DNA from: a virus | Length of the DNA stretch: 64,000 nucleotides | IMG/VR virus record: IMGVR_UViG_3300032331_001766 | Location: 1 to 64,000 of that record | Strand: one strand, 5' to 3' | Shown: one piece after another, positions 1 to 64,000 of the stretch | How the letters are laid out: every line of letters starts with the position of its first letter | Position numbering within the stretch: the first letter of the stretch is position 1 | Program-made: the position numbers and the translations under genes | Notes under the pieces: generated by a model | What the model was told of the DNA's origin: nothing | The model's input: the letters and a program-made list of their open reading frames with translations, nothing else | Database searches by the model: none

Positions 1-83
1 GAACAACCCCATCACCTAGTGGTGGAGGTTCCAGTGGAGGGCCAGGCGGCGGAGACCCAAGAATAAGGAGAAGAAAACCATGA
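1..83 (+). CDS. 3' end of upstream gene (Gly/Pro-rich tail ...TTPSPSGGGSSGGPGGGDPRIRRRKP*), truncated by window
   Basis: Open frame from nt 3 to TGA 81-83, overlapping next ATG (ATGA). Confidence 0.6.
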   Translation, partial: TTPSPSGGGSSGGPGGGDPRIRRRKP

Positions 84-262
84 TAACAATGATAAAGAAA
101 GTAATGCAAGATATGATTGATCAGTTATGGACTCTGCTAGGCATGTTTATTGCTTGGGTTGTCCTAGATGGGTCAGCAAAAACAATTGTTGGATATGCAA
201 TTATATGTACTTTAGTTGCATGGGCAGTAACATATCCAATCAGAAATAGAGAGGACAAATAA
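80..262 (+). CDS. small membrane protein (2 TM)
   Basis: AAGGAG RBS, two hydrophobic helices. Confidence 0.75.
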   Translation: MITMIKKVMQDMIDQLWTLLGMFIAWVVLDGSAKTIVGYAIICTLVAWAVTYPIRNREDK

Positions 263-552
263 TGTCAAAATCAAATATTCAAGAACCATCACATGTTGGT
301 GGAGGAGCGATTGCAAGCATCAATAATATTGTAGCTAGAATTATTGCTGTATTTGCAGCATCTGGTTTATCAGTAATTGGAGCGGGTGCAGTTGTTGGAA
401 TTAGCACAGCAAAGGCAGTTATATTGGCAGGAACTCTTGGAGTTGCTACAGTAATTGAAAAGCTTGCTCGTGGATTTTTAGATGATGGTAAATTAACTGT
501 AGAAGAAATTAATGCAGCATTTACAGCAGTAGATAAAAAAGCTGCTAAATAA
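262..552 (+). CDS. membrane protein, holin-like
   Basis: GAGG RBS, TAATG coupling, hydrophobic segments, DDGKLTVEE motif. Confidence 0.7.
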   Translation: MSKSNIQEPSHVGGGAIASINNIVARIIAVFAASGLSVIGAGAVVGISTAKAVILAGTLGVATVIEKLARGFLDDGKLTVEEINAAFTAVDKKAAK

Positions 553-567
553 TGGTATACTAGTACT

Positions 568-711
568 ATGAATACTTACAAGGTCAAATTAAGCGTAGAA
601 GTAGAAATCGATGCATTCGATGAGACAGACGCTAAAGACTACATTACAGATATATTTAATATCGATGATGAAATAAAAAGTGTAAATATCGTTAAAATAC
701 AACAAAAATAA
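568..711 (+). CDS. 47-aa hypothetical (MNTYKVKLSVEVEIDAFDE...)
   Basis: Hand-translated; leaderless ATG shortly after TGGTATACT. Confidence 0.65.
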   Translation: MNTYKVKLSVEVEIDAFDETDAKDYITDIFNIDDEIKSVNIVKIQQK

Positions 712-725
712 ATATCTAAATATCA

Positions 726-755
726 TTGACAGAGCCGCAGTTTTACGTGTATAAT
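726..755 (+). promoter_or_regulatory. sigma70-type promoter for tRNA-Asn/whiB operon
   Basis: TTGACA-18-TATAAT, embedded in an inverted repeat. Confidence 0.8.
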
Positions 756-782
756 AATACATAGAGACTGCGGTTTCTTCTT

Positions 783-855
783 TGGTCCATAGCTCAGTTG
801 GTAGAGCGCCGAACTGTTAATTCGGATGTCCCAGGATCGAGCCCTGGTGGACCAG
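783..855 (+). tRNA. tRNA-Asn(GTT)
   Basis: Acceptor TGGTCCA/TGGACCA, D-arm AGCTCAGTTGGTAGAGC, anticodon arm CCGAA-CTGTTAA-TTCGG; T-loop ATCGAGC; no encoded CCA. Confidence 0.95.
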
Positions 856-891
856 CGAAAATCTAGGCGGACTTACTAGATAGGAAAGACA

Positions 892-1125
892 TTGTTAAAT
901 CTAACACTAAAAGGTGTAGATGTATTTATAAAGAAGTCTATTACAAAGACGCAGGAATCCTTCTGGGACAACTATGATCTTGTTATATGGAAAAAAGATA
1001 AAGGCGGCTATACAAACATAAAAGGTTTGTTTAGGAAAGATGAATGGGGAACTGCAGAAAAAATTTCTGTAGATAACGACGGAATCTGGAAGCTGCCTGC
1101 TAAATATGTCAAATATTTTAAATGA
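892..1125 (+). CDS. hypothetical phage protein
   Basis: AGGA RBS, TTG start, overlaps whiB start. Confidence 0.7.
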   Translation: MLNLTLKGVDVFIKKSITKTQESFWDNYDLVIWKKDKGGYTNIKGLFRKDEWGTAEKISVDNDGIWKLPAKYVKYFK

Positions 1126-1417
1126 TTTAGGTATAGATAAACAAGAGTTTGAATGGTTTGATCTTGCGATATGTAGAGGCATGGACACAAACCTGTTCTT
1201 TGAAAAATATGAAACAGATGTAAACATTGCCAAAAGCATTGACGAGGCCTGCTTAAGTTGCCCAGTTGCAAAAATGTGCTATGAATCTGGAGTAGAAAAT
1301 AATGAGTATGGAGTTTGGGGCGGAGTTTATTTAAACTCTGGATCAGTTGATAACAGCAAAAATACACACAAGACTCCAGACATATGGAAGAGGATTAAAA
1401 AGCATAATGGAAAATAA
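1106..1417 (+). CDS. whiB: WhiB-family Fe-S transcription regulator
   Basis: C-x22-C-x2-C-x5-C and GVWGG motif, CxGxDxxLFF. Confidence 0.92.
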   Translation: MSNILNDLGIDKQEFEWFDLAICRGMDTNLFFEKYETDVNIAKSIDEACLSCPVAKMCYESGVENNEYGVWGGVYLNSGSVDNSKNTHKTPDIWKRIKKHNGK

Positions 1418-1709
1418 TCACTTCAAGCATGGAATAAATCAATGGAATGGTGAGCCAAATAAGCCAGTATTCTACACCGTAGAAATGGCAAAAAGAATTA
1501 GGGAAATCCCTAAGCCAAACCTACTACTAATGGACATTGCACAATATCCAGATTTTATTGCAGTTAGATTGTATGAGGATAACTTTATTCAATTTGATGG
1601 GTCAGCAAAAGAACGTGTAATAGACTATGTAAATAAGGTTAAGAAGCTGATTGAGTCCTATGGTGTGCGTTGTGAATTAGAGGGGGTGCCAGGTGCGAGA
1701 GTACTATGA
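1407..1709 (+). CDS. hypothetical protein
   Basis: ORF; likely ATG at 1407 overlapping whiB end. Confidence 0.7.
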   Translation: MENNHFKHGINQWNGEPNKPVFYTVEMAKRIREIPKPNLLLMDIAQYPDFIAVRLYEDNFIQFDGSAKERVIDYVNKVKKLIESYGVRCELEGVPGARVL

Positions 1710-1890
1710 CAGAATAGCTATAGCCTATATACATGATTTAAATGTATATGGGACGGTAGAAAAACTCGGGGTTTACGCATCTGTGGTAAAATATAGACTA
1801 GAAGATAAAGATATTGAAGAAACTCTAAATAATGAAGATTTCGTTATTGTGGATGAAATTGTGTTTGAACATGTTGAGGAAGATAACTAA
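1693..1890 (+). CDS. hypothetical protein
   Basis: GTG start after GGGGG, overlapping operon arrangement. Confidence 0.65.
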   Translation: MREYYDRIAIAYIHDLNVYGTVEKLGVYASVVKYRLEDKDIEETLNNEDFVIVDEIVFEHVEEDN

Positions 1891-2126
1891 TGGAAAAAAT
1901 ACTGTGCTATTCTTGTAATAAGCCAAAGAATCAGCTTAATGCTAAGAAATCAATGCTTTTGCCAATAACTTTATTGATGTGCGAAACATGCATTACATCT
2001 AAGTTTGAGCCACGCTGGGTAGTCATTTTATCTGGCAGACAACATGGATCAGAATCTGTTAGAGATTTTGTATTAAAAAAGAGATATGTTGGTTCAGATA
2101 TTTCTGCATCAGAATTGTTGCTTTAA
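1890..2126 (+). CDS. CxxC...CxxC zinc-binding hypothetical protein
   Basis: CYSC/CETC; GAGG RBS, TAATG coupling. Confidence 0.7.
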   Translation: MEKILCYSCNKPKNQLNAKKSMLLPITLLMCETCITSKFEPRWVVILSGRQHGSESVRDFVLKKRYVGSDISASELLL

Positions 2127-2198
2127 GTCAACTAAAAGTAATTACTTAATAATTTATTAATTTACATTATAATTATTACTCAAGTATAATTAGTTATT

Positions 2199-2486
2199 AT
2201 GCGTATGAACCCTTTACAATGGATAGTCTTGTCTGCAGCAGCTGCTGCTGGAGTAGGATATTTTGCTAGACTATTTTTTAAAATAGTAAAGACTTGGTAT
2301 ACATTTATTGAGGACTGGTACGGATCAGATGAAAAGCCTGGAATTGTTGAAAGATTAAATGATGGCCAGGATCATTTTAATAAAATAGATACAGAACTTG
2401 CAACAATAAAAGCTGAATTATTTAATAATGGCGGATCATCATTGCGTGATGCAATTGATCGAATTGAAAAAAATACAAATAAATAG
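2199..2486 (+). CDS. membrane-anchored coiled-coil protein (actinophage NGGSSLRD-type)
   Basis: N-terminal TM; NNGGSSLRDAIDRIE motif recalled from actinophage lysis-region proteins; leaderless after TATAAT. Confidence 0.65.
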   Translation: MRMNPLQWIVLSAAAAAGVGYFARLFFKIVKTWYTFIEDWYGSDEKPGIVERLNDGQDHFNKIDTELATIKAELFNNGGSSLRDAIDRIEKNTNK

Positions 2487-2526
2487 CCTACTAGACCTTC
2501 GAATTTATAAATAGTATACTTATATT

Positions 2527-3084
2527 ATGACTTGTATTGTTGCTATTGCCCAAAATGGTGTTGTTTACATGGGATCAGACCATGCTGCATCTGACGATAA
2601 AACTGGATGGATACTTTCACGCAAAGAACCAAAAGTTTTTAAAAATGGTCAATACGGAATTGCTTTTACAGATTCATTTCGTATGGGACAAATTTTGCAA
2701 TACATGTGGACTCCACCAAAATATACACCAACTAAAACTAATTCTGGATTAGATAAATTTATGAGAACTAAGTTTATTGATTCCGTCAAGGTTGCATTTA
2801 AGGATCATGGATACGGAAGTGTTGGCTCTTCATCAGAAGAAGATACTGGTGGAATTTTTATTGTTGGAGTATGCGGAAGACTCTTTACTGTAGACGAAGA
2901 CTTTCATGTTGGAGAAAACATTGTTAACTACATGGCAGAAGGAAGCGGCGGACAGCTTGCATTAGGCGCATTACATGCAACAAAAAATCAAAAGAATCCT
3001 AAGCTAAGACTAAAAGCAGCGCTAGAAGCGGCAACTGAATTTAATATGAGCGTAGCAGCACCCTATACATACATCCAAGTTTAG
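2527..3084 (+). CDS. HslV/proteasome-beta-like Ntn hydrolase (Thr protease)
   Basis: M-T-CIVAI start (Thr1 nucleophile), GSD, K(VF), GSGG motifs; TAGACC-17-TATACT promoter. Confidence 0.85.
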   Translation: MTCIVAIAQNGVVYMGSDHAASDDKTGWILSRKEPKVFKNGQYGIAFTDSFRMGQILQYMWTPPKYTPTKTNSGLDKFMRTKFIDSVKVAFKDHGYGSVGSSSEEDTGGIFIVGVCGRLFTVDEDFHVGENIVNYMAEGSGGQLALGALHATKNQKNPKLRLKAALEAATEFNMSVAAPYTYIQV

Positions 3085-3098
3085 TGTATAATTAAGAT

Positions 3099-3419
3099 AT
3101 GAAATGGCTAAATAGATTATCTGCTCTAGTTTTTGCATTAATTTCTGCAAAAGGTTTAATGTTATTCCTAGATAAATATGAGTTTTTAGTATTTGATAAG
3201 AAAAATCTTCAAGAGTACGAATATAAAGATGAAAACAATATTAAAGAAGGCATTGATTTTAGAGGTCAGCCATCGCATGTTTGTATATGTGGTTCCGAAA
3301 TTTGGAACGTAAAGGTTGTTTTTGAAGATCATGAGATAGCAACGTACTTCCTAGACATGGAATGTGCACACTGTGGCAGTTTAGCTACAGCCCCGACCCC
3401 AGTAGATAAAGAGATATAA
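3099..3419 (+). CDS. membrane-anchored Zn-ribbon protein
   Basis: N-terminal TM, CxCG and CxxCG. Confidence 0.7.
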   Translation: MKWLNRLSALVFALISAKGLMLFLDKYEFLVFDKKNLQEYEYKDENNIKEGIDFRGQPSHVCICGSEIWNVKVVFEDHEIATYFLDMECAHCGSLATAPTPVDKEI

Positions 3420-3590
3420 ATGAGAAAGTCAGAAAGATTAAGATTACTTGAAATGCAAATGGTTCGCATGGAGATGCTTGTTGAGTTATATTCACAAACT
3501 TTAAATAACTTATTGGAATCTCAAGGAATGCAAACTCCAGAGGTAGACTCTGGTAAGTGGTATTCAAAAAAAGCCAAAGAAACCCCTTGA
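3420..3590 (+). CDS. 56-aa hypothetical (MRKSERLRLLEMQ...)
   Basis: Hand-translated; abuts upstream stop. Confidence 0.65.
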   Translation: MRKSERLRLLEMQMVRMEMLVELYSQTLNNLLESQGMQTPEVDSGKWYSKKAKETP

Positions 3591-3622
3591 CATCCCAATT
3601 CTATTTTAGTAGAATTCATTAC

Positions 3623-4564
3623 ATGAACAAAAAATATATCACTGGCCTATTGGCCCTAACACTAATTATACCTGCAACATCAAATGCTGCAACGTTATCT
3701 AATAAGACCATTACTGGTCCAACAATTGCTATTTTAGATACAGCAATTGACACGTCTATTCCACAACTTCAGGGTAAAGTTATTTATGAAGCATGTATAA
3801 CAGAATGGGGCGGATGTGCTGGAGGAGTCTTTCAGGCGGAAGGACCAGGATCTGCATCATTGCCAAAGGATGTAATCTCAAAAAATGGTTTTGATCATGG
3901 AACGCAAATGTCTTCGGTGGCAGTTCAAACCAATTCAAATGTTAATATTGTTTTTGTTAAAATTGTTGGAACAAGCAGACTAGGTTTGCGACAACCAGTA
4001 GGTGAAAAAAGTGTTAATAATGCACTACAATGGATTATTGATAATAAAGATAAGTTTAATATTCAATCAGTAGCAATGTCACAAGGCCACCACAACCTCG
4101 GTGCTGCTGGTACAGATTACTGCCCAAAGACACCTAATACCCAGTTGCTAATTGATAAGCTAAAATCTTCAGATGTGCCTGTATTTTTTCCAACAGGAAA
4201 CATTGTTCCTGCAGATACATCTAGAATTGATTGGCCTGCATGTATTCCAAATTCAATTGCTGTAGGCGCAATATTGCCAGCAGGAGAAGTTGCTGTTTAC
4301 AGTAATTATGATGCTAATCTCACAGACTTTGTTGCACTTGGAACAATGAAAACTGCAACTGTTGGTGGTGCAATTGTACCAATTGCTGGAACATCCGCTG
4401 CAAACATTGTTGCAGCAACCAATTGGGCAACACTTAAGAGTGCAAAACCAAATTTAACTTATGATCAACTATACTCATTGTTATCATCAACTGCAAAAAT
4501 TACAAAGAATTCTAAGGTTACTGGAGCCAAGCTAATTGATATTAAGGCAGCGCTAAATGGCTAA
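3623..4564 (+). CDS. secreted subtilisin-like S8 serine protease
   Basis: Signal peptide; ILDTAID, HGTQM, TGN, GTSAA catalytic motifs; TTGACA-17-TAGAAT promoter at 3587-3615 places the start at 3623. Confidence 0.88.
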   Translation: MNKKYITGLLALTLIIPATSNAATLSNKTITGPTIAILDTAIDTSIPQLQGKVIYEACITEWGGCAGGVFQAEGPGSASLPKDVISKNGFDHGTQMSSVAVQTNSNVNIVFVKIVGTSRLGLRQPVGEKSVNNALQWIIDNKDKFNIQSVAMSQGHHNLGAAGTDYCPKTPNTQLLIDKLKSSDVPVFFPTGNIVPADTSRIDWPACIPNSIAVGAILPAGEVAVYSNYDANLTDFVALGTMKTATVGGAIVPIAGTSAANIVAATNWATLKSAKPNLTYDQLYSLLSSTAKITKNSKVTGAKLIDIKAALNG

Positions 4565-4763
4565 CATGACTGTATTAGAAGAAATCATTAAACAGATTGG
4601 CGAAGAGCTATATCAAAAATGGTACAACGGTTTAGCAGTTGAGGATAGAACAGAAGAATCTTCAAAGGCAATGTCTGTTAATGCTGGAGAAACTGCATTG
4701 TGGGTTATTCAAACATTTATGAATAAGTTTAATGACGCAGCGGAAGAATTAAAAGATAAATGA
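4557..4763 (+). CDS. hypothetical protein
   Basis: Overlapping operon ORF. Confidence 0.7.
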   Translation: MANMTVLEEIIKQIGEELYQKWYNGLAVEDRTEESSKAMSVNAGETALWVIQTFMNKFNDAAEELKDK

Positions 4764-5062
4764 TCATTACTGATAAATCATTTGATAATGAGATTGCATC
4801 ACATGATGTTGTCCTAGTAGATTTTTGGGCAGAATGGTGCGGACCATGTAAAAAAATATCTCCAATTCTAGATGAGATTTCTAATGAGCGTGGGCTTTGG
4901 GTCGGAAAGTTAAATGTTGATGAGAATCCTATAAAAACACAGGAATTCTCTGTCAATTCTATTCCAACTATGGTATTATTCAAGGGTGGGAAACCAGTAA
5001 AGACAATTATTGGAGCCAAGCCAAAGCATGTGTTGCTAGAGGAACTATCTGAATGGATATAG
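4760..5062 (+). CDS. trxA: thioredoxin
   Basis: VDFWAEWCGPCK, SIPT. Confidence 0.96.
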   Translation: MIITDKSFDNEIASHDVVLVDFWAEWCGPCKKISPILDEISNERGLWVGKLNVDENPIKTQEFSVNSIPTMVLFKGGKPVKTIIGAKPKHVLLEELSEWI

Positions 5063-5253
5063 AATTTGATTCAGAAGATGTTAGTCATTTAGAGTTTGAA
5101 ATATGGCTTAAGAATGGCTATGACCGTGGTTGGGTTTCTGATGTATTTTGTGATACACATGATGGTCCACCAATGTCAGAAGAAGAAATGCAAGAATGGG
5201 AAGAAGGCGGAGATCCCTGCTCGTTTCATGTAAAGATACATGAACTACACTAA
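5053..5253 (+). CDS. acidic hypothetical protein
   Basis: GAGG RBS; CxxHDG...DPC. Confidence 0.7.
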   Translation: MDIEFDSEDVSHLEFEIWLKNGYDRGWVSDVFCDTHDGPPMSEEEMQEWEEGGDPCSFHVKIHELH

Positions 5254-5300
5254 TGTTCTGTACTCATTAAGAGGCAGATTAACTAAGGAGAAAAAATAGA

Positions 5301-6344
5301 ATGAACTCATTCAAGAAAGTATCGCTAATCATCGCTGCAGCCCTGACTAGCACAATGCTTGTATCACCAGCAGCTAACGCAAATGCTGGAACTGTTACCC
5401 TAACGGTGGCGGGAACTGCAGCAACAGGTGGAACAGTAGTAACAACTCCTGTATCACTACCAGTACCAGCAGATAACAGTATCGATGCAGCAGACGCATT
5501 AAAGATTGCTGTAACATCAGTAGATACAGGAACAGTAGTAACAGCAGTTGCAGTAAATGCAACAATTGTACCTGCTCTTGCAACATCAACAGCCCCAGTA
5601 ACTGCATCAAATGGAACATCAACACTTTCAATTGCAACAGGAACTGGAACAGCAGCAGACTTTTATGTCTATACAAAGAGTTCAGCAGTCGGATCGGTAT
5701 CGATTACACGTGCTGGAACAACAACAATTTATTATGTACAAGGCACAGCAGGTGCTTTAAACTCAATCACACTTACTGCACCAACTTCAGGAGCAGCAGG
5801 AACAGCAGCAACACTTAAGGTATCAGGATACGATGTATTTGGTAATCTAAAGAGTGGCGCAACAATTAACACATTGGTATCTTCAAACGGTGTAGCAACA
5901 GCAACAGCGCTTACAACAGATACAGCAACAGCAACTCTAGGCACAAAGGAGCAGGTAGTAACACTTCCAGCTTCAGGCTCAGTAGTTGTTACTGCATACG
6001 CAACAGTTGCAGCAGCAGTAACTGGACTTTCAACACCAGTTGGTGCAGTTACGGCAACAATTACAGTTCGTGATCTTGCAGGAGAACTTGCAGCAAAGAT
6101 TGCAGAACTTGCAGTTGCTAACGCAGCCCTTGCAGCAGAAAAGGCTGGTCGTGCAAACGATTCAGTAGCAGCAGCAGCAGCACTTGCAACAGCAAATGCA
6201 GCAACAGCTAAGGCTAATGCTGAAGCAGCAACATCAAAAGCAGCAGCGGATCTTGCAGCAGCAACTTACAAGGCAGAGTACAACGCTCTTGCTAAGAAGT
6301 GGAACGCTAAGAACCCAAAGGCTAAGGTTGCATTAAAGAAGTAA
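5301..6344 (+). CDS. secreted Ala/Thr-rich beta-sandwich surface protein with C-terminal coiled coil
   Basis: AAGGAG RBS, Sec signal (PAANA), Ig-like DxFGN motif, basic tail YNALAKKWNAKNPKAKVALKK; strongly biased codons. Confidence 0.75.
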   Translation: MNSFKKVSLIIAAALTSTMLVSPAANANAGTVTLTVAGTAATGGTVVTTPVSLPVPADNSIDAADALKIAVTSVDTGTVVTAVAVNATIVPALATSTAPVTASNGTSTLSIATGTGTAADFYVYTKSSAVGSVSITRAGTTTIYYVQGTAGALNSITLTAPTSGAAGTAATLKVSGYDVFGNLKSGATINTLVSSNGVATATALTTDTATATLGTKEQVVTLPASGSVVVTAYATVAAAVTGLSTPVGAVTATITVRDLAGELAAKIAELAVANAALAAEKAGRANDSVAAAAALATANAATAKANAEAATSKAAADLAAATYKAEYNALAKKWNAKNPKAKVALKK

Positions 6345-6354
6345 TTAACTTCAA

Positions 6355-6395
6355 TTAAAGGGGCAGGATCTTAGGGTCTTGCCCCTTTAATATTT
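6355..6395 (+). terminator. intrinsic terminator
   Basis: TTAAAGGGGCAGGATC/GGTCTTGCCCCTTTAA hairpin. Confidence 0.8.
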
Positions 6396-6413
6396 AAATG
6401 ATAGAATGGTAAT

Positions 6414-6614
6414 ATGGAATCAACCAAAAGAAGTTTATATAAAACAATATCATGGCACCTATTACATATGTTTATGGTAGCTTTGGTAGCATTTATAGTT
6501 ACAGGTAGCGTTAAAGTGGCTGCCATATTAGCATCAGCAGAATTAGTTTGGGAATCATTTGCATACTTTTTACATGAAAGAGCATGGAATAAATTTGGAG
6601 AAAAGATTAAATAA
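6414..6614 (+). CDS. DUF2061-like small membrane protein
   Basis: ESxKRSLxKTISW ... YFLHERAW. Confidence 0.85.
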   Translation: MESTKRSLYKTISWHLLHMFMVALVAFIVTGSVKVAAILASAELVWESFAYFLHERAWNKFGEKIK

Positions 6615-6757
6615 TGGGAAAACATCACGATAAGATTAAAAAAGCTTTAGAGCAAAGAATTGCAGCGACGCCAAATGGCGCTGGTTTTAAGAAACCAGGA
6701 TCTATGAACAAAAAGAAAACTGGCTACAGGGGCCAAACGGCACGTGGCTCAAAGTAA
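6614..6757 (+). CDS. 47-aa basic protein (MGKHHDKIKKALEQR...)
   Basis: Hand-translated, TAATG coupling. Confidence 0.6.
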   Translation: MGKHHDKIKKALEQRIAATPNGAGFKKPGSMNKKKTGYRGQTARGSK

Positions 6758-6863
6758 TTGTGAAGTAAAAGATTGTCAGCTTGAAGCTAAATATATTACT
6801 TCAACTGAAAGCAAATATTTAAAAGTTTGCGAACAACATTGGCATGAAAAGTATAAAAATTGA
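6744..6863 (+). CDS. 39-aa C-x4-C...CxxH microprotein
   Basis: Hand-translated, GTG start, overlaps both neighbours. Confidence 0.5.
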   Translation: MAQSNCEVKDCQLEAKYITSTESKYLKVCEQHWHEKYKN

Positions 6864-7384
6864 TAAATATTATAGAAGGCTTTGTATCTGATAAAGAATG
6901 CCAAGAATTATTTGAGCATTATAATTTAAAAATATGGGATGCAGAGGATCCCTTTGTTAAAACAGGTTTTGGGGTTGGCAAAGACGAGGCACTTGATCTG
7001 TACAACAAGGATAATCTGTTATCAGATATTGTAAAAAGAATTGGCACCCACCTATCATCACATTATGGTGAAGATATAGAATTAAAATCATTATTCCATA
7101 GCGTAATGACCCCAGGTGCAGTAAACCCCTTACATTGGGACAATTACATTGAAAATGGTCAAGACGACATATCAACATTGTTTTATTTAAATGAAGATTA
7201 TGTTGGTGGAGAACTGCATTTCCCAAATCAAAACAAAATAATTAAACCCAAAGCTGGAACTTTTATATTTTTTAAAGGGGAAGAAAGTCTTATGCACGAG
7301 GTTAAAGAGGTTATTGAGGGTAATAGGAATGCTTTTGTGGGTTTCTTTTGGCCTACAAGGACAAGAATCTCCATAACCAGCTAA
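6860..7384 (+). CDS. 2OG-Fe(II) oxygenase (prolyl-4-hydroxylase-like)
   Basis: HWD, YLNEDYVGGELHF, distal H, R. Confidence 0.9.
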   Translation: MINIIEGFVSDKECQELFEHYNLKIWDAEDPFVKTGFGVGKDEALDLYNKDNLLSDIVKRIGTHLSSHYGEDIELKSLFHSVMTPGAVNPLHWDNYIENGQDDISTLFYLNEDYVGGELHFPNQNKIIKPKAGTFIFFKGEESLMHEVKEVIEGNRNAFVGFFWPTRTRISITS

Positions 7385-7451
7385 ATGCTATAATGTATCT
7401 ATGGATGGACTTCTAGAACCATCTAAATAATAAACCTATAGGAGAAATAAA

Positions 7452-7649
7452 ATGTCAGACGGAAATAACTTAACAGGATTTAACGAAACAAAGCCAGCAG
7501 GATCATCCCCATGGCCAACAGAAAATTACACAGAAGCACCAGCAGCAGCATTTCCTGCACAGGATATGTCAACACAGGGAGCATCTGGAACAACAAATAA
7601 GATGGTTCACACTGCAGCAGAAACATCAGCATTTGGCACAGGAAACTAA
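7452..7649 (+). CDS. small low-complexity protein
   Basis: AGGAG RBS, TGCTATAAT upstream. Confidence 0.7.
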   Translation: MSDGNNLTGFNETKPAGSSPWPTENYTEAPAAAFPAQDMSTQGASGTTNKMVHTAAETSAFGTGN

Positions 7650-7650
7650 T

Positions 7651-7863
7651 ATGTGTGCAATGTGTGGGTGCGGTAAAGAAGCATTCATGGGAGTAGAACT
7701 TGCTCCACAAAGTATGTATGATGTAGGTGCAACTGGAATTGTTTTACAGCCAGAAATGTTTGGAACAGATTCTATGGACACTCTTGGAACAGAAACTACT
7801 GAAGAAGGATACTTGCATGAATCTTCAGAGCCAAAAGGCCCAATGGGAGAGGACATTGATTAA
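7651..7863 (+). CDS. acidic protein with N-terminal CxxCGC
   Basis: ATG follows upstream stop. Confidence 0.65.
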   Translation: MCAMCGCGKEAFMGVELAPQSMYDVGATGIVLQPEMFGTDSMDTLGTETTEEGYLHESSEPKGPMGEDID

Positions 7864-8069
7864 TGTCTGAAAACGGTACAGGAATGGCAACTCCACCAAA
7901 TAATCAACCATCTGGTGCGGTAACTTCACAAGAAGCTACACGAAAGAAGCCATCACAAGGTAAGTTTCAATCAGGAATGCGCCCACCAACTAAGATCGAT
8001 ACCAATAAGCATGGCATTCGTAGAGAAACAACTCTAGGCCAAAAAAAGGGAAGACCTAAGAAAGTATAA
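7863..8069 (+). CDS. small basic disordered protein
   Basis: GAGG RBS, TAATG coupling. Confidence 0.65.
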   Translation: MSENGTGMATPPNNQPSGAVTSQEATRKKPSQGKFQSGMRPPTKIDTNKHGIRRETTLGQKKGRPKKV

Positions 8070-8078
8070 CTAATTAAA

Positions 8079-8114
8079 AGTTAAGCCCCGTCTTCGGACG
8101 GGGTTTAATTATTT
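8079..8114 (+). terminator. intrinsic terminator with cUUCGg loop
   Basis: AAGCCCCGTC-TTCG-GACGGGGTTT. Confidence 0.85.
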
Positions 8115-8261
8115 AGGAGAATTATGTGCGGTAGAGTTAACAATGATGGCATAATGCCAGATGTTATAAAGACAATTGATGACGCAATAGATAAGATATT
8201 AGAATTAGATTCTTTTACTTAATCATTGACTATCATATATATAAATTGTATAATAGTAAAT

Positions 8262-8456
8262 ATGAGAAAACTAATCGACGGTAGCGAAGTAGAAGAATTT
8301 GAAAAAGCGATAGACTTAACAATACATACAAAAGCTCCAGCGAAATGGCTACTGATCGATTTAGAAACAGGACAAGAATATTTGGGTTCAGACAAGCCGA
8401 ACCTATATGGTAAATGGAAACGGATTAAAGATGCAGTCAAAGGTAAATCTAATTAA
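8262..8456 (+). CDS. hypothetical protein (leaderless)
   Basis: TTGACT-17-TATAAT (8226-8254), ATG 7 nt downstream. Confidence 0.75.
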   Translation: MRKLIDGSEVEEFEKAIDLTIHTKAPAKWLLIDLETGQEYLGSDKPNLYGKWKRIKDAVKGKSN

Positions 8457-8580
8457 AGCCTTGATTTGTGGGATTAAAGAACATAAATTAGTAATGGCTG
8501 GAACATGTCCGTTTACTGGATCAACCTATCAGTACTGTGAAAGATGCAGTGCAATGATTCCGATTCAGGTGGCGGTGTGA
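8431..8580 (+). CDS. 49-aa Cys/His microprotein (C..H...C...CxxC)
   Basis: Hand-translated. Confidence 0.5.
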   Translation: MQSKVNLIKALICGIKEHKLVMAGTCPFTGSTYQYCERCSAMIPIQVAV

Positions 8581-8676
8581 AAGAGCCTAAAATAATGAAA
8601 ATGGATTGGCGTCCATTAGGATATTGGCCAGTTTATAAAGATGGAAAACTAACATGGGAAAAGGATCCAGAGAATA

Positions 8677-9021
8677 ATGATTGATTGGTTAGTTAATCGT
8701 ATATTTAGATTTACATCTCTAAGAGAAGCCATCTTTGAAGAAGTACACATGTATGATCATTTGTCTGATGTATTTACTAATTCAGATTTAACAGATATAG
8801 CCTCATGCAGCTGGATGGAAGGTGACATGTGGTATGGCTGGAACTATGATAGTAACGCCAAGCGTTACTACTTTGATGATATTGGAAGCAAATCATTAAT
8901 TGGGCTATGGGAAGACCAATGGCTAAAAGAAGCAGATGAAATTGATCCAGAAAAAAAGATTAATGCATGGGCAAGTGAACAAATTAAAATAGCTAAAGTA
9001 ACTGGAGAGGTGCCTTTCTGA
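8677..9021 (+). CDS. hypothetical protein
   Basis: ORF in operon. Confidence 0.65.
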   Translation: MIDWLVNRIFRFTSLREAIFEEVHMYDHLSDVFTNSDLTDIASCSWMEGDMWYGWNYDSNAKRYYFDDIGSKSLIGLWEDQWLKEADEIDPEKKINAWASEQIKIAKVTGEVPF

Positions 9022-9302
9022 TGTGGTCATATGTATTAGCAGCAATTGGAGTAACAGGCATATTCTTTGTTGGGCGGAAGACCATATGGGGATGGCTAAT
9101 CCTACTTACCAATGAATGTATCTGGATAGCATATGCTCTGGCTACAAAACAATATGGATTTATTCTAATGGCTACAGCTTATTCAGCAGTTTATATTAAA
9201 TCATTTATTGGATGGCGTAAAGAAGATCAAATACCTATAGTCTCACAATATGAGATGAATACACATGGACAGATAGATCATAGATATATTAGGATTGATT
9301 AA
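9021..9302 (+). CDS. small membrane protein, PnuC-like fragment
   Basis: 3 TM, GRKxxWGW...WIxYA...QYGF pattern; GGAGAGG RBS. Confidence 0.6.
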   Translation: MWSYVLAAIGVTGIFFVGRKTIWGWLILLTNECIWIAYALATKQYGFILMATAYSAVYIKSFIGWRKEDQIPIVSQYEMNTHGQIDHRYIRID

Positions 9303-9811
9303 TGAAAGCAATCAAGATTGATGAGAATGTTTATGAGATTAAAAACTTCTTAAACCATCATGAGATTACAGCAATAAGAGAATATCTGTCTAAGCTAAAA
9401 GAGCATGATTGGCTAGAGTCTAAAGATAACTGGAACAAAAGAATGGCACCATTGTCAGGCTATCCTTTAGATCAGATCAATAACAGATTTAACTCAATAT
9501 TTATAGATGGCAACATTGATGGATTCAGTATGGTGATAAGACACCTAACTGGTGATAGAATGAGTAGTCATAGGGATAATGGAAGCAACCCTACTATTAA
9601 TTGGGGCGCAGTCATATATTTAAATAATGATTACCTTGGCGGTGAGATCTATTATCCTGAATTAGATATAGTACATAAACCAGACCCAGGATCAATGTTA
9701 CTACACGGAGGAAGCGTAGAACACGGAGTCTATAAGGTAGAAGAAGGCATTAAGTATATTATGACTAACTTTATACATAATGGTTATATAGACCCTAATA
9801 TATTAAATTAG
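9302..9811 (+). CDS. 2OG-Fe(II) oxygenase
   Basis: HRD, YLNNDYLGGEIYYP, HGV, K. Confidence 0.9.
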   Translation: MKAIKIDENVYEIKNFLNHHEITAIREYLSKLKEHDWLESKDNWNKRMAPLSGYPLDQINNRFNSIFIDGNIDGFSMVIRHLTGDRMSSHRDNGSNPTINWGAVIYLNNDYLGGEIYYPELDIVHKPDPGSMLLHGGSVEHGVYKVEEGIKYIMTNFIHNGYIDPNILN

Positions 9812-9857
9812 CTCGCAATTAGTGAAGCGAAAAGTGCGGCGGTAGAGAGAAGGAAAA

Positions 9858-10037
9858 ATGTCAGTACCTGACACAACAACATGTCCCATATGCTATTGTA
9901 TAATCAATATGGAATTCATGTTTAGGCATATAGAATATCACCAGGAAGCAGGGGAAATAGCCCCACCAGAGCCAGAATATGATCCAGATATGGATGACCC
10001 ATTTGGTGATGGGAATCTGATCCACGAGGACTTTTAG
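9858..10037 (+). CDS. 59-aa C2H2 zinc-finger microprotein
   Basis: CPIC...HIEYH; AAGGA RBS; hand-translated. Confidence 0.6.
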   Translation: MSVPDTTTCPICYCIINMEFMFRHIEYHQEAGEIAPPEPEYDPDMDDPFGDGNLIHEDF

Positions 10038-10045
10038 GGGCGGAA

Positions 10046-10213
10046 ATGAGTAAACAGTATCTAGATTATATAAGGGAGAAAAATAAAAGAATGAAGTCTA
10101 TTTGTGCCCAATGTAAGAAAGAATATAAGGATAAAGAGTTAGATATAATGGCTATAGGCGAAAGGATATTCTTTGCTTGCCCTGAATGTATAGAGCAGTT
10201 GAGTAAGAAGTAA
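10046..10213 (+). CDS. 55-aa CxxC...CxxC microprotein
   Basis: CAQC/CPEC; hand-translated. Confidence 0.55.
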   Translation: MSKQYLDYIREKNKRMKSICAQCKKEYKDKELDIMAIGERIFFACPECIEQLSKK

Positions 10214-10227
10214 GGTATAATAGAATT

Positions 10228-10461
10228 ATGGATAACATTGAATTAACTGATGAAGAGATCTCAAAGACATATATCTCTGATGACGAGCATTTAGATAAAT
10301 GGAACAATATGGAGAAGGCTTGCTGGAGCGGATATAAGCAGGTTGGTATGAAAGATAAGAACGGTAAGAAAGTCCCTAATTGTGTGCCTGTAAATAAGGC
10401 AACGGGGGAACCAGAAGAAGTTAAATCCTGGGACGGTATCTTTAGACCTAGGAAGAAGTAA
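10228..10461 (+). CDS. hypothetical protein with CWxGY...VPNCVP motif
   Basis: Leaderless after TATAAT; motif recalled from other phage proteins. Confidence 0.7.
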   Translation: MDNIELTDEEISKTYISDDEHLDKWNNMEKACWSGYKQVGMKDKNGKKVPNCVPVNKATGEPEEVKSWDGIFRPRKK

Positions 10462-10462
10462 T

Positions 10463-10630
10463 ATGGGTATACTAGATAACCTAGAAGCCTATATAGACAT
10501 TGATCCAAAAGACGAGAAATGTCACTATTGCACACATAAGGCTAAATACACAGATGTTGCTGAAATAGCTAAACAAGGCTATGCAGTCATAGGTGTATGT
10601 CAATGCCACTATGTGCAAGATGTAAGTTAA
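10463..10630 (+). CDS. 55-aa CxxC...CxCH microprotein
   Basis: Hand-translated. Confidence 0.55.
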   Translation: MGILDNLEAYIDIDPKDEKCHYCTHKAKYTDVAEIAKQGYAVIGVCQCHYVQDVS

Positions 10631-10642
10631 GGCGGGAACAAA

Positions 10643-10825
10643 ATGATAACTTTATTACTAATAGCCATTACATGGTATATAACTAAGCTATATTACACAA
10701 GGTCATTTACCCTTGATATAGAACAATCTGATCTAATTAAAGCAACATGTGCTAAGTGTGCTCGATCAGGATATATTAGTCCAGATAACCTACGTGCTCC
10801 ATACTACTGCATCTCCTGTAAATAG
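10643..10825 (+). CDS. TM-anchored CxxC...CxxC protein
   Basis: ORF; AGGCGGG upstream. Confidence 0.65.
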   Translation: MITLLLIAITWYITKLYYTRSFTLDIEQSDLIKATCAKCARSGYISPDNLRAPYYCISCK

Positions 10826-11389
10826 AGCACAAAAGCACTTAACTCCTATATCCCCCCGCATTTAAACATGCCTTAGAAAGCCTCACAAGGCTTTATTTGA
10901 CCCATTCTAGAGAAGATCTACCATATGAATGACTATTAATTCATGTCCAATTACTATCTATTTGTCGACATAAAGATATATGTGTAATTGAGCGAGTTCC
11001 CTTATGCTCCATTTAGCTCCACTCTGCACCACTTTAGACATGCATGCATATTTGGAGAGAATTGTCAATGATATTGTCGACATTTGCTCCAGAATATGGC
11101 AGAAATTTTGACTAAATTCCTGGACATTCTGCACAATTTTGTCTAATATGTATATGATTCTATATAGATTTGTCGACATTTCTATGCAAATTTCAGGGAT
11201 TTTGTCAAGCCCTTCGTAAATAGAAAAATTCGCCCACAATTTCAGGGATTTTTTTTGATCTGTCGTAAATAGAAAATTTGGCCCTCATTCCCACACATAC
11301 AAAAAATCCACAGGCTGTGGAAAACCTGTGGATAATTTGGGCTACATATGTTTATCTATATAGCTCTTAGCATTCTCTTCTCATATATG
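10826..11389. other. non-coding convergence region with repeats and DnaA boxes
   Basis: 3x TTGTCGACAT, tandem 49-bp repeat 11188-11284, DnaA-like boxes 11304-11335. Confidence 0.7.
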
Positions 11390-11737
11390 CTATTTAAATG
11401 GATTAGATTCTTCCTTCCAACCAAAGGTTGAATTTCTAATCGGTTCCGCCCGTTTTACTTTATAAGTATCACGATTAGGAAGTTTGATTGAGTCGAAGGT
11501 ATGTCTATCTTGTAGTATCTTGATGTAATTGTTTAGTTCTTTAGCGAGGGCTACGCCTTCGCTCTCTACTTCTCTTACTGAGATAGTTCTGATGATTTGA
11601 GCAACCATTTCCATTACTCTGTCCATTGTGTAGATAGGCTGGTTTGAGAGTAGTCTTGCAATAACCGCTGGATTAAACCAATGGCTTTCAACTGCGTTAG
11701 CGATGTCATCTGCCAACTTTTGTTCTACTGATTTCAT
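11390..11737 (-). CDS. hypothetical protein
   Basis: ORF; likely start MKSVEQK after AAGGCGGA. Confidence 0.7.
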   Translation of the reverse strand: MKSVEQKLADDIANAVESHWFNPAVIARLLSNQPIYTMDRVMEMVAQIIRTISVREVESEGVALAKELNNYIKILQDRHTFDSIKLPNRDTYKVKRAEPIRNSTFGWKEESNPFK

Positions 11738-11834
11738 TTGTCCGCCTTCCGCCTTGGTAACTACTGATTGTATCAAAAAATGTGGGGAAGGTCAATAACT
11801 GCAATGCCCTTGACCCTCCCCAACCCTATTGGAT

Positions 11835-11981
11835 CTACTTCTTTGCGTTAGGTGTTTCTGCAGTGAAGGTTACGCCCTTTTGGACTGCCTCCTGCAATGC
11901 GACCTTAGCTGCTCCTGAGAAGCGACCACGTGCACCAACTGTGATGCCTTGCTGCTTTAGATATTCACGCTTTGTTGTCAT
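11835..11981 (-). CDS. Lsr2 DNA-binding-domain-only protein (48 aa)
   Basis: MTTKREYLKQQGITVGARGRFSGAAK resembles Lsr2 C-domain (RExxxxxGxxVxxRGR); GAAAGG RBS, TTTACA..TGCTATAAT promoter. Confidence 0.75.
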   Translation of the reverse strand: MTTKREYLKQQGITVGARGRFSGAAKVALQEAVQKGVTFTAETPNAKK

Positions 11982-12074
11982 TTTATATCCTTTCAAGATA
12001 TGGTTTGAGTTAATTATAGCAACTTTTCACGGGATTGTAAATAGCTACCGTAAGCCAATTTTTTGGCCCCTATA

Positions 12075-12233
12075 TTAAATTGTCTTTGCTAGCTTATCTT
12101 TAATTAGTTTTTGCTTTTCTCGCCATTTCTGCCAATGATTAATCCATTTGATCTCTACATCGACTTCTGGAGGACATTCAACAACTGTCGCTACTCCTCC
12201 AACTAATTCAATTACTACTTTATACTGAGCCAT
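12075..12233 (-). CDS. 52-aa hypothetical
   Basis: Hand-translated MAQYKVVIELVGGVA... Confidence 0.55.
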   Translation of the reverse strand: MAQYKVVIELVGGVATVVECPPEVDVEIKWINHWQKWREKQKLIKDKLAKTI

Positions 12234-12360
12234 GTACATCTATTCTATCTTTAATTAACTTAGAGATAATGTTATGTGCCTCAATGTTTTCTGTTTCGGA
12301 CCCACCCCAAAGGAGCTTTTGTGCTGTATTCAATTGATCATTGATGTACTTGTCACTCAT
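12220..12360 (-). CDS. 46-aa hypothetical
   Basis: Hand-translated MSDKYINDQLNTAQKLLWGG... Confidence 0.55.
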   Translation of the reverse strand: MSDKYINDQLNTAQKLLWGGSETENIEAHNIISKLIKDRIDVHGSV

Positions 12361-12691
12361 CTTCATCTTCGTCCTCATCTTCTTCATCCTCTAGGTCGTC
12401 AATACTTTTGACGTGACCTTTTTCAACCAGGTAATCCATAATTAGTTCATCTAATGTTTCGGGACCAAACTCTATTGTAAATCCTGGGTGGAAGGAATCT
12501 GATAGATAACTCACAAGGATGTCATCTAATGGATTAACTATGATGTACTCACTCAAATCAATCTGTGTGATGTAATCATAAAACCACCAGTCAATTAAAC
12601 TTGGTCGACCAAACTCTTTTGTATATCTAGTTAGTTTGCCATTGATTTCTGCAATCATGGCTCCTGCTTCATATGCCCGTGCTTTATCCAT
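12353..12691 (-). CDS. acidic hypothetical protein
   Basis: GGAG RBS before MDKARAY; poly-D/E tail. Confidence 0.7.
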   Translation of the reverse strand: MDKARAYEAGAMIAEINGKLTRYTKEFGRPSLIDWWFYDYITQIDLSEYIIVNPLDDILVSYLSDSFHPGFTIEFGPETLDELIMDYLVEKGHVKSIDDLEDEEDEDEDEDE

Positions 12692-12962
12692 TGTCCCGTG
12701 CTCCAATCGCAAACGATAGTTGATATGTTAGTTCATACAGCGCTACCAAGGCGTCTAGGTGCCCTTCACATTCTGTGCGGACCATAGAGTCCATTGCCTC
12801 TTCGGTTTCTTCTTCACGTACAATTGCGTCTGCAAGTTCTTGCTCGGCAATTAGCATTAGGTTTTTTAGTTCACCGTGGATAATGTCAAGGCCTGAGACC
12901 CCAGCATTAACCATACGTTGTAAATGGGGCGGGAGCCCAATATCTTCTGCAGTCATATTCAT
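12684..12962 (-). CDS. hypothetical protein
   Basis: CAACGAAAGGG RBS, own TGTCAG promoter. Confidence 0.75.
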   Translation of the reverse strand: MNMTAEDIGLPPHLQRMVNAGVSGLDIIHGELKNLMLIAEQELADAIVREEETEEAMDSMVRTECEGHLDALVALYELTYQLSFAIGARDNG

Positions 12963-13279
12963 TAGTATACCCTTTCGTTGTCATTCATTATATCAGTTGC
13001 CACTGACAATATATGCTCTAGTGCATTTATAGCACCTTCATAATAAGCATCTGACTCATAGTACTCATCTTCTTGAATAGGGATGTCATTGTTAGCATCT
13101 TCCATATCTTGGATTAGAGATAACCTGTGAAGTTTAATATATTCTAGGAACGTAGAAGACTTTGTTTCTATTTTATTATATTCCTCTTGGTCACATTTAT
13201 AGCATGTAACATTTTCATCCTCCGTATAAAGCATTCCTGCCCCACAGGAGGCACACCATGATTGGTCACGCATTCCCAT
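12962..13279 (-). CDS. CxxC...CxxC hypothetical protein
   Basis: TAATG-coupled ORF. Confidence 0.7.
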   Translation of the reverse strand: MGMRDQSWCASCGAGMLYTEDENVTCYKCDQEEYNKIETKSSTFLEYIKLHRLSLIQDMEDANNDIPIQEDEYYESDAYYEGAINALEHILSVATDIMNDNERVY

Positions 13280-13455
13280 TAGTCAAAATACCCTTCTGCC
13301 CATAGTCCTTGAAGAAAGTCATTTGTCTTTAACAAACCTTCAACTAAGGGGTCCTTGTCTATTTGTTCCACATCTGATTTTAAGATATAAAACAATTTAG
13401 CATCGTGCACGGCATTAGACATCTGATCGATGTCATCTTTAGTGTAACCTAACAT
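13279..13455 (-). CDS. 58-aa hypothetical
   Basis: GGAGG RBS; MLGYTKDDIDQM...; TAATG coupling. Confidence 0.6.
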   Translation of the reverse strand: MLGYTKDDIDQMSNAVHDAKLFYILKSDVEQIDKDPLVEGLLKTNDFLQGLWAEGYFD

Positions 13456-13591
13456 TCTATTGCCTCCATGTATTTAATCATAGTGTTGAGTGTTATGTGA
13501 ATATAACAATCACAATCATCTGATGTGTCTCTGTCATCAAAATGTGCCAAGTTGTCATCATACATATAATCAATTAGTTCCTGTGTAGTAA

Positions 13592-13819
13592 TCATTCTTC
13601 CTCACATTCTAAATAGTATTGGTCGCCTGCTTTTAAATCATAGAACTGATTAAATCTACCTTTTAAGTAATTGTTATCTGACATTTCTGCAAATCTAAAA
13701 TCTGCAAATAGTTGGCCTTCATCTAAATTAGAATTAACCCAATCCTCCACTAGCATTTCGCCAATCTCAGAATATGTAGCATCTATTACCATTTGGTTTT
13801 CATTTTCCAAGAAACTCAT
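13592..13819 (-). CDS. acidic hypothetical protein
   Basis: GGAGG RBS. Confidence 0.7.
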   Translation of the reverse strand: MSFLENENQMVIDATYSEIGEMLVEDWVNSNLDEGQLFADFRFAEMSDNNYLKGRFNQFYDLKAGDQYYLECEEE

Positions 13820-14567
13820 TTACCTCCGCCTTTCTATACTCAGGTACTTTGGTTTCCAAGTATACACTGTGGGTCTGACATTTTGCTACCTCTTCAAGGT
13901 CTGCCTCGCCAAGCCAGTTGCAGTTGCCACAGATTTGACCGCAGTCTGCTTCTTCGCAATACTCCATTTGATTAGTTGCATCGCAATCACGGCACATGTT
14001 ATCGTATTCTGATTCTGAGATAACTTCTCCACGGAGCATCTCCAACTCCCCACCCCAGCCTGTTTCTTCCTCATAAGATAAAGTCATAAGTAAACTAGGA
14101 TACTGTGCAGATAGTTTAAGTAAAGCAGACATTGGTCGGGACCAAGCAGTATTAAAGTTATAATGAACTACATGGTTTTCGCCATTAGCAGTTTCCTCGT
14201 AATGAGTATCAGTATAGGCATCATTGTCAGATACAGCCACATCCCATTTGGTGCCCCACTCACGGACATTAAAGTTATACCAGTCATTGGTATCAAACTT
14301 CATGAAATCAGCAAATGTTTGGTCGGCGGAACGGACAGGCTGAGAAAGATACTCTTCCTCAGTAATACCTGCATCTAGATAAGAATAGATATTATGAAAA
14401 GCAAACACAGGATTAGGATAAGTTGTTAATTTCTTTTCCATTTGTCCAGTTTCCATGTTCCATGAATCATGGACCATTTTGAATGGCTTATTCATTTGTT
14501 CCATAAGAGATTTAACTTGCTCAGGATTTCCCTCGATAGTTAAACCGTTGTATACCCAATTTGGCAT
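13800..14567 (-). CDS. DUF1281/YubB ferredoxin-like-fold protein with Cys-rich C-terminus
   Basis: MPNWxxN, WYxxxxxxWGTKWD, FxTAWSxP motifs; CAACGAAAGG RBS. Confidence 0.75.
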   Translation of the reverse strand: MPNWVYNGLTIEGNPEQVKSLMEQMNKPFKMVHDSWNMETGQMEKKLTTYPNPVFAFHNIYSYLDAGITEEEYLSQPVRSADQTFADFMKFDTNDWYNFNVREWGTKWDVAVSDNDAYTDTHYEETANGENHVVHYNFNTAWSRPMSALLKLSAQYPSLLMTLSYEEETGWGGELEMLRGEVISESEYDNMCRDCDATNQMEYCEEADCGQICGNCNWLGEADLEEVAKCQTHSVYLETKVPEYRKAEVNEFLGK

Positions 14568-14747
14568 TTTATATCCTTTCGTTGATATGTTCCAATTATA
14601 CAATGGACCACTGACATTTGGGAAGAGTATATTGGTGTGTTCCACACCACATTTCCCAGCTTTGTGGTCAAGATCACAGAAATTCAGGGCATTTTATATT
14701 GATCTCGTAAACAACATATGCTACCCTCATCCCTTGCGGGCAATAGT

Positions 14748-14865
14748 AATCCCCCCAGGCACCGCTCCTAGGGGGATTTATATAAAGGCTGCTAGGGTAA
14801 CCAACGAAAGTAAATACCCTGCGTTATTTAACGACTGGCTGAACAGCTAAGTAGCCGCACCTTTA
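14748..14865 (-). ncRNA. candidate structured RNA plus terminator hairpin
   Basis: Stems GCGGCT/AGTCGT and AGGGTA/TACCCT, loop-tail pairing GCTGTT/AGCAGC, hairpin AATCCCCCTAGG/CCTGGGGGGATT. Confidence 0.45.
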
Positions 14866-14874
14866 ATTGTTTAG

Positions 14875-15243
14875 TTATACTTTTTCCAGGGCCCTGACAT
14901 ACTTATGACAGAATTCAGAGATACCCATAGTAAACACTTCTGTAGTAAGGTCCTCTTCCATCAAGGTCATTGTCTTGGCCTCCCAGTTGATTACAGGAAT
15001 CTTGTGCTCGTTATCATCAATTCGATTAATGCTTAAGCCCCAGCCTGTTATTTGTTTCCACTCATCTCCAATTAGATTAGAGATAGCAATACGTGTTGCA
15101 TATGATGGGTCCGACCATCTAGACTCTGCTGCTAGCACGGCATGCGCTAAGTTGTTTAGCATGTCATAGCCAGCCCAATGTCCATACAGGTACAACGTGT
15201 CCCCGTTGTTTTGCTTGAATCCGAAGTTTGCTCTATCTCCCAT
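14875..15243 (-). CDS. conserved-type phage hypothetical (YLYGHWAG)
   Basis: TAATG-coupled ORF. Confidence 0.75.
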   Translation of the reverse strand: MGDRANFGFKQNNGDTLYLYGHWAGYDMLNNLAHAVLAAESRWSDPSYATRIAISNLIGDEWKQITGWGLSINRIDDNEHKIPVINWEAKTMTLMEEDLTTEVFTMGISEFCHKYVRALEKV

Positions 15244-15479
15244 TACATTTCCGCCGTTTCTAGTTGAGGTACGTCTTCTTCTATTTTGTTTAATTCTATC
15301 ACTTCATAAGAAACCTTGTCAAGGCCTGTCTTGCTTGCGTTGTAGTGGTGCCCGCAAAAGAATAGTTCTCCTTCTACAAGCTTAACTAAATACATAGCTT
15401 GAGCTGTACCGCATTGATCACAGCCAATCCATCTTGTTAGATCTTCGCTAGTCATTTGATTTAAATCCTCCGCCTTCAA
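15243..15479 (-). CDS. CxxC...CGHH zinc-binding protein
   Basis: CDQC, FCGHH; start may be internal MTSEDL. Confidence 0.7.
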   Translation of the reverse strand: MKAEDLNQMTSEDLTRWIGCDQCGTAQAMYLVKLVEGELFFCGHHYNASKTGLDKVSYEVIELNKIEEDVPQLETAEM

Positions 15480-15614
15480 TCATGTCTGCAAGTCTATCTA
15501 ATAACCAGGTATCTATGTCTGCAATATCGATTTCTCTTAATTGTTCTATTAGTTCCTCACGAGCAAACTTATAGCCATCATCAAAACCATCTTTATAATC
15601 TGACATATTCTCTC

Positions 15615-15818
15615 CTAGTAACCTGTTGCTTCTTTATCTGACCAGTATGACTCCGTTAAGTTATACTTATCACGAATGCGTGACACTTTCTCAATACTAC
15701 CAGTTCCAATATTGAAAGTCAACGCTGACATTGCTTCAGGGTCCAGCCCTGTAATTTCTGCATCCCAATATGCTCTCTGCATCGAGAGCACATCGGGAGC
15801 GGTAAGTTCAAAATACAT
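15615..15818 (-). CDS. hypothetical protein
   Basis: GGAG RBS, TAATG coupling. Confidence 0.7.
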   Translation of the reverse strand: MYFELTAPDVLSMQRAYWDAEITGLDPEAMSALTFNIGTGSIEKVSRIRDKYNLTESYWSDKEATGY

Positions 15819-16486
15819 TAGTTCTCCCTAACGTTAGTAACTTCAGTATCAGAAACTTCAATGTTACCGTGTTGTGATTCAACATATAAGTTGTCGTAGA
15901 TTTCTGATTCTACATCTACATCGCCTTCAAGCAAATCAACTGTAATAGTTCCGCTAACTTCAATTGTTGCAGACCATTCAATCTCTTTAACTAGAGGAAT
16001 GTCTAGCGCTTCAGCAATTGCACGTAGTGTATCTTGGTCATCTGAATCAGCGTAAGCCTCAGAAATAATATCTTTAACTGTGCCAATCTTATTGTTTAAG
16101 ACGCCGTTTGTTTTTTGTGCTTGACGTGCATTGTGCAAATCCCATTCGAGGGATGCAACCTTGGCAGTTGCATATTCAGGGTCAGAGTATCCGTGGATAA
16201 TCTTATATGTAACTAATTGATTAGGATTGTACTCCACTGCAGGTGAGTGTGTGGCATCTGAGCCAATTGTTGATTCTTCCATTTTTTCCTCTTTCGTTTG
16301 GTTTGAAGGTGCAATTGTAGCATGCTCCACTGACAACAAGGTGGTCTTGCGTCCACATGGACATGTGAGTTCTGTCACACCTGATGGGAATCCAAACCCG
16401 TCAGATGATGTTAGTTCTATTAGGCAATCACATTCATCTGGGTCGCAAACAAATGTATATTTACTTGATATGAGTTCGTTGGTCAT
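15818..16486 (-). CDS. hypothetical protein with Cys-rich N-domain; probable second in-frame start MEESTIG
   Basis: Leaderless ATG after TACAAT; internal promoter and GAGGA RBS. Confidence 0.7.
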   Translation of the reverse strand: MTNELISSKYTFVCDPDECDCLIELTSSDGFGFPSGVTELTCPCGRKTTLLSVEHATIAPSNQTKEEKMEESTIGSDATHSPAVEYNPNQLVTYKIIHGYSDPEYATAKVASLEWDLHNARQAQKTNGVLNNKIGTVKDIISEAYADSDDQDTLRAIAEALDIPLVKEIEWSATIEVSGTITVDLLEGDVDVESEIYDNLYVESQHGNIEVSDTEVTNVREN

Positions 16487-16592
16487 AGAGAGAATTGTAC
16501 CAGGGCCCACTGACAAATGTCTATAGTTTCCAGGGCTTTTTTTATATTAGCCGTAACGCAGTTTTGCTGCCTTCACCTTTGGGGGCGCTTTG

Positions 16593-16666
16593 CGATCCAT
16601 AACAGACTTGAACTGTCGACCTCTACCGTGACAGGGTAGCGCTCTAACCAACTGAGCTAATGGACC
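16593..16666 (-). tRNA. tRNA-Asp(GTC)
   Basis: GGTCCAT/ATGGATC acceptor, CTACC-CTGTCAC-GGTAG anticodon arm, TTCAAGT T-loop. Confidence 0.93.
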
Positions 16667-16713
16667 AAGAAAAAATGTGAGCAGTTTTAAATCATGCTCA
16701 GGATTTTTTTTAT

Positions 16714-17721
16714 TTAGAAAGCAGAAACCAATTTCTTGATTTTGTTTTTCTCAGCGGTAAGAATTGGGTCAAAGCCCGATGCACCAGCCATAAGCGATTC
16801 AGCATTACCACGTGATGAGCGATAATAATCTAGGCGTTCAGTAAGCGCATTAAATGCACCCCACTTTGTGCCCTTGATTGTAGCATTGGTTGGTGAGTTA
16901 TGATAAAGGTCATCAAGTAGAACAACCTTATTCTCCCACTTAGTTAGCGCAACCTTTGAAGCATCATCGGCAGGCTTTGGATAGATTGTTTTAATCAACT
17001 TAGAGAATTCGGCATCAGTAATTGACTGAGCGAACAAAGCCTTAGCCTCAGTTTCGAATTCGTCAAAGTATCCAAGAGCAAGACCAAGAGTCTCACGTGC
17101 AACTTGGATGCGACCTTCAACAGATTGCGTGTGACGAATTTTGAAAGATTGCTTTGCATTACGCATTGCAAGATTCAAAGTGTTTTGGCATACAACACGA
17201 ACAGGAGTAACCGCTGCCTGAACAGCAACAGAACCATCGTGTGATGTCCATACGATTAGATAAAGTTTAGTTTCATCATTGGCGCCTTGTGGGTCAAGAA
17301 CCATTGTGCGAGGGATGTCTACTGTACCGAATACCACTTTGCCCTTTTTTAATGAGCCAGCAGATTCCCAGCGACAGTTAGCATCTGCATCGTGAATAGC
17401 ATCCGCAAAAGCGAATAACTCTTCATTCTGCACAGGCTTGTAACGCTTGCCAACAGTGGCAAGAACATCGGTGCCTTTGTTAAATGGGTTGTCACGAATG
17501 ACAAGAGATGCGGTAGATACATCATTCCATGATTCTGGAATGTGCTCGGTGATTGGAGACAAGCGAACATTCCAATTAGATAACTTTGCTTCATCAAGCA
17601 TTGTTTGTGTTGTAACTTCTTCATCTGCTGAGAAGATACGATTGGCAAGATTATGCCATGCAGGTGCACCACGAAGAGCAAAAGCAACTTCGCCGTTTTC
17701 CATTTCTAGATTATGAGCCAT
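16714..17721 (-). CDS. DUF932 (phage/plasmid TIGR03299-like) protein
   Basis: MAHNLE..AWHxL, YKPVQNxE, SHDGS, PVRVVCQNTL, IRHT. Confidence 0.88.
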   Translation of the reverse strand: MAHNLEMENGEVAFALRGAPAWHNLANRIFSADEEVTTQTMLDEAKLSNWNVRLSPITEHIPESWNDVSTASLVIRDNPFNKGTDVLATVGKRYKPVQNEELFAFADAIHDADANCRWESAGSLKKGKVVFGTVDIPRTMVLDPQGANDETKLYLIVWTSHDGSVAVQAAVTPVRVVCQNTLNLAMRNAKQSFKIRHTQSVEGRIQVARETLGLALGYFDEFETEAKALFAQSITDAEFSKLIKTIYPKPADDASKVALTKWENKVVLLDDLYHNSPTNATIKGTKWGAFNALTERLDYYRSSRGNAESLMAGASGFDPILTAEKNKIKKLVSAF

Positions 17722-17840
17722 TTTTATTTCCTTTCGATTGGTTGATGTTGCAAGTATAACAGGAGGGACTGACATTATCAAGAGTTAAAGATAAGATGTC
17801 CGAATTATGCCATGTGATCAATCTCACAATTTTTCGGGCG

Positions 17841-17872
17841 TTTTCCACAGGCAGCCGTAAGGCTGTGGATAA
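17841..17872. promoter_or_regulatory. inverted DnaA-box pair
   Basis: TTTTCCACA-N14-TGTGGATAA. Confidence 0.7.
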
Positions 17873-17922
17873 CCCCTCACATTTGGGGGCTGCTCCCTGG
17901 ATCTACCAGGGAGCGGCACCTC

Positions 17923-18177
17923 TTAAACGAAGAGCTTCGAAGGATAACTCATTTTGGATTTAATCGATTGAACTGTTTCCATTGGTAGAAACATCGCTGC
18001 AGTCTTCTTCTTTTTTAAAGTATCAAACACGTATGCATGTACTGTTGTATTAAAGTTGCGGATGTTACCAAACACATACTCGGAAAGTAATTCTCTATCA
18101 ACATTGTTATCAGCAAAAATAGTTAAATCATTTGCTTTGATGTCATCATAGATTTCTATTCTGAATCTGTTTTTCAT
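17923..18177 (-). CDS. hypothetical protein
   Basis: AAAGG RBS. Confidence 0.7.
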   Translation of the reverse strand: MKNRFRIEIYDDIKANDLTIFADNNVDRELLSEYVFGNIRNFNTTVHAYVFDTLKKKKTAAMFLPMETVQSIKSKMSYPSKLFV

Positions 18178-18248
18178 TTGTTGCCTTTGTTAGAAGGGAC
18201 ACCCGAAGGTGTGAGCAGTTTGGCGACATACTCAGGTCGTTGGATTAC

Positions 18249-18665
18249 TTAGAGGTACTTAGCAATCTGCTTCATTGTAGAAGCATTTACTGTTTCCTCA
18301 TCTGTCATCTTGAGAATTGTGAGAGCATTTGTGATGTCCTCTTTCATCTCACGATAAGTGTGCTGATGAATAACCTCAAAATCCTTTTCAGGTTCTTTTG
18401 GAAGGTCTGACTCATTAACTGTTAAGTCATAGTCAATGTTAAGTGTTTTGTTCCAAGAGCGGTAGTTGGTACGGAAGTTTTCTGCCTTCTTGATGTTAGC
18501 AACTGCAAAATCGCTAACTTCTTTTTGCCAAGCCTTGCGAGCCTTCTCGTACTTTGCTTCGTTTGCTTCTTGTGAGGTATAGTCTTTTTCTAGTTGTGCT
18601 AGACGAGTTTCTAGTGCCTTGATAACCTTTGGTGTTGCCACCTTTACTGTAATTGCTCTGCTCAT
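18249..18665 (-). CDS. coiled-coil hypothetical protein
   Basis: AACCAACGAAAGG leader, TGTCAG promoter; start MSRAIT. Confidence 0.8.
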   Translation of the reverse strand: MSRAITVKVATPKVIKALETRLAQLEKDYTSQEANEAKYEKARKAWQKEVSDFAVANIKKAENFRTNYRSWNKTLNIDYDLTVNESDLPKEPEKDFEVIHQHTYREMKEDITNALTILKMTDEETVNASTMKQIAKYL

Positions 18666-18799
18666 TTGTTGCCTTTCGTTGGTTGGTTGTTTGAGTAGTA
18701 TAACATAGGGGTCTGACAAGTCCCCGTAGGGAGAGAGTTCTTACTTACGACATTGGACGAGAACACTCTCTAAAACTGTCCCTGTTTCGTTCTAGTTAA

Positions 18800-18976
18800 T
18801 TAAACTAGGGCTTCGTTGCTAACTGTTGTCCAACGAGTTTCCTTTGTTGGCATTTCTAGCAACACACGCACCGAGCCAGATGCGTTAGGAATAATCTCCT
18901 TGATTACTCCTGTCTTTTTTGACTTTAGGGTGGTGAATAAATCGCCGACCTTGTAAGTGTATCCATTTACTGTCAT
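18800..18976 (-). CDS. 58-aa SH3-like microprotein
   Basis: YKVGDLF...GVIKEI; GAAAGGA RBS and own promoter. Confidence 0.65.
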   Translation of the reverse strand: MTVNGYTYKVGDLFTTLKSKKTGVIKEIIPNASGSVRVLLEMPTKETRWTTVSNEALV

Positions 18977-19092
18977 TTTGCTTCCTTTCTTGTTAGGGTC
19001 TTATTATAGCAAAGGGGTCTGACATTTTCTACCCCAATCTCATTATGCGAGATACCAAGCGTGTGAGTTATCTCACACGCCTAGTTTTGATC

Positions 19093-19362
19093 TCAGTATT
19101 CGCTCTCAGGTAGCCAAGCGTCTAGGTGGTGTTGTTCAATAATAGCGGAGGCGGGTGCAAACTTTTCTCCACGATACGATACGCCTTCAGGCATTTCGAT
19201 TAGTTTATTATAGTCCTCCTCATAGTATGCGTCAATAGCATCTATGCAAGGTTGCACCATAGAAAGTGGAACGGGTGGATAGTGATTACCCTGTAAGTGA
19301 TAACCTAGTGCAACCTCTAAGTCTAATTCATTAGCAAGGTCAAGCGCAGTGTTGTATCCCAT
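19093..19362 (-). CDS. hypothetical protein (HLQGNHYPPVP)
   Basis: GGAG RBS, coupled. Confidence 0.75.
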   Translation of the reverse strand: MGYNTALDLANELDLEVALGYHLQGNHYPPVPLSMVQPCIDAIDAYYEEDYNKLIEMPEGVSYRGEKFAPASAIIEQHHLDAWLPESEY

Positions 19363-19577
19363 TAGTTATTATCTCCAAACTTTACAATAGCCCAAGTGTT
19401 ATTTTCATTTACTTTATCAAGCGCACCAATTTGTGACATAGTACCAATAAAGCAATCACGAAGTAATGCTTCCATTTGTGCCTCATCAAGATTTACAAGA
19501 CGAGCCAATAATGAAGGTGGCATAAGGTGTTCGTTAATCTCTGTAACAAGATTAATTGTGTGGTTAAGTGTTATCAT
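19362..19577 (-). CDS. hypothetical protein
   Basis: CAACGAAAGG RBS, own promoter. Confidence 0.75.
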   Translation of the reverse strand: MITLNHTINLVTEINEHLMPPSLLARLVNLDEAQMEALLRDCFIGTMSQIGALDKVNENNTWAIVKFGDNN

Positions 19578-19689
19578 TTATTACCTTTCGTTGTTGGAAT
19601 AAGAGTATTTTACCATTAGCCACTGACATTACCTAATCCATCCTCGGCGTGTCGCAGCTTTTGTGAGAATGATCACAATTTTCTAGGGG

Positions 19690-19721
19690 TTTTCCACAAG
19701 TACCCGTAAGCCTGTGGATAA
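19690..19721. promoter_or_regulatory. inverted DnaA-box pair
   Basis: TTTTCCACA-N14-TGTGGATAA. Confidence 0.7.
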
Positions 19722-19958
19722 CCCCCCATATATGCGGGCTGTCAGCTACTTTGTCAAATCATTTTGATTTTACATAAAGATAAATAGCAAATACAAATGG
19801 AGACACAAGGCCACCAATTAATAAAATAGATATAACCGCTGCAACAAAATCAACCATGATCAAAATCTTTTTTATGTTTTGTTTTACGTGAATATTTTTT
19901 CTTATTGCGAACAGGAGTTGCGGCGTTAGATCTCCGCAATTCCTGAATGCGTTTAACT

Positions 19959-20150
19959 TTATTTAGTAGAGAGTTTTGGAACATGGTAACCACACGCCTC
20001 ATGAAACTTATTTACATCAAAGCGCTCATTTTCTTTTGCAAACATCATCGCAAAATCATTTACCATTTTAGAAAATAAAGCAGGGTGCGTTTTATCGCTG
20101 GCAAACTTTAAGATTTCTGCAGTTGCTTCGAAATGTTTTCTTGTCATCAT
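19959..20150 (-). CDS. hypothetical protein (MTRKHF...NxRFD..KF..AC type)
   Basis: GAAAGG RBS; recurrent phage early-protein pattern. Confidence 0.75.
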   Translation of the reverse strand: MMTRKHFEATAEILKFASDKTHPALFSKMVNDFAMMFAKENERFDVNKFHEACGYHVPKLSTK

Positions 20151-20368
20151 TTAGTTATTACCTTTCGTCCTTCACGATAAAAAATGCGTGTATAGCATTT
20201 GCCTGTTGGCGTGTAGAGATTAACAGTTGAATACTCATCTGCAAAGCCCCAGTCAATAAACTTAGAAAACTCGGTGTGCGCTTCTAACTCATCTGCGTAT
20301 TCTTTTGACCAATGCGGAGCATTTTCATCATACGCCAAAGTTACTTTATGCATTATTATCTTCCTCAT
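20147..20368 (-). CDS. hypothetical protein
   Basis: ORF; start uncertain (MHKVTL likely). Confidence 0.65.
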   Translation of the reverse strand: MRKIIMHKVTLAYDENAPHWSKEYADELEAHTEFSKFIDWGFADEYSTVNLYTPTGKCYTRIFYREGRKVITK

Positions 20369-20497
20369 CTGTTACACAATCGCAAGGCTCTACATCATAA
20401 TTATTTTCGTCTCCGAAAAAAACAAATCCTGCGCCACCGCATTCATCGCAATCTATTGCGAGAATGTTAGTTAATTCATCTAGAATGTTTCCCATTA

Positions 20498-20704
20498 TTA
20501 TTCACCAACCTTTACTGCGATTGTTGCGAATTTATTTCGCAAGCCACCTGTACGAATTTCGATTGTGTAGGCTTCAGTTTTGTCGCCATACCAAATTGCT
20601 GGACGAGGTTCAGCAGAAACAATTTCGCCTGAAAAGTGGCGAGAGTTTGAGCGGTAAGTCTTGCCGATTAGCAAGTTTTCGATTGTGTATAGTTTAGTTG
20701 CCAT
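20498..20704 (-). CDS. hypothetical protein
   Basis: Start MATKLYT after CAACGAAAGAGGG, own promoter. Confidence 0.7.
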   Translation of the reverse strand: MATKLYTIENLLIGKTYRSNSRHFSGEIVSAEPRPAIWYGDKTEAYTIEIRTGGLRNKFATIAVKVGE

Positions 20705-21034
20705 TAGTGGCACCCTCTTTCGTTGTTGTTGAAGTTGTAATTGTAGCAGAGAGGACTGACAAAGCCTCGGATTTGGATTGCTGGCGTGTTGCAAGTACAT
20801 GAGCCTTGAATTCGTCTAGATTCATTTGACTTCCTTTCGTTTGGTTATACCCGCAATTATAGCCGAAACCACTGACATAAACTAATTACTAGCCAGTAAT
20901 TCCAAATATTGAGACGCTCAAGCCGTGTGATAAATCTCACAAAATTCCAGGGGTTTTTATAACAAACACGTAACGACACGCCCGACCCCGCACATGTGCG
21001 GGGGTGTCGCCCTGTATGTCAAGGCGACACGCCG

Positions 21035-21229
21035 TTATTCTTCTTCTATCTCCGCTAAATAATCTTCATGCTCTACTAGACCTATAGCAAACGCTACGGG
21101 ATCACAGCATTCTAGTATCTCGGCGGGGGTAAATGTAGAGTAGCCTATCTTTACAGTAGGATAAACATCATTTAGTAAGTCTATAAAGCTTTCTTTTATT
21201 TCTATGTCTCGCTCTAGTTGTGATTTCAT
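21035..21229 (-). CDS. hypothetical protein
   Basis: Start MKSQLERD. Confidence 0.65.
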   Translation of the reverse strand: MKSQLERDIEIKESFIDLLNDVYPTVKIGYSTFTPAEILECCDPVAFAIGLVEHEDYLAEIEEE

Positions 21230-21479
21230 TTCGTTAGTTCTTTCCAATCTTCTTTCATCATGTGCCACATCATGCGCCCCATGTATAGGGCGGGTACTAG
21301 TAGGGCTAGTTGTACTAGTGTAGTTAGTAAGCGGTTCATTACTTATTCTTCTTTCTCTTGATTACTTTATAGAGTGTAACACCTAGCACCGACAAGATAA
21401 TAAACGCCCATGATAGGGATAGGTAGATAAAGTTTCCCATGTCGAACATGAAGCCGTATTCATTTAGTTCGATAGTCAT

Positions 21480-21686
21480 TTACTTATCTCCAAACATAGA
21501 GAATACCTCATCTAGTTGCTCATCTGTTAGGTGGTCTAGTTCGATAGCCTTAGAGAAGCCGAATACATCTCCCTCATCTTCTGCCTCTACCTCTACCTCA
21601 TCTAGGTATGTGTATTGGTCTTTTACATCTTCTTGAATAGTGTCCCACTTAGACACGCTATTAGTCTCGTATGAGTATGCGTACAT
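21480..21686 (-). CDS. acidic hypothetical protein
   Basis: GAAAGG RBS, coupled. Confidence 0.7.
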   Translation of the reverse strand: MYAYSYETNSVSKWDTIQEDVKDQYTYLDEVEVEAEDEGDVFGFSKAIELDHLTDEQLDEVFSMFGDK

Positions 21687-21838
21687 TAGTTCTGTTCTAC
21701 CTTTCTCATGTGTGCAACAACATTCTTAGAAACCTTTTGTAGGTCTGCTACTACCTTATTCATCTCGTCTGCGCTATTAGCGGTGAAGCCTGCGCCTAGT
21801 AGTTGTGCGCCGTCCCATAGTGAGTATGTTATAGTCAT
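21686..21838 (-). CDS. small hypothetical protein
   Basis: Start MTITYSLW downstream of promoter. Confidence 0.65.
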   Translation of the reverse strand: MTITYSLWDGAQLLGAGFTANSADEMNKVVADLQKVSKNVVAHMRKVEQN

Positions 21839-21937
21839 TTCGTTATCTCTTTCGTTAGTTGGTATAGTTGGAATTGTAGCGGATAGGCAAGACATTAGCA
21901 AGGCGACACGCCGTAGGCTAGTGTGAGGTGTATCACA

Positions 21938-22096
21938 CTAGGGCTTAGTGTAGTACTTACCTTGCGGACAATGTGTGTCGAATTGACCTCCACACATTAC
22001 ACATCGTGTCCATGCGGTAAGCCCTCCGCATGTATCGCAAGCGGTTAGCGGGAAGGCAGAGCCTAGGCTATTTCTATTTTCATACAATGAGTTCAT
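21938..22096 (-). CDS. 52-aa CxxC...CxxC microprotein; first gene of leftward block
   Basis: AAGGAG RBS; CDTC/CVMC. Confidence 0.6.
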   Translation of the reverse strand: MNSLYENRNSLGSAFPLTACDTCGGLTAWTRCVMCGGQFDTHCPQGKYYTKP

Positions 22097-22341
22097 CTTG
22101 AACTCCTTTCTTTATCTTATGTCTTAAGACTACATGAGGGGTCTGACAAAAAGCAACTCAAGAAACGGACATTAGAGACATTTCAAAATAAATCTTTGTG
22201 ATACTAGTCACACACACGCTCATTATGGGCGGACTATCCAAAAACTAAGACCCCTATAAATGTATGTATCATACAAAAGAAAAATATATTAACATTTTAT
22301 AAAATCTTGAAAAGCAGTTGACTATAATGTACAATGATCAA

Positions 22342-22446
22342 ATGAGAATAGTAATTTGCGAAAAATGCGGGGAAGAAATAGAATCCAGATCAGCTTTTGC
22401 ACATATGACTTTATCAAATCATAAAAAAGTTTGTCAAAAGTCTTGA
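22342..22446 (+). CDS. 34-aa C2HC zinc-finger microprotein
   Basis: CEKC...H...HxxxC; leaderless after TACAAT. Confidence 0.55.
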   Translation: MRIVICEKCGEEIESRSAFAHMTLSNHKKVCQKS

Positions 22447-22647
22447 CCAAAGAAAATTCCTAATGTTATACTTCTATAGGGGGGTCGGGGGGTCAAGAAA
22501 ATCAATATTTAATAATATTAAATATATTATATATATAAGAGAAATAAAGGATATGAAAACAATAGTCTCAATTGTGATTGTAACAATAATGACATTTATC
22601 CTTGGCATAGCATACTATATACAGCAAGCTATATCCAGATAACATCT

Positions 22648-22722
22648 GGGGATATAGCTTAATCTGGTTAAAGCATTTGTCTTATATACAAACGACTGTG
22701 GGTTCAAATCCCACTATCCCTA
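22648..22722 (+). tRNA. tRNA-Ile(TAT)
   Basis: GGGGATA/TATCCCT acceptor, TTTGT-CTTATAT-ACAAA anticodon arm, GTGGG-TTCAAAT-CCCAC T-arm, discriminator A. Confidence 0.88.
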
Positions 22723-22749
22723 CTAATCAAAATATTGTATAATAAACAT

Positions 22750-23292
22750 ATGGAACAATTAATTCAAGAATTTAAGGCTGCTATGGCAGATCCTACAGTC
22801 AATCATAAAATTTTTAAGAAAGCTTTGGTTCAAACACCTAGCTGGCAGAATATGATGGATTATATTGAATTTTCAAAAACGGCGGGAAACTATAGATCTG
22901 ATTATGAAGGATTTTATATCTTGCACTGTGGAGAAGATCACGATATATCTCATTTTAATGGTGCAGCAGAATTTCTTAAAGTTATGGGTGCTGTATATGG
23001 AGAAGAAAATCCATCACAGGGATGCTTTACTTTTGTAATCTCTGAAAATTACAGAGCTATGACAGATAAAAGTGGAATTATGAGACATACTGACACTACT
23101 GATACAATTCACTGGACAACAGTAGGAGCTACTATTTGGACGTTATATCAGGATGGTCAAGCTCATGAATATTTGGTGGAACCTGGGGATATTGTCTATA
23201 TTCAATATGGAACAGAGCATGGAGTAGAATCTTTAACACCTAGAGCAGGAATTGTTTATTCAGGTGGAGAATATCATCCTAATAAGGATTGA
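22750..23292 (+). CDS. JmjC/cupin-like oxygenase
   Basis: HTD, GxTxW, VEPGDIVYI..G..HGV; leaderless after TATAAT. Confidence 0.8.
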   Translation: MEQLIQEFKAAMADPTVNHKIFKKALVQTPSWQNMMDYIEFSKTAGNYRSDYEGFYILHCGEDHDISHFNGAAEFLKVMGAVYGEENPSQGCFTFVISENYRAMTDKSGIMRHTDTTDTIHWTTVGATIWTLYQDGQAHEYLVEPGDIVYIQYGTEHGVESLTPRAGIVYSGGEYHPNKD

Positions 23293-23448
23293 TATAATTG
23301 TAGTCGACTAGGATATATATGAAGAATATAAAAATAATAGGAGTATTGCTGGCAACAGCAATCGCAACTGGATATTTATTAAATGAAATTTTAAAAAAGG
23401 CGGGACTAGAAGACTCTTTCGATTTTGATCTATTTGGAGAAGATATAG

Positions 23449-24057
23449 ATGTCGATCAAGAGTAAAGCCATATACCTAGAACCAGGTATATTCTATGTAG
23501 AAGACTTCCTTGATCCAGAAGAATTAAAGGCATTGCAGGAATTTTGTACTAAATCGGACAAATGGGATTCTGTTCTTGGATGGGGATCTGAATCTCTATG
23601 GCAAGACAATACTAGACATACAGCAGGAGATCAAAAAGCTACAAATGCTGTATATAAGATTAACCTAGCTATGGCTGAATTGGTAAACTCTGATAAAGCA
23701 GAACTTAGACCTAACTATACTGTAAATCGCTTTAGGCCTATTTCGAACCCGCCCATCGAAGGTTCTACATTCTGGGATGACGATGAATGGTCAATGGGGC
23801 CACACTGGGATTCAGATTATGGTCCATTAGATGCTCTATCTACAATTGAGCATGGCGTCCTATTTTATATAAATGACAATTATGAGGGTGGAGAAGTCGT
23901 ATATACCAAAAAGGGTATTACATTTAAGCCAAAGGCTAATACGATTCTAGTTCATGGTGGATCCGAAGAATACACCCATGGTGTTCGTAAGGTTACATCT
24001 GGAGAAAGATATACTCTCTCTACTTTCGCATTCACTCCAGGAAGTATTTATCTGTGA
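23449..24057 (+). CDS. 2OG-Fe(II) oxygenase
   Basis: HWD, YINDNYEGGE, HGV..V.SGERY. Confidence 0.9.
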   Translation: MSIKSKAIYLEPGIFYVEDFLDPEELKALQEFCTKSDKWDSVLGWGSESLWQDNTRHTAGDQKATNAVYKINLAMAELVNSDKAELRPNYTVNRFRPISNPPIEGSTFWDDDEWSMGPHWDSDYGPLDALSTIEHGVLFYINDNYEGGEVVYTKKGITFKPKANTILVHGGSEEYTHGVRKVTSGERYTLSTFAFTPGSIYL

Positions 24058-24347
24058 ATAAGTCTATCATCCATGAATTGGTAATAAGATTTAAGGAAGC
24101 TAGATATAAAGAATGTAATTACTATATGGCTGATACTTTACTGGCTACCGCCGCCCTAGAATGGGCCGTAGAACGGCTACAAGGGCGTTTAGCCAAATGT
24201 TTGAATGCTGACAAGGGGTATTGTGACATCTGGTACTTAGAAAGCCACTCAGACTGTAAATTGCTAATGGAAATGTTACACGAATTAACTGGCGAAGACA
24301 GATATGTAACTGAAATTATTATAAATTTTGCAGATCCTGAATTTTAA
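24054..24347 (+). CDS. hypothetical protein
   Basis: GTGA overlap with upstream gene. Confidence 0.6.
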   Translation: MNKSIIHELVIRFKEARYKECNYYMADTLLATAALEWAVERLQGRLAKCLNADKGYCDIWYLESHSDCKLLMEMLHELTGEDRYVTEIIINFADPEF

Positions 24348-24385
24348 TTGGTTCTTCTACCGACGGCGCACTTTTTTCGCACTAT

Positions 24386-24937
24386 TTATGGTAATGCCCA
24401 TTCAGAATGATGATATAGCCAATCAATGAATGAGTATTTTATCCCAGCAGTTACTGGTTCTGAAATGTATCTTTCATAATCTTTTATAGGCAAAAGATAT
24501 AATGTATTTTTTTCTATATTAAGAGTATTATATTTTTCAGCTTCATTTACTTTATAGCATCTAATATTTCCGCCTTCATAATCTCCAAAATAATAAATAA
24601 CAAGATAATCTGCAACATTCCAATCACTCCAGCCAAACTCATTCCCAGGATGTTCAACTTTCATTCTGTTTATTGTTTTATGTTCATTTGGCCAATATGT
24701 TGGTATTACGTAGTCTATTAATTTTTGAGAAATTGATAGTGTAGTTGTTATATTTGTACTTATCCTTCCAGACTCGTAGTCTTCAGTTGGGTGCGTGTCC
24801 CATTCTTTTTCTGGAAGATTTTCAACATCATGCAAAAGCTGAGTATATTCAAAATCAGTTAAAAAATTTTTTTTAATATAAATTGCATTTTCAATTTTTA
24901 AAAAATTTTCATTATTTTCTAATAAACGTTTTTCCAT
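24386..24937 (-). CDS. degenerate 2OG-Fe(II) oxygenase-like protein
   Basis: YFGDYEGG and PVTAGIKYS retained; HxD and distal His not evident. Confidence 0.7.
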   Translation of the reverse strand: MEKRLLENNENFLKIENAIYIKKNFLTDFEYTQLLHDVENLPEKEWDTHPTEDYESGRISTNITTTLSISQKLIDYVIPTYWPNEHKTINRMKVEHPGNEFGWSDWNVADYLVIYYFGDYEGGNIRCYKVNEAEKYNTLNIEKNTLYLLPIKDYERYISEPVTAGIKYSFIDWLYHHSEWALP

Positions 24938-25506
24938 TAAATGATTATACTATCTTTTAAAGCATTTTTAACTAAAAATGTAGTATAAGTATATCTTACA
25001 CCTTCTATTATTTTTTTCACTCCATGATCAATCATTGCATGATGAATTACTAGATCTCCAGCAACTGGCTTATATTCTAAATTTAGATCTGGATAATATA
25101 TTTCTCCACCATTAAAACAATCGTTTAAATAAAGCACTACTCCATACTCTGTAATAGCACAGGTTCCAAAATCATCATTTGCTGTTACTTCATCATCTCC
25201 ACAGCTGTCTGTGTGGACATGCATTTCATCACCTGGGAACATCCTTGTAAAGGATAGGCTAGGAGTAGGAGTATGTGTATCTTTAACTAGCTCATTAACT
25301 TTTTCTAGGATAGGCTTTGCTTCGTCTACAAATATTGTAGTTTTGCCGTTATACCACTCAATAGGGTTAACAGTTGTTGTCCAAACTTCATGGGGGTAAT
25401 TCATACATTTTTCATGTAGGCCTTTGGCTTCTTCTTTAGAGATAAAATTTTTATACAAAAAGATATCTTCTGCAAGCTTTATAACTCCTGAATACTCTTT
25501 AAACAT
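24937..25506 (-). CDS. 2OG-Fe(II) oxygenase
   Basis: HTD, YLNDCFNGGE, HGV..EGVRY. Confidence 0.9.
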   Translation of the reverse strand: MFKEYSGVIKLAEDIFLYKNFISKEEAKGLHEKCMNYPHEVWTTTVNPIEWYNGKTTIFVDEAKPILEKVNELVKDTHTPTPSLSFTRMFPGDEMHVHTDSCGDDEVTANDDFGTCAITEYGVVLYLNDCFNGGEIYYPDLNLEYKPVAGDLVIHHAMIDHGVKKIIEGVRYTYTTFLVKNALKDSIII

Positions 25507-25651
25507 TTTTACGCTTCCATATCTTTTTAATTAAATTTTCAAATTTTTTTTCAATAGACTTTTCAACTTGACGACCAAAATTTTCTTCCTCATAATGTTT
25601 TGTTTTAAAATAAGGATTGTTCATTTGTTTAGAAAAGTATCTTGGGCTCAT
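25499..25651 (-). CDS. 50-aa basic hypothetical (MSPRYFSKQM...)
   Basis: Leaderless after TGCTATAAT; hand-translated. Confidence 0.55.
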   Translation of the reverse strand: MSPRYFSKQMNNPYFKTKHYEEENFGRQVEKSIEKKFENLIKKIWKRKNV

Positions 25652-25663
25652 ATATCTATTATA

Positions 25664-25752
25664 GCAAAAAACCCAACCAGAGGCGGATCCGATTGGGTTT
25701 TGCTGCTCATAAGAGCGATATACAGGGAGTAATTGCTTACTTCAACCTATAC
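25664..25752 (-). ncRNA. candidate ~90-nt small RNA with own promoter and terminator
   Basis: TTGACT-17-TATACT (25787-25759), nested hairpin with GCAA loop, terminator 25664-25703, no ORF. Confidence 0.5.
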
Positions 25753-25789
25753 AATAATAGTATAAGTTTATCTGTATAAAAAGTCAATA

Positions 25790-25987
25790 CTAACTATTGC
25801 TAGTAATAACACCCTTTAAAACAAGGGTGTCGTAAAGGCTTGCACACATTTGTCTATATTGTGGCTGTACCTGGATTAATTGCTTCTCTAATTCAACCAG
25901 ATCTTGTTTCTGATGAACTGCTGATTGACGCTGCATAATATTAATTGCTTCAACCATAATTTCTACTGCTTGTTCTTTAGTTGCCAT
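25790..25987 (-). CDS. hypothetical protein
   Basis: AGGAG RBS. Confidence 0.7.
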   Translation of the reverse strand: MATKEQAVEIMVEAINIMQRQSAVHQKQDLVELEKQLIQVQPQYRQMCASLYDTLVLKGVITSNS

Positions 25988-26195
25988 TTTGTTCTCCTGT
26001 TTCGTCTACCGTATACGATGGGCCTGGACCCAGCAAATAACCTTTATCATGATATTCTACCATTTTAGATATTTCATCACCACCAACTAATTTATTTCCT
26101 ATTACTGTCAATAGGTCATAAATTCTGTGTAACATTATGTAGTTAACCATAGGAAGGTTATCTTCTAGATTGCTGCTATTTGGCTCGTCAGCCAT
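25977..26195 (-). CDS. hypothetical protein
   Basis: GAGG RBS, overlap. Confidence 0.7.
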   Translation of the reverse strand: MADEPNSSNLEDNLPMVNYIMLHRIYDLLTVIGNKLVGGDEISKMVEYHDKGYLLGPGPSYTVDETGEQNGN

Positions 26196-26403
26196 TTTCC
26201 ACCTCTTTTACTTTATTTGATATTTTATTGTAAAGGTCTATACCTACAATTTTTTTATATGAGCATTCAAGGCAATATAAAAATATATTATCGTTCTCAT
26301 TTAGATTAGGAAGAAGAAGACCCTGGTCTATTGGGCATTCCAATTTAGACACAAGGCCTTCTTCTGATAAAGATATATATTTAGATACGTATTGTATCCT
26401 CAT
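26188..26403 (-). CDS. Zn-ribbon protein (CPxD...CxxC)
   Basis: GAGG RBS. Confidence 0.7.
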   Translation of the reverse strand: MRIQYVSKYISLSEEGLVSKLECPIDQGLLLPNLNENDNIFLYCLECSYKKIVGIDLYNKISNKVKEVENG

Positions 26404-26411
26404 TATTCCTC

Positions 26412-26972
26412 TTATGCTTTTTTAGTCGGGAATTGCGCTAGCCATTCCTTAGCTTTTGGGGTGAGTCCCTTCCAGCTTGACCAATCTGTTCCGCCATTGG
26501 TCATGTGATACGTTATCTCTGCGTTTATTACTGGATCAAATAATAGTATATTTGATTTCAGGTCAAATTTTTCTTTACGATCTACGCCGAGGTTACCCAA
26601 CATATTGATCTGAAAAATTCCATAGGAACTGTCTCCAGTTTTCCTGTTACCATTGTATGCCATTGGTCGTCCATTTGACTCCCTTTTGGCAATGGCCCAA
26701 GCCGTTTTAAGGGCTTTACCTTCAAAACCAACAGTTTGCAACAATTGTTTTAGTTCCAAATCTGTAAGCTTTTCTGAAGGCTTATAAACAGTATTGCTGT
26801 ACTTTTCTAAGGTTTCTTTCTTAAGTTGTACTTCTGTCTTTGGTTGTACTATTAAAGCTTGCGCTTGTGGTAAAGCTGGGTTTGCTGAAAATAGAAACAA
26901 TGTTATCATTGCTATTGCAGTCCAGTGATGTACAACATCGCTAAGCTTTTGTTTTATATTCTCCATTGGCAT
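26412..26972 (-). CDS. secreted/anchored lytic transglycosylase (lysozyme-like)
   Basis: N-terminal hydrophobic segment; RES(NG) catalytic Glu, SYGIFQIN, DPxxNA, WSSW. Confidence 0.85.
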   Translation of the reverse strand: MPMENIKQKLSDVVHHWTAIAMITLFLFSANPALPQAQALIVQPKTEVQLKKETLEKYSNTVYKPSEKLTDLELKQLLQTVGFEGKALKTAWAIAKRESNGRPMAYNGNRKTGDSSYGIFQINMLGNLGVDRKEKFDLKSNILLFDPVINAEITYHMTNGGTDWSSWKGLTPKAKEWLAQFPTKKA

Positions 26973-27051
26973 TTCCTCCTTTAGAGATAACGAACTATAA
27001 TACTATCATCTACTAGCAAGTAGTGTCAAGCCAGTCAACTAGAAAGAATAC

Positions 27052-28041
27052 ATGAAAATATCATTTTTTACGCCAACTATTAATTTAAAAAATTCTAATG
27101 GGTATGGTTATGCTGGATTAAACATAGTTAATTCTTTAAAAACACTAGGGTGTCAAGTTCCATATTCAGACCCTAAATCTCCAGTTCAATTTAATTTTGC
27201 ACAACCAGATCATTTTAAAATGCACAGAGGGCAATATCAAATTGGATATACTCCATGGGAATCTACAGTAATACCAGATAGATGGCGTGAAATGATTAAT
27301 GCAACAGATGAAATGTGGACAACATCAGATTGGTGTGCTAATGTATTTGAAGATAATGGATATAAAAATATAAAAGTTTTTCCTCATGGCATAGAAGACA
27401 TTTGGAAACCTAAAAAAAGAATAGAATCAGAAGTTATAAAGTTTTTACATGTTGGAGAGCCCGCACCAAGGAAAGCGGGACAAATGGTAGTAGATGCTTT
27501 TGTACATCTTTATGGAAATGATCCAAGATACTCTTTGACAATAAAAGCTTATCATAATAATACTACACGTATATATAATAATCTAGTAGATCGTAATATA
27601 ATAGGTTTACCACATCATGTATATAACAACATTAAAATAATTACAGAAGAATTAACAGATGAAGAGCTAGTAAGGCTTTATCATAAACACGATGTTTTGG
27701 TTTATCCTAGCTACGGAGAAGGCTTTGGCTTTATTCCGCTTCAAGCTTTAGCAACTGGAATGCCAACAATTTGTACTAGCGGTTGGGCACATTACGAAAA
27801 GTACTTAGGCCCATTAAAATTAAAATCAGAACTTGTAGATTCACCTTGGCCCTTCCCACACGAAGGTAAAGTTTTTGAACCGAACTATACACATCTACTT
27901 GAGGTTATGAGAGATGTAGTTCATAATTTTAAAGCATACTCTGGATATTATTATGCCCAGTCAACTAAAATACATGAAGAGTATAACTGGTTGCAGTTGA
28001 CCAATAAATCTTTTACTAACATATTTAAAAAATTTTCTTAG
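27052..28041 (+). CDS. glycosyltransferase family 4 (GT-B)
   Basis: WE(ST), RK, DVLVYPSYGEGFGFIPLQALATGMP. Confidence 0.9.
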   Translation: MKISFFTPTINLKNSNGYGYAGLNIVNSLKTLGCQVPYSDPKSPVQFNFAQPDHFKMHRGQYQIGYTPWESTVIPDRWREMINATDEMWTTSDWCANVFEDNGYKNIKVFPHGIEDIWKPKKRIESEVIKFLHVGEPAPRKAGQMVVDAFVHLYGNDPRYSLTIKAYHNNTTRIYNNLVDRNIIGLPHHVYNNIKIITEELTDEELVRLYHKHDVLVYPSYGEGFGFIPLQALATGMPTICTSGWAHYEKYLGPLKLKSELVDSPWPFPHEGKVFEPNYTHLLEVMRDVVHNFKAYSGYYYAQSTKIHEEYNWLQLTNKSFTNIFKKFS

Positions 28042-28131
28042 GCCTAGACCGTTTAAAAAAAGTTTGGTACACTTAGAACTTATTCAAAAATTAATCAATC
28101 CGTAAGGCGGAAGAAAAGGTGACACTAAAAA

Positions 28132-30066
28132 ATGTCTAGAACTATTGAAAACCCATATGAAAACTTTATTGCATTGTCTCGATATGCGAGATGGATTTCT
28201 GAAGAAAATCGTCGTGAAACATGGGGTGAAACAGTAGATAGATATTTTGATTTTATGTTAGATCATCTTTTTAAAGAGTATGCTTACGAACCAGAATCAA
28301 AATTAGTTGAAGAACTTAAGTCTGCAGTATTTAATCGTAACGTTATGCCATCTATGAGATCAGTAATGACCGCAGGAGCTGCATTAGATAGAGATCATGT
28401 TGCTGGATACAACTGCTCATTTGTTCCAGTAGACTCTCCAAGATCATTTGATGAAACAATGTATATTCTTATGTGTGGAACAGGTGTAGGATTTTCTGTT
28501 GAGTATAAGTATGTTAATAAACTTCCCGCAGTACCAGATTCATTTGATAAATCTACAACAGTAATTACAGTAGAAGATTCAAAGCAAGGTTGGGCAAAAG
28601 CATATCGTGAGCTACTTGCACTTTTATGGTCAGGACAAATTCCTGCAATTGATGTTAGCAAAATTAGGCCTTCTGGCGCAAGACTTAAGACAATGGGTGG
28701 AAGATCATCTGGACCACAACCTTTAGTTAATCTATTTGATTTTACTATAGCAAAATTTAAATCAGCAGCTGGTCGTCAACTTAAACCAATTGAAGCGCAT
28801 GACTTAATGTGTAAGATTGGTGAAATTGTAGTTGTTGGTGGAGTTCGCAGATCTGCAATGATTTCTCTTTCTAATATTAATGATATCGAAATGGCTGCTG
28901 CAAAATCTGGCAACTGGTGGGAGAACAATACTCAACGTGCACTTTCTAATAACTCTGTTGCGTATTCACGCAAACCAGATATGGAGCAATTTATTGCAGA
29001 ATGGAAATCTTTGTATGATTCAAAGTCAGGAGAACGAGGTATATATAATGTGGCCGCAGCTCAAGCCCAAGCAGCTAAATATGGAAGAAGAGATCCAGAT
29101 ATACACTACGGAACTAACCCTTGCTCAGAGATTATCCTACGCCCTTACCAGTTTTGTAACCTTTCAGAAGTCGTATTACGTGAAAAAGACACAGTTGAAG
29201 ATGTTGCAAATAAAGTACGTATGGCAACAGTTCTTGGGACATGGCAATCAACACTAACAGACTTTAAGTATCTAAGAAAAATTTGGAAAGATAATACAGA
29301 AGAAGAAAGATTATTGGGAGTTTCCCTTACAGGACAATTTGGACATAAGTTTTTTTCAGGAAAAGAAAATATTAAAAAACTAGAAGAGGTTTTAAACGGA
29401 CTTCGTGAACATTCAAGAGAAATAAATAAAGAAGAGGCTGGGAAAATTGGGATTCCTGAGTCTGCAGCTATTACATGTGTAAAGCCTTCTGGAACAGTAT
29501 CTCAATTGGTCGGGGTATCTTCAGGAATGCATCCATGGCATTCACCGCATTATATTCGTACAGTACGTGGTTCAAAAGGTGATCCAATTTCTACATTTTT
29601 AAAAGAAGTTGGCATTCCAGTAGAAGACGATGTTATGAAACCAAATGACACTTATGTATTTTCATTTCCAGTTAAGGCACCAGAAGGTGCAATTGTTAGA
29701 AATGATTTAACTGCGCTAGACCACCTAAATACTTGGTTAGTTTATCAGCGAGCATGGTGTGAACACAAACCTTCAATTACTGTATCTGTAAAAGAAGAGG
29801 AATGGATGGAAGTCGGCGCTTGGGTATATAAGCACTTTGATGAAGTCTCAGGAATTTCGTTTCTTCCACATTCAGATCACTCTTACAAACAAGCCCCATA
29901 CCAAGAAGTTTCAAAAGAAGAATACGATGCACTAGTTGCACAAATGCCTAGCAGTATTCGTTGGGAAGATTTATCTTTCTATGAAACAGAGGATGGAACT
30001 TCAACAAATGCCACTTTAGCATGTAGCTCAGATGGTAACTGTGAACTAGTAGATATTTCAGCTTAA
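28132..30066 (+). CDS. nrdJ: class II (adenosylcobalamin-dependent) ribonucleotide reductase
   Basis: YNCSF, GGVRRSA, TNPCSEI, CNLSEV, KPSGTVS, C-terminal CxxxxxC; no beta-subunit gene. Confidence 0.93.
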   Translation: MSRTIENPYENFIALSRYARWISEENRRETWGETVDRYFDFMLDHLFKEYAYEPESKLVEELKSAVFNRNVMPSMRSVMTAGAALDRDHVAGYNCSFVPVDSPRSFDETMYILMCGTGVGFSVEYKYVNKLPAVPDSFDKSTTVITVEDSKQGWAKAYRELLALLWSGQIPAIDVSKIRPSGARLKTMGGRSSGPQPLVNLFDFTIAKFKSAAGRQLKPIEAHDLMCKIGEIVVVGGVRRSAMISLSNINDIEMAAAKSGNWWENNTQRALSNNSVAYSRKPDMEQFIAEWKSLYDSKSGERGIYNVAAAQAQAAKYGRRDPDIHYGTNPCSEIILRPYQFCNLSEVVLREKDTVEDVANKVRMATVLGTWQSTLTDFKYLRKIWKDNTEEERLLGVSLTGQFGHKFFSGKENIKKLEEVLNGLREHSREINKEEAGKIGIPESAAITCVKPSGTVSQLVGVSSGMHPWHSPHYIRTVRGSKGDPISTFLKEVGIPVEDDVMKPNDTYVFSFPVKAPEGAIVRNDLTALDHLNTWLVYQRAWCEHKPSITVSVKEEEWMEVGAWVYKHFDEVSGISFLPHSDHSYKQAPYQEVSKEEYDALVAQMPSSIRWEDLSFYETEDGTSTNATLACSSDGNCELVDISA

Positions 30067-30998
30067 TGAAAATTGCTATTACTGGAGGAACTGGCCTACT
30101 TGGTTCAAACCTTGTTAACTACTATTCTGATTTAGGGCATGATGTTTATGTTTTAGTAAAAGATGAGTACCATACAGTATCTTTAAATAGCAATATTAAT
30201 AAAATTTATGGAAACATAACAAGCAAAGAAGATGTTGATTATTTTATTCAAAAAGCTTGTCCAGATTATTTTATTCATTTGGCTGCACAGACACAAGCCT
30301 ATGATTCTTTAAAATATCCTTATAACACTTTTTATATTAATCTTATTGGTACTTTAAATATATTAGAGTCTTTAAGAGAATACAATAAATGTAAATCAAT
30401 TGTTATTGCATCTAGCGATAAAGCCTATGGCGAGCTAAATGAAAAGGAGTATACTGAGTCCCACCAACTTAATGGGATATACCCCTATGACGCCTCAAAG
30501 TCCGCCACAGACCTTCTGGCAAGGTCTTACAAGAAGACCTATGAAATGCCAGTTGTAACAACAAGATCATGTAATATTTACGGTATTGGCGACAGCAATA
30601 AAGAAAGGCTGATTCCAGGAATAGTTAGATCTTATTTAAATAGCGAGCCGTTTGAAATAAGAAACGGCGGAAGAGATATTCGTGAATGGATCAATGTAAG
30701 AGATGTTGTTTCTGCTTATGACGCTATATTAAGATTTAATGAAAAAGATAATTCTGTAGACTCCTTTAACATTTCTTCTGGAGACAGATTTTCAACAATG
30801 GAAATTTTTAGGCTTGTTGAAGGAGCAATAGGTAATTCAGTCAACTGCAAAATTATAGATAGCAAGGGGCTTGAGATACAAAAACAATTTATGAGCTCAC
30901 AATTGCTTATTAGTAAAACTGGCTGGAAGCCAGAGTCTAATTTTATGAAAGACTTAAAAGAAACCGTAGACTGGTACTTGAATAAGCTAAAGAATTAA
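30066..30998 (+). CDS. NAD-dependent nucleotide-sugar epimerase/dehydratase
   Basis: TGGTGLLG, HLAA, SSDKAYG, YDASK. Confidence 0.92.
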   Translation: MKIAITGGTGLLGSNLVNYYSDLGHDVYVLVKDEYHTVSLNSNINKIYGNITSKEDVDYFIQKACPDYFIHLAAQTQAYDSLKYPYNTFYINLIGTLNILESLREYNKCKSIVIASSDKAYGELNEKEYTESHQLNGIYPYDASKSATDLLARSYKKTYEMPVVTTRSCNIYGIGDSNKERLIPGIVRSYLNSEPFEIRNGGRDIREWINVRDVVSAYDAILRFNEKDNSVDSFNISSGDRFSTMEIFRLVEGAIGNSVNCKIIDSKGLEIQKQFMSSQLLISKTGWKPESNFMKDLKETVDWYLNKLKN

Positions 30999-31063
30999 AG
31001 TATAATAACTATTAATGGGTAACCCCAAATTTTTGAGCAAATAGCTCAATAGGAGATGATAAT

Positions 31064-31306
31064 ATGGCCACAAAGAAATTTGACAAGGCTGATTTAAACA
31101 AAGATGGGAAAGTAACTATGCAAGAACAAATTCTAAACGCATTAGGAACATACGGAAGAGCATTTTTAGCTGCTGCTATGGCTCTTTACATGACTGGAAA
31201 TACAAATCCAAAGGATCTTTTGGCAGCGGGAGTTGCAGCTGTTGCACCCGTTATCTTGAAGGCGCTCAATCCAAATGACAAGTCGTTTGGCTTCCAAAAC
31301 AAGTAA
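31064..31306 (+). CDS. holin-like membrane protein with N-terminal EF-hand loop
   Basis: DLNKDGKVTMQE followed by 2 TM; AGGAG RBS. Confidence 0.6.
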   Translation: MATKKFDKADLNKDGKVTMQEQILNALGTYGRAFLAAAMALYMTGNTNPKDLLAAGVAAVAPVILKALNPNDKSFGFQNK

Positions 31307-31379
31307 TATTTAAAGTAAATTAGGATTACTCCTGTGCTAAAATAAGCATAGGAGTTTTCCTATTTAGGAGTACTAGCAA

Positions 31380-31742
31380 ATGGCAGGTCAGAATTTAGAA
31401 TCAAAAAATTTTGAGGTAGAGCAAAACACTACCTTTACTTTTCAGATTCAATATGTTGCAGACGATGAGGTTACACCAATCAGTTTAGTTGGTGCTACCG
31501 CAAAAATGCAGGTTCGTGATACACAAGGCGGATCCAAAATTGCTTGTACTCTAACTTCGCCAACAGGCGGAATAACTATCAATGGTGCCACAGGTACCTT
31601 GACTATAAAGATGACTCCTACTCAAACAAATAAACTGTTTTATCCAAAATCAGCTTATGATGTTATGGTTGTAGATTCCAATGGGAACAAGATCAAACTT
31701 CTTAAGGGATTTATGACATTAAGTAGATCGGTCACTATATAA
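31380..31742 (+). CDS. virion structural protein (BppU-like Ig fold)
   Basis: LxGxTAKMQVR...YD pattern; first gene of fibre cluster. Confidence 0.65.
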   Translation: MAGQNLESKNFEVEQNTTFTFQIQYVADDEVTPISLVGATAKMQVRDTQGGSKIACTLTSPTGGITINGATGTLTIKMTPTQTNKLFYPKSAYDVMVVDSNGNKIKLLKGFMTLSRSVTI

Positions 31743-32179
31743 TGGTTGAAAAAGTAATAGTAAAAGAAACCGTAAATAATATTAAGGTATCAACTCCTGG
31801 TCCACAAGGACCAAGAGGTAAAACTATACTTAATGGCGAAGGTGCACCAGCAGAAAACCTAGGATTAGAAGGAGATTTTTATTATGATAAAATTCTTACT
31901 AAATTCTACGGCCCAAAACTTTCAGATATAACTTGGGTGGGAGCAGAAAGCTATCTTTTAAGCACAAAGACACTTACTTACTCATGGTCAATTGGTCAAG
32001 TTGTAAATATGGGAAGTTACCATAAATTAGAGATCACACATAATTTGGCATACAACCCAAATGTTACCGTTAAAAATAGTGCTGGAGATGTATTAGAGAC
32101 GGGTATAGATTATAATAGTATTAACAAAATAACACTGATAATGGCTCAACCATTTGGTGGGACAGCGTACCTGTCTTAA
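31742..32179 (+). CDS. minor virion protein with short collagen-like GPQGPRG
   Basis: GxY triplets, GDFY, HNLxxxP. Confidence 0.65.
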   Translation: MVEKVIVKETVNNIKVSTPGPQGPRGKTILNGEGAPAENLGLEGDFYYDKILTKFYGPKLSDITWVGAESYLLSTKTLTYSWSIGQVVNMGSYHKLEITHNLAYNPNVTVKNSAGDVLETGIDYNSINKITLIMAQPFGGTAYLS

Positions 32180-32191
32180 AGGAGAAAAGAA

Positions 32192-34039
32192 ATGGCAAGA
32201 TTATTTGTAACTGATATCAATCTGAATAAGAATGAACTTCAGAACGCTAGAATTCAGGGGCTAAGTTCTGCTCCTTCAGCACCAGTAAATGGACAAATTT
32301 ACTTTAATACAACAGACAAGGTTATGTATTATTACAATGGATTAGCTTCACCAGATGGTCCATGGGTGCCAATGTCTGGATCAACGGAAGTTATCCAGGA
32401 CGTACTTGGTTCTGCTATCAATGGCGGAGTTGGCTTAACTGCAACTTATAATGATACAACTGGAGTACTTACTTTAGATTTAGATAACACTGCTGTTACA
32501 GCAGGTTCATACGGATCATCAACAAAAATATCAACATTTACAGTAGATGCACAAGGTCGTTTGACTGCAGCAGGTGAAGTAGATGCAAACCTTTCAATTG
32601 CTGGAGACACTGGAACAGATACAGTTAATGTATTAACTGATACGTTAACAGTTGCAGGCGGAGAAGGAATTGATGTTGCTGTAACAAATAATACAATTAC
32701 AGTTTCTGGAGAAGATGCCTCTACAACTAATAAAGGTGTTGCATCATTTAATACAGATGATTTTAATACAACAACTGGACATGTAGAGCTAAAAGATACA
32801 GTAGTTAAATCAATTACAACTGATTCTGGAGCGCTTACTCCATCAACACATGGAATTTCAATTCTTGGTGGAGAGGGAATTGATGTAACTCATACTGGTT
32901 CATCAATTACAGTAGCAGCAGAAGATGCAACATCATCAAATAAAGGCGTTGCAAGCTTTGATTCAACAGATTTCACCGCTACAGCAGGAAATATAACATT
33001 AAATGCTGAGCGTGTACAAGATATTGTTGGTGGCTTAGTTTCTGGCGGAACTGGAATTACAGCAACCTATAATGATGCTGGAAATACAGAAACAATTAGT
33101 ATTACAAATACTGGAGTCTCTGCTGGAACATATGGTTCTGCAACAAAGACATCAACAGTTGCAGTAAATGCCCAAGGACAATTAACTTCTGCATCACATC
33201 AAGATATTGCAATTCCATCTACACAAATTACTGACTTTACAGAAGCAGTACAAGATGTTGCTGGAGCAATGGTATCTACTAATACAGAAAATGGTATTGC
33301 AGTATCATATGACGATACTTCAGGTAAATTAAACTTTGATGTATCCGATTTTGATATTACATTAACTGGAGACGTAACTGGTAGCGGAACAGTAACAAAT
33401 CTAGGAAACGTAAGCTTTGCAGCAACAATTCAACCAAACTCAGTAGAGCTTGGTACAGATACAACTGGTAATTATATAGCAACAATTGCTGGAACAGCAA
33501 ATCAAGTAACAGTGACTGGCTCAGGATCAGAAACAGCAGCTGTTACAGTAGGCTTACCAGATAACGTAGAAGTTGTTGGAAACTTAAGAGTTGGCGGCAA
33601 CTTAAATGTTGTTGGAACAGTTAATTCTGTAAATACAACTCAAGTAAATATTGTTGATAATAAGATTAATCTTAATACAGACTTTACAGGAGCACCAACT
33701 ACAGACGCTGGTATTCGTGTAGAGCGTGGAACATCTGCTGATGTTGAAGTATTATGGAATGAGTCCTCAGATAAGTGGACACTTACAAATGATGGTACAA
33801 ACTACCACTCAATTGCCAGAAAATTTACTTCAGACATAACAACAACAACCGAAGCCCCATTCACATTTGTGGCAACACACAATTTAGGAACAAGAGACGT
33901 TACAGTACAAATTTTTGCAACATCTTCTCCATGGAACCAAGTTGAATGTGATGTTGATCTAACCTCTACATCACAAGTAACTCTAACATTTGCAACACAG
34001 CCAACAGCTGGTGCATATAGAGTAGTTATTGTAGGATAA
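32192..34039 (+). CDS. tail fibre-like protein
   Basis: Thr/Gly-rich, AGxYG..VDAQGRLT repeats, C-terminal HNLGTRDV. Confidence 0.75.
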   Translation: MARLFVTDINLNKNELQNARIQGLSSAPSAPVNGQIYFNTTDKVMYYYNGLASPDGPWVPMSGSTEVIQDVLGSAINGGVGLTATYNDTTGVLTLDLDNTAVTAGSYGSSTKISTFTVDAQGRLTAAGEVDANLSIAGDTGTDTVNVLTDTLTVAGGEGIDVAVTNNTITVSGEDASTTNKGVASFNTDDFNTTTGHVELKDTVVKSITTDSGALTPSTHGISILGGEGIDVTHTGSSITVAAEDATSSNKGVASFDSTDFTATAGNITLNAERVQDIVGGLVSGGTGITATYNDAGNTETISITNTGVSAGTYGSATKTSTVAVNAQGQLTSASHQDIAIPSTQITDFTEAVQDVAGAMVSTNTENGIAVSYDDTSGKLNFDVSDFDITLTGDVTGSGTVTNLGNVSFAATIQPNSVELGTDTTGNYIATIAGTANQVTVTGSGSETAAVTVGLPDNVEVVGNLRVGGNLNVVGTVNSVNTTQVNIVDNKINLNTDFTGAPTTDAGIRVERGTSADVEVLWNESSDKWTLTNDGTNYHSIARKFTSDITTTTEAPFTFVATHNLGTRDVTVQIFATSSPWNQVECDVDLTSTSQVTLTFATQPTAGAYRVVIVG

Positions 34040-34041
34040 TC

Positions 34042-34338
34042 GTGGCTAGACAATTTCTAACCCCACTTACATTAGCGCTATTAGAAGAAAATCCAGCTAG
34101 CCCAATTGCTGGACAAATTTATTATAATACGACAGAACAAACAATCAAAGCGTATAACGGAATTGTTTGGTACGATGTAGCTGGACCTAAAGAAATTCTT
34201 GAGCACACTCACGGAACAGATGGCGCAGTAAATGAAGTGTTGTTTGCAGATTACGTTGATGAAGATAGAGTCTTTGCAAACTCTGGAAACATAGCTTCAA
34301 GTTTTATATATGATTATATTGATGGGGGTGGTGCATAA
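34042..34338 (+). CDS. small virion protein
   Basis: P...GQIYYNTT....YNG..W fibre motif. Confidence 0.65.
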   Translation: MARQFLTPLTLALLEENPASPIAGQIYYNTTEQTIKAYNGIVWYDVAGPKEILEHTHGTDGAVNEVLFADYVDEDRVFANSGNIASSFIYDYIDGGGA

Positions 34339-37300
34339 TGGCAATTAGAATTCAATTACGCAGAGACACAGCAGCAAATTGGACTTCAGCAAATCCCGTT
34401 CTGGCTAACGGAGAAATGGGTATTGAGACAGATACCTTAAAAGCTAAAATAGGTAATGGCTCTGCCGCATGGTCAACAAGACCATATATAAACGTACTTC
34501 CATCAGAACTTACAGAGCTAGCACAAGATGCTGTCAACTCAGCAATTGTTGCAGGCGTTGGATTAGATAAGACATACGATGATGCAGGAAATACAATAAC
34601 ATTAGATATTGACTCTACTGTAGCAACTAAAACATTTGCAGCAGAGCTTTTAACAAATGCTACAAAATCAAACATTGTAATTACTGGAGATCAAAATGGT
34701 CTTACAATTACTGCAGAAAACGGAGTCGCAGACTCTACAACAGATAACCTTGCAGAAGGCTCAACTAATAAATATTTTACAGATGAAAGAGCGCAGGATG
34801 CTGTAGGAAATGCTTTAGGAAATGGTCTTAAGTATACAGACTCAACTGGAGCAATTGAACCAAATTTAACAACAGCTGGCGGAATAAAAATAGATGTATC
34901 TGGCAAATTAGCTGCAGATTCTCAATACGTAACATTTAATACTGAGACACAAACGCTTACAAATAAAACATTAACAACTCCAAAGGTTAATGAAAACGTT
35001 GCGCTTACATCAACATCAACAGAGTTAAATATACTTGACGGAGCAACATTATCTACAACAGAACTTAATTATGTAGATGGCGTTACATCAGCAATTCAGA
35101 CTCAAATTGACAACAAGGCTTCTTTATCTGGAGCTACATTTACAGGAGCAATATCTGGTACAAGCCTTACTTTGTCTGGTGACCTTACTGTTAATGGAAC
35201 TACAACAAATATTAACTCTACTAATTTAACTGTAGAAGATAAGAATATCGTTTTAGGAGATACCGCAACACCATCAGATGCAACTGCAGATGGCGGAGGT
35301 ATTACATTAAAGGGCTCTACAGATAAAACTTTTGCATGGTCAGATGCTACAGATTCATGGACATCATCTGAAAATATAAACCTTGCTTCAGGCAAGTCTT
35401 ACACTATTAATGGAACTAATATTAAAAATGTATCTGAGACTCTTACAAATAAGACTCTTACATCTCCAACAATAACATCCCCAACAGTTTCTGGCCTATA
35501 TTTATCAGACAACTCAGTAACATTTGAAGGACAAGGCGGAGATGATCAATATGAGACTATACTTTCTGTAGAAAATCCTACAGCAGATAGAACTATTATT
35601 CTTCCAGATGCTTCAGACCGTTTAGTTGGTAGAGCAACAGAGGATACATTAACAAATAAAACATTAACTCTTCCAAAAATTAATGATAATACTTTGCTTA
35701 CAGCAACTTCAACAGAACTTAATGTTTTAGATGGAATTACTGCCTCAACTTCAGAATTAAATAAGCTAGATGGAGTAACTGCAAGCACAGCAGAAATTAA
35801 TACTTTAACTGGAATAACTGCTTCAGCATCAGAACTTAATATTTTAGACGGAGCGACATTATCTACAACAGAATTAAATTATGTACAAAATGTTACTTCT
35901 TCAATTCAAACACAATTAAATTCAAAGCAACCAAAAATTACTGGAGTTTCAGATACAGAAATTGGTTACCTTGATGGAGTTACCTCTGCAATCCAGACAC
36001 AAATAGATTCTAAGCTTCCAAAAGCTGGTGGAACTATGACAGGTGCCATTGCAATGGGCACAAATAAAATTACAGGCTTGGGAACACCAACAGACAATAC
36101 AGATGCATCAACTAAAAATTATGTAGATTTAGCGGCAGCTGCTTCTATTACAAGCTCTAACTCTACTACAACTACAAAATTAGGCGATTACACAATTGAT
36201 GGTACTGCTGGAAATACAGTAACTTCAAGAATTGCTACAGCTAAAGGGCAGGCCAATGATTATACAGATTCCGCAATAAGTGGTCTTAGCAATACAGTTA
36301 CTACAGAGTATGTACCTTTAGCAATTTTAGCTCAAGAAGATGGAGTTGCAACATTAAATTCATCTGGCTACGTTCCTTTAACACAGTTAGACCCAGTTGT
36401 TGTAACAACAACAGGTGGAACAATTCCTTTAGCTAAATTAGATTCAACTGTTGTTTTGACAACATCTGCTCAAACACTTACAAATAAAACTTTAACCTCA
36501 CCAAAAATTAATGAAAACGTTGCTCTTACTACAACAGCAACTGAGTTAAATTATGTTGGTGGAGTAACATCAAGCATTCAAACTCAATTAGGTACTAAAT
36601 TAAACCTATCTGGTGGAACAATGACTGGAGCTTTAACTCTTTCTGCTGCCCCAACATCAGACCTGCATGCAGCAACTAAACTATATGTTGATAACGTAAC
36701 TGCTGGAATTAACTTCCACGAATCAGTTCACGCAGCCTCAGTATCAAACCTATCAACAATTTATAACAATGGAACATCTGGAGTAGGCGCAACACTTACA
36801 GCAGATACAAACCGTGCATTCTCAACACTTGACGGAGAATCAGTTGTTGTTGGACAAAGAGTACTTATTAAGAACCAGACAGACTCAAAGCAAAACGGTA
36901 TTTATACATTGACAACATTAGGTTCAGGATCTGCTCCATGGGTATTAACTCGTGCAACAGATGCAGATAATAACCCAGTTGGAGAAATGAAGACAGGTGA
37001 CTTTGTATTTGTTCAAAACGGAACAATAAATGCATCTATTGGATATATTAATAATTCAACAGCAAACCCAATAGTAATTGGAACAAGCAATATTACTTAT
37101 ACAGAGTTTAATGCTGGTAAAACAGTAGTTGCTGGAACTGGTTTGACAGAAGCAACTCCTGGAACATTATCAATTGATACTGGTATAACTGCTAATTTAT
37201 CAGGTGCTCAGACATTAACTAATAAAACAATTTCTGGTAGCTCAAACACATTAACAAATATTGCAAATAATAGCCTAGTTAATAATTCTATAACTTTAGG

Positions 37301-38324
37301 TACAGTAACTACAATACTTGGAAATACATATACAACATTAGAAGGATTTACATCAATCTCTGCAACAACATTTACTGGTGATTTTACTGGAAATTTGACA
37401 GGAAATGCATCTACGGTAACAAATGGTATTTATACAACTGGCACATACGCAAATCCAGCTTGGCTTACATCTTTAAGCGCAACAAAAGTTGGTTTAGGAA
37501 ATGTTGAGAATACAGCTCTTTCAACATGGACTGGAAGCACTTCATTAGTTACACTAGGTACAATTACAGATGGAACATGGTCTGCAAATACAATTGCCTT
37601 AAATAAAGGTGGAACTGGTGCAACTACACAAATTGGAGCAGCAAATGCAATATTACCATCACAGACAACAAATGCAAATAAATATTTAACTACAGATGGC
37701 TCAAATGTTTCATGGGCATCGGTTCCAGCAGGATATAATGCACCAACAATTGGTACAACATTATTACAGTCTGGAACGACTTATCCAGGATTTGCTAATT
37801 TACAATTAGCAACTGCAACACTAGATAATGCAACAATTAATGCTGCAACAATGACTGGGGCTATTATAGTACCAACCCCAACAGCAAATAGCCATGCAGC
37901 AACAAAATTATATACAGACACAGCAGCAACAAATGCAGCAACAGCTGCTGGAACAATAGAAAGAACATATACAAATGATCGTTTAGACATAGTTCCATTA
38001 GATGATATAAGCACATTATTTAATGGGTCTGAGTCTAGATTCCCAGCAAAGGTCGGTGGAACGAAAATAGATATTACTAACCCGCTTAGACTTTTGATAA
38101 ACATTAATGGTATAATTCAAATGTTGGGTAATCAAGATAACCATTGGTTGTCGCCGATTAATGAAGATGGATTTTATATAGATGGAGACGGATATATAGA
38201 ATTTGGGGAGCCAATACCATTTGGTTCTACATTTGATGCAAGGCTTATGCCAGGCAAGACAAGCAATACTTTAGAAAAATCAAGATATCCGTTCAGAGCA
38301 ACAGATATATTACTAGGAGCGTAA
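34338..38324 (+). CDS. long tail fibre protein (Mtd-N-like N-terminus)
   Basis: IQLRRDTAANWTSANPVLxxGExGxETDT; QTLTNKTL and ELNxLDG repeats. Confidence 0.8.
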   Translation: MAIRIQLRRDTAANWTSANPVLANGEMGIETDTLKAKIGNGSAAWSTRPYINVLPSELTELAQDAVNSAIVAGVGLDKTYDDAGNTITLDIDSTVATKTFAAELLTNATKSNIVITGDQNGLTITAENGVADSTTDNLAEGSTNKYFTDERAQDAVGNALGNGLKYTDSTGAIEPNLTTAGGIKIDVSGKLAADSQYVTFNTETQTLTNKTLTTPKVNENVALTSTSTELNILDGATLSTTELNYVDGVTSAIQTQIDNKASLSGATFTGAISGTSLTLSGDLTVNGTTTNINSTNLTVEDKNIVLGDTATPSDATADGGGITLKGSTDKTFAWSDATDSWTSSENINLASGKSYTINGTNIKNVSETLTNKTLTSPTITSPTVSGLYLSDNSVTFEGQGGDDQYETILSVENPTADRTIILPDASDRLVGRATEDTLTNKTLTLPKINDNTLLTATSTELNVLDGITASTSELNKLDGVTASTAEINTLTGITASASELNILDGATLSTTELNYVQNVTSSIQTQLNSKQPKITGVSDTEIGYLDGVTSAIQTQIDSKLPKAGGTMTGAIAMGTNKITGLGTPTDNTDASTKNYVDLAAAASITSSNSTTTTKLGDYTIDGTAGNTVTSRIATAKGQANDYTDSAISGLSNTVTTEYVPLAILAQEDGVATLNSSGYVPLTQLDPVVVTTTGGTIPLAKLDSTVVLTTSAQTLTNKTLTSPKINENVALTTTATELNYVGGVTSSIQTQLGTKLNLSGGTMTGALTLSAAPTSDLHAATKLYVDNVTAGINFHESVHAASVSNLSTIYNNGTSGVGATLTADTNRAFSTLDGESVVVGQRVLIKNQTDSKQNGIYTLTTLGSGSAPWVLTRATDADNNPVGEMKTGDFVFVQNGTINASIGYINNSTANPIVIGTSNITYTEFNAGKTVVAGTGLTEATPGTLSIDTGITANLSGAQTLTNKTISGSSNTLTNIANNSLVNNSITLGTVTTILGNTYTTLEGFTSISATTFTGDFTGNLTGNASTVTNGIYTTGTYANPAWLTSLSATKVGLGNVENTALSTWTGSTSLVTLGTITDGTWSANTIALNKGGTGATTQIGAANAILPSQTTNANKYLTTDGSNVSWASVPAGYNAPTIGTTLLQSGTTYPGFANLQLATATLDNATINAATMTGAIIVPTPTANSHAATKLYTDTAATNAATAAGTIERTYTNDRLDIVPLDDISTLFNGSESRFPAKVGGTKIDITNPLRLLININGIIQMLGNQDNHWLSPINEDGFYIDGDGYIEFGEPIPFGSTFDARLMPGKTSNTLEKSRYPFRATDILLGA

Positions 38325-38329
38325 CGCAA

Positions 38330-41300
38330 ATGGCAAGAAAAATTTTATTAGAAACAGCATATACATTTACACCGTCAGCAAATACGGTTGTAATTCCAAA
38401 GACAATTTTGAGAGAAAGACTGTTACTTATCACAAATGTGACATCTAACCAAGTTATTTATAACTTCTCAGATCCAAGTTTAAAAGCAACATCATATATT
38501 ACTAACACAGACTCAAGCGCAAATGAGTCTACAACAATTGTATTAAGCTACAATACAGCAGCAATGCTTTCAACAGACAAGCTTTCCTTTACAATTGATG
38601 AATATGCTGAAAAATTTGAGCCAGCAGAGACATTGATGGACCCAACAAATAAGTTGAGAGTATCAACTCCACAATCTCTTATCGATACCGACTTTGAGTA
38701 TGGTACACAGATTTCTAAGTGGGAAAATTTAGGTCTTTATAACAATAGACCATTTTCTTATACAAGCCCAACACAAATTTCAAATATTTCAGGAATTGCA
38801 ATGGCTAATGGTTCTAGAACTGTTACAGTCACACTTTCATCTGGAGCAGCTCCAGCAAACAATACACCAATTGTTGTACAGGATACATACCTACAAGCAG
38901 CAAATGGTAACTTTATTATCGAAACAGGCGGAGGAGGATCATCATTTACTTACACTGCGTCATCAACAAATACTACATCAGTGACAGCGATCTTTGATCC
39001 AAATAAAACAGTAGTATCAACAGGAAATCTATTTTCTGGTGCACAAATTGGTGGAACACCAACTCTTTCATATTCTGGTCGCAAAATTACAGTAACAACT
39101 ACAATTCCTCATGGCCTAGCATTAGGAAATGAAATTGTAGTAATGGGTGTAACAGCTTCAACAAATGCACCAAATGGAAATATGGAAGTTGCACAGATTA
39201 CAAGCTCTACAGTCTTCTCATACTATGCAGATGCTATTCCAACTGGAACTTTAGCTGCAGGTTCAATTTACGTAAGACCACAAGCATCATTCTCACACAG
39301 ACCAGCAGATGGCGGAGTTATTTTCGGTACAAACTCTGGTTCAAATTATGCTTCAGCAACAAGACAGACAAGACGTTATTTCCGTTACCAATCAGGTAAA
39401 GGTATTCAATTCTCATCTGGAACAATTTTAAAGCCATACGCAGGTATTGATTCAATTACTTGGGATGGATCTATTGTTACAGTTCAAACAAAAGAAAGAC
39501 ACAATATTCAGCCAGGAACAGTTGTTAAGGTTGGTGGTTGTGATCAGTATCAATTTAATGGAACATTTACAATTACAAGCATTATAGCTTTTGATAAGTT
39601 CCAGTACACACCAACAACTTCACCAACAACATCAATTGCTACTGGTGCATTTTATGCTTCAGTAGAAGGATGGACTGGCTGCCAAAATAGACTAGGCGGA
39701 TTTGATAGTCAAAATGGTTTATTCTTTGAGTATGATGGTAAGACATTGTATGCAGTTAGAAGAAATTCTACATTCCAGGCTTCTGGAAGAGTTAGCGTAA
39801 CAAATGGAACATCTTTGGTTACACAAACATCTTCAACATTCCCAACCTACTTTGCAAAGCAATTTGCACCAGGAGACTACATTGTAATTAGAGGTCAATC
39901 ATATAAGATTCAAGATATTGCATCAAACGTATCTATGACAATTACGCCAGCATATCGTGGAGCAACCACAGATTATGCAATTCTTTCAAAGACTCAAGAA
40001 ACTCGTATTGCTCAATCATCGTTTAATATTGATAAACTAGACGGAACAGGCCCATCACAATACAATCTAGACTTAGGCAAAATGCAGATGTTCTATATTG
40101 ACTATACATGGTATGGTGCTGGTTTCGTAAGATGGGGTGTTAGAGGTCCAAAAGGTAACGTTGTTTATGTACACAAGATGCCTAACAACAACATGAATAC
40201 AGAAGCTTATATGCGTTCTGGAAACTTGCCAGGAAGATATGAATCTACAACAACACCTCCTTATACATTTACTAAGGCAGATATGCTAACAACAGATTCA
40301 GCTATATCAGTTTCAGATACTACCAAATTCCCAGACGCAGGTACACTTGTAGTTAGAAATGCAAGCACATACGAGTATGTAAACTATACTGGAAAAACAC
40401 AGTCTACTGGTATTTACACCACTACAGCTACAGGAACATCTGGAGTCGGAACTCTTGTTGTAGGTTCAAATACTGGACTAGCCGTAGGAATGACTGCAAC
40501 TGGTATTGGAGTTGGTTATGGCGCAACAATTACAAACGTAAACGGAACAGTCATTACTGTATCTGTTGCAAATACATCTGCAGTCAACGGAAACGTTGTA
40601 TTCAGCGGTGGAGCAACATCTGGTACATTCACTGGTTTAACTAGAGCAAAAGCTGGAGAAGCAAGCGTAAGCTTAACAATTGCAGCTGGAGCAAATGGTT
40701 GTACTGGAGTAACAACAACAAACCTACAAGTAGGTATGAGAGTAATTTCTTCAGCTTTCCCTGAAGGAACATATATTTCAAAGATTGTTGGAAGCGAAGT
40801 TACTTTCTCACAAGCAGCACTTTCTGCAAATCCAACTGGAGTAATTTTTGCTCCAATGGGTGCAACATCAGCTCAATTATTTACATATTCTGATACAGCC
40901 CCAACATGTGTTGAATTAGCTTTCCCAACATTCTCAGCATCAATTTCACACTGGGGAACATCAGTAATTATGGATGGTCGCTTTGATGATGATAAGTCGC
41001 TTGTCTTTACATATGGACAAAGAGTTGCAACAGCACTGGCACCAGCACAAAACGTTACAACAACAATCACAGGAACATCTGGAGCGAATACAATTGTAGT
41101 TGGTTCAGGTACAAACTTAGTACCAGGCATGTCAGTGACAGGAACTGGTATCGGAGCAGGAGCAACTGTAACAATTGTTAACGGAACAGGTATTACATTA
41201 TCTGTTAATAACTCAGGAACAGTTTCTGGTAACGGAACATTCTCTGGTGGTAACTCAAAGGCACTATTCTCAATTAGAGTAGCCCCTTCAGTAGATAATG

Positions 41301-41758
41301 GTATCGCAGCAGCGTTCGGTGCTCGTGAACTTGTAAACAGAATGCAGCTAACACTTAGAGCTCTTGATGTTACAACTTCAACAGCAGGTGCAAACCTACT
41401 CGTAACAGCCGTTTTGAATGGCCTTCCAAGCTCATCAACTCCTTGGACAAATGCAGTAGGAAATGCAGCAGGAGCAGTTAACTCTTCTCTAGCACAAATT
41501 GCAGATTATGCTGGTGGTTTAACAACAGTGTCTGGTGGAGAAGTAACAGCTGGATTCTTCGTTGGAACTGGTGCAAACTCAATCGATCTTTCAGGAGTTC
41601 GTGATCTTGGTAACTCTGTCCTTGGTGGCGGAGGAGTAAATGCTAACACAAATATCTATCCAGATGGACCAGATGTACTTACAGTAACAATTTCAAACCT
41701 TGGTACTACATCTGCATCAGTGTTCGGTAGATTATCTTGGACAGAAGCTCAGGCATAA
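38330..41758 (+). CDS. large virion structural protein (beta-rich repeats)
   Basis: VTTxxxHGL repeats, LxxGMxVTGxGI repeats, YQSGK/WYGAG motifs. Confidence 0.7.
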   Translation: MARKILLETAYTFTPSANTVVIPKTILRERLLLITNVTSNQVIYNFSDPSLKATSYITNTDSSANESTTIVLSYNTAAMLSTDKLSFTIDEYAEKFEPAETLMDPTNKLRVSTPQSLIDTDFEYGTQISKWENLGLYNNRPFSYTSPTQISNISGIAMANGSRTVTVTLSSGAAPANNTPIVVQDTYLQAANGNFIIETGGGGSSFTYTASSTNTTSVTAIFDPNKTVVSTGNLFSGAQIGGTPTLSYSGRKITVTTTIPHGLALGNEIVVMGVTASTNAPNGNMEVAQITSSTVFSYYADAIPTGTLAAGSIYVRPQASFSHRPADGGVIFGTNSGSNYASATRQTRRYFRYQSGKGIQFSSGTILKPYAGIDSITWDGSIVTVQTKERHNIQPGTVVKVGGCDQYQFNGTFTITSIIAFDKFQYTPTTSPTTSIATGAFYASVEGWTGCQNRLGGFDSQNGLFFEYDGKTLYAVRRNSTFQASGRVSVTNGTSLVTQTSSTFPTYFAKQFAPGDYIVIRGQSYKIQDIASNVSMTITPAYRGATTDYAILSKTQETRIAQSSFNIDKLDGTGPSQYNLDLGKMQMFYIDYTWYGAGFVRWGVRGPKGNVVYVHKMPNNNMNTEAYMRSGNLPGRYESTTTPPYTFTKADMLTTDSAISVSDTTKFPDAGTLVVRNASTYEYVNYTGKTQSTGIYTTTATGTSGVGTLVVGSNTGLAVGMTATGIGVGYGATITNVNGTVITVSVANTSAVNGNVVFSGGATSGTFTGLTRAKAGEASVSLTIAAGANGCTGVTTTNLQVGMRVISSAFPEGTYISKIVGSEVTFSQAALSANPTGVIFAPMGATSAQLFTYSDTAPTCVELAFPTFSASISHWGTSVIMDGRFDDDKSLVFTYGQRVATALAPAQNVTTTITGTSGANTIVVGSGTNLVPGMSVTGTGIGAGATVTIVNGTGITLSVNNSGTVSGNGTFSGGNSKALFSIRVAPSVDNGIAAAFGARELVNRMQLTLRALDVTTSTAGANLLVTAVLNGLPSSSTPWTNAVGNAAGAVNSSLAQIADYAGGLTTVSGGEVTAGFFVGTGANSIDLSGVRDLGNSVLGGGGVNANTNIYPDGPDVLTVTISNLGTTSASVFGRLSWTEAQA

Positions 41759-41770
41759 GGAGAATATAAA

Positions 41771-42271
41771 TTGTCTATCAATAAGGCTAAAGTCAATTAC
41801 GATGATGCCCTTGAGGTCAAATCTATAGTCTCATCTGATTCAGCGGGATTTAATGGTGTAACCTCTTTGGCTGGTACTACCAAATTACTAGGAATACTTG
41901 ATTTATCTCAAGGAACAGTAGTGTTTGCAGATGGTATCCAGTCAAAGCAGGGAACACCTTCCCTAACTGATATTAAAGTTAAATATTTTAACTACACATT
42001 ATCATCATTAGATGATAGAGATAGTATTATTGAAATGAATAATGTTGCTGCAAATACATTAACTGTTCCATTAGATTCTACAACTAACTTTCCTATTGGA
42101 ACAACTATTGATATAATTCAAGCAAATGCTGGTCAAACTACAGTTGTTGCAACAGCAGGAGTTATTATTAATGCTACACCTGGTTTACAGCTAAGACAAA
42201 AATGGTCTGTTGCTACATTATTAAAAAGAGCACCAAATACATGGTTGCTTTTTGGCGACTTAACAGCTTAA
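41771..42271 (+). CDS. tail-fibre-associated protein
   Basis: TVP....FPIGT.I.I.Q..GQ ... WxxxGDL pattern; AAGGAG RBS, TTG start. Confidence 0.7.
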   Translation: MSINKAKVNYDDALEVKSIVSSDSAGFNGVTSLAGTTKLLGILDLSQGTVVFADGIQSKQGTPSLTDIKVKYFNYTLSSLDDRDSIIEMNNVAANTLTVPLDSTTNFPIGTTIDIIQANAGQTTVVATAGVIINATPGLQLRQKWSVATLLKRAPNTWLLFGDLTA

Positions 42272-42282
42272 AGGGGATATAA

Positions 42283-43911
42283 ATGAGTAAAAAGGCTGGT
42301 AGAAAATCTGATCAATTAGCTGGTGACTTTCAGATACCATCTAAACCAAATAAACCTACCGCTGTAGATGTTGGAACTAATAGACTATATAATAATGGTT
42401 CACATATTGTTTCATTTACATATCCTTCAGGTCAGCCACCAGTTTCTTCATATACAGTTATTTCTTCTCCTGGAGGATTTACAAATGTTGGAGCATCAAG
42501 TCCAATTACAGTTGTAGGTCTACAGTCTAATATTGATTATACTTGGACAGTAACTGCAACTAACGTAAATGGAACATCAGACCCTTCAGATCCTTCTGAT
42601 GCAGTAAAAGCTACAACAGTTCCAGAAGCACCAATTAATGTAACAGCAATATCAAATACAACTGGACCAGGGCATAATGCAAACACTCCTGATCTTCGTG
42701 GACAAGATACTGTTTCGTGGACAACTCCAACAAATAATGGTGGAAAACCAATATCAACTTATACTGTTTTATCATCAGATGCAGTAGCTCAACCAGGAGG
42801 TCTTGGTCCTTCTTATACCGTAACAGCACCAACAACAACTATAAATATTAGAGAAACTATGGGTACTACTCAAACCTATACGGTTACTGCAAATAATGCT
42901 AATGGTTCATCTTTAGCTGGAGCAAGTTCCTCTGTTACTACATTCTTTTCCCCACCAGTATTCTTTTCGCCACCTCTATTCTTTGCGCCACCGCTGTTCT
43001 TCAGCCCACCGCTGTTCTTCAGCCCACCCCTATTTTTTGCGCCACCGCTGTTCTTCAGCCCACCGCTGTTCTTCAGCCCACCTCTATTCTTTGCGCCACC
43101 GCTGTTCTTCAGCCCACCGCTGTTTTTCAGCCCACCTCTATTTTTTGCGCCACCGCTGTTCTTCAGCCCACCAGGGTTCTTTAATCCTCCTGGATTCTTT
43201 TCACCACCAGCGTTCTTTGCGCCACCTCTATTTTTTGCGCCACCGCTGTTCTTTTCCCCACCAGCATTCTTTTCACCACCAGGGTTTTTTAACCCTCCTG
43301 GATTCTTTTCACCACCAAGATTCTTTGCACCCCCATTATTTTTCTCCCCACCAAGATTCTTTTCCCCACCAGCATTTTGTATTGCAGAAAATACATTAGT
43401 CTTAACTACAGACGGATACAAGAAGGCAAAAGATATTGAAGTTGGTGATATTTTATCAACAGTCTCATTTAATAATCTTCCTTTAGGAGATAGTAATTGT
43501 TCAATAGGTAATATTACAGATAAATGTATTGATATTGTTGACAAATGGAACTCTGAAGGACTACATGGTGTTAATTTCCTAGAGTCAAAAGTTACAGATA
43601 TTAAAGAAGCAGTATATGAGTCTTCAATCTATTTTAATGATGATTTTTCAAAAGAGCTATCTTTATCAGAACAGATACTTGTAAACAGAGATGAAAAGTT
43701 TACATTTAAAACAACATCTGAAATTAAAGTAGGAGATACTATAATATCTTACTCAGATAAAGATTTAATTGATATTAAAGTTGAGTCTATTAATATTGTA
43801 GAAAAAGAAACAAAAACATTTTTATTCTACAGAGATCCATATGGATTAATTATTGCAGACGGTATGCTTGCATATAATGGTTGTCCAGCCCTTTCCTTGA
43901 CCAACAACTAA
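42283..43911 (+). CDS. FN3-FN3-(FFxPPx)24-Hint autoprocessing protein
   Basis: Two FN3 domains (GLxxxxxYTxTVTAxNxNG; NGGKPIxxY), 24 hexapeptide repeats, Hint C-IAENTLVLT..G.K.AKDIEVGD...ADGMLAYN. Confidence 0.85.
   Translation: MSKKAGRKSDQLAGDFQIPSKPNKPTAVDVGTNRLYNNGSHIVSFTYPSGQPPVSSYTVISSPGGFTNVGASSPITVVGLQSNIDYTWTVTATNVNGTSDPSDPSDAVKATTVPEAPINVTAISNTTGPGHNANTPDLRGQDTVSWTTPTNNGGKPISTYTVLSSDAVAQPGGLGPSYTVTAPTTTINIRETMGTTQTYTVTANNANGSSLAGASSSVTTFFSPPVFFSPPLFFAPPLFFSPPLFFSPPLFFAPPLFFSPPLFFSPPLFFAPPLFFSPPLFFSPPLFFAPPLFFSPPGFFNPPGFFSPPAFFAPPLFFAPPLFFSPPAFFSPPGFFNPPGFFSPPRFFAPPLFFSPPRFFSPPAFCIAENTLVLTTDGYKKAKDIEVGDILSTVSFNNLPLGDSNCSIGNITDKCIDIVDKWNSEGLHGVNFLESKVTDIKEAVYESSIYFNDDFSKELSLSEQILVNRDEKFTFKTTSEIKVGDTIISYSDKDLIDIKVESINIVEKETKTFLFYRDPYGLIIADGMLAYNGCPALSLTNN
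42943..43374 (+). repeat. 24 x 18-bp coding tandem repeat (FF[S/A/N]PP[L/G/A/R/V])
   Basis: Counted directly; 54-bp higher-order period in first half. Confidence 0.95.
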
Positions 43912-43931
43912 CTAAATGCTATAGTATATTT

Positions 43932-44564
43932 ATGTACTCTAGAAAAGAAGAAGTCTTTCATGGCATCTGGAAATATTCAGATGTTTTTACTCCAGAGCTG
44001 GATTTAATTAATAGAATTGAATCAGAAGTAGAAAAAGAAGAGTTTTCCTGGAGAAAAGGTACAGTTGGGTTAGATGCTGAATATCCAGAATACAGAGATT
44101 GTTATGATCTTAAATTAAGTAGACTAGGCAAATCTCATCCCTTATATCAGGATATTTATAATGCTCAAGTACCATGTGTAAATGATTATTGCTCAATGTA
44201 TACAATTGAAATGAATTATTGGGAATGGACTAATATTGTTAAATATGAACCAGGACAACATTTTCAAGAACATGCTGATCATGGCTGGTCATATATATCA
44301 ACTGTATCTTTAGTTGGATATCCAAATGATAATTATGAAGGCGGAGATCTTTATTTTCCAAAACTTAATGTAACAATAAAGCCAAAAGCTGGAGACTTAT
44401 ATATATTCCCATCAGCATATATTTATTCACATGTTGCAAGACCAGTTTTATCTGGAACAAAGTATTGTTTTGCTACGATGTTAGATTATAATGATGACGC
44501 ACATTCAAAAGAATTTGAAGATTATTTAGATAAAAAATATAACAAAGAAAAGAGATTAATATAA
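43932..44564 (+). CDS. prolyl-4-hydroxylase-like 2OG-Fe(II) oxygenase
   Basis: HAD, NDNYEGGDLYFP, YSH..PV.SGTKY; TTGACC-17-TATAGT promoter 43897-43925. Confidence 0.92.
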   Translation: MYSRKEEVFHGIWKYSDVFTPELDLINRIESEVEKEEFSWRKGTVGLDAEYPEYRDCYDLKLSRLGKSHPLYQDIYNAQVPCVNDYCSMYTIEMNYWEWTNIVKYEPGQHFQEHADHGWSYISTVSLVGYPNDNYEGGDLYFPKLNVTIKPKAGDLYIFPSAYIYSHVARPVLSGTKYCFATMLDYNDDAHSKEFEDYLDKKYNKEKRLI

Positions 44565-45226
44565 TGTTACCAAATGCGGAACTTCTTTATCCAGGTATTA
44601 TTGTTTATAGAAATGTTTTTAGTGGATTAAATGTAATTGATAGGCTAGAAGAAGTTCTTTCTAATGATAGCTATGAAGAAAAATGGGCAGAGGCGTCTGT
44701 TGGATATTCTAAGCTAGATAAGTCTTATAGAGATTGCTGGGATCACCATATTAAAAAGAACATATTTGATGATACGGGTAAACCAGAATCTCAATTAAAG
44801 CTTGAATCAATATGGCAGGACTGCAGAGATGCACAAGATGCTGCTGTAGAAGATTATAGAGCAATGTTTAACTTACCGCCATTTGGATATTGGGAATCTT
44901 TTAATTTCATTAAATATGGTGCAGGTCAACATTTTCAAGTACATTCAGATCACGGATATTCTTATGTTTGTGTACTTTCTTCTGTTGGATATATTAACGA
45001 TGATTATGATGGCGGGGAACTATATTTTGATAAACTTGGACTTACCATAAAGCCAAAAGCAGGAGATCTTTATTTATTTCCATCTTCATATATATATTCT
45101 CATTCTGCAATGCCAGTTACAAAAGGTATTAAGTATTCTGTAGTTACAATGCTTGACTACTCAATAGCTACACATTCTCCAGAATATCGTGAGCTTGAAC
45201 AAAAGTATGCACTAGTAAAAGAATAA
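44564..45226 (+). CDS. prolyl-4-hydroxylase-like 2OG-Fe(II) oxygenase (paralog of previous)
   Basis: HSD, YSH..PV..GIKY. Confidence 0.92.
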   Translation: MLPNAELLYPGIIVYRNVFSGLNVIDRLEEVLSNDSYEEKWAEASVGYSKLDKSYRDCWDHHIKKNIFDDTGKPESQLKLESIWQDCRDAQDAAVEDYRAMFNLPPFGYWESFNFIKYGAGQHFQVHSDHGYSYVCVLSSVGYINDDYDGGELYFDKLGLTIKPKAGDLYLFPSSYIYSHSAMPVTKGIKYSVVTMLDYSIATHSPEYRELEQKYALVKE

Positions 45227-45235
45227 GGAATATTA

Positions 45236-45946
45236 ATGATTAATTTAGAAGTTTATAGATCAGGTCCAGATTCAGCAAACATAGAACCTCTTTCTGGTAA
45301 AAGACAGTGGATGGATGATAGTCAAGAAAAGCATGCATATAGATGTTTCCCTTTGAGCCTATCAAATCAACTGGGATGGTCTTTATCTTTTCCAGAAGAT
45401 ATAACATTTATGTGGGATGGTGAAATTACAACATCTTCAGAAAACGTTAAAGTTCTTCAAGGAGAAAAATATTGTAGTACAGCTAGAGGAAATGCAACAA
45501 TTAGCTTTAATACAAATTTAACTTTTAGAACTGATGCAAATCATAGTTTACTATCATATCCAGTACCAAATCATTTTGTAGATGGAGCAACACCATTTAC
45601 AACTTTAATGAGCACATCATTTTTTGAAGGTCAGCTTCCAGTTTCTTGGAGAATTACAAGGCCATTTACACCAATAACAATTAAGGCAAATGAACCTTTT
45701 ATAGCAATTCTTCCAGTATCATTAACAGAACTTCATTCTTCAGTGGCACAAATAAAGCCAATAGATAACATGAAACCAATATATAGAGAAAAGCCATTAA
45801 CGCTTGAAGGAGCAATAGAGGCTGGGAAAAAAGCAGCAGAAAATGGTGGATGGACAGATTACTATAGAGATGCTGTTGATTATATGGGTAATAAATTAGG
45901 TGAGCATGAAGTAAAGTCAGTTAAGCTAAGAGTAGAAGGTCACTAA
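45236..45946 (+). CDS. DUF6065-like protein
   Basis: RxWMD....AYRCxPL...NxxGW. Confidence 0.75.
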   Translation: MINLEVYRSGPDSANIEPLSGKRQWMDDSQEKHAYRCFPLSLSNQLGWSLSFPEDITFMWDGEITTSSENVKVLQGEKYCSTARGNATISFNTNLTFRTDANHSLLSYPVPNHFVDGATPFTTLMSTSFFEGQLPVSWRITRPFTPITIKANEPFIAILPVSLTELHSSVAQIKPIDNMKPIYREKPLTLEGAIEAGKKAAENGGWTDYYRDAVDYMGNKLGEHEVKSVKLRVEGH

Positions 45947-46660
45947 ATGAATAAGATAGGATTTTGGTCAAATCGTATTGCAAATAACGATTCCACTATT
46001 CCTGTTCCCGCAAAGAAAATAATTCCAGAATGGTTTGCAAATGCAAAGAAATATTGGAAAGATGAAAATGATCAAGAGTTTATAGTTGCTCCAGAAGAAA
46101 AGGGTTTAGGGTTTAAATCTTGCCCAGCATTATTAGATATATTTAATTCTGGTTACCTTTTAGTTACACCGTGTGATGTAGTTATATATAAACAAGATAA
46201 TAAAAGATTTGCTGTATCTTCACCAGGCTTTGATGATTTTTGTGAAGCAAGGCCATTTATGGGTGAATTTAATTATCCTCATGGTTATGGAACAGATTCT
46301 TTTCATTGGTTTCCAAACTGGGGATTTGATTTACCAGAAGGATATAGCGCTTTAGTTTTACACCCATTAAATAGATATGAGTTACCTTTTTTAACAACAA
46401 ACGGTATAATTGATAGTGATAGGTATGGCTCTCCAGGATTGATGCCATTTTTTCTTAAAGAAAATTTTACTGGCATAATACCCAAAGGAACTCCATTTGC
46501 ACAAATAATACCCTTCAAGCGTGAAGACTGGAAAGCAGATTACAAATTTTTAGAAGAAAAAGAAATGATTGCAAGACATGAAAAAACTGCAGGTAAATAC
46601 CGTGTTCCATTTGGTGGAATATATAAAAGACATACCTGGGTTCCAAAGAAATACGAATAG
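45947..46660 (+). CDS. DUF6065-like (dUTPase-fold-like) protein
   Basis: PxPA...PEWF, KxCP...D...GY, GIIDxD, IPKGTPFAQIIPFKR. Confidence 0.7.
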   Translation: MNKIGFWSNRIANNDSTIPVPAKKIIPEWFANAKKYWKDENDQEFIVAPEEKGLGFKSCPALLDIFNSGYLLVTPCDVVIYKQDNKRFAVSSPGFDDFCEARPFMGEFNYPHGYGTDSFHWFPNWGFDLPEGYSALVLHPLNRYELPFLTTNGIIDSDRYGSPGLMPFFLKENFTGIIPKGTPFAQIIPFKREDWKADYKFLEEKEMIARHEKTAGKYRVPFGGIYKRHTWVPKKYE

Positions 46661-46668
46661 AGGATGAC

Positions 46669-47346
46669 ATGGATCAAAATTTAGCTTGGGATGAAGGAAT
46701 TAGAACTGCAAGAACTTCTATAACACCTTCAGGATATTTTGGAAACTCTACAGACAATATTGTTGAACTTGAGAATATTGTAACAGAAGAAGAGTGCGAG
46801 TATATCTTAGAGTTTGCTAAACAAAATGAAATTTGGGATGTAACCCGTTCTGCAAAAAATGAAAATGGTAACATCATTTATGATCACAATGTTTGGGCTA
46901 ATCGTGTTGCAACTAAGCCATCTTTAGATCAATGTGATCCAAAAGTTACTGAAATTCTTAATAATATTTATGCAAGAATAAAGCCAAAGATTGAAGAGCA
47001 TTTTAATGTGGAATGTTATCCAACTGGACCATGTGTTGTTAGATGGCCAGTAGGAACAATGCAATGGCCTCATGCAGATAAAGAACTTCATGAGGGTCCA
47101 GATGCTGGAACACCAGGAAACTTTCCATGGTATGACCTAGGAACAGTTATTTATTTTAACGATGACTACGAGGGCGGAAGACTTCATTTTCCAAAACAAG
47201 AAATTGCTTTTAAACCAAAAAAGAGAGCAGCCTACTTCTTTGTAGGAGACTTAAATTATATTCATGGGGTAGATGTAATTACAGATGGAGTAAGATATAC
47301 GTCTCCTTTATTTTGGACAATTACAAAACTGGAGGCAAACAAGTGA
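46669..47346 (+). CDS. 2OG-Fe(II) oxygenase
   Basis: HAD, YFNDDYEGG, HGV...GVRY. Confidence 0.92.
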   Translation: MDQNLAWDEGIRTARTSITPSGYFGNSTDNIVELENIVTEEECEYILEFAKQNEIWDVTRSAKNENGNIIYDHNVWANRVATKPSLDQCDPKVTEILNNIYARIKPKIEEHFNVECYPTGPCVVRWPVGTMQWPHADKELHEGPDAGTPGNFPWYDLGTVIYFNDDYEGGRLHFPKQEIAFKPKKRAAYFFVGDLNYIHGVDVITDGVRYTSPLFWTITKLEANK

Positions 47347-48143
47347 TGTCAAACTTTACAATTAAAACTTTATATCCAAAGATTGATGTTTACAAAGGTT
47401 TGCTTCCAGACCATAAAGAAATTTTTGAAGTAATTAAATCTACAGAAGATACAGAAGGAGAACACTATTTTAATAAGTGGACTCCATGGAGCGCATTTGG
47501 TCTTTACTCATCAACTAAATTTAAGGGTGGAGTCCAAGACCAATTAGGAAAAAATGAAATATTTGATAAACAGTATTGGGCAGCAGAAACAGTTTACGAT
47601 GCATATAAAATTGCAGTAGATGACTATATTGAAAGAAATAATGTTATTCTGCCAGAAGGATCAGAACTTGGCTCTTCCTCTTTTTGTAAATATCATAGCA
47701 ATTTAAATGTTTTAAATAATAACTTAACTATGCAATATCATACAGATTTTAAACAAAGCGAAAAAGATATGCCAGGAAATCAGTTCTTCCTAACCTGTAC
47801 TGTTTATATAAATGATGATTATGAAGGCGGAGACATAGAGTTTTATATTGATGGAGATACAGCAGCTTACAAACCAGAGGCTGGAGATATTATGGTGTTC
47901 CCATCTGGAGAGCCGTATTATCATGGAGTCAAAACAGCAAACAATGGAACTAAATATTTAATTAGAAACTTTATGGTTTACCCAAACCCAGGATCAAAAG
48001 AATGGCTTGAAAATCAAGCTAGATATGGTGCTGTTAAATGGGCAAAGATGGAAGAAGAAAGATTATCTAAAGATAAATATGGCGGAAACATATTTATTAA
48101 AGATGGCAAAAGGGTAGACAGTCCTGAAGAAAGGGATCAGTAA
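47346..48143 (+). CDS. 2OG-Fe(II) oxygenase
   Basis: HTD, YINDDYEGG, YYHGV...GTKY; GGAGG RBS. Confidence 0.92.
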   Translation: MSNFTIKTLYPKIDVYKGLLPDHKEIFEVIKSTEDTEGEHYFNKWTPWSAFGLYSSTKFKGGVQDQLGKNEIFDKQYWAAETVYDAYKIAVDDYIERNNVILPEGSELGSSSFCKYHSNLNVLNNNLTMQYHTDFKQSEKDMPGNQFFLTCTVYINDDYEGGDIEFYIDGDTAAYKPEAGDIMVFPSGEPYYHGVKTANNGTKYLIRNFMVYPNPGSKEWLENQARYGAVKWAKMEEERLSKDKYGGNIFIKDGKRVDSPEERDQ

Positions 48144-48851
48144 ATGGAGATAGTAGCTTTAAAAGACGACGTATTTGTAATAGATGATTTAATTACACCT
48201 GCAGAATGTCAATCAATCATTGCTTATTTGGATGGTATTGTAAATGCTAATTTATTGCAATGGAACCAGATATCATTTTTTGGATCTTTTGCAATGGGTT
48301 ATTGGCCAAGTGATCCAAACTTGTTACACTTTGGTTTACCAGAAGATTATTTTGCACAACTTAAAAAGAAAATTAAAGATGCTGGAGAAGAATGTTTTAA
48401 GCGTGAATTTTCTGAAGTAAGTTATCATGCACAAAAATGGGTAGAAGGCGCATTTGCTGGTTTTCATTCTGACAATAGTCATGAAGATGGTAGTCCAAGT
48501 GCATTTTATAAAAGTAAGTATGCTGGCTTTTTGTATTTAAATGATAATTTTAATGGTGGTTTTTTAAACTTTAAGCATCATGATATTACCATAAAAGCAA
48601 AGCCAGGAAGACTAGCTTTCTTTAAGGGCGGTTATGGGAATGAGCATGAGGTTACTACAGTTAAAGATGGAGAAAGATATACCGTTGGTTCATTCTGGGA
48701 TAATGCTGATGAAGTTTATACACCAGAACAAGTTGCTGAATGGGAAAAAGAATTAAAAGAAACTAGAGCTTCTCAACAAGAAACATACAAGGAATGGGAA
48801 GAAGCCAAGAAAAATGGAATGATCCCACAATATATAGGTAAATATGATTAA
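48144..48851 (+). CDS. 2OG-Fe(II) oxygenase
   Basis: HSD, YLNDNFNGG, HEV...GERY. Confidence 0.92.
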   Translation: MEIVALKDDVFVIDDLITPAECQSIIAYLDGIVNANLLQWNQISFFGSFAMGYWPSDPNLLHFGLPEDYFAQLKKKIKDAGEECFKREFSEVSYHAQKWVEGAFAGFHSDNSHEDGSPSAFYKSKYAGFLYLNDNFNGGFLNFKHHDITIKAKPGRLAFFKGGYGNEHEVTTVKDGERYTVGSFWDNADEVYTPEQVAEWEKELKETRASQQETYKEWEEAKKNGMIPQYIGKYD

Positions 48852-49437
48852 AGAAGTATTACATCCAGAAATTCATTATTATAAAAATGTTATTTCTAAC
48901 CCAAAGGCTTTTGTAAAAGAGTTAGAGGATATGGATAGCTTTCAGTCAACAGTATCTCAAATATCAAAGTGGGAACAGTGGACTGCATCAAATCATGATG
49001 TTGTATATGGATCAGTTAAAAGATGCTTTTTAAATTTGTTTCAAAATACAACAGATGCTGATAGGGTAAATTCAAAGCTCTGCTCTATAGTTGCACACAA
49101 TGTAATTTCTATAGGTGAGCAATATTCCTTAGATTCTGGAATAGACCTCGGATATCTACCAGTATATTTTGGCATTAATAAATATAATGTTGGTGTTCAC
49201 ATGGGCGCACACGTAGATGCATATGATGGGGCTCAAGATGAATCTACTGTTTCTATGGTTATGTATTTAAATGATGACTACGAAGGCGGAGAGATAGAGT
49301 TTCCAGAGCATGGGATATCAATTAAACCAGAAGCTGGAAGCGTAGTCGTATTTGCCTCAAAGGGCGTTTTACATGATCCAAAACCTACAATATCTGGAAC
49401 TAAGTATATGATCCCCATATTCTTTTTCAAAAGATAG
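48844..49437 (+). CDS. 2OG-Fe(II) oxygenase
   Basis: HVD, YLNDDYEGGEIEFP, H.P...SGTKY. Confidence 0.92.
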   Translation: MIKEVLHPEIHYYKNVISNPKAFVKELEDMDSFQSTVSQISKWEQWTASNHDVVYGSVKRCFLNLFQNTTDADRVNSKLCSIVAHNVISIGEQYSLDSGIDLGYLPVYFGINKYNVGVHMGAHVDAYDGAQDESTVSMVMYLNDDYEGGEIEFPEHGISIKPEAGSVVVFASKGVLHDPKPTISGTKYMIPIFFFKR

Positions 49438-49458
49438 ATATTAGTATATAATAAAAGA

Positions 49459-51198
49459 ATGTCATACCAACTTAAAGTAATCAAGGATCAACCAGTAGGG
49501 TTTTGGGCCTTAGATGAAACTTCTGGAACTTCAGCTACAGACTCATCTGGTTGCGGAAATTCTGGCACATATACTGGTGGAATTACAAATGGTCTTATGC
49601 CATTAATTCCAGGCGGACTTCAGGGTTCTTTAATTACTAGTTCAAAATCTATTTCGTTTCCAATAGTAAATAACTATTACGGAAGTTCTGGATATAAAAG
49701 CTTGGCAGATGTAAATTCATTAGATAACGATTGTTCTTTTGAAGTATGGTTTTACCCAAAATTTGCAACAACAAACGAGACTGTCATATTTGGTAACTCA
49801 ACAAATCTAGTTGGTTTATTTTATGATTCTGGAGATATTGTATTTAAATTTGCTCAATATACTGCTAGATATACTTTACAACATATTTCAAAATCTCATC
49901 ATATTGTTGGAACTTATTCACCTTCAGAAATTAAGCTATATATTGATGGTGAGATTAAAGCTACAACATCTATTACAGACCTTCCAAGCCTTTCTCAGAC
50001 TGGTTTAACACTTAACGCTGGTCCAACCATAAGTGCATCAGATTCTTTTGTCATAGACGCCCCTGCGGTTTATAGACATGCATTACCTATATCAAAAATA
50101 ATTAATCATTATTCTGAAATTCAGCCAATACCAGCACATCAAGTTGCATTTCCAGATAGCGGAAGAATATTTGAAATTCAAGATGATAATATATCTACAG
50201 CATATTCATATTCATATCCAGGAAACAAGCCATTAAATTATTTAATAACGGATGGACTTTACTATAATACAGAAGAACAATATATCTCTCTTGTTAAATC
50301 AGATTTAGGTGGGGCATCGTCAATAGAAATTCTTGATTTTATTTCTATCCCTTCAGGAATTGAAGCTAACTCTTCTAAAATTGAATGGAACGGATCAAAT
50401 GGAATTGCAGTTTCAATAAATGATCAGCTATGCGTAAATGGCGGGGAGATTCCAAACTACTCAAAAAATAGCTTTTCTTCAGAAACTGGAATGAACATTA
50501 AGATAACAATATCTTCTTCCGATGTAAGCAAATATATTCCTAGACTATATGGACTTTCAATTACTCTGTACAAGGATCAGACGGTCTTTGCTTCAAATTC
50601 TGCAGACTACATAAATCATTTAAGCACTGAGTCATTTACTCTAGGCAGTAAAAAATATCCAATACTGTCAAGGGATAGCCGAAATGGGGTTAAGACATTT
50701 AGTAGCTCTGGATTTAATTTAAATACAGAAGAACTGATTAGCACGGTAGAATTTTTCTACACCCCCTCAGCTTTGTCTAACAGTGGACTGGTATCTTCAA
50801 TTTCTGGAACAGGGGCTGCTTCAAATTACTCATGGATTACCGCTGGTACCGTAAGCAAGACTAACGTTGCTGGTATATATGTAAATGGTGTAAATAAGAC
50901 ATCTCAGACATTAATATCAAACCTGTTCTCTGCGGGAGAGATTTACCATGTTGTAATTGTATACACTAGCCCTATATCTGGAGCATTAAAATTTAATTCA
51001 TCGGCAGCTGGCTCAGTTTCTTCCACATATCAAAATATTGCCCTGTACCAGACGGCATTTGATGCCACAAAAGTATCTCAGCATTATTCTTTATACACAC
51101 AGAGATCCATATCTTTGGCTGACGATTCGTCAATTACGATGACAGAAAACGGAACCTTTGTATATAACAATGACTGGCTTGTAATACAAAACATATAA
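49459..51198 (+). CDS. LamG/concanavalin-like virion protein
   Basis: Y...V..D.PVGFW.LDE.SG..A.DSSG, FEVW, HIVGTY...LYIDG. Confidence 0.8.
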   Translation: MSYQLKVIKDQPVGFWALDETSGTSATDSSGCGNSGTYTGGITNGLMPLIPGGLQGSLITSSKSISFPIVNNYYGSSGYKSLADVNSLDNDCSFEVWFYPKFATTNETVIFGNSTNLVGLFYDSGDIVFKFAQYTARYTLQHISKSHHIVGTYSPSEIKLYIDGEIKATTSITDLPSLSQTGLTLNAGPTISASDSFVIDAPAVYRHALPISKIINHYSEIQPIPAHQVAFPDSGRIFEIQDDNISTAYSYSYPGNKPLNYLITDGLYYNTEEQYISLVKSDLGGASSIEILDFISIPSGIEANSSKIEWNGSNGIAVSINDQLCVNGGEIPNYSKNSFSSETGMNIKITISSSDVSKYIPRLYGLSITLYKDQTVFASNSADYINHLSTESFTLGSKKYPILSRDSRNGVKTFSSSGFNLNTEELISTVEFFYTPSALSNSGLVSSISGTGAASNYSWITAGTVSKTNVAGIYVNGVNKTSQTLISNLFSAGEIYHVVIVYTSPISGALKFNSSAAGSVSSTYQNIALYQTAFDATKVSQHYSLYTQRSISLADDSSITMTENGTFVYNNDWLVIQNI

Positions 51199-51252
51199 TT
51201 TTGTCATAAGGCATGACAAAAACTAGACTTATATCCAGGATAATGGTAAAAT
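51199..51252 (+). promoter_or_regulatory. head-operon promoter with upstream palindrome
   Basis: TTTTGTCAT-AAGGC-ATGACAAAA then TAGACT-17-TAAAAT. Confidence 0.6.
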
Positions 51253-51260
51253 AAAACACT

Positions 51261-51605
51261 ATGGACTTCAATAAGATAAACACAAAGGTTTTAGACGAAG
51301 AGTCAACGCTGGGCATTTATGTCTGGGAAATGCCAGACGGCAGATGGATTGGCGATGACGACGGCAATTATCTATCTATTACATCTAAAAAGAATAATAG
51401 ATCACGCATGGATGCCTTGGCTAGAGAAGTAAGATCTTATGGAATTCATGAAGGGCAGCCGCTTTTTCTTTCAGCAAGAAGAAAAATTGATGATGAAGAA
51501 TTTCTTTATCAGAGCCAAAGACTTAACCTGGGCTTAGTTCCAGACCCACTCGATATTGGAAATTATAAAGATGAAATGAAAAAGTTAGGTAATCTAAGGG
51601 GTTAA
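51261..51605 (+). CDS. hypothetical protein preceding portal
   Basis: Leaderless ORF. Confidence 0.75.
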   Translation: MDFNKINTKVLDEESTLGIYVWEMPDGRWIGDDDGNYLSITSKKNNRSRMDALAREVRSYGIHEGQPLFLSARRKIDDEEFLYQSQRLNLGLVPDPLDIGNYKDEMKKLGNLRG

Positions 51606-51606
51606 A

Positions 51607-53187
51607 ATGGAATTCATGCATGAAGAAGACTCACAAAATATTATTGATATTTCTAATACTGCAGACTGGTTTTCTTTTAAAAAAGAAATAACAACAAGCA
51701 ACGACCCATTTGCTATAGACGTTGAAGAATTAAAAAAGTTTAAAGGTCTAAGCCCAGCATTTCGTAGAAAAATGAATCGTGATTTTTCAAAGTCATTTTC
51801 TGGAATTGATGGAGTTACAACACAACAGAATTTATTGGCTCAAGCAATTACTGGCTACGCAATGTTCGATCTTATCGAGCCACCATATAACCTAGAATAC
51901 CTTTCAAAAATTTATGAAGTTTCAACATATAACTATGCTGCAATTAATGCAAAGGTCTCTAACATTGTTGGTTTAGGATACGACTTTATTGAAACAAAAA
52001 AAACCAATGATGCGTTTGATGCAATAGAAGATGAAAAAGTTTTGGCTAGAGCACGTAAGAAGCTTGGTAAGCTTAGACAAGATATGCAAGAGTGGTTAGA
52101 TACAACAAACGATGAAGATACATTTACTCAAACTTTAATTAAGGTCTATACAGATTTAGAAGCTACTGGAAATGGGTTCCTAGAAATTGGTAGAACGACA
52201 TCAGGCAATATTGGTTACATTGGGCATATTCCAGCAAAGACAATGAGAATAAGAAGATTGCGTGATGGCTTTATTCAATTACTTTATGGCAAGGCTGTGT
52301 ATTTCCGCAACTTTGGAGACTCAGAAACATTGAGTCCAATTACTTCACAAGAAGAAAGACCTAATGAAGTTATTCATTTTAAAAAGTATACTCCTATGAA
52401 TAACTACTATGGAATTCCAGACATCATTGCCGCACAGACAGCGTTGGCTGGTAACGAATTTTCTGGTAGATATAACCTAGACTACTTTGAAAATAAAGCG
52501 GTCCCAAGATATATTATTACAGTAAAGGGAGCAAAGCTTTCACCAGAATCAGAAAGAAAACTTCTTGAGTTTTTTCAGGTTGGATTAAAGGGCAAAAATC
52601 ACAGATCTCTTTACGTTCCGCTACCAGCAGATACCCCAGACTCTAAAGTTGAATTTAAAATGGAGCCAATTGAAGCTGGCAATCAGGAAGGCTCATTTGA
52701 GAAGTATCGCAAATCAAATAGAGACGAAATCCTATTAGCTCACCGTGTGCCAATTAATAAAATTGGAACCCCAGAAGGACTAAGCCTGGCAAATGCTCGT
52801 GATGCAGATAAAACATTTAAAGAGCAAGTATGCCGACCAGCCCAAATGATTCTAGAAAAGAAATTAAATAGAATATTTGAAGAAAAAACAGATGCCCTTC
52901 TACTTAAATTTAATGAATTAACATTGACTGATGCAGATACTCAGTCTAAAATTGATGAGCGTTATTTAAGAATGCAGGTAATTGTTCCTAATGAAGTTAG
53001 AATTAGAAATGGCTGGATCCCACTTGATGGCGGAGATAAAGTCATAGAATTAAAGCCTCAACAAGCAGCAGAACAATCAGCCCAGGCAGGCAAGACAAGA
53101 GCACGGGATGGTGAAAGAGCTGCAAATTCACCAGATAAATCTGGAGAAGGAAGAAATGCAAAAGGCGACGGGAGCAAGGTAGAGTAA
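51607..53187 (+). CDS. portal protein
   Basis: GNGFLEI, EVIHF, YYGIP, I..AHRVP, PNEVR. Confidence 0.92.
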   Translation: MEFMHEEDSQNIIDISNTADWFSFKKEITTSNDPFAIDVEELKKFKGLSPAFRRKMNRDFSKSFSGIDGVTTQQNLLAQAITGYAMFDLIEPPYNLEYLSKIYEVSTYNYAAINAKVSNIVGLGYDFIETKKTNDAFDAIEDEKVLARARKKLGKLRQDMQEWLDTTNDEDTFTQTLIKVYTDLEATGNGFLEIGRTTSGNIGYIGHIPAKTMRIRRLRDGFIQLLYGKAVYFRNFGDSETLSPITSQEERPNEVIHFKKYTPMNNYYGIPDIIAAQTALAGNEFSGRYNLDYFENKAVPRYIITVKGAKLSPESERKLLEFFQVGLKGKNHRSLYVPLPADTPDSKVEFKMEPIEAGNQEGSFEKYRKSNRDEILLAHRVPINKIGTPEGLSLANARDADKTFKEQVCRPAQMILEKKLNRIFEEKTDALLLKFNELTLTDADTQSKIDERYLRMQVIVPNEVRIRNGWIPLDGGDKVIELKPQQAAEQSAQAGKTRARDGERAANSPDKSGEGRNAKGDGSKVE

Positions 53188-53242
53188 TTATTACTCAACC
53201 ACTTATTTGCCTTTTGATGTATACGAGTATAAAATTAAGCAT

Positions 53243-54562
53243 ATGAATATTGAAAAATCACAATGGTCCAGTAATGGAGATAACTTACATTTATCTATTC
53301 CATTTACTAAGGTTAACCGTGAAAAAAGAACAGTATCAGGCTTTGCTACGCTAGACAATGTTGACCAGACAGGCGATGTTGTAACAGCAGAGGCAAGCAC
53401 AAAAGCATTTGAAGGTTTCCGTGGGAACATTCGTGAAATGCACGGATCGCTTGCAGTTGGTAAAATGTTATCATTTAAGCCAGAGACATACTATGATCCA
53501 ATTTCAAAGAATTTTTATAATGGAATTTATGTAACAACATATATTTCAAAGGGTGCACAAGATACATGGGAAAAAGTTCTAGACGGAACTCTTTCAGGAT
53601 TTTCAATTGGCGGAAAGATTACAGAGTCAGATAACGAAGTCAATAAAGCAAATGGAGAAACTGTTCGTTTTATTAAAGGCTATAGCCTAATTGAGTTATC
53701 AATTGTAGACTCACCAGCAAATGAATTATGTAATATTATTTCATTTGAAAAGGTAAATGGCCAGATGATTGCCAAAGGTATTGCAACTGAAGTTGTAACA
53801 GAAAACATCTTTTATTGCGAAGAAAGCGACTCAGTTTTTGTATCAACAGAAAAAACATTTGATTCACCAGTTTCTGGTAAGCCAGCAACATTAATCGGTT
53901 GGGTTGAAAGTTCAGATACAAATAAGTCAAAAGAAATAGATAAGATTCTTGCTTCATTTAAGAAGTCAAGATTGTCGTTGCCTGATACACAAACAATTGC
54001 AAAACAGGCAAACGCAGAAGGAGGTAATGAAGTGTCAGAAAATACAGAAAACGTAGTAGTTGAAGAAACTACAGCCGTTGAAGAGACTCCAGTTGTTGCA
54101 GAAGAAGCAGCACCAGTTGTCGAAGAAGCTCCTGCAGAAGAAGCAGCAGCAGACGCTCCTGCCGAAACTCTGGAAAAAGCAGCCGACGTATCAGAAGTTA
54201 TGGTTGATGAACCTGATTTTGCAAAAATGTTAGGCGATCTAAAAAACTTTTTCTCAGAAACTCTAGAAAAGTCAAACAGCACAAGCTCTGCTGAATTTAC
54301 AACAGTTAAAGAAACTGTTGAATCATTTAGCAAGTCTGTTGAAGTAAAGCTTTCAGAGCAGGCAGAAGTAAACAGCGCATTAGCAAAAGCTATTGAAGAA
54401 ATCAAGAACACGATTGATGGCGTACAAAAGCGTGTCGATGCAGTAGAATCAGAGACTGCAGTAAAGAAGTCCTCAGATCTTGGCGGATCTCAGGAAGTAA
54501 CAATCAAAAAATCCAAATGGAACGGTTCTTTCCTCGGTTCCGTGAACGAAATATTTAACTAA
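53243..54562 (+). CDS. prohead protease fused to scaffold
   Basis: VSGFAT..NVDQTGD, MH, GFSIGG, ELSIVDSPAN; acidic/coiled-coil C-terminus. Confidence 0.88.
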   Translation: MNIEKSQWSSNGDNLHLSIPFTKVNREKRTVSGFATLDNVDQTGDVVTAEASTKAFEGFRGNIREMHGSLAVGKMLSFKPETYYDPISKNFYNGIYVTTYISKGAQDTWEKVLDGTLSGFSIGGKITESDNEVNKANGETVRFIKGYSLIELSIVDSPANELCNIISFEKVNGQMIAKGIATEVVTENIFYCEESDSVFVSTEKTFDSPVSGKPATLIGWVESSDTNKSKEIDKILASFKKSRLSLPDTQTIAKQANAEGGNEVSENTENVVVEETTAVEETPVVAEEAAPVVEEAPAEEAAADAPAETLEKAADVSEVMVDEPDFAKMLGDLKNFFSETLEKSNSTSSAEFTTVKETVESFSKSVEVKLSEQAEVNSALAKAIEEIKNTIDGVQKRVDAVESETAVKKSSDLGGSQEVTIKKSKWNGSFLGSVNEIFN

Positions 54563-54576
54563 GGTAGGTATAAAAA

Positions 54577-55623
54577 ATGAGCAATGATTTATTAAAAGAT
54601 ATTGCATCTGGTACAACAGCAACAGGTACATTTGCTTCCACTACAGGTGGAACAGGTACTCACGTCGCTTCCGAAAATGGAAACGGTGGTTTGTTAAACC
54701 CAGAGCAATCAGCTCGCTTTCTAGACTACATGTTCGATTCAACCGTAATTGGTAAGGTCGCACGTACAGTCCGCATGAAGGCAGACACAACCGAGATTGA
54801 TCGTATTGGTGTTGGCGAGAAGCTTATGAAGCTCGCTACAGAAGGAGATAACACAGCTACAAATGCTGCAGTTACTTTCTCAAAGATTTCTCTCACAACT
54901 AAGAAGCTTCGCTTAGATTGGGAACTTTCAACTGAGTCTCTAGAAGACAACATTGAAGGTCCAGATCTAGAAGATCACATCGCAAGAATGCTTGCAACAC
55001 AAGCAGGAAACGATATCGAAGATGTTATCCTTAACGGTAACACAGCATTAACAGGAGATGCACTTTACAAGGCATTTAACGGTGTAGTAAAGAAGGCTAA
55101 GACCTATGGTCGTGTAGTCGATGCAGCTGGAGCTGGCATTTCACGTGCCACATTCAACTCAGCACTTAAGGCACTCCCACGTAAGTACAAGCAACGTCGT
55201 ACAGACCTTCGCTTCCTTGCTGGATCAAACTTGATCCAGGATTACTTATACAACACATCACAGAACATTCAGAACGTTAACCCACAGGACATTGCTTCAG
55301 GCATCATCCGTGGAGATGTTCCAGTTCTTGGTGGACCAGCAGGATATGTAGCTCCATACGCATTTGGTATTCCAATCGTTGAAGTTCCACTTCTTCCAGA
55401 AACACAGACTGGTGACTACTCAGCAGCAGCAGGATCACACGGTGACGTGCACTTAACATTCCCAAATAACGTTGTTATTGGTGTTAAGCGTGACGTAACT
55501 GTTTACCGATTCTTCTGGCCACGTAAGGACTCAATTGAGTACACAATGTATACTCGTGTTGGCGTCCAGATCGAACAAGCAGATGCTTGGGTCGTAGTAA
55601 AGAACGTTAAGGTTGCTTCTTAA
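54577..55623 (+). CDS. major capsid protein (HK97 fold)
   Basis: GGLLNPEQ..F, LEDNIEG, ILNG, GIPIVEVP; position; highly biased codons. Confidence 0.92.
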   Translation: MSNDLLKDIASGTTATGTFASTTGGTGTHVASENGNGGLLNPEQSARFLDYMFDSTVIGKVARTVRMKADTTEIDRIGVGEKLMKLATEGDNTATNAAVTFSKISLTTKKLRLDWELSTESLEDNIEGPDLEDHIARMLATQAGNDIEDVILNGNTALTGDALYKAFNGVVKKAKTYGRVVDAAGAGISRATFNSALKALPRKYKQRRTDLRFLAGSNLIQDYLYNTSQNIQNVNPQDIASGIIRGDVPVLGGPAGYVAPYAFGIPIVEVPLLPETQTGDYSAAAGSHGDVHLTFPNNVVIGVKRDVTVYRFFWPRKDSIEYTMYTRVGVQIEQADAWVVVKNVKVAS

Positions 55624-55644
55624 TTAATTTAAGAATTAATCACG

Positions 55645-55680
55645 GAAAGGCCCCCAATTAATTTTGGGGGCTTTTCATTT
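55645..55680 (+). terminator. intrinsic terminator
   Basis: GAAAGGCCCCCAA/TTGGGGGCTTTTC. Confidence 0.85.
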
Positions 55681-55726
55681 AAATTCATCAATGCTATAAT
55701 TAAATACCTAGAAAAAGGAGTAATAT

Positions 55727-56134
55727 ATGTCATTCGAGACATTAAAAGTTGCAGAACTAAGAAAGATCGCAGAAGATTTTGCGGTTGAAACAGAAGGTCT
55801 AAAAAACAAGGCGGATATTATTGCTGCCCTATCAGAAGAAGGCGTAACATATGCAGTCTATGCCAAAACTATAGAAAAGCTTGAAGAAGCAGAAGAAGAA
55901 GAAGAAGAAGCAGAAGAAATTCTTCCAAGATTTGATCCTAAGAAATCACAATCTAAGGATGATGTGCTAGTTAGAATGACTAGAGCAAATTTTCGTTACG
56001 ATATCATAGGATATACCTTTACAAAGGAGCATCCATTTATTGCAATGAAAGAAGAAGACGCACAAAAAATCTTTGATATGGAGGAAGGTTTCCGTTTAGC
56101 AACGCCAAGAGAAGCACAAGAGTACTACAGCTAA
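55727..56134 (+). CDS. Rho-N/HeH-domain protein
   Basis: LKVAELRKIA......GLKNKADII; poly-Glu linker. Confidence 0.7.
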   Translation: MSFETLKVAELRKIAEDFAVETEGLKNKADIIAALSEEGVTYAVYAKTIEKLEEAEEEEEEAEEILPRFDPKKSQSKDDVLVRMTRANFRYDIIGYTFTKEHPFIAMKEEDAQKIFDMEEGFRLATPREAQEYYS

Positions 56135-56148
56135 ACAAACCTAATTAA

Positions 56149-57132
56149 ATGGCAGAAGTTTATATTGAAAGTAATTTTCCAGTTAAAACAAAAATATTTT
56201 ATGCTGGAGAAATTATTGACGCAGACGGTAGTGTTACAGCAGAAATTTATGACATTACCGAAGACCCTGCCATTGTACCCGCAATAAACCCAGGAACACT
56301 GATAACTCAATTGGTTGCGTCTAAGTCTGAATCAGACATTGGATCATATCAAATTGTTTTTCCATTTTCTCTTACAACTAGACCAAGAAAATTTAGAATT
56401 AAGTGGAGATATGCAATCAATTCAGAATTGGTAAATCATTTTACAACAGTAGATATTGTAACTCCATACATAGAGCTAGCTGATGCTATTGAAGATTTAG
56501 GATTTGGATCAGATTCGTCAGACCCAAATAACAAAACATATCATGAGTTAATTATGGCAGAAAAATGGGCTAGAAAAACAATTGAAACTTACACTGGACA
56601 GCAATTTTATTTATACAACGATATACATGTTGTCTATGGAGATAACGCCGACTCGTTAAGATTACCTTTTAAAATTAATGAGATTCATGAACTTTATGAA
56701 AATGACATATTGCTATTAGATACTATTAATAATATTAACAATTGGAATTATGATACTCAAATATCAGAAAGCGGATTTGGAGTTAGAATAAATCGAGCAA
56801 GCATGTTAGACAATACTGTTTATACAGCAAATGGAATGGTTCCGCCAAGCATCAATGATACTTATGGTGGCGTATTTAAAAATGGTTCAGTTTATAGAAT
56901 CCAAGGTGTATATGGATGGGACAGTGTTCCTGACGCAGTAAGCGAAGCATGTATATATTTAATGAAAGACTATTTTTCAAAAGATAAAACTTGGAGAGAA
57001 AAGTATATTGCTAGTTTATCTTCATTTGATTGGAATTTTAAGTACAACACAGGAGCTTTTGTAGGAACAGGTAATTTATATGCAGATCAAATATTATTAC
57101 CTTACGTCTTAACTCAAATGGTTGTAATTTAA
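56149..57132 (+). CDS. head-tail adaptor
   Basis: IETYTGQ.F, YGW..VP..V..A; position. Confidence 0.75.
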   Translation: MAEVYIESNFPVKTKIFYAGEIIDADGSVTAEIYDITEDPAIVPAINPGTLITQLVASKSESDIGSYQIVFPFSLTTRPRKFRIKWRYAINSELVNHFTTVDIVTPYIELADAIEDLGFGSDSSDPNNKTYHELIMAEKWARKTIETYTGQQFYLYNDIHVVYGDNADSLRLPFKINEIHELYENDILLLDTINNINNWNYDTQISESGFGVRINRASMLDNTVYTANGMVPPSINDTYGGVFKNGSVYRIQGVYGWDSVPDAVSEACIYLMKDYFSKDKTWREKYIASLSSFDWNFKYNTGAFVGTGNLYADQILLPYVLTQMVVI

Positions 57133-57561
57133 ATGTTTGGTATAGTTGAAGCCACATTCTCAATGAGTCTTGACCTATATAAACAGTCTGATTTACAAGA
57201 TCCAAATACTGGTGCTATAAAAAAAGAATGGTCTTATGACAGCACAGTAAGTTGCTATGCCAAGGGTGTAATTAGCAATTCCTCTTCATCCAGATCTGGA
57301 GATAGACAAGCTTTTAATAATAGATATGAAAACGTACAATTTATTGATGTTCGTACAACAAATAAATTAAATACAAGATTTAAAATAACAAATATATGCG
57401 GTCCAAGTGGTAAACCAATATGGACTGAGCTAGATTACCCAACAGAAACACCAACAGTTTTTGAAGTTCTTGGATCAACACCATTAACAGACGCCTTTGG
57501 AAATATTTTAGGATATAACTCAAGCCTAAAAAGATCGGAGAATCAGCAAATTGGACTCTAG
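57133..57561 (+). CDS. head closure/stopper protein
   Basis: Size, position, DPxTG...W. Confidence 0.65.
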   Translation: MFGIVEATFSMSLDLYKQSDLQDPNTGAIKKEWSYDSTVSCYAKGVISNSSSSRSGDRQAFNNRYENVQFIDVRTTNKLNTRFKITNICGPSGKPIWTELDYPTETPTVFEVLGSTPLTDAFGNILGYNSSLKRSENQQIGL

Positions 57562-58339
57562 TCAATTATTAATGACAGCTGCCAGCGGACTTGAAAAGCT
57601 AATGGCTAACCCTACTAAGAATAATAAAAATTTAAGGGATAGCAGCGTGGCACAAATATCTGCTGCAATTTATTATAAGGCTAATGTTATTTCCCAATTG
57701 ACTTCAAACACTGCATTTCAGAAAAAATTTAGAGAAGTAATATATGGACAAATAGAAAAAGATTTTGGAGACTATATTGACTCTCAGGCAAGAACAAAGC
57801 CAAAAGCATTACACCATGTATATGAATGGGACAAGGCTGGTTCACCAGCAGCAAGACTATTTAAGTTAAAATCATTTGGGGATAACGCATTGTCGTTTAA
57901 AGTTGGATACGAATTTAAACTCTCTAAATCAAATGTTCCATCTCCAGCAAATTTTAAAAAATATAAGTTTGCTAATAAAGCATATGTAATGGAAAACGGC
58001 ATACCCGTTACAATTGCTCCAAAGGCCGCTGAGAGACTTGTGTTTGAGGTTAATGGTTATACCGTCTTTATGCCTAAAGGTCGCTCTATTACCGTTTCAA
58101 AGCCTGGTGGAGGCGGTGCTACGCATCAGTTCAGACTTGCATACTCAAGATTCTTTAGAGGAAATTTAGCGGGAGATTCAATTAGAAGATCTGGATTTCA
58201 ACAATTATTTAATTCAAAAATGTCAAAAGCATTAAAGGTTCCAGGAGGAATATCAAGAGTTCAATATTCTTTCGCACCAAATACAGTTAGAGCTCAAGCA
58301 AACTCAGCATTAAGTCAAGCATTTGGAGGATCACTATGA
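57551..58339 (+). CDS. neck/tail completion protein
   Basis: Position, basic composition; TTG start. Confidence 0.55.
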   Translation: MDSSQLLMTAASGLEKLMANPTKNNKNLRDSSVAQISAAIYYKANVISQLTSNTAFQKKFREVIYGQIEKDFGDYIDSQARTKPKALHHVYEWDKAGSPAARLFKLKSFGDNALSFKVGYEFKLSKSNVPSPANFKKYKFANKAYVMENGIPVTIAPKAAERLVFEVNGYTVFMPKGRSITVSKPGGGGATHQFRLAYSRFFRGNLAGDSIRRSGFQQLFNSKMSKALKVPGGISRVQYSFAPNTVRAQANSALSQAFGGSL

Positions 58340-58848
58340 CAGTAGATTATAAAGCAGATGCAATGCTAGAAGTCCGCAAATATTTGTGGGACTCATTGGC
58401 TACAATAGGAATATTTGATGAAAATAATTATTATAGCGATAACATTGGAACTACAATAATTCCAATTATTCCAGTACAGCAACAGCCAGAACTAAATCAA
58501 TTCTTAAGCGGAAAGAAGCACATAGTCTATGATAAGGTAGGAATGTCATATGAGGAGAACTGGGTCATATGCTGCGAGCAGATCTTGTTTACAATCTATT
58601 CAACAGATGTATCTGAGATAGCAGAAATTAGAAACTTTATGACAGATTTATTTAGAAGAATAGACGAGTCAGCAAGAGATGTAAACTTGTGGGATGGAAT
58701 GTCTAATAAATTCAAATTCCATAGCATCTTTATTTCTGACATATCTGCCACAACTCCATCTGAAGAACTTCAAGGCTTTCTATCAGCAGATGTCATCCTT
58801 GAAATTAAATACTCAAGATACTCTGATATACAGGGCAGATTTATCTAG
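58336..58848 (+). CDS. tail terminator-like protein
   Basis: Acidic, immediately before major tail gene. Confidence 0.6.
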   Translation: MTVDYKADAMLEVRKYLWDSLATIGIFDENNYYSDNIGTTIIPIIPVQQQPELNQFLSGKKHIVYDKVGMSYEENWVICCEQILFTIYSTDVSEIAEIRNFMTDLFRRIDESARDVNLWDGMSNKFKFHSIFISDISATTPSEELQGFLSADVILEIKYSRYSDIQGRFI

Positions 58849-58959
58849 TTTGCCTTAAGGCTCAAAATGGCTTATTATTATACCAGAGGAAAGCGGCCTA
58901 GCCAGCCAAAATTTTAGAATACAACTTAATATAGATTTTTATAAACAGGAGGTTTTACA

Positions 58960-59652
58960 ATGGCAACATTTAATAATGCCAAGAACATTCTCGTAGGTGC
59001 TTCACCACTGTTCCTTTCAACAAAGGATTCAACTGATGGAACATACGCCGAGAACATGGAGCCAGGCTCATCAGCTGGAGTTGCATATCCATCAGCAGCA
59101 TCTTATACAGATGCTTTGAACTCAGCAACAACAAAGTTTCGTAACGTAGGTTACACAAACAATGGTCTTCAGATTACTTACAACCCATCATACGGTTCAG
59201 TAACAGTAGATCAGCTTCTTGATACAGCTAAGCTTTTCAAGGAGTCAATGGAAGTTATGATTGCAACAGAAATGACTGAAGGTACTCTTGAAAACGTACT
59301 AACAGTATTTGGTCAAGGATCTTCAACTCTTACAACTGAAGCTGGATACACATCAGGTACAGCTGAAGGAAAGAAGACACTTGGTCTTGCAGCAGGAGCT
59401 CTCGGTGTTCAGCCAACAGAGCGTCAATTAATTGCAGTTGGTCAGTCACCAACAACAACTGATGGAACTAATACAGAAAGAACAGAGCGTATTTATTATG
59501 CACGTCGTGTTCTTTCAGTTCAGCAATCAGCATTCTCATTAGCACGTAATAATCCAACCACATTCCCAGTAACATTCCGTCTGCTTCCAGACGGCAATAC
59601 AGCATACGCTGGCCAGGAATACGGTAAGATTATTGACCGTGTTATTGCATAA
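58960..59652 (+). CDS. major tail (tube) protein
   Basis: NILVGA, VGYTxxG, VDQ, PVTFRLLP; AGGAGG RBS. Confidence 0.85.
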   Translation: MATFNNAKNILVGASPLFLSTKDSTDGTYAENMEPGSSAGVAYPSAASYTDALNSATTKFRNVGYTNNGLQITYNPSYGSVTVDQLLDTAKLFKESMEVMIATEMTEGTLENVLTVFGQGSSTLTTEAGYTSGTAEGKKTLGLAAGALGVQPTERQLIAVGQSPTTTDGTNTERTERIYYARRVLSVQQSAFSLARNNPTTFPVTFRLLPDGNTAYAGQEYGKIIDRVIA

Positions 59653-59670
59653 TTTAATACTTTAAATTAC

Positions 59671-59703
59671 GGAAACCCCCATTGATATGGGGGTTTTCTG
59701 TTT
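59671..59703 (+). terminator. intrinsic terminator
   Basis: GGAAACCCCCAT/ATGGGGGTTTTC. Confidence 0.85.
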
Positions 59704-59758
59704 GTGTTAATAAAACCCTTTTGTTATAATAATAAAGACATATCCATAGGAGGATAAA

Positions 59759-60091
59759 TTGGCAACTACAGTATATGACGTAGAAGAAATTACGTTACAG
59801 AATGGCGCAACAGTTAACCTTAAGCCATTAACAATTAAAGAACTACGCAAGTTTATGGCTGCTATCTCCAAAACTGGAGAAGCAAAAACAGAAGACGAAA
59901 CACTAACAATTCTTATTGACGCTTGTGCAGTAGCATTAGAAAAGCAATTACCAGAATTGGTAAAAGATCGTGACGCATTTGAAGATGTTTTAGACGTTCC
60001 TACCATCAACCGCATTCTTGAAGTTTGCGGAGGAATTAAGATGGACGACCCAAACCTTCTAGCGGCAGCGGTTCTGGCTGGTCAGAACTAG
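59759..60091 (+). CDS. tail assembly chaperone (G)
   Basis: AGGAGG RBS, TTG start; between tail tube and tape measure. Confidence 0.85.
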   Translation: MATTVYDVEEITLQNGATVNLKPLTIKELRKFMAAISKTGEAKTEDETLTILIDACAVALEKQLPELVKDRDAFEDVLDVPTINRILEVCGGIKMDDPNLLAAAVLAGQN

Positions 60092-60420
60092 ATTTAGCCG
60101 CTTTAGAGGGAGAAGTTTTTCTTTTAGGTAATTGGAAAAATTACGCAGAGATAGAAGAAAATCTTTCAATGCCAGAACTTATTCAAACATTGAAGTCAAT
60201 GCAAAAAACGGAATCAGAGAAAAGAAAATTTTTAGCTGGAATCCAAGGTGTTGATATAAATGATGAACAAGAAGAAAAAGAAGGTCCTACCTTTGAAGAT
60301 ATACAAAGAAGAGCACTTGGCATACATGCAAGCGGAGATGATATAACATCACTTCAAGGAGCATTAGCAGCACAAAGTGGATTTGGTATCGGAGCTGGAT
60401 TAGGATACACCAGGGAGTAA
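60049..60420 (+). CDS. tail assembly chaperone -1 frameshift extension (GT)
   Basis: Slippery C CCA AAC at 60049-60055; -1 frame open through the 60169-60420 ORF. Confidence 0.8.
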   Translation, partial: PKPSSGSGSGWSELDLAALEGEVFLLGNWKNYAEIEENLSMPELIQTLKSMQKTESEKRKFLAGIQGVDINDEQEEKEGPTFEDIQRRALGIHASGDDITSLQGALAAQSGFGIGAGLGYTRE

Positions 60421-60429
60421 AATAGATAA

Positions 60430-63400
60430 ATGGCTGATGAGCAAATTGTAACCAATATAGTTGCAACCTCAGATTTTTCAAGTCTCATTGCCGATGTGCA
60501 ACGGACCACAGCAGCACTATCTAAATTACAGTCACAACTAGCTTTATCAAATACAGCATTAGCGAATCAGGCTGGCCAGATACAAAAAGGTTTTGGAGAA
60601 ACTCTAAGATCAACTGGCCAGTTTACTTCGCATTTTGTTACTGTTGGATCAGAGGTAGATAGATTTGGTAAAAGCCTTGATTCTGGAAGATTAAAGTTAA
60701 GAGATTATTTTAAAACTTGGCAAGATCACACAAAAAGTTCTGGCGGATTAATTAGAGGTTTAGCAAAAGAACAGGTTGCATTACAGCAATCTATAGTTCA
60801 ATCGCTTGGTAAAACTGCAGATGGAATGCAGAAGTTTAACGTACACGTTAAGACTGGGCTAGATGAAGTAGCAAACAGAACTGCATTAGCAAAGAAAGAA
60901 ATGCAGATATACAACAAGGTTATTCAAGACGGCGGAAATCAAATTATTAACTGGGGTAAAAATACTCAGTGGGCTGGTCGTCAGTTAACAGTAGGACTCA
61001 CAGTTCCAATAGCAGCATTTGGTGTGGCTGCATCAAAAGCATTTAGAGATGTTGACCAAGAGCTTGTTAGACTTACAAAGGTTTACGGTGGGCTTTCTGC
61101 AACTAGCGCAGTAGAGTTAGCTAAAGTTAGAAAAGATGTTTCTGCAACAGCTAAAGAATTAGCTGCAGCATATGGAGCGTCGTACAAAGATACAATTGCA
61201 TTAGCAGCAGATATTGCAGCAACTGGTAAACAGGGCAACGAGCTGCTTCAGTCTACAAAAGAAGCAACAAGACTTTCTATTCTTGGAGAAGTAGATAGAC
61301 AAGAAGCTATGAAAGCAACTCTTGCAATTCAATCAGCATTTAAAAAGAATACAACAGAGCTTGGCAAATCAATTAACTTTCTTAACGCAGTTGAAAACCA
61401 AACCTCAACAAGCCTTGCAGATTTAGTTGAAGCTATACCAAAAGCTGGACCAGTAGTTAAAGCACTTGGCGGAGACATAGAAGATTTAGCACTTTATCTT
61501 ACAGCTATGCGTGAAGGCGGAATTAACGCATCTGAAGGAGCAAATGCTTTAAAGTCAGCATTAGCATCTATCATTAACCCAACTAAAGTTGCTAAAGAAA
61601 TGTTTCAAGGATTTGGAATTGATTTAGGTGGGATAGTAACAAAAAATGCTGGAAACTTAACAGGAACTATATTAGAGATTCAAGCAGCATTAGAAACACT
61701 AGATCCTCTTAAGAAATCACAGGCAATTGAGCAGTTGTTTGGTAAGTTCCAGTTTGCAAGAATGAATGCTTTATTTGAGAATTTGGGTAAGCAGGGTAGC
61801 CAGACTTTACAGGTATTAGATTTAATGAAAGCAAGCTCACAAGATCTTGCAAATGTGGCTGGACGAGAATTAGCACAAATTACTGAGTCTGCTTCTGGTA
61901 AATATAGAAGAGCATTAGAGTCATTAAAGGCAGACTTAGCTAAAGTAGGAGAGCAGTTCTTAACAATTCAAACATTCTTTATTGAATTAGTAGATAAAAT
62001 AATTAACTTTGTAAACAAATTACCAGAGCCTATTCAAAAAGTTCTTACATTGCTAGCTGGATTCACTGCAGCAGCGGGTCCACTTATTATGTTAACTGGT
62101 GTATTTGCTAACTTCTTTGGATATGTAATTAAGGGAATTGGCCATCTAAGAGCTTTATTTAAGGGCGGCGAAGGATTTAAATTATTAACACCTCAAATAA
62201 TAGCTGCAAATCAAGCTGGAAGTTTAATAGAAAAAACATTTTATAGCGATGCTCAAGCAGCAGCGACATTAGCTAATGCCCTAAGTAATTTAAATAATGA
62301 ATTTAATCTTCTATACAATAAAGCAAACAACATTGCGCCAGTAGCACCAGCAATTTCAACAATGGCAAGCACCATGATGTTGCCAGGCGGAGCAACAGAA
62401 AGAGTTGTAAATAAGCAAAGCTCAATGCTAGGCAAGCCTTATTCAAGAGATATGTCTCATATGATTCCTTCAAAAACTGGACAAGCAGGAACAATGTTTG
62501 GAGTTCTTCCTGGAACTGCTCCAGTAAATAAAAGAATTAGTAATAACCCACAGATCTATGCAGCAGGAGATTTGCCAGATGTTCCTGGATTAACTAATGT
62601 TAATAAAGTTTCAACAGGTGTTGTAGCAGCAGAAGCTGCTAAATGGCACTCAATGACTGCAGCAATTGCAATGCAATCAGATGCAGAACTTACAGCATTG
62701 AAACAAGAAGTTGCTGCAACTGGAACAATTACACATGAATTGTCTTCTTCATACCAGGCATTGTTGCCTAAGATGACTGAAGTTATTCAGAAAGCTGTTA
62801 AAGAATCAGAGTTAATTGTTGCTCAGACACAATCTGGTAAAATAACGTTAGATCAAGCAAGAGCAAAAATCACTGCGCTTAATGCACAAATAGAAACATT
62901 ATTAGCATCAACAGCACAAGGAGTTGCAACAGCACAGGGAAGATCTATTAATGTTGGAATGGTTCCATTAACAAATCAACCAGCTGTATCTCCAACTGGC
63001 AAGAGCAACATGAAAGAAATGTTCCACAAGAGTGCTAACGCAAATCTTATTAATAAAATAGCTGGCGTACTTGGAGTAAGAACTTCAGGCGGAGGATACA
63101 GCACTGAAACAACAATGCCAAAGAGATTTGCAGAAGGTGGATTTGTACCAGGAACTGGAAACACAGATACTCATCCAGATTCACTACCTGCTGGATCTTA
63201 TGTTGTAAATAAAAAGTCTTCTGAAAATCCTATGTATAGACCTATACTTAGAGCAATGAAAACTGGAATTAGATTTAGCAAGGGTGGAGAAGTACCAGTC
63301 GTACTAACACCAGGAGAGTTTGTTGCTGACCCACAAACAGCAAGAGAAAACGCACCAGTTCTAAGATCTATTAATGCTGGTAATTATGCTGTTGGCGGAA

Positions 63401-64000
63401 CAGTAAGTATGAATAAAGTTAACTATGGAATTTCACCAAACAAGCAAAGAGTAAAGAGCCCAGCAATCATTGAAGATGCTTTAGCTAAAGTTATTGCATT
63501 TAACACAGATAAAAACTATGCTAAAAATAATTATACTGGTGCAGTATTAAATGACTCATGGGCAATATATGATGCAATAACTTCTGCAACTGGAAGACCA
63601 GCAGATCCAAAAGAAGCAATTTCAATTGCAGAAGCAATGGAAGAAGAAGCAAGATCAGCATCGACCTTTGGCGGAGTGCTAGATGAAAATGAATATCGTA
63701 AAGTCGCTAAAGAACAGATGACTACATGGAAAAAGAAACTTAAAGAACAGTATCCTTCTATAAGACTTACAAGTTCTAACAAAAGACAAAATGCAACTGA
63801 TCCAACTGTCAGAAAATTAATTTATGCAATGATGCTTAAGGATAAAAGATTTAGTAGAGATTACCTAAAAACGCTAGATGTTTCTGAAGGCGGAAATGCA
63901 GTAAGAGCACACAGAGATCAGCTTTCTCAGTCTAAGAATAAGAATAATCCTTATAAGTATTTAAGAGCAGCCGTTGTTACTCCAACAAATGTTAATTATG
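60430..64000 (+). CDS. tape measure protein (truncated by window end)
   Basis: MADEQIVTNIVATSDFS...; helical Ala/Gln-rich; LTVGLTVP, FGK, AAGP, FAEGGFVPG motifs; missing from ORF track, consistent with no stop in window. Confidence 0.92.
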   Translation, partial: MADEQIVTNIVATSDFSSLIADVQRTTAALSKLQSQLALSNTALANQAGQIQKGFGETLRSTGQFTSHFVTVGSEVDRFGKSLDSGRLKLRDYFKTWQDHTKSSGGLIRGLAKEQVALQQSIVQSLGKTADGMQKFNVHVKTGLDEVANRTALAKKEMQIYNKVIQDGGNQIINWGKNTQWAGRQLTVGLTVPIAAFGVAASKAFRDVDQELVRLTKVYGGLSATSAVELAKVRKDVSATAKELAAAYGASYKDTIALAADIAATGKQGNELLQSTKEATRLSILGEVDRQEAMKATLAIQSAFKKNTTELGKSINFLNAVENQTSTSLADLVEAIPKAGPVVKALGGDIEDLALYLTAMREGGINASEGANALKSALASIINPTKVAKEMFQGFGIDLGGIVTKNAGNLTGTILEIQAALETLDPLKKSQAIEQLFGKFQFARMNALFENLGKQGSQTLQVLDLMKASSQDLANVAGRELAQITESASGKYRRALESLKADLAKVGEQFLTIQTFFIELVDKIINFVNKLPEPIQKVLTLLAGFTAAAGPLIMLTGVFANFFGYVIKGIGHLRALFKGGEGFKLLTPQIIAANQAGSLIEKTFYSDAQAAATLANALSNLNNEFNLLYNKANNIAPVAPAISTMASTMMLPGGATERVVNKQSSMLGKPYSRDMSHMIPSKTGQAGTMFGVLPGTAPVNKRISNNPQIYAAGDLPDVPGLTNVNKVSTGVVAAEAAKWHSMTAAIAMQSDAELTALKQEVAATGTITHELSSSYQALLPKMTEVIQKAVKESELIVAQTQSGKITLDQARAKITALNAQIETLLASTAQGVATAQGRSINVGMVPLTNQPAVSPTGKSNMKEMFHKSANANLINKIAGVLGVRTSGGGYSTETTMPKRFAEGGFVPGTGNTDTHPDSLPAGSYVVNKKSSENPMYRPILRAMKTGIRFSKGGEVPVVLTPGEFVADPQTARENAPVLRSINAGNYAVGGTVSMNKVNYGISPNKQRVKSPAIIEDALAKVIAFNTDKNYAKNNYTGAVLNDSWAIYDAITSATGRPADPKEAISIAEAMEEEARSASTFGGVLDENEYRKVAKEQMTTWKKKLKEQYPSIRLTSSNKRQNATDPTVRKLIYAMMLKDKRFSRDYLKTLDVSEGGNAVRAHRDQLSQSKNKNNPYKYLRAAVVTPTNVNY

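Follow-up and report, generated by a model that had tools for sequence, protein, structure and literature searches.

The window analysed here, a stretch of 64,000 nucleotides, comes from an uncultured lake actinophage with a genome of 113,080 bp. Some 35 small genes form a block that is transcribed leftward, and most of the open reading frames in it encode 37-138 amino acids and have no known function. Fourteen putative promoters, each with a TGTC-type box 10 nt upstream of a -10 hexamer, are distributed through the block, together with a set of palindromes.

12220-22148, minus strand: leftward block of about 35 small genes (gene map, Pfam, tRNA search)
13800-14567, minus strand: gene for an Api92-like protein (Pfam)
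15243-15455, minus strand: DUF7455 gene (Pfam)
16592-16666, minus strand: tRNA-Asp (tRNA search)
16714-17721, minus strand: DUF932 gene (Pfam)
22127-22148, minus strand: promoter 1, TGTCAG-N10-TAGTCT, heading the block; 52-aa zinc-ribbon ORF (21938-22096) downstream
21873-21894, minus strand: promoter 2, degenerate box, TGTCTT-N10-TACAAT; five small genes downstream (21035-21838)
21373-21394, minus strand: promoter 3, TGTCGG-N10-TACACT, within ORF 21339-21479
20856-20877, minus strand: promoter 4, TGTCAGTGG...TATAAT; 43-aa ORF downstream
20740-20761, minus strand: promoter 5, within the 43-aa ORF; serves genes from 20704 to about 19760
19607-19628, minus strand: promoter 6; serves 19362-19577 and 19093-19362
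19003-19024, minus strand: promoter 7; serves 18800-18976
18697-18718, minus strand: promoter 8; serves 18249-18665 and 17923-18177
17753-17774, minus strand: promoter 9; serves the DUF932 gene and tRNA-Asp
16494-16515, minus strand: promoter 10, leaderless, TACAAT; ATG 16486 opens a 222-aa ORF
16314-16335, minus strand: promoter 11, within the 222-aa ORF of promoter 10
14595-14616, minus strand: promoter 12; serves the Api92-like gene
13859-13880, minus strand: promoter 13, within the 3' end of the Api92-like gene; serves four small genes
12987-13008, minus strand: promoter 14, the last of the block; serves 12684-12962 and later genes
14663-22212, no strand assigned: eight CRP/GlxR-type palindromes, TGTGA-N6-TCACA (genome pattern scan)

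An earlier note on this DNA had described 12 copies of TGTCAG-N10-TAnnnT, all on the minus strand, and a rescan of the window agrees. The 12 exact sites lie between 12987 and 22148; dinucleotide-shuffled sequences (n = 100) averaged 0.95 matches, and the highest count among them was 5, short of the observed 12. No copy was found on either strand of the remaining 100 kb of the genome; the note had noticed none elsewhere in the window. The note's total of 13 sites was one short, because the TGTCGG copy at 21373-21394 had been missed; with it the block has 14 promoters. The TGTCTT variant at 21873-21894 is a genuine member of the set, since 27 of 33 relatives have TGTCAG or TGTCGG at the orthologous place.

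The sites were also said to precede a ribosome-binding site and ATG or else a leaderless ATG, and some to fall inside genes, and both statements hold. All 12 exact sites but one have an ATG 24-39 nt past the -10 box, and ten of these 11 share a CAACGAAAGG-type leader that contains the ribosome-binding site. At the other exact site (16494-16515) the ATG is only 7 nt past TACAAT, arguing that the transcript is leaderless. Five sites fall within coding sequence; from one of these, promoter 11, an in-frame 154-aa isoform would be made, starting at ATG 16282. Most sites bear an extended -10 (TGn), a feature absent from the earlier note, and several promoters have longer upstream modules in common, consisting of a hairpin and a palindrome. 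The rightward genes of the phage have extended -10 promoters without the box.

Related lake phages reveal how tightly the element is constrained. The 80 related loci analysed (1.32 Mb in total) contain 1167 copies of the motif on the coding strand versus 4 on the other, and spacers of 8, 9, 11 or 12 nt yield at most 61 sites where N10 yields 1167. This 1-bp-rigid spacing fits a factor that is docked on RNA polymerase. When promoters of the relatives were selected blind to the box, by TGnTAnnnT, a ribosome-binding site and an ATG only (752 cases), the hexamer 10 nt upstream was TGTCAG in 532, TGTCGG in 28, TGTCAT in 7 and TGTCAC in 2; none of the single-mismatch variants alters TGTC, A or G occupies position 5, and changes at position 6 are rare. 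Among 792 unique sites, the columns from -36 to -31 contain no more than 0.24 bit of information, and thus no conserved -35, with weak -35-like hexamers at a few single sites. The box itself was considered as a -35 (TTGTCA) and rejected, as the spacer would then be 11 nt. A footprint of the promoter 9 region, likewise chosen blind to the box, has conserved box, extended -10 and CRP half-sites and variable spacers. Conservation of the box and -10 amid variable spacers and flanks extends even to lineages with portals only 58% identical. In distant relatives the element reads TGTC[AG]GTGG(T), compatible with TGTCRgtg, the original RecA-NDp consensus in the form quoted in the earlier note, and one relative has TGTCGGTGG at about half its sites.

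The motif was also sought in unrelated phages by scanning IMG/VR with TGTCAGTGG-N7-TATAAT and TGTCGGTGG-N7-TATAAT. Among the matches listed, every locus with more than one site was a low-GC lake-phage contig, those checked further belonged to the same broad family, and motif clusters were found in one family of lake phages of about 100 kb only. The related Streptomyces phages BillNye and Yaboi have no motif cluster; one of the two has no site and the other a single chance site.

The palindromes form a second ordered array. They start at 22197, 21922, 20926, 19662, 19062, 17813, 16364 and 14663 (the last with one mismatch), and their centres lie 36.5-56.5 nt upstream of a box, at eight boxes. 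The 7 exact copies in 113 kb are all within the block, and shuffled sequences gave 0. In the relatives, palindrome-box distances peak at 26.5, 36.5, 46.5, 56.5 and 67.5 nt, a phasing of about 10 bp; another strong peak, at 41.5 nt, is out of phase. Both the consensus upstream of a core promoter and the distance steps of about 10 bp resemble class I CRP/GlxR promoters. The phage arrangement differs in that its palindromes are paired with a -26 box and in that the centres deduced for them (about -54.5, -64.5, -74.5 and -84.5) are about 3 bp off the E. coli class I CRP positions. The phased CRP/GlxR-type sites probably add a second input to the box promoters.

The phage is an actinophage, as judged from its WhiB and portal proteins. 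The WhiB gene (1106-1417) has homologues in phage records that are almost all in actinophages, including ones 54-56% identical in other, similarly sized Streptomyces phages, and the portal protein is 57% identical to portals of Streptomyces phages. Megablast of the block against cultured phages gave no match. Pfam searches of the phage detected neither a WYL domain nor sigma region 2 nor a T7-type RNA polymerase, and five distant relatives likewise had no WYL domain. The ORFs of the block have no Pfam DNA-binding domain, and the other scanned ORFs of the phage have none besides WhiB and one weak helix-turn-helix (HTH; 48 aa, 93977-94066). An integrase or repressor gene was not found in the phage.

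The layout of the box promoters is that of a known class of host promoter. The PafBC consensus, tGTCgg(N10)tA(N3)T, consists of a -26 element and a -10 box without a -35 (PMC8635444), and PafBC is activated by ssDNA (PMC11804915). Promoters of this RecA-NDp type have been reported across actinobacteria, Streptomyces included. The phage element is a 22-nt TGTC(A/G)G-N10-TAnnnT, with the box at -28 to -23, an invariant GTC, exactly 10 nt between box and TAnnnT, no conserved -35 hexamer and a -10 of housekeeping sigma type; the window has it as 12 TGTCAG copies and 1 TGTCGG copy, in a phage whose WhiB and portal place it in an actinobacterial setting. The phage sites therefore agree with the PafBC consensus in sequence, spacing and pattern of variation, and the likeness to damage promoters pointed out in the earlier note is borne out by the published consensus (PMC8635444). 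Such promoters, in Mycobacterium and other actinobacteria, are read by 'sigma adaptation' (PMC8635444; PMC11804915). The phage sites also differ from PafBC promoters in several ways: the 14 copies are crowded within 10 kb and lead into small genes of no known function, not into repair genes; eight are preceded by a phased CRP-type site; most include an extended -10 that lies outside the published consensus; and in a third of them the box is followed by ACC or TCC instead of TGG. The last two differences count against reading by host PafBC. PafBC has been reported to affect mycobacteriophage resistance (Rafique 2025, as cited in PMC12848934), and a literature search found no paper linking PafBC to actinophage promoters.

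Based on the PafBC-like sequence and spacing of the 14 promoters, the phage probably borrows the PafBC switch. In the model we favor, with a probability of roughly 0.55, a host PafBC-type HTH-WYL activator and the sigma A polymerase read these hybrid promoters by sigma adaptation. Bound through a PafB-like HTH to the TGTC(A/G)G box (about -28 to -23), the activator would be interposed between the DNA and sigma region 4, replacing the -35 contact, and TGnTAnnnT would serve as the extended -10. PafBC is constantly present in the cell and is switched on by ssDNA, which could come from entry of the phage genome, from resection or from the start of replication. With an activator that is always present and awaits only ssDNA, all 14 promoters would fire together, and the approximately 35 small genes, probably with roles in host takeover or anti-defence, would be expressed without any phage-made factor. 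The box is already found at the first promoter of the block, and so its reader would have to be present beforehand. Because other phage promoters use an extended -10 alone, the box may serve to strengthen transcription or set its timing and may not be strictly needed. What we infer is which protein reads the box, that ssDNA is the trigger and that the block is expressed early. The earlier note had proposed that the phage is wired to the ssDNA response of its host or to a phage-encoded mimic of it. The first alternative gains from the consensus match, the actinophage assignment and the activation of PafBC by ssDNA. The mimic finds no support, given the absence of WYL from the phage and five distant relatives (the Pfam check for WYL genes that the note had called for) and of Pfam DNA-binding domains from the ORFs of the block.

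The main rival, less probable but to be taken seriously, is that a phage-encoded or virion-delivered factor of unrecognized fold reads TGTCAG at -26 and bridges to host sigma A in the manner of MotA/AsiA; in that case the box would resemble that of PafBC by convergence, or the factor would be a competitor of PafBC. The restriction of motif clusters, among the matches listed, to one lake-phage family of about 100 kb fits such a lineage-specific factor as well as it fits host PafBC, and the lack of a cluster in BillNye and Yaboi speaks in the same direction, given that Streptomyces uses RecA-NDp promoters. Most ORFs of the block and left arm have no known fold, and an earlier gene class could supply the factor, since the other phage promoters need no box. 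However, searches for HTH, WYL and sigma domains yielded nothing besides WhiB and the weak 48-aa HTH. The phage WhiB has homologues in other Streptomyces phages, and the related BillNye and Yaboi are without the box. It would also have to be a coincidence that an actinophage matches the PafBC consensus in spacing, in the invariant GTC and in the R of position 5. Reading by a different host factor, either another HTH-WYL activator or a lineage-specific sigma-binding regulator, seems unlikely. Actinobacteria have many WYL regulators, and SiwR, a second damage-responsive WYL activator in mycobacteria, provides a precedent (PMC10693628), but the PafBC consensus fits without adjustment. No other factor is known that has a TGTC(A/G)G box at this spacing.

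Two further explanations would give the box no activating role. It is quite improbable that a phage or host repressor uses the box as an operator to silence the block, a reading for which the asymmetric 'stoperator' sites of cluster A mycobacteriophages are the nearest parallel. The site does fall between the -35 and -10 positions, a frequent repressor location, and a good extended -10 could work alone. However, occlusion by a repressor needs neither the 1-bp-rigid spacing nor the single orientation seen at every promoter, stoperators are not tied to -10 boxes, and neither an integrase nor a repressor gene was found. Least probable of all is that a mobile or duplicated intergenic cassette gave rise to the repeats and that the box has no function in itself. 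The hairpin and palindrome modules common to several promoters would be explained in this way, but the box and -10 are kept while spacers and flanks vary across portals only 58% identical, and five sites lie in coding sequence, apart from the common modules. A prophage-induction switch was rejected because an integrase was not found.

Several searches were directed at the host. A genome-contig search with the phage WhiB returned only a phage-like contig in a 'Bacteroidia' MAG and a 'Saccharibacteria' MAG contig. The MAG relatives, with genomes of 0.7-1.1 Mb, were ruled out as actinobacterial hosts because WYL is absent and Pup ligase almost absent; the single contig with a Pup ligase (L232) does not carry a pafA-pafBC locus. 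The phage RecA is divergent (35% identity) and offered no route to the host recA. Low-GC lake actinobacteria have streamlined genomes. A metagenome scan for the box followed after 70-130 nt by the RecA 'GKGxxM' motif in AT-rich codons gave 4 matches, of which the only actinobacterial one, L098 (66% GC), has TGTCAG-N10-TAGCGT before recA and RecA homologues in named genomes including Jatrophihabitans. This match is not an independent test, because the scan pattern already contained the box. The other 3 look like chance matches in low-GC non-actinobacteria, and the scan yielded no low-GC actinobacterial recA.

The phage promoters invite comparison with other regulatory systems. As in T4 middle promoters, a box upstream of an extended -10 replaces the -35 and the host RNA polymerase is used, and the parallel between PafBC promoters and T4 middle promoters has been drawn before (PMC8635444). 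In T4 the MotA box (TGCTT core) is at -30 and is read with AsiA by 'sigma appropriation', in which AsiA remodels sigma region 4; PafBC does not. The phage box is TGTC(A/G)G rather than TGCTT, and T4 makes its own factors, whereas none is recognizable here, the scanned ORFs having no DNA-binding domain besides WhiB and the weak HTH in domain scans that were general rather than directed at MotA and AsiA by name. The model also shares with LexA/RecA-dependent SOS induction of prophages the tying of phage expression to a host damage signal that starts from ssDNA. SOS induction releases a repressor in a temperate phage, whereas here activation would be direct, in a phage with no detected integrase. 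A third relative is found in plasmid leading regions, in which DUF932 is typical and genes are expressed early in an ssDNA-dependent manner from Frpo-type promoters. In both cases incoming DNA would use an ssDNA cue to express small anti-defence genes first; the Frpo promoter is itself folded ssDNA, whereas here an ssDNA-sensing protein would act on a double-stranded promoter.

A more elaborate version of the host-PafBC model, put forward tentatively, places the immediate-early programme of the lake-phage family under two host sensors acting on the same helix face, with PafBC (ssDNA) as the on-switch by way of sigma adaptation and a CRP/GlxR-type protein (cAMP) as gain control. PafBC and other WYL regulators are seen as the ssDNA alarm of the cell for repair and anti-phage defence, and a copied PafBC promoter would turn an unavoidable signal of infection into the start of the phage programme. 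No virus is so far known to exploit a WYL-domain alarm activator, and if the model is correct this one would be the first; sigma adaptation would also gain a natural example beyond the host chromosome. Phages of this group abound in lakes and are widely distributed there, and the clade offers hundreds of natural promoter variants for dissection of the -26 element. A repair and defence signal of the host would then have become the trigger of phage takeover or anti-defence genes.

The box, a TGTC(A/G)G hexamer 10 nt upstream of a TAnnnT -10 element, recurs through a block of small leftward genes (12220-22148, minus strand). The 12 exact copies of TGTCAG-N10-TAnnnT that the earlier note had counted are confirmed, all within 12987-22148 on the minus strand, against a mean of 0.95 and a maximum of 5 in shuffled sequence. 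The motif had been described as absent elsewhere in the window, and this holds more widely, as the rest of the 113,080-bp genome contains no further TGTCAG copy on either strand. Two additional sites have an altered box:

21873-21894, minus strand: TGTCTT, in the earlier list
21373-21394, minus strand: TGTCGG, absent from the earlier list

All 13 sites of the earlier total are thus real, and the TGTCGG copy had been missed; the 14 promoters together span about 35 small genes and about 10 kb. The TGTCTT copy is a decayed member of the box family, because TGTCAG or TGTCGG occupies the orthologous place in 27 of 33 relatives.

Most sites have an extended -10, with TG one base 5' of the -10, and the letters after the box are TGG at six sites, ACC at four and TCC at two. 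As had been claimed, the sites precede either a ribosome-binding site or a leaderless ATG: the ATG lies 24-39 nt 3' of the -10, and the ribosome-binding site sits within a CAACGAAAGG-type leader common to most sites. The exception is the promoter at 16494-16515, where the ATG is only 7 nt 3' of TACAAT, so that the transcript would lack a leader; leaderless transcripts are common in actinobacteria. The observation that some sites fall within coding sequence was also correct, the number being five. One of these, at 16314-16335, would give the 222-aa leaderless ORF a shorter in-frame product of 154 aa. Positions 15818-16515 of the window have nested promoters on a single ORF, the outer one leaderless and the internal box with its own ribosome-binding site; the predicted 222-aa form carries a Cys-rich N-terminal segment that the predicted 154-aa form lacks.

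Conservation was analyzed with the block's DUF932 protein as query, which retrieved 283 related IMG/VR stretches. In the best 80 of these 283 loci (protein identity 91-95%, 1.32 Mb in total), TGTC[AG]G-N10-TAnnnT has 1167 copies on the coding strand against 4 on the opposite strand, and the spacer is rigid, with at most 61 sites for any of N8, N9, N11 and N12. As a guard against circularity, promoters were also chosen blind to the box, using only TGnTAnnnT, a ribosome-binding site and an ATG. The hexamer 10 nt upstream of these 752 promoters was TGTCAG in 532, TGTCGG in 28, TGTCAT in 7 and TGTCAC in 2; single-mismatch variants inside TGTC were not found among the 752, nor were any of the four hexamers found on the opposite strand of this set. 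An alignment of the 110 nt before DUF932 orthologues, picked by protein start alone (40 unique sequences), shows conservation of the box, the extended -10, the ribosome-binding site and both half-sites of an upstream palindrome, with variable spacers. Distant relatives, whose portals are about 58% identical to that of this phage and hence as far from it as the portals of Streptomyces phages, have 8-25 sites apiece, nearly all TGTC[AG]GTGG(T); in one such contig, TGTCGGTGG occurs at about half the sites. Of two Streptomyces phage relatives checked, one has no motif and the other a single chance site. The box promoters are real and conserved, and they form one class.

Upstream of the rightward genes (structural, replication and others) lie promoters of the TGnTATAAT type without a box. 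Examples with an extended -10 (TGnTATAAT or TATACT) are:

genome 7389, 55695, 59725 and 78821, plus strand
genome 84502, 89523, 109450 and 111635, plus strand

A -26 box and a clear -35 are both missing from these, which form a second promoter class of the same phage. The box therefore marks one regulatory class and, since the rightward promoters have none, its role may be to strengthen transcription or set its timing, without being strictly needed.

The IMG/VR virus record is rated complete by CheckV, and the window is its first 64 kb. With a GC content of about 37%, it encodes a tailed phage with portal, capsid protein and large tail proteins as well as its own DnaB, primase, Pol III alpha and RecA. 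In a tblastn search of 50,697 phage records, the matches of its WhiB (gene at 1106-1417) were nearly all to actinophages, with Streptomyces 129, Mycobacterium 58, Rhodococcus 9, Gordonia 7 and a small number of others. The portal shares 57-58% identity with those of Stanwilliamsviridae Streptomyces phages of about 125-135 kb, and the phage is therefore an actinophage. Kavagutti et al. (PMC6802176) described lake actinophages that carry whiB, and the low GC and the many metagenomic relatives in IMG/VR fit that group. The genome also has several glycosyltransferases, a thioredoxin gene and numerous 2OG-Fe(II) oxygenase, JmjC or cupin-like genes spread across it:

window 4760-5062: thioredoxin
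window 6860-7384, 9302-9811, 22735-24057 and 24937-25506: 2OG-Fe(II) oxygenase, JmjC or cupin-like
genome 91027-91911 and 110833-111423: 2OG-Fe(II) oxygenase, JmjC or cupin-like

The phage WhiB, used to scan genome contigs, retrieved nothing but one phage-like contig from a 'Bacteroidia' MAG and one contig from a 'Saccharibacteria' MAG; the relatives of these are not actinobacteria. The 'Bacteroidia'-binned contigs L096 (JBBALJ010000051.1) and G001:C49 encode a WhiB that shares 68% identity with that of the phage, and they probably belong to a related phage and were binned wrongly. Among 13 genomes of 0.7-1.1 Mb related to the 'Saccharibacteria'-labelled MAG, 9 have WhiB-family matches above the Pfam cut-off; none has a WYL domain, and the Pup ligase is missing from almost all. 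WhiB is usually regarded as confined to actinobacteria and their phages, and these matches could stem from transfer out of actinobacterial hosts, from phage contigs or from errors in binning. When metagenomes were scanned for a RecA motif preceded by the box, four matches emerged. One is an actinobacterial recA of 66% GC with TGTCAG-N10-TAGCGT, which proves little, as the pattern required the box; its RecA matched proteins in named actinobacterial genomes.

The comparison with PafBC promoters made in the earlier note is borne out in both sequence and spacing, the in-vivo motif of Müller et al. being tGTCgg(N10)tA(N3)T (PMC8635444). In that system the '-26 element' (-23 to -28) is contacted by the HTH of PafB, which reads the two guanines, near-invariant across actinobacteria, of the GTC triplet; there is no -35, and PafBC lies sandwiched between DNA and region 4 of sigma A ('sigma adaptation') (PMC8635444). 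The motif, originally called RecA-NDp, ranges more widely than mycobacteria (PMC8223512) and is functional and UV-inducible in Streptomyces (PMC5087735). If the -10 is set at -12 to -7, the box of the phage occupies -28 to -23, and the phage sites likewise have an invariant GTC, A or G at position 5 and often TG directly after the box; the -35 columns of the phage-family sites hold almost no information. The box promoters have the architecture of PafBC-dependent promoters, and their phage belongs with the phylum that possesses PafBC. The phage sites differ from the host class, however, in that most have an extended -10, the letters after the box are TGG at only some, and eight have CRP/GlxR-type palindromes upstream.

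These palindromes match the CRP/GlxR consensus TGTGA-N6-TCACA. Seven exact copies, the only ones in 113 kb (shuffles, 0), and an eighth that has one mismatch are located in 14663-22212 of the window, 36.5-56.5 nt upstream of eight boxes. Among the relatives, the spacing between palindrome centre and box has maxima at 26.5, 36.5, 46.5, 56.5 and 67.5 nt, steps of one helical turn, with an additional strong off-phase peak at 41.5 nt. The helical phasing suggests a protein in contact with the promoter complex. Adjoining the palindrome-promoter units on their upstream side are conserved GC-rich hairpin modules (GGGG..TTATCCACAG..TTACGG..CTGTGGAAAAC..; 17840-17905 and 19690-19760, minus strand), which could be U-tail-less terminators or RNA processing sites between cassettes.

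As for what reads the box, the phage-encoded mimic of PafBC offered earlier as an option loses ground, since a WYL domain was found neither in this phage nor in five distant relatives. A phage factor of the MotA type, of unrecognised kind, is a less probable reader than host PafBC but a serious one. In IMG/VR scans with two exact motif forms, box clusters occurred only in this broad family of ~100-kb low-GC phages among the matches listed, with no unrelated phage among them; an unrelated phage sharing the box would have indicated a host factor. Most of the 20 block ORFs and 20 surrounding ORFs have no Pfam match, which leaves room for such a factor, but none of these 40 has a Pfam DNA-binding domain, and no sigma region 2 was found in the phage. 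The search for a T7-type RNA polymerase in the phage was also negative, weakly so because the control matched nothing anywhere. Besides WhiB, the only HTH-like match in the phage is the following:

genome 93956-94102, plus strand: 48-aa ORF with a weak sigma-70 region-4-like HTH (E 1.6e-4) at 93977-94066

A host factor other than PafBC is improbable, and the small remainder goes to a repressor operator or to no function. Prophage induction is unlikely, as no integrase was found in the phage.

The searchable literature yielded nothing that ties PafBC to actinophage promoters; PafBC is reported to influence mycobacteriophage resistance, in work cited in PMC12848934. The favored reading, with a probability of roughly 0.55, is that host PafBC reads the phage box promoters. 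PafBC is activated when ssDNA binds its WYL domain (PMC11804915), and ssDNA may likewise be the trigger of the box promoters, with the block presumably transcribed early.

Follow-up and report, generated by a model that had tools for sequence, protein, structure and literature searches.

Beginning with the last gene of the fibre block, an uncultured phage carries a set of genes that is best explained as a ‘substrate plus tailoring enzymes’ module, in which a Phe/Pro repeat protein would be the likeliest substrate of a cassette containing six 2OG-Fe(II) oxygenases. Judged from sequence, we put the probability of this reading at roughly one half; if it is true, a group of orphan phage oxygenases gains a testable target. 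The phage has a 113-kb genome with a long tape-measure gene, and the window, i.e., the whole 64,000-nucleotide stretch analysed, covers positions 1–64,000 of its IMG/VR record, IMGVR_UViG_3300032331_001766. We found no published description of an FFxPPx–Hint protein combined with an oxygenase system.

The fibre block ends with the gene for the repeat protein. The protein starts with a conserved N-terminal peptide and continues through a pair of FN3 domains and 24 units of FFxPPx to a Hint domain at its C terminus:

42283..43911, + strand: repeat protein, 542 aa (open reading frame and family of relatives)
42331..42942, + strand: two FN3 domains, about residues 17–115 and 116–220 (Pfam fn3, E 1e-7; model pLDDT about 90; tandem-FN3 matches, Z 13–15)
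42943..43374, + strand: 24 FFxPPx units, residues 221–364, 144 residues (peptide repeat count and TRF)
43378..43878, + strand: Hint domain of the BIL/Hedgehog type, Cys366 to Asn532 (structure-model match and alignment of relatives)

This FN3-FN3-(FFxPPx)24-Hint anatomy had been put forward in the original prediction, and the open reading frame, Pfam, the AlphaFold model and fold matches all bear it out. Pfam detects one FN3 domain (residues 38–106), and the model contains two confident β-sandwich domains that correspond to a tandem FN3 pair (PTP-delta Fn1-Fn2, Z 14.9, model residues 17–222). The 24 repeat units are consecutive and in exact phase, with F, F, P and P invariant throughout, S, A or N at position 3 and L, G, A, R or V at position 6; Lys is absent from every unit. 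Behind these invariant residues the codons are mixed (TTC/TTT for Phe; CCA/CCG/CCT/CCC for Pro), and the repeat is conserved at the level of the peptide, because TRF finds only 72% matches in the DNA (period 18, 23.9 copies). Super-periods of 54 and 108 bp overlie the 18-bp period. The tract is predicted to be disordered as a monomer (pLDDT 40–47), and its protein is the sole Pro-Pro-rich open reading frame of the genome, with 25 PP dipeptides compared with at most four in any other.

The Hint domain was not found by a Pfam search of the repeat protein and was recognised from the model, of which residues 363–532 match the C. thermocellum BIL domain (2LWY; Z 14.7, rmsd 2.2, 133 aligned), Tetrahymena BIL2 (6TMM; Z 14.6), Hedgehog (1AT0; Z 14.5) and mini-inteins. 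Its relatives number 109 among 1.8 billion representatives, forming a small, phage-restricted subfamily, and the domain lies at the C-terminal end in those long matches that were spot-checked. Position 1 is Cys (51) or Ser (21) in all of 72 non-redundant relatives. The domain shares with the BIL and Hedgehog autoprocessing domains the fold (Z 14.5–14.7), a Cys or Ser nucleophile at position 1 and a place at the end of the protein, with neither an endonuclease nor a +1 nucleophile, features that predict cleavage or transfer and not splicing. It differs from them in that this clade lacks the block-B His, the penultimate His and a sterol-recognition region (the copy in the window has the block-B His replaced, in SLSEQ, with Tyr as its penultimate residue and Gly at +1), and in that the upstream ‘cargo’ is a Pro/Phe polymer. 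The missing His residues count against the proposed model.

Phe365 immediately precedes Cys366, which would carry out an N-to-S acyl shift at the bond between them. Hydrolysis or attack by another nucleophile would then resolve the thioester, and the Hint part, 177 residues long, would be discarded. The ‘RiPP-like logic’ and released modified peptides that had been envisaged earlier do not hold up, since the nucleophile lies at the repeat's C-terminal end and cleavage would leave a 365-residue FN3-repeat protein with the repeat as its C terminus. Also against released peptides are several natural relatives without a Hint domain (e.g., L155, L157, L160 and L148), which stop 0–12 residues past the repeat and, by their sequences, mimic the predicted cleaved product.

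Eight tightly packed genes on the same strand (43932–49437) follow the repeat protein directly:

43897..43925, + strand: sigma-70-like promoter match, TTGACC-17-TATAGT with TG, just upstream of oxygenase 1 (consensus match only)
43932..44564, + strand: oxygenase 1 (PF13640; HAD...H...K)
44564..45226, + strand: oxygenase 2 (PF13640; HSD...H...K), sister orthogroup of oxygenase 1
45236..45946, + strand: DUF6065 protein, type A, with an invariant Cys (Pfam E 4e-36; alignment)
45947..46660, + strand: DUF6065-related protein, type B, phrog_7084 (dUTPase-like fold, invariant Cys, GIIDSDRYG motif)
46669..47346, + strand: oxygenase 3 (PF13640 below cut-off; HAD...H...R)
47346..48143, + strand: oxygenase 4, with a charged C-terminal tail (PF13640; HTD...H...K)
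48144..48851, + strand: oxygenase 5 (PF13640; HSD...H...R)
48844..49437, + strand: oxygenase 6 (PF13640; HVD...H...K)

The promoter of its own that had been ascribed to the cassette is thus a consensus match only: promoter-like matches are no commoner in this region than in shuffled sequence, and no terminator was found between the genes. All six oxygenases match PF13640, five above the gathering score and 46669–47346 below it at 20.4 bits, and in each the aligned HxD, second His and K/R are intact, in agreement with the eight contiguous genes and six complete iron and 2OG motifs described at the outset. The prolyl-hydroxylase-like class assigned to them is likewise upheld: the best matches among solved structures are protein hydroxylases (B. 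anthracis P4H, Pseudomonas PPHD (4IW3), PiuC, P3H1 and LH3), and by these matches the six enzymes belong to the P4H/PKHD protein-hydroxylase branch of the 2OG-Fe(II) oxygenases. They resemble characterised P4Hs only weakly (E 3e-4 to 5e-6 for BaP4H, 3ITQ/5HV0), which counts against the substrate reading. Pfam matched nothing in 45947–46660, a remote DUF6065 homolog by other comparison. The oxygenases fall into five ancient orthogroups (1/2, 3, 4, 5 and 6), each kept across FFxPPx and FFPP-type lineages in every Pro-rich relative, and the oxygenases found near Pro-poor relatives lie outside all five. The order of the genes is conserved as well.

The distribution of the cassette favours a functional link. 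When the count is confined to non-redundant family members for which 6 kb or more of downstream DNA is available, three or more oxygenases lie in the next 8 kb for 32/32 Pro-rich but 0/48 Pro-poor (FSPFGVFG-type) proteins. The possibility that repeat protein and cluster assort independently was checked, and the two are never apart in any relative examined, while the Pro-poor sister group has no cassette. In the opposite direction, with the DUF gene as the query, each dense array for which upstream DNA is present follows a Pro-rich repeat protein, of the FFxPPx, FFPPFFPFFPP or YYNPPV type; one further locus (L163) combines fewer oxygenases with a Hint protein whose repeat is (TP)nVY. Whole genomes carry 8, 11 and 8 PF13640 matches in clustered Pro-rich phages, compared with 5, 4 and 4, scattered, in Pro-poor phages.

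We tentatively propose the following mechanism. The substrate would be the FN3-FN3 protein with its 144-residue Phe-Phe-x-Pro-Pro-x tail and BIL/Hedgehog-type Hint cap, and the six oxygenases would hydroxylate this tail during late infection, most likely at the Pro-Pro dipeptides, with the paralogs sharing out the work by position or stereochemistry. The two embedded dUTPase-fold DUF6065 proteins may be accessory. The fibre apparatus would thereby gain an aromatic appendage rich in hydroxyproline, serving as a spacer or adhesive. Glycosylation, which had also been suggested, finds no backing in gene content, as the genome's sole GT60-like transferase lies 57 kb off and is missing from five Pro-rich relatives.

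The most serious competitor to this model, which we regard as unlikely though far from negligible, is positional coincidence, whereby a Syn9-like battery of accessory dioxygenases in the variable region downstream of the fibres would act elsewhere, on host proteins such as translation factors, on other virion proteins or on small molecules, having been fixed once in the ancestor of a lineage that also has a Pro-rich repeat protein. The Pro-rich phages fall into one clade of the portal tree, with full support and a single change, and the pairing is therefore one evolutionary event rather than repeated co-evolution; the FN3 tree yields only three well-supported independent pairs (p 0.25), and shared ancestry of one phage lineage can explain the pairing. 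Coincidence is also favoured by Synechococcus phage Syn9, whose ten-dioxygenase array directly follows the fibre genes and has no Pro-rich open reading frame in the 30 kb inspected (PMC2938197), by the multi-copy 2OG oxygenases of unknown role that are usual in cyanomyoviruses (PMC3037559), by the three to five scattered PF13640 genes also present in all these related phages, and by the variable gene content between fibres and portal, where all of them carry accessory genes (RNR, unknown ORFs). Nevertheless, the coincidence would be striking, as it would set the genome's sole Pro-Pro-rich protein immediately upstream of enzymes of the Pro/Lys-hydroxylase type; furthermore, about 30 non-redundant Pro-rich loci show no separation across deep divergence and four Pro-rich repeat types, and five orthogroups are kept together. 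The repeat as dedicated substrate of the cassette is therefore a claim that survives in part: Pro-Pro content, enzyme class and exclusive co-occurrence support it, and the single event, the Syn9 array and the contexts of DUF6065 genes weigh against it.

A target other than proline, whether Phe or Asn β-hydroxylated within the repeat or Lys, Asn or Asp hydroxylated within the large fibre proteins, would suit the presence of LH3 and PiuC among the solved relatives, the six divergent paralogs, which exceed the obvious need of two Pro positions, and the finding that Phe, not Pro, is the residue common to all repeat types across the wider family. We nonetheless consider it improbable, given that Phe-rich but Pro-poor relatives have no cassette, the repeat offers no Lys and prolyl hydroxylases are the closest solved relatives. 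Very improbable is an action of the cassette on nucleotides or DNA, with dUTPase-fold proteins that handle (deoxy)nucleotides and oxygenases that act oxidatively on bases or nucleotides: the fold, the motif-III-like GIIDSDRYG, a weak Tet_JBP match of oxygenase 6 (E 1e-3, below cut-off) and the neighbours of type-B relatives (thymidylate synthase and DNA polymerase in halovirus HSTV-2, RNR in Pro-poor phages), which suggest a nucleotide-related role, are set against oxygenases that above threshold match P4H/PKHD and not AlkB or TET/JBP, a dUTPase-type C-terminal motif not seen in the DUF6065 alignment, and a cassette placed within the late structural region.

The proposed substrate–enzyme module displays individual features of several known systems. 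The prolyl 4-hydroxylase of chlorovirus PBCV-1, whose substrates are Pro-rich repeats (Eriksson et al. 1999, as cited in PMC7019647), is likewise a virus-encoded P4H-type 2OG oxygenase with repetitive Pro-containing peptides as its substrates (in the present phage, a candidate substrate), and neither system has a proven biological role. No hydroxyproline was detected in virions of PBCV-1 (PMC7019647), which weighs against the substrate reading. That system has one enzyme rather than six paralogs, not adjacent to a dedicated substrate gene, and a eukaryotic algal host, with no Hint domain, aromatic repeat residues or DUF6065 partner. Syn9 gp41–gp54 (Iyer, Abhiman, de Souza and Aravind 2010, PMC2938197) resemble the cassette as many anciently diverged tandem dioxygenases directly downstream of tail fibres, but are mostly of the 2OG-FeII_Oxy_5, PhyH, DUF6445 and JmjC types with two Trp halogenases; a profile of the cassette did not match them, and their authors envisaged a part in making secondary metabolites, not action on a protein. 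Among isolated phages, oxygenase 2 has its nearest relatives (24–37% identity) in T4-like cyanophages, whose multi-copy 2OG-Fe(II) oxygenases have no known function (Sullivan et al. 2010, PMC3037559), whereas here five orthogroups are clustered beside a candidate substrate in a 113-kb virus that is no T4-like myovirus. For bacterial operons that combine dioxygenases with collagen-like or tail-collar proteins, Iyer et al. predicted that the latter serve as substrates of the neighbouring enzymes (PMC2938197), a precedent that speaks for the substrate reading. The FFxPPx repeat is distinct from Gly-X-Y, the cassette has no sulfotransferase and the candidate substrate carries a Hint domain, but a co-encoded repetitive protein as predicted substrate is common to both, and BaP4H (PDB 3ITQ, 5HV0) is the closest solved relative of the cassette enzymes.

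The anatomy of this locus is real and unusual. At its centre is a 542-residue protein in which, as first proposed, residues 221-364 form 24 consecutive FFxPPx units. The two Phe and two Pro residues are invariant in all 24 units despite varied codons, and the repeat DNA has an 18-bp period with only 72% matches, which together point to selection at the peptide level. The other ORFs of the genome contain at most four PP dipeptides each, compared with 25 in the repeat protein. The AlphaFold model bears out the two FN3 domains, both predicted with confidence, and shows a low-confidence FFxPPx region (pLDDT 40-47) followed by a confident C-terminal domain. Among close relatives of the window's protein (loci L002-L008, 57-75% identity) the number of units ranges from 20 to 35, indicating that the repeat expands and contracts quickly.

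The window covers the opening 64 kb of its source record, which comprises 113,080 bp and is rated complete by CheckV; terminal repeats are present in two relatives of 110-111 kb. The genes around the repeat protein are arranged in the following order:

First: ribonucleotide reductase and sugar epimerase genes
32192-42271: block of fibre-like genes
42283-43911 (+): repeat protein with two FN3 domains, FFxPPx tail and C-terminal Hint domain
43932-49437: eight-gene cassette of six oxygenases and two DUF6065-type genes, including:
45236-45946: DUF6065 type A
45947-46660: DUF6065 type B
46669-47346: oxygenase 3
47346-48143: oxygenase 4
After the cassette: Laminin_G_3 protein
Then: portal, protease, capsid and adaptor genes
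Then: very long tape-measure gene

Within the fibre block, a 1142-aa structural fibre protein (window 38330-41758) shares 46% identity with virion proteins of the T4-like cyanophages S-RSM4, Syn1 and S-RIM44. A T4-like cyanomyovirus identity, as suggested by this likeness, is ruled out by the 113-kb genome with its portal, protease, capsid and very long tape-measure gene, and given the differing phage architecture, phages of different types appear to have fibre modules in common. Neither megablast with the locus nor tblastn with the type-A DUF, the repeat protein and its Hint portion yielded a match among GenBank phages. The octamer TAGTATAT lies just 5' of two start codons, that of the first oxygenase (window 43922-43929) and that of the Laminin_G_3 gene (49442-49449), and its occurrence, only three copies in the window, is not above chance.

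Searches of viral metagenome contigs gathered approximately 170 loci. The N-terminal peptide is conserved in all family members, which have two or three FN3 domains each and differ in their tails, Pro-rich in some (e.g., FFxPPx) and Pro-poor in others (e.g., FSPFGVFG):

FFxPPx; FFPPFFPFFPP; YYNPPV; (TP)nVY
Pro-poor FSPFGVFG; FGFTPFG; FTPYSF; and the Pro-free FGAFG

Sister phages (loci L013-L092, e.g., L013:9983-11326 and L075:8740-9999) encode the same FN3-Hint protein with Pro-poor FSPFGVFG or FGAFG tails, which resemble FG-nucleoporin repeats, and such a genome often has two paralogs of the protein; Pfam scans of the 200-290-aa ORFs after the Pro-poor repeat proteins returned no family above cut-off. 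A further relative (L163:4646-5998) combines a Hint domain with a (TP)nVY repeat and a Cys-rich stretch and adjoins oxygenases. In another variant (L164-L169, e.g., L169:6564-7673), the gene for a Tyr/Cys/Gly-rich protein with SPSYPC and GGYYYAC units precedes three DUF6065 genes together with genes for a PF11397 glycosyltransferase and a DNA methylase, and oxygenases are absent.

The assignment of the C-terminal domain to the Hint fold is upheld by structural matches of model residues 363-532 to the C. thermocellum BIL (2LWY; Z 14.7, rmsd 2.2, 133 residues aligned), Tetrahymena BIL2 (6TMM; Z 14.6), Hedgehog (1AT0; Z 14.5) and mini-inteins. Position 1 is Cys366, directly after Phe365, and is Cys or Ser in 72/72 non-redundant relatives (Cys in 51, Ser in 21). 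The block-B T-x-x-H motif is absent from the window's Hint domain, which reads SLSEQ; the aligned column holds His in 0/72 rows and Gln in 8 of the 11 Pro-rich members, and TLEH or SLEH occurs in the block-B region of a few relatives. Curated Hint/intein sequence models in Pfam gave no match for the window's repeat protein, and PF14890 was matched by 4 of 15 relatives. The subfamily is small, with 109 representatives among 1.8 billion proteins, and the domain is C-terminal in the long matches that were spot-checked.

A splicing intein is ruled out: in the window's clade block B carries Gln, the domain ends in Tyr531-Asn532-Gly533 with Tyr as the penultimate residue and no terminal His-Asn, and the +1 position is Gly at the start of a tail of only 10 residues in place of a C-extein. 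N-terminal cleavage or transfer, rather than splicing, would be the reaction expected of such a sequence. Several family members without a Hint domain end 0-12 residues past the repeat, and these ends would look like the form of a cleaved product. The RiPP-like logic initially suggested for the locus is rejected, since the predicted mature product is a 365-residue protein rather than small peptides; the 542-aa precursor has two folded FN3 domains, with no short leader/core precursor, and the release of modified peptides is likewise discounted, the sole predicted processing site being the C-terminal end of the repeat.

The six oxygenases of the original prediction stand, as PF13640 genes with aligned HxD, second His and K or R in 6/6. 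With the cut-off at 27 bits, five of them reach 35.5-49.1 and oxygenase 3 falls short at 20.4. Their closest solved relatives are protein hydroxylases (B. anthracis P4H, PPHD, PiuC, P3H1 and LH3), with a weak, sequence-level similarity to BaP4H and PPHD. A complex prediction of oxygenase 2 with repeat residues 300-365, run without controls, scored 0.00 and weighs neither way. Further 2OG-oxygenase genes are scattered over the genome, most of them outside the cassette orthogroups:

Window 6860-7384: 2OG-oxygenase gene
Window 9302-9811: 2OG-oxygenase gene
Window 23449-24057: 2OG-oxygenase gene
Window 24386-24937 (-): 2OG-oxygenase gene
Window 24937-25506 (-): 2OG-oxygenase gene
Genome 91009-91908: 2OG-oxygenase gene that groups with oxygenase 4

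Of the two remaining cassette genes, type A matches PF19541 (DUF6065) at 125 bits against a cut-off of 26.6, and a search of cellular genomes with it found only two short MAG contigs, both with the same phage cassette. Type B has no Pfam match, and PF19541 is found in 12-23% of members of its nearest Atlas clusters; judged by its sequence, it is a remote relative of its DUF6065 neighbour, with an invariant Cys common to both. Its model (pLDDT 85) is a dUTPase-like barrel for which the top Foldseek matches are all dUTPases or dCTP deaminases, at E values of only ~1e-3 and TM scores by target of 0.5-0.65. A motif-III-like GIIDSDRYG is present, and the C-terminal motif V was not seen in the alignment. 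Relatives of type B (25-29% identity) occur as gene 40 of Halovirus HSTV-2 (L176) and in ~50 records of haloarchaeal tailed viruses. The HSTV-2 relative adjoins thymidylate synthase and DNA polymerase, and those in Pro-poor phages adjoin ribonucleotide reductase, so that type B may be tied to the repeat protein by position and could have a nucleotide-related function.

Profiles made from the oxygenases and DUF genes of the window were used to scan all loci, and those non-redundant family members that have 6 kb or more of DNA downstream were scored for at least three oxygenases within 8 kb. Such arrays follow 32/32 Pro-rich members (usually with 5-9 oxygenases) versus 0/48 Pro-poor ones, and in the converse search from the type-B DUF a Pro-rich repeat protein precedes every dense array for which upstream DNA is available. 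The cassette represents five orthogroups (oxygenases 1/2, 3, 4, 5 and 6), each retained across the FFxPPx and FFPP-type lineages, and the oxygenases near Pro-poor proteins lie outside all five. Complete Pro-rich genomes hold 8-11 PF13640 matches including the cluster, versus 4-5 scattered matches in Pro-poor ones. The predicted pairing of repeat and oxygenases holds as adjacency; as to its independence, all Pro-rich phages form one fully supported clade on the portal tree, where the trait changes once, making the pairing a single event on the phage backbone. A tree of the FN3 domains, which may recombine, gives 3-6 changes, all concordant, with only three supported pairs (p 0.25), too few for an independent-contrast test.

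A single pairing kept through deep divergence is compatible with function and also with plain ancestry. We favour, with a probability of about one half, a Hint-matured FN3 protein whose Pro/Phe tail would be hydroxylated by the adjacent P4H-type battery, with the putative dUTPase-fold proteins as partners. Its main rival, possible though in our view doubtful, is that an orphan accessory array became fixed a single time in this phage lineage. Plain ancestry with the single change on the portal tree fits the pairing, and the stretch from fibres to portal is an accessory-gene region in all related phages examined. Furthermore, the dioxygenases of Syn9, confirmed to lie directly after the fibre genes, have no Pro-rich ORF in the 30 kb inspected, so that such arrays can exist without such a substrate.

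Distinctly improbable, in our estimation, is that the module makes an aromatic 'glue' or tether, rich in hydroxyproline and anchored covalently. On this reading the oxygenases would convert the FFxPPx tail to a Hyp-rich polymer, as in extensins or mussel foot proteins, and the Hint thioester at Phe365 would react with a nucleophile of another virion protein or of the host envelope in place of water, in a Hedgehog- or BIL-ubiquitin-like transfer. This step would tie the FN3 domains to the fibre apparatus via the modified Pro/Phe polymer, and the Pro-poor sisters, whose FSPFGVFG tails are FG-nucleoporin-like, would represent the device in unmodified form.

Glycosylation as part of the system is rejected on the distribution of PF11397, the family of the Skp1 hydroxyproline GlcNAc-transferase, which five Pro-rich relatives lack and one Pro-poor relative carries. 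Outside the window (genome 105337-108030; L175:4344-8026), the same genome carries a PF11397 'GlcNAc' glycosyltransferase (GT60-like, E 5e-20) at 106.9 kb, adjoining two divergent 2OG-oxygenase-like ORFs, a ferritin-like gene and a CHAP peptidase, with a carbamoyltransferase upstream and a weak JmjC_2 match downstream.

The locus offers a concrete and cheap test, comprising one 542-residue protein and six small enzymes. Were tail hydroxylation true, it would establish that a phage hydroxylates a fibre-associated protein of its own, a modification that to our knowledge is not known from bacteriophage virions. Five oxygenase orthogroups would also gain a function, a Hint domain would be shown to take part in maturing a phage protein, and a low-complexity Pro/aromatic appendage would be defined as a new class in uncultured phages abundant in environmental metagenomes; the enzymes could find use as tools for hydroxylating proline at selected sites. 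Were it false, the array would be another Syn9-like orphan battery.

Literature searches covering DUF6065, Hint/FN3 proteins of phages, hydroxyproline in phages and BIL domains of tail-fibre proteins turned up no account of the system, and no paper on the repeat-Hint family or on its association with oxygenases. Multiple copies of phage 2OG-Fe(II) oxygenases have been noted since about 2007-2010 with no known substrate, and the roles proposed for them include DNA repair, 2OG drawdown and secondary metabolites (PMC3037559, PMC2938197). The Syn9-type array includes Trp halogenases and a JmjC (MINA-type) member, neither of which is in the cassette, and its enzymes belong to other Pfam families and do not match the cassette profile. 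Both systems place at least five distinct tandem dioxygenases and a Cys-bearing protein of dUTPase fold, a putative one in the cassette, downstream of fibre genes (PMC2938197), and the closest precedents for the locus are the PBCV-1 P4H and the Syn9 array.
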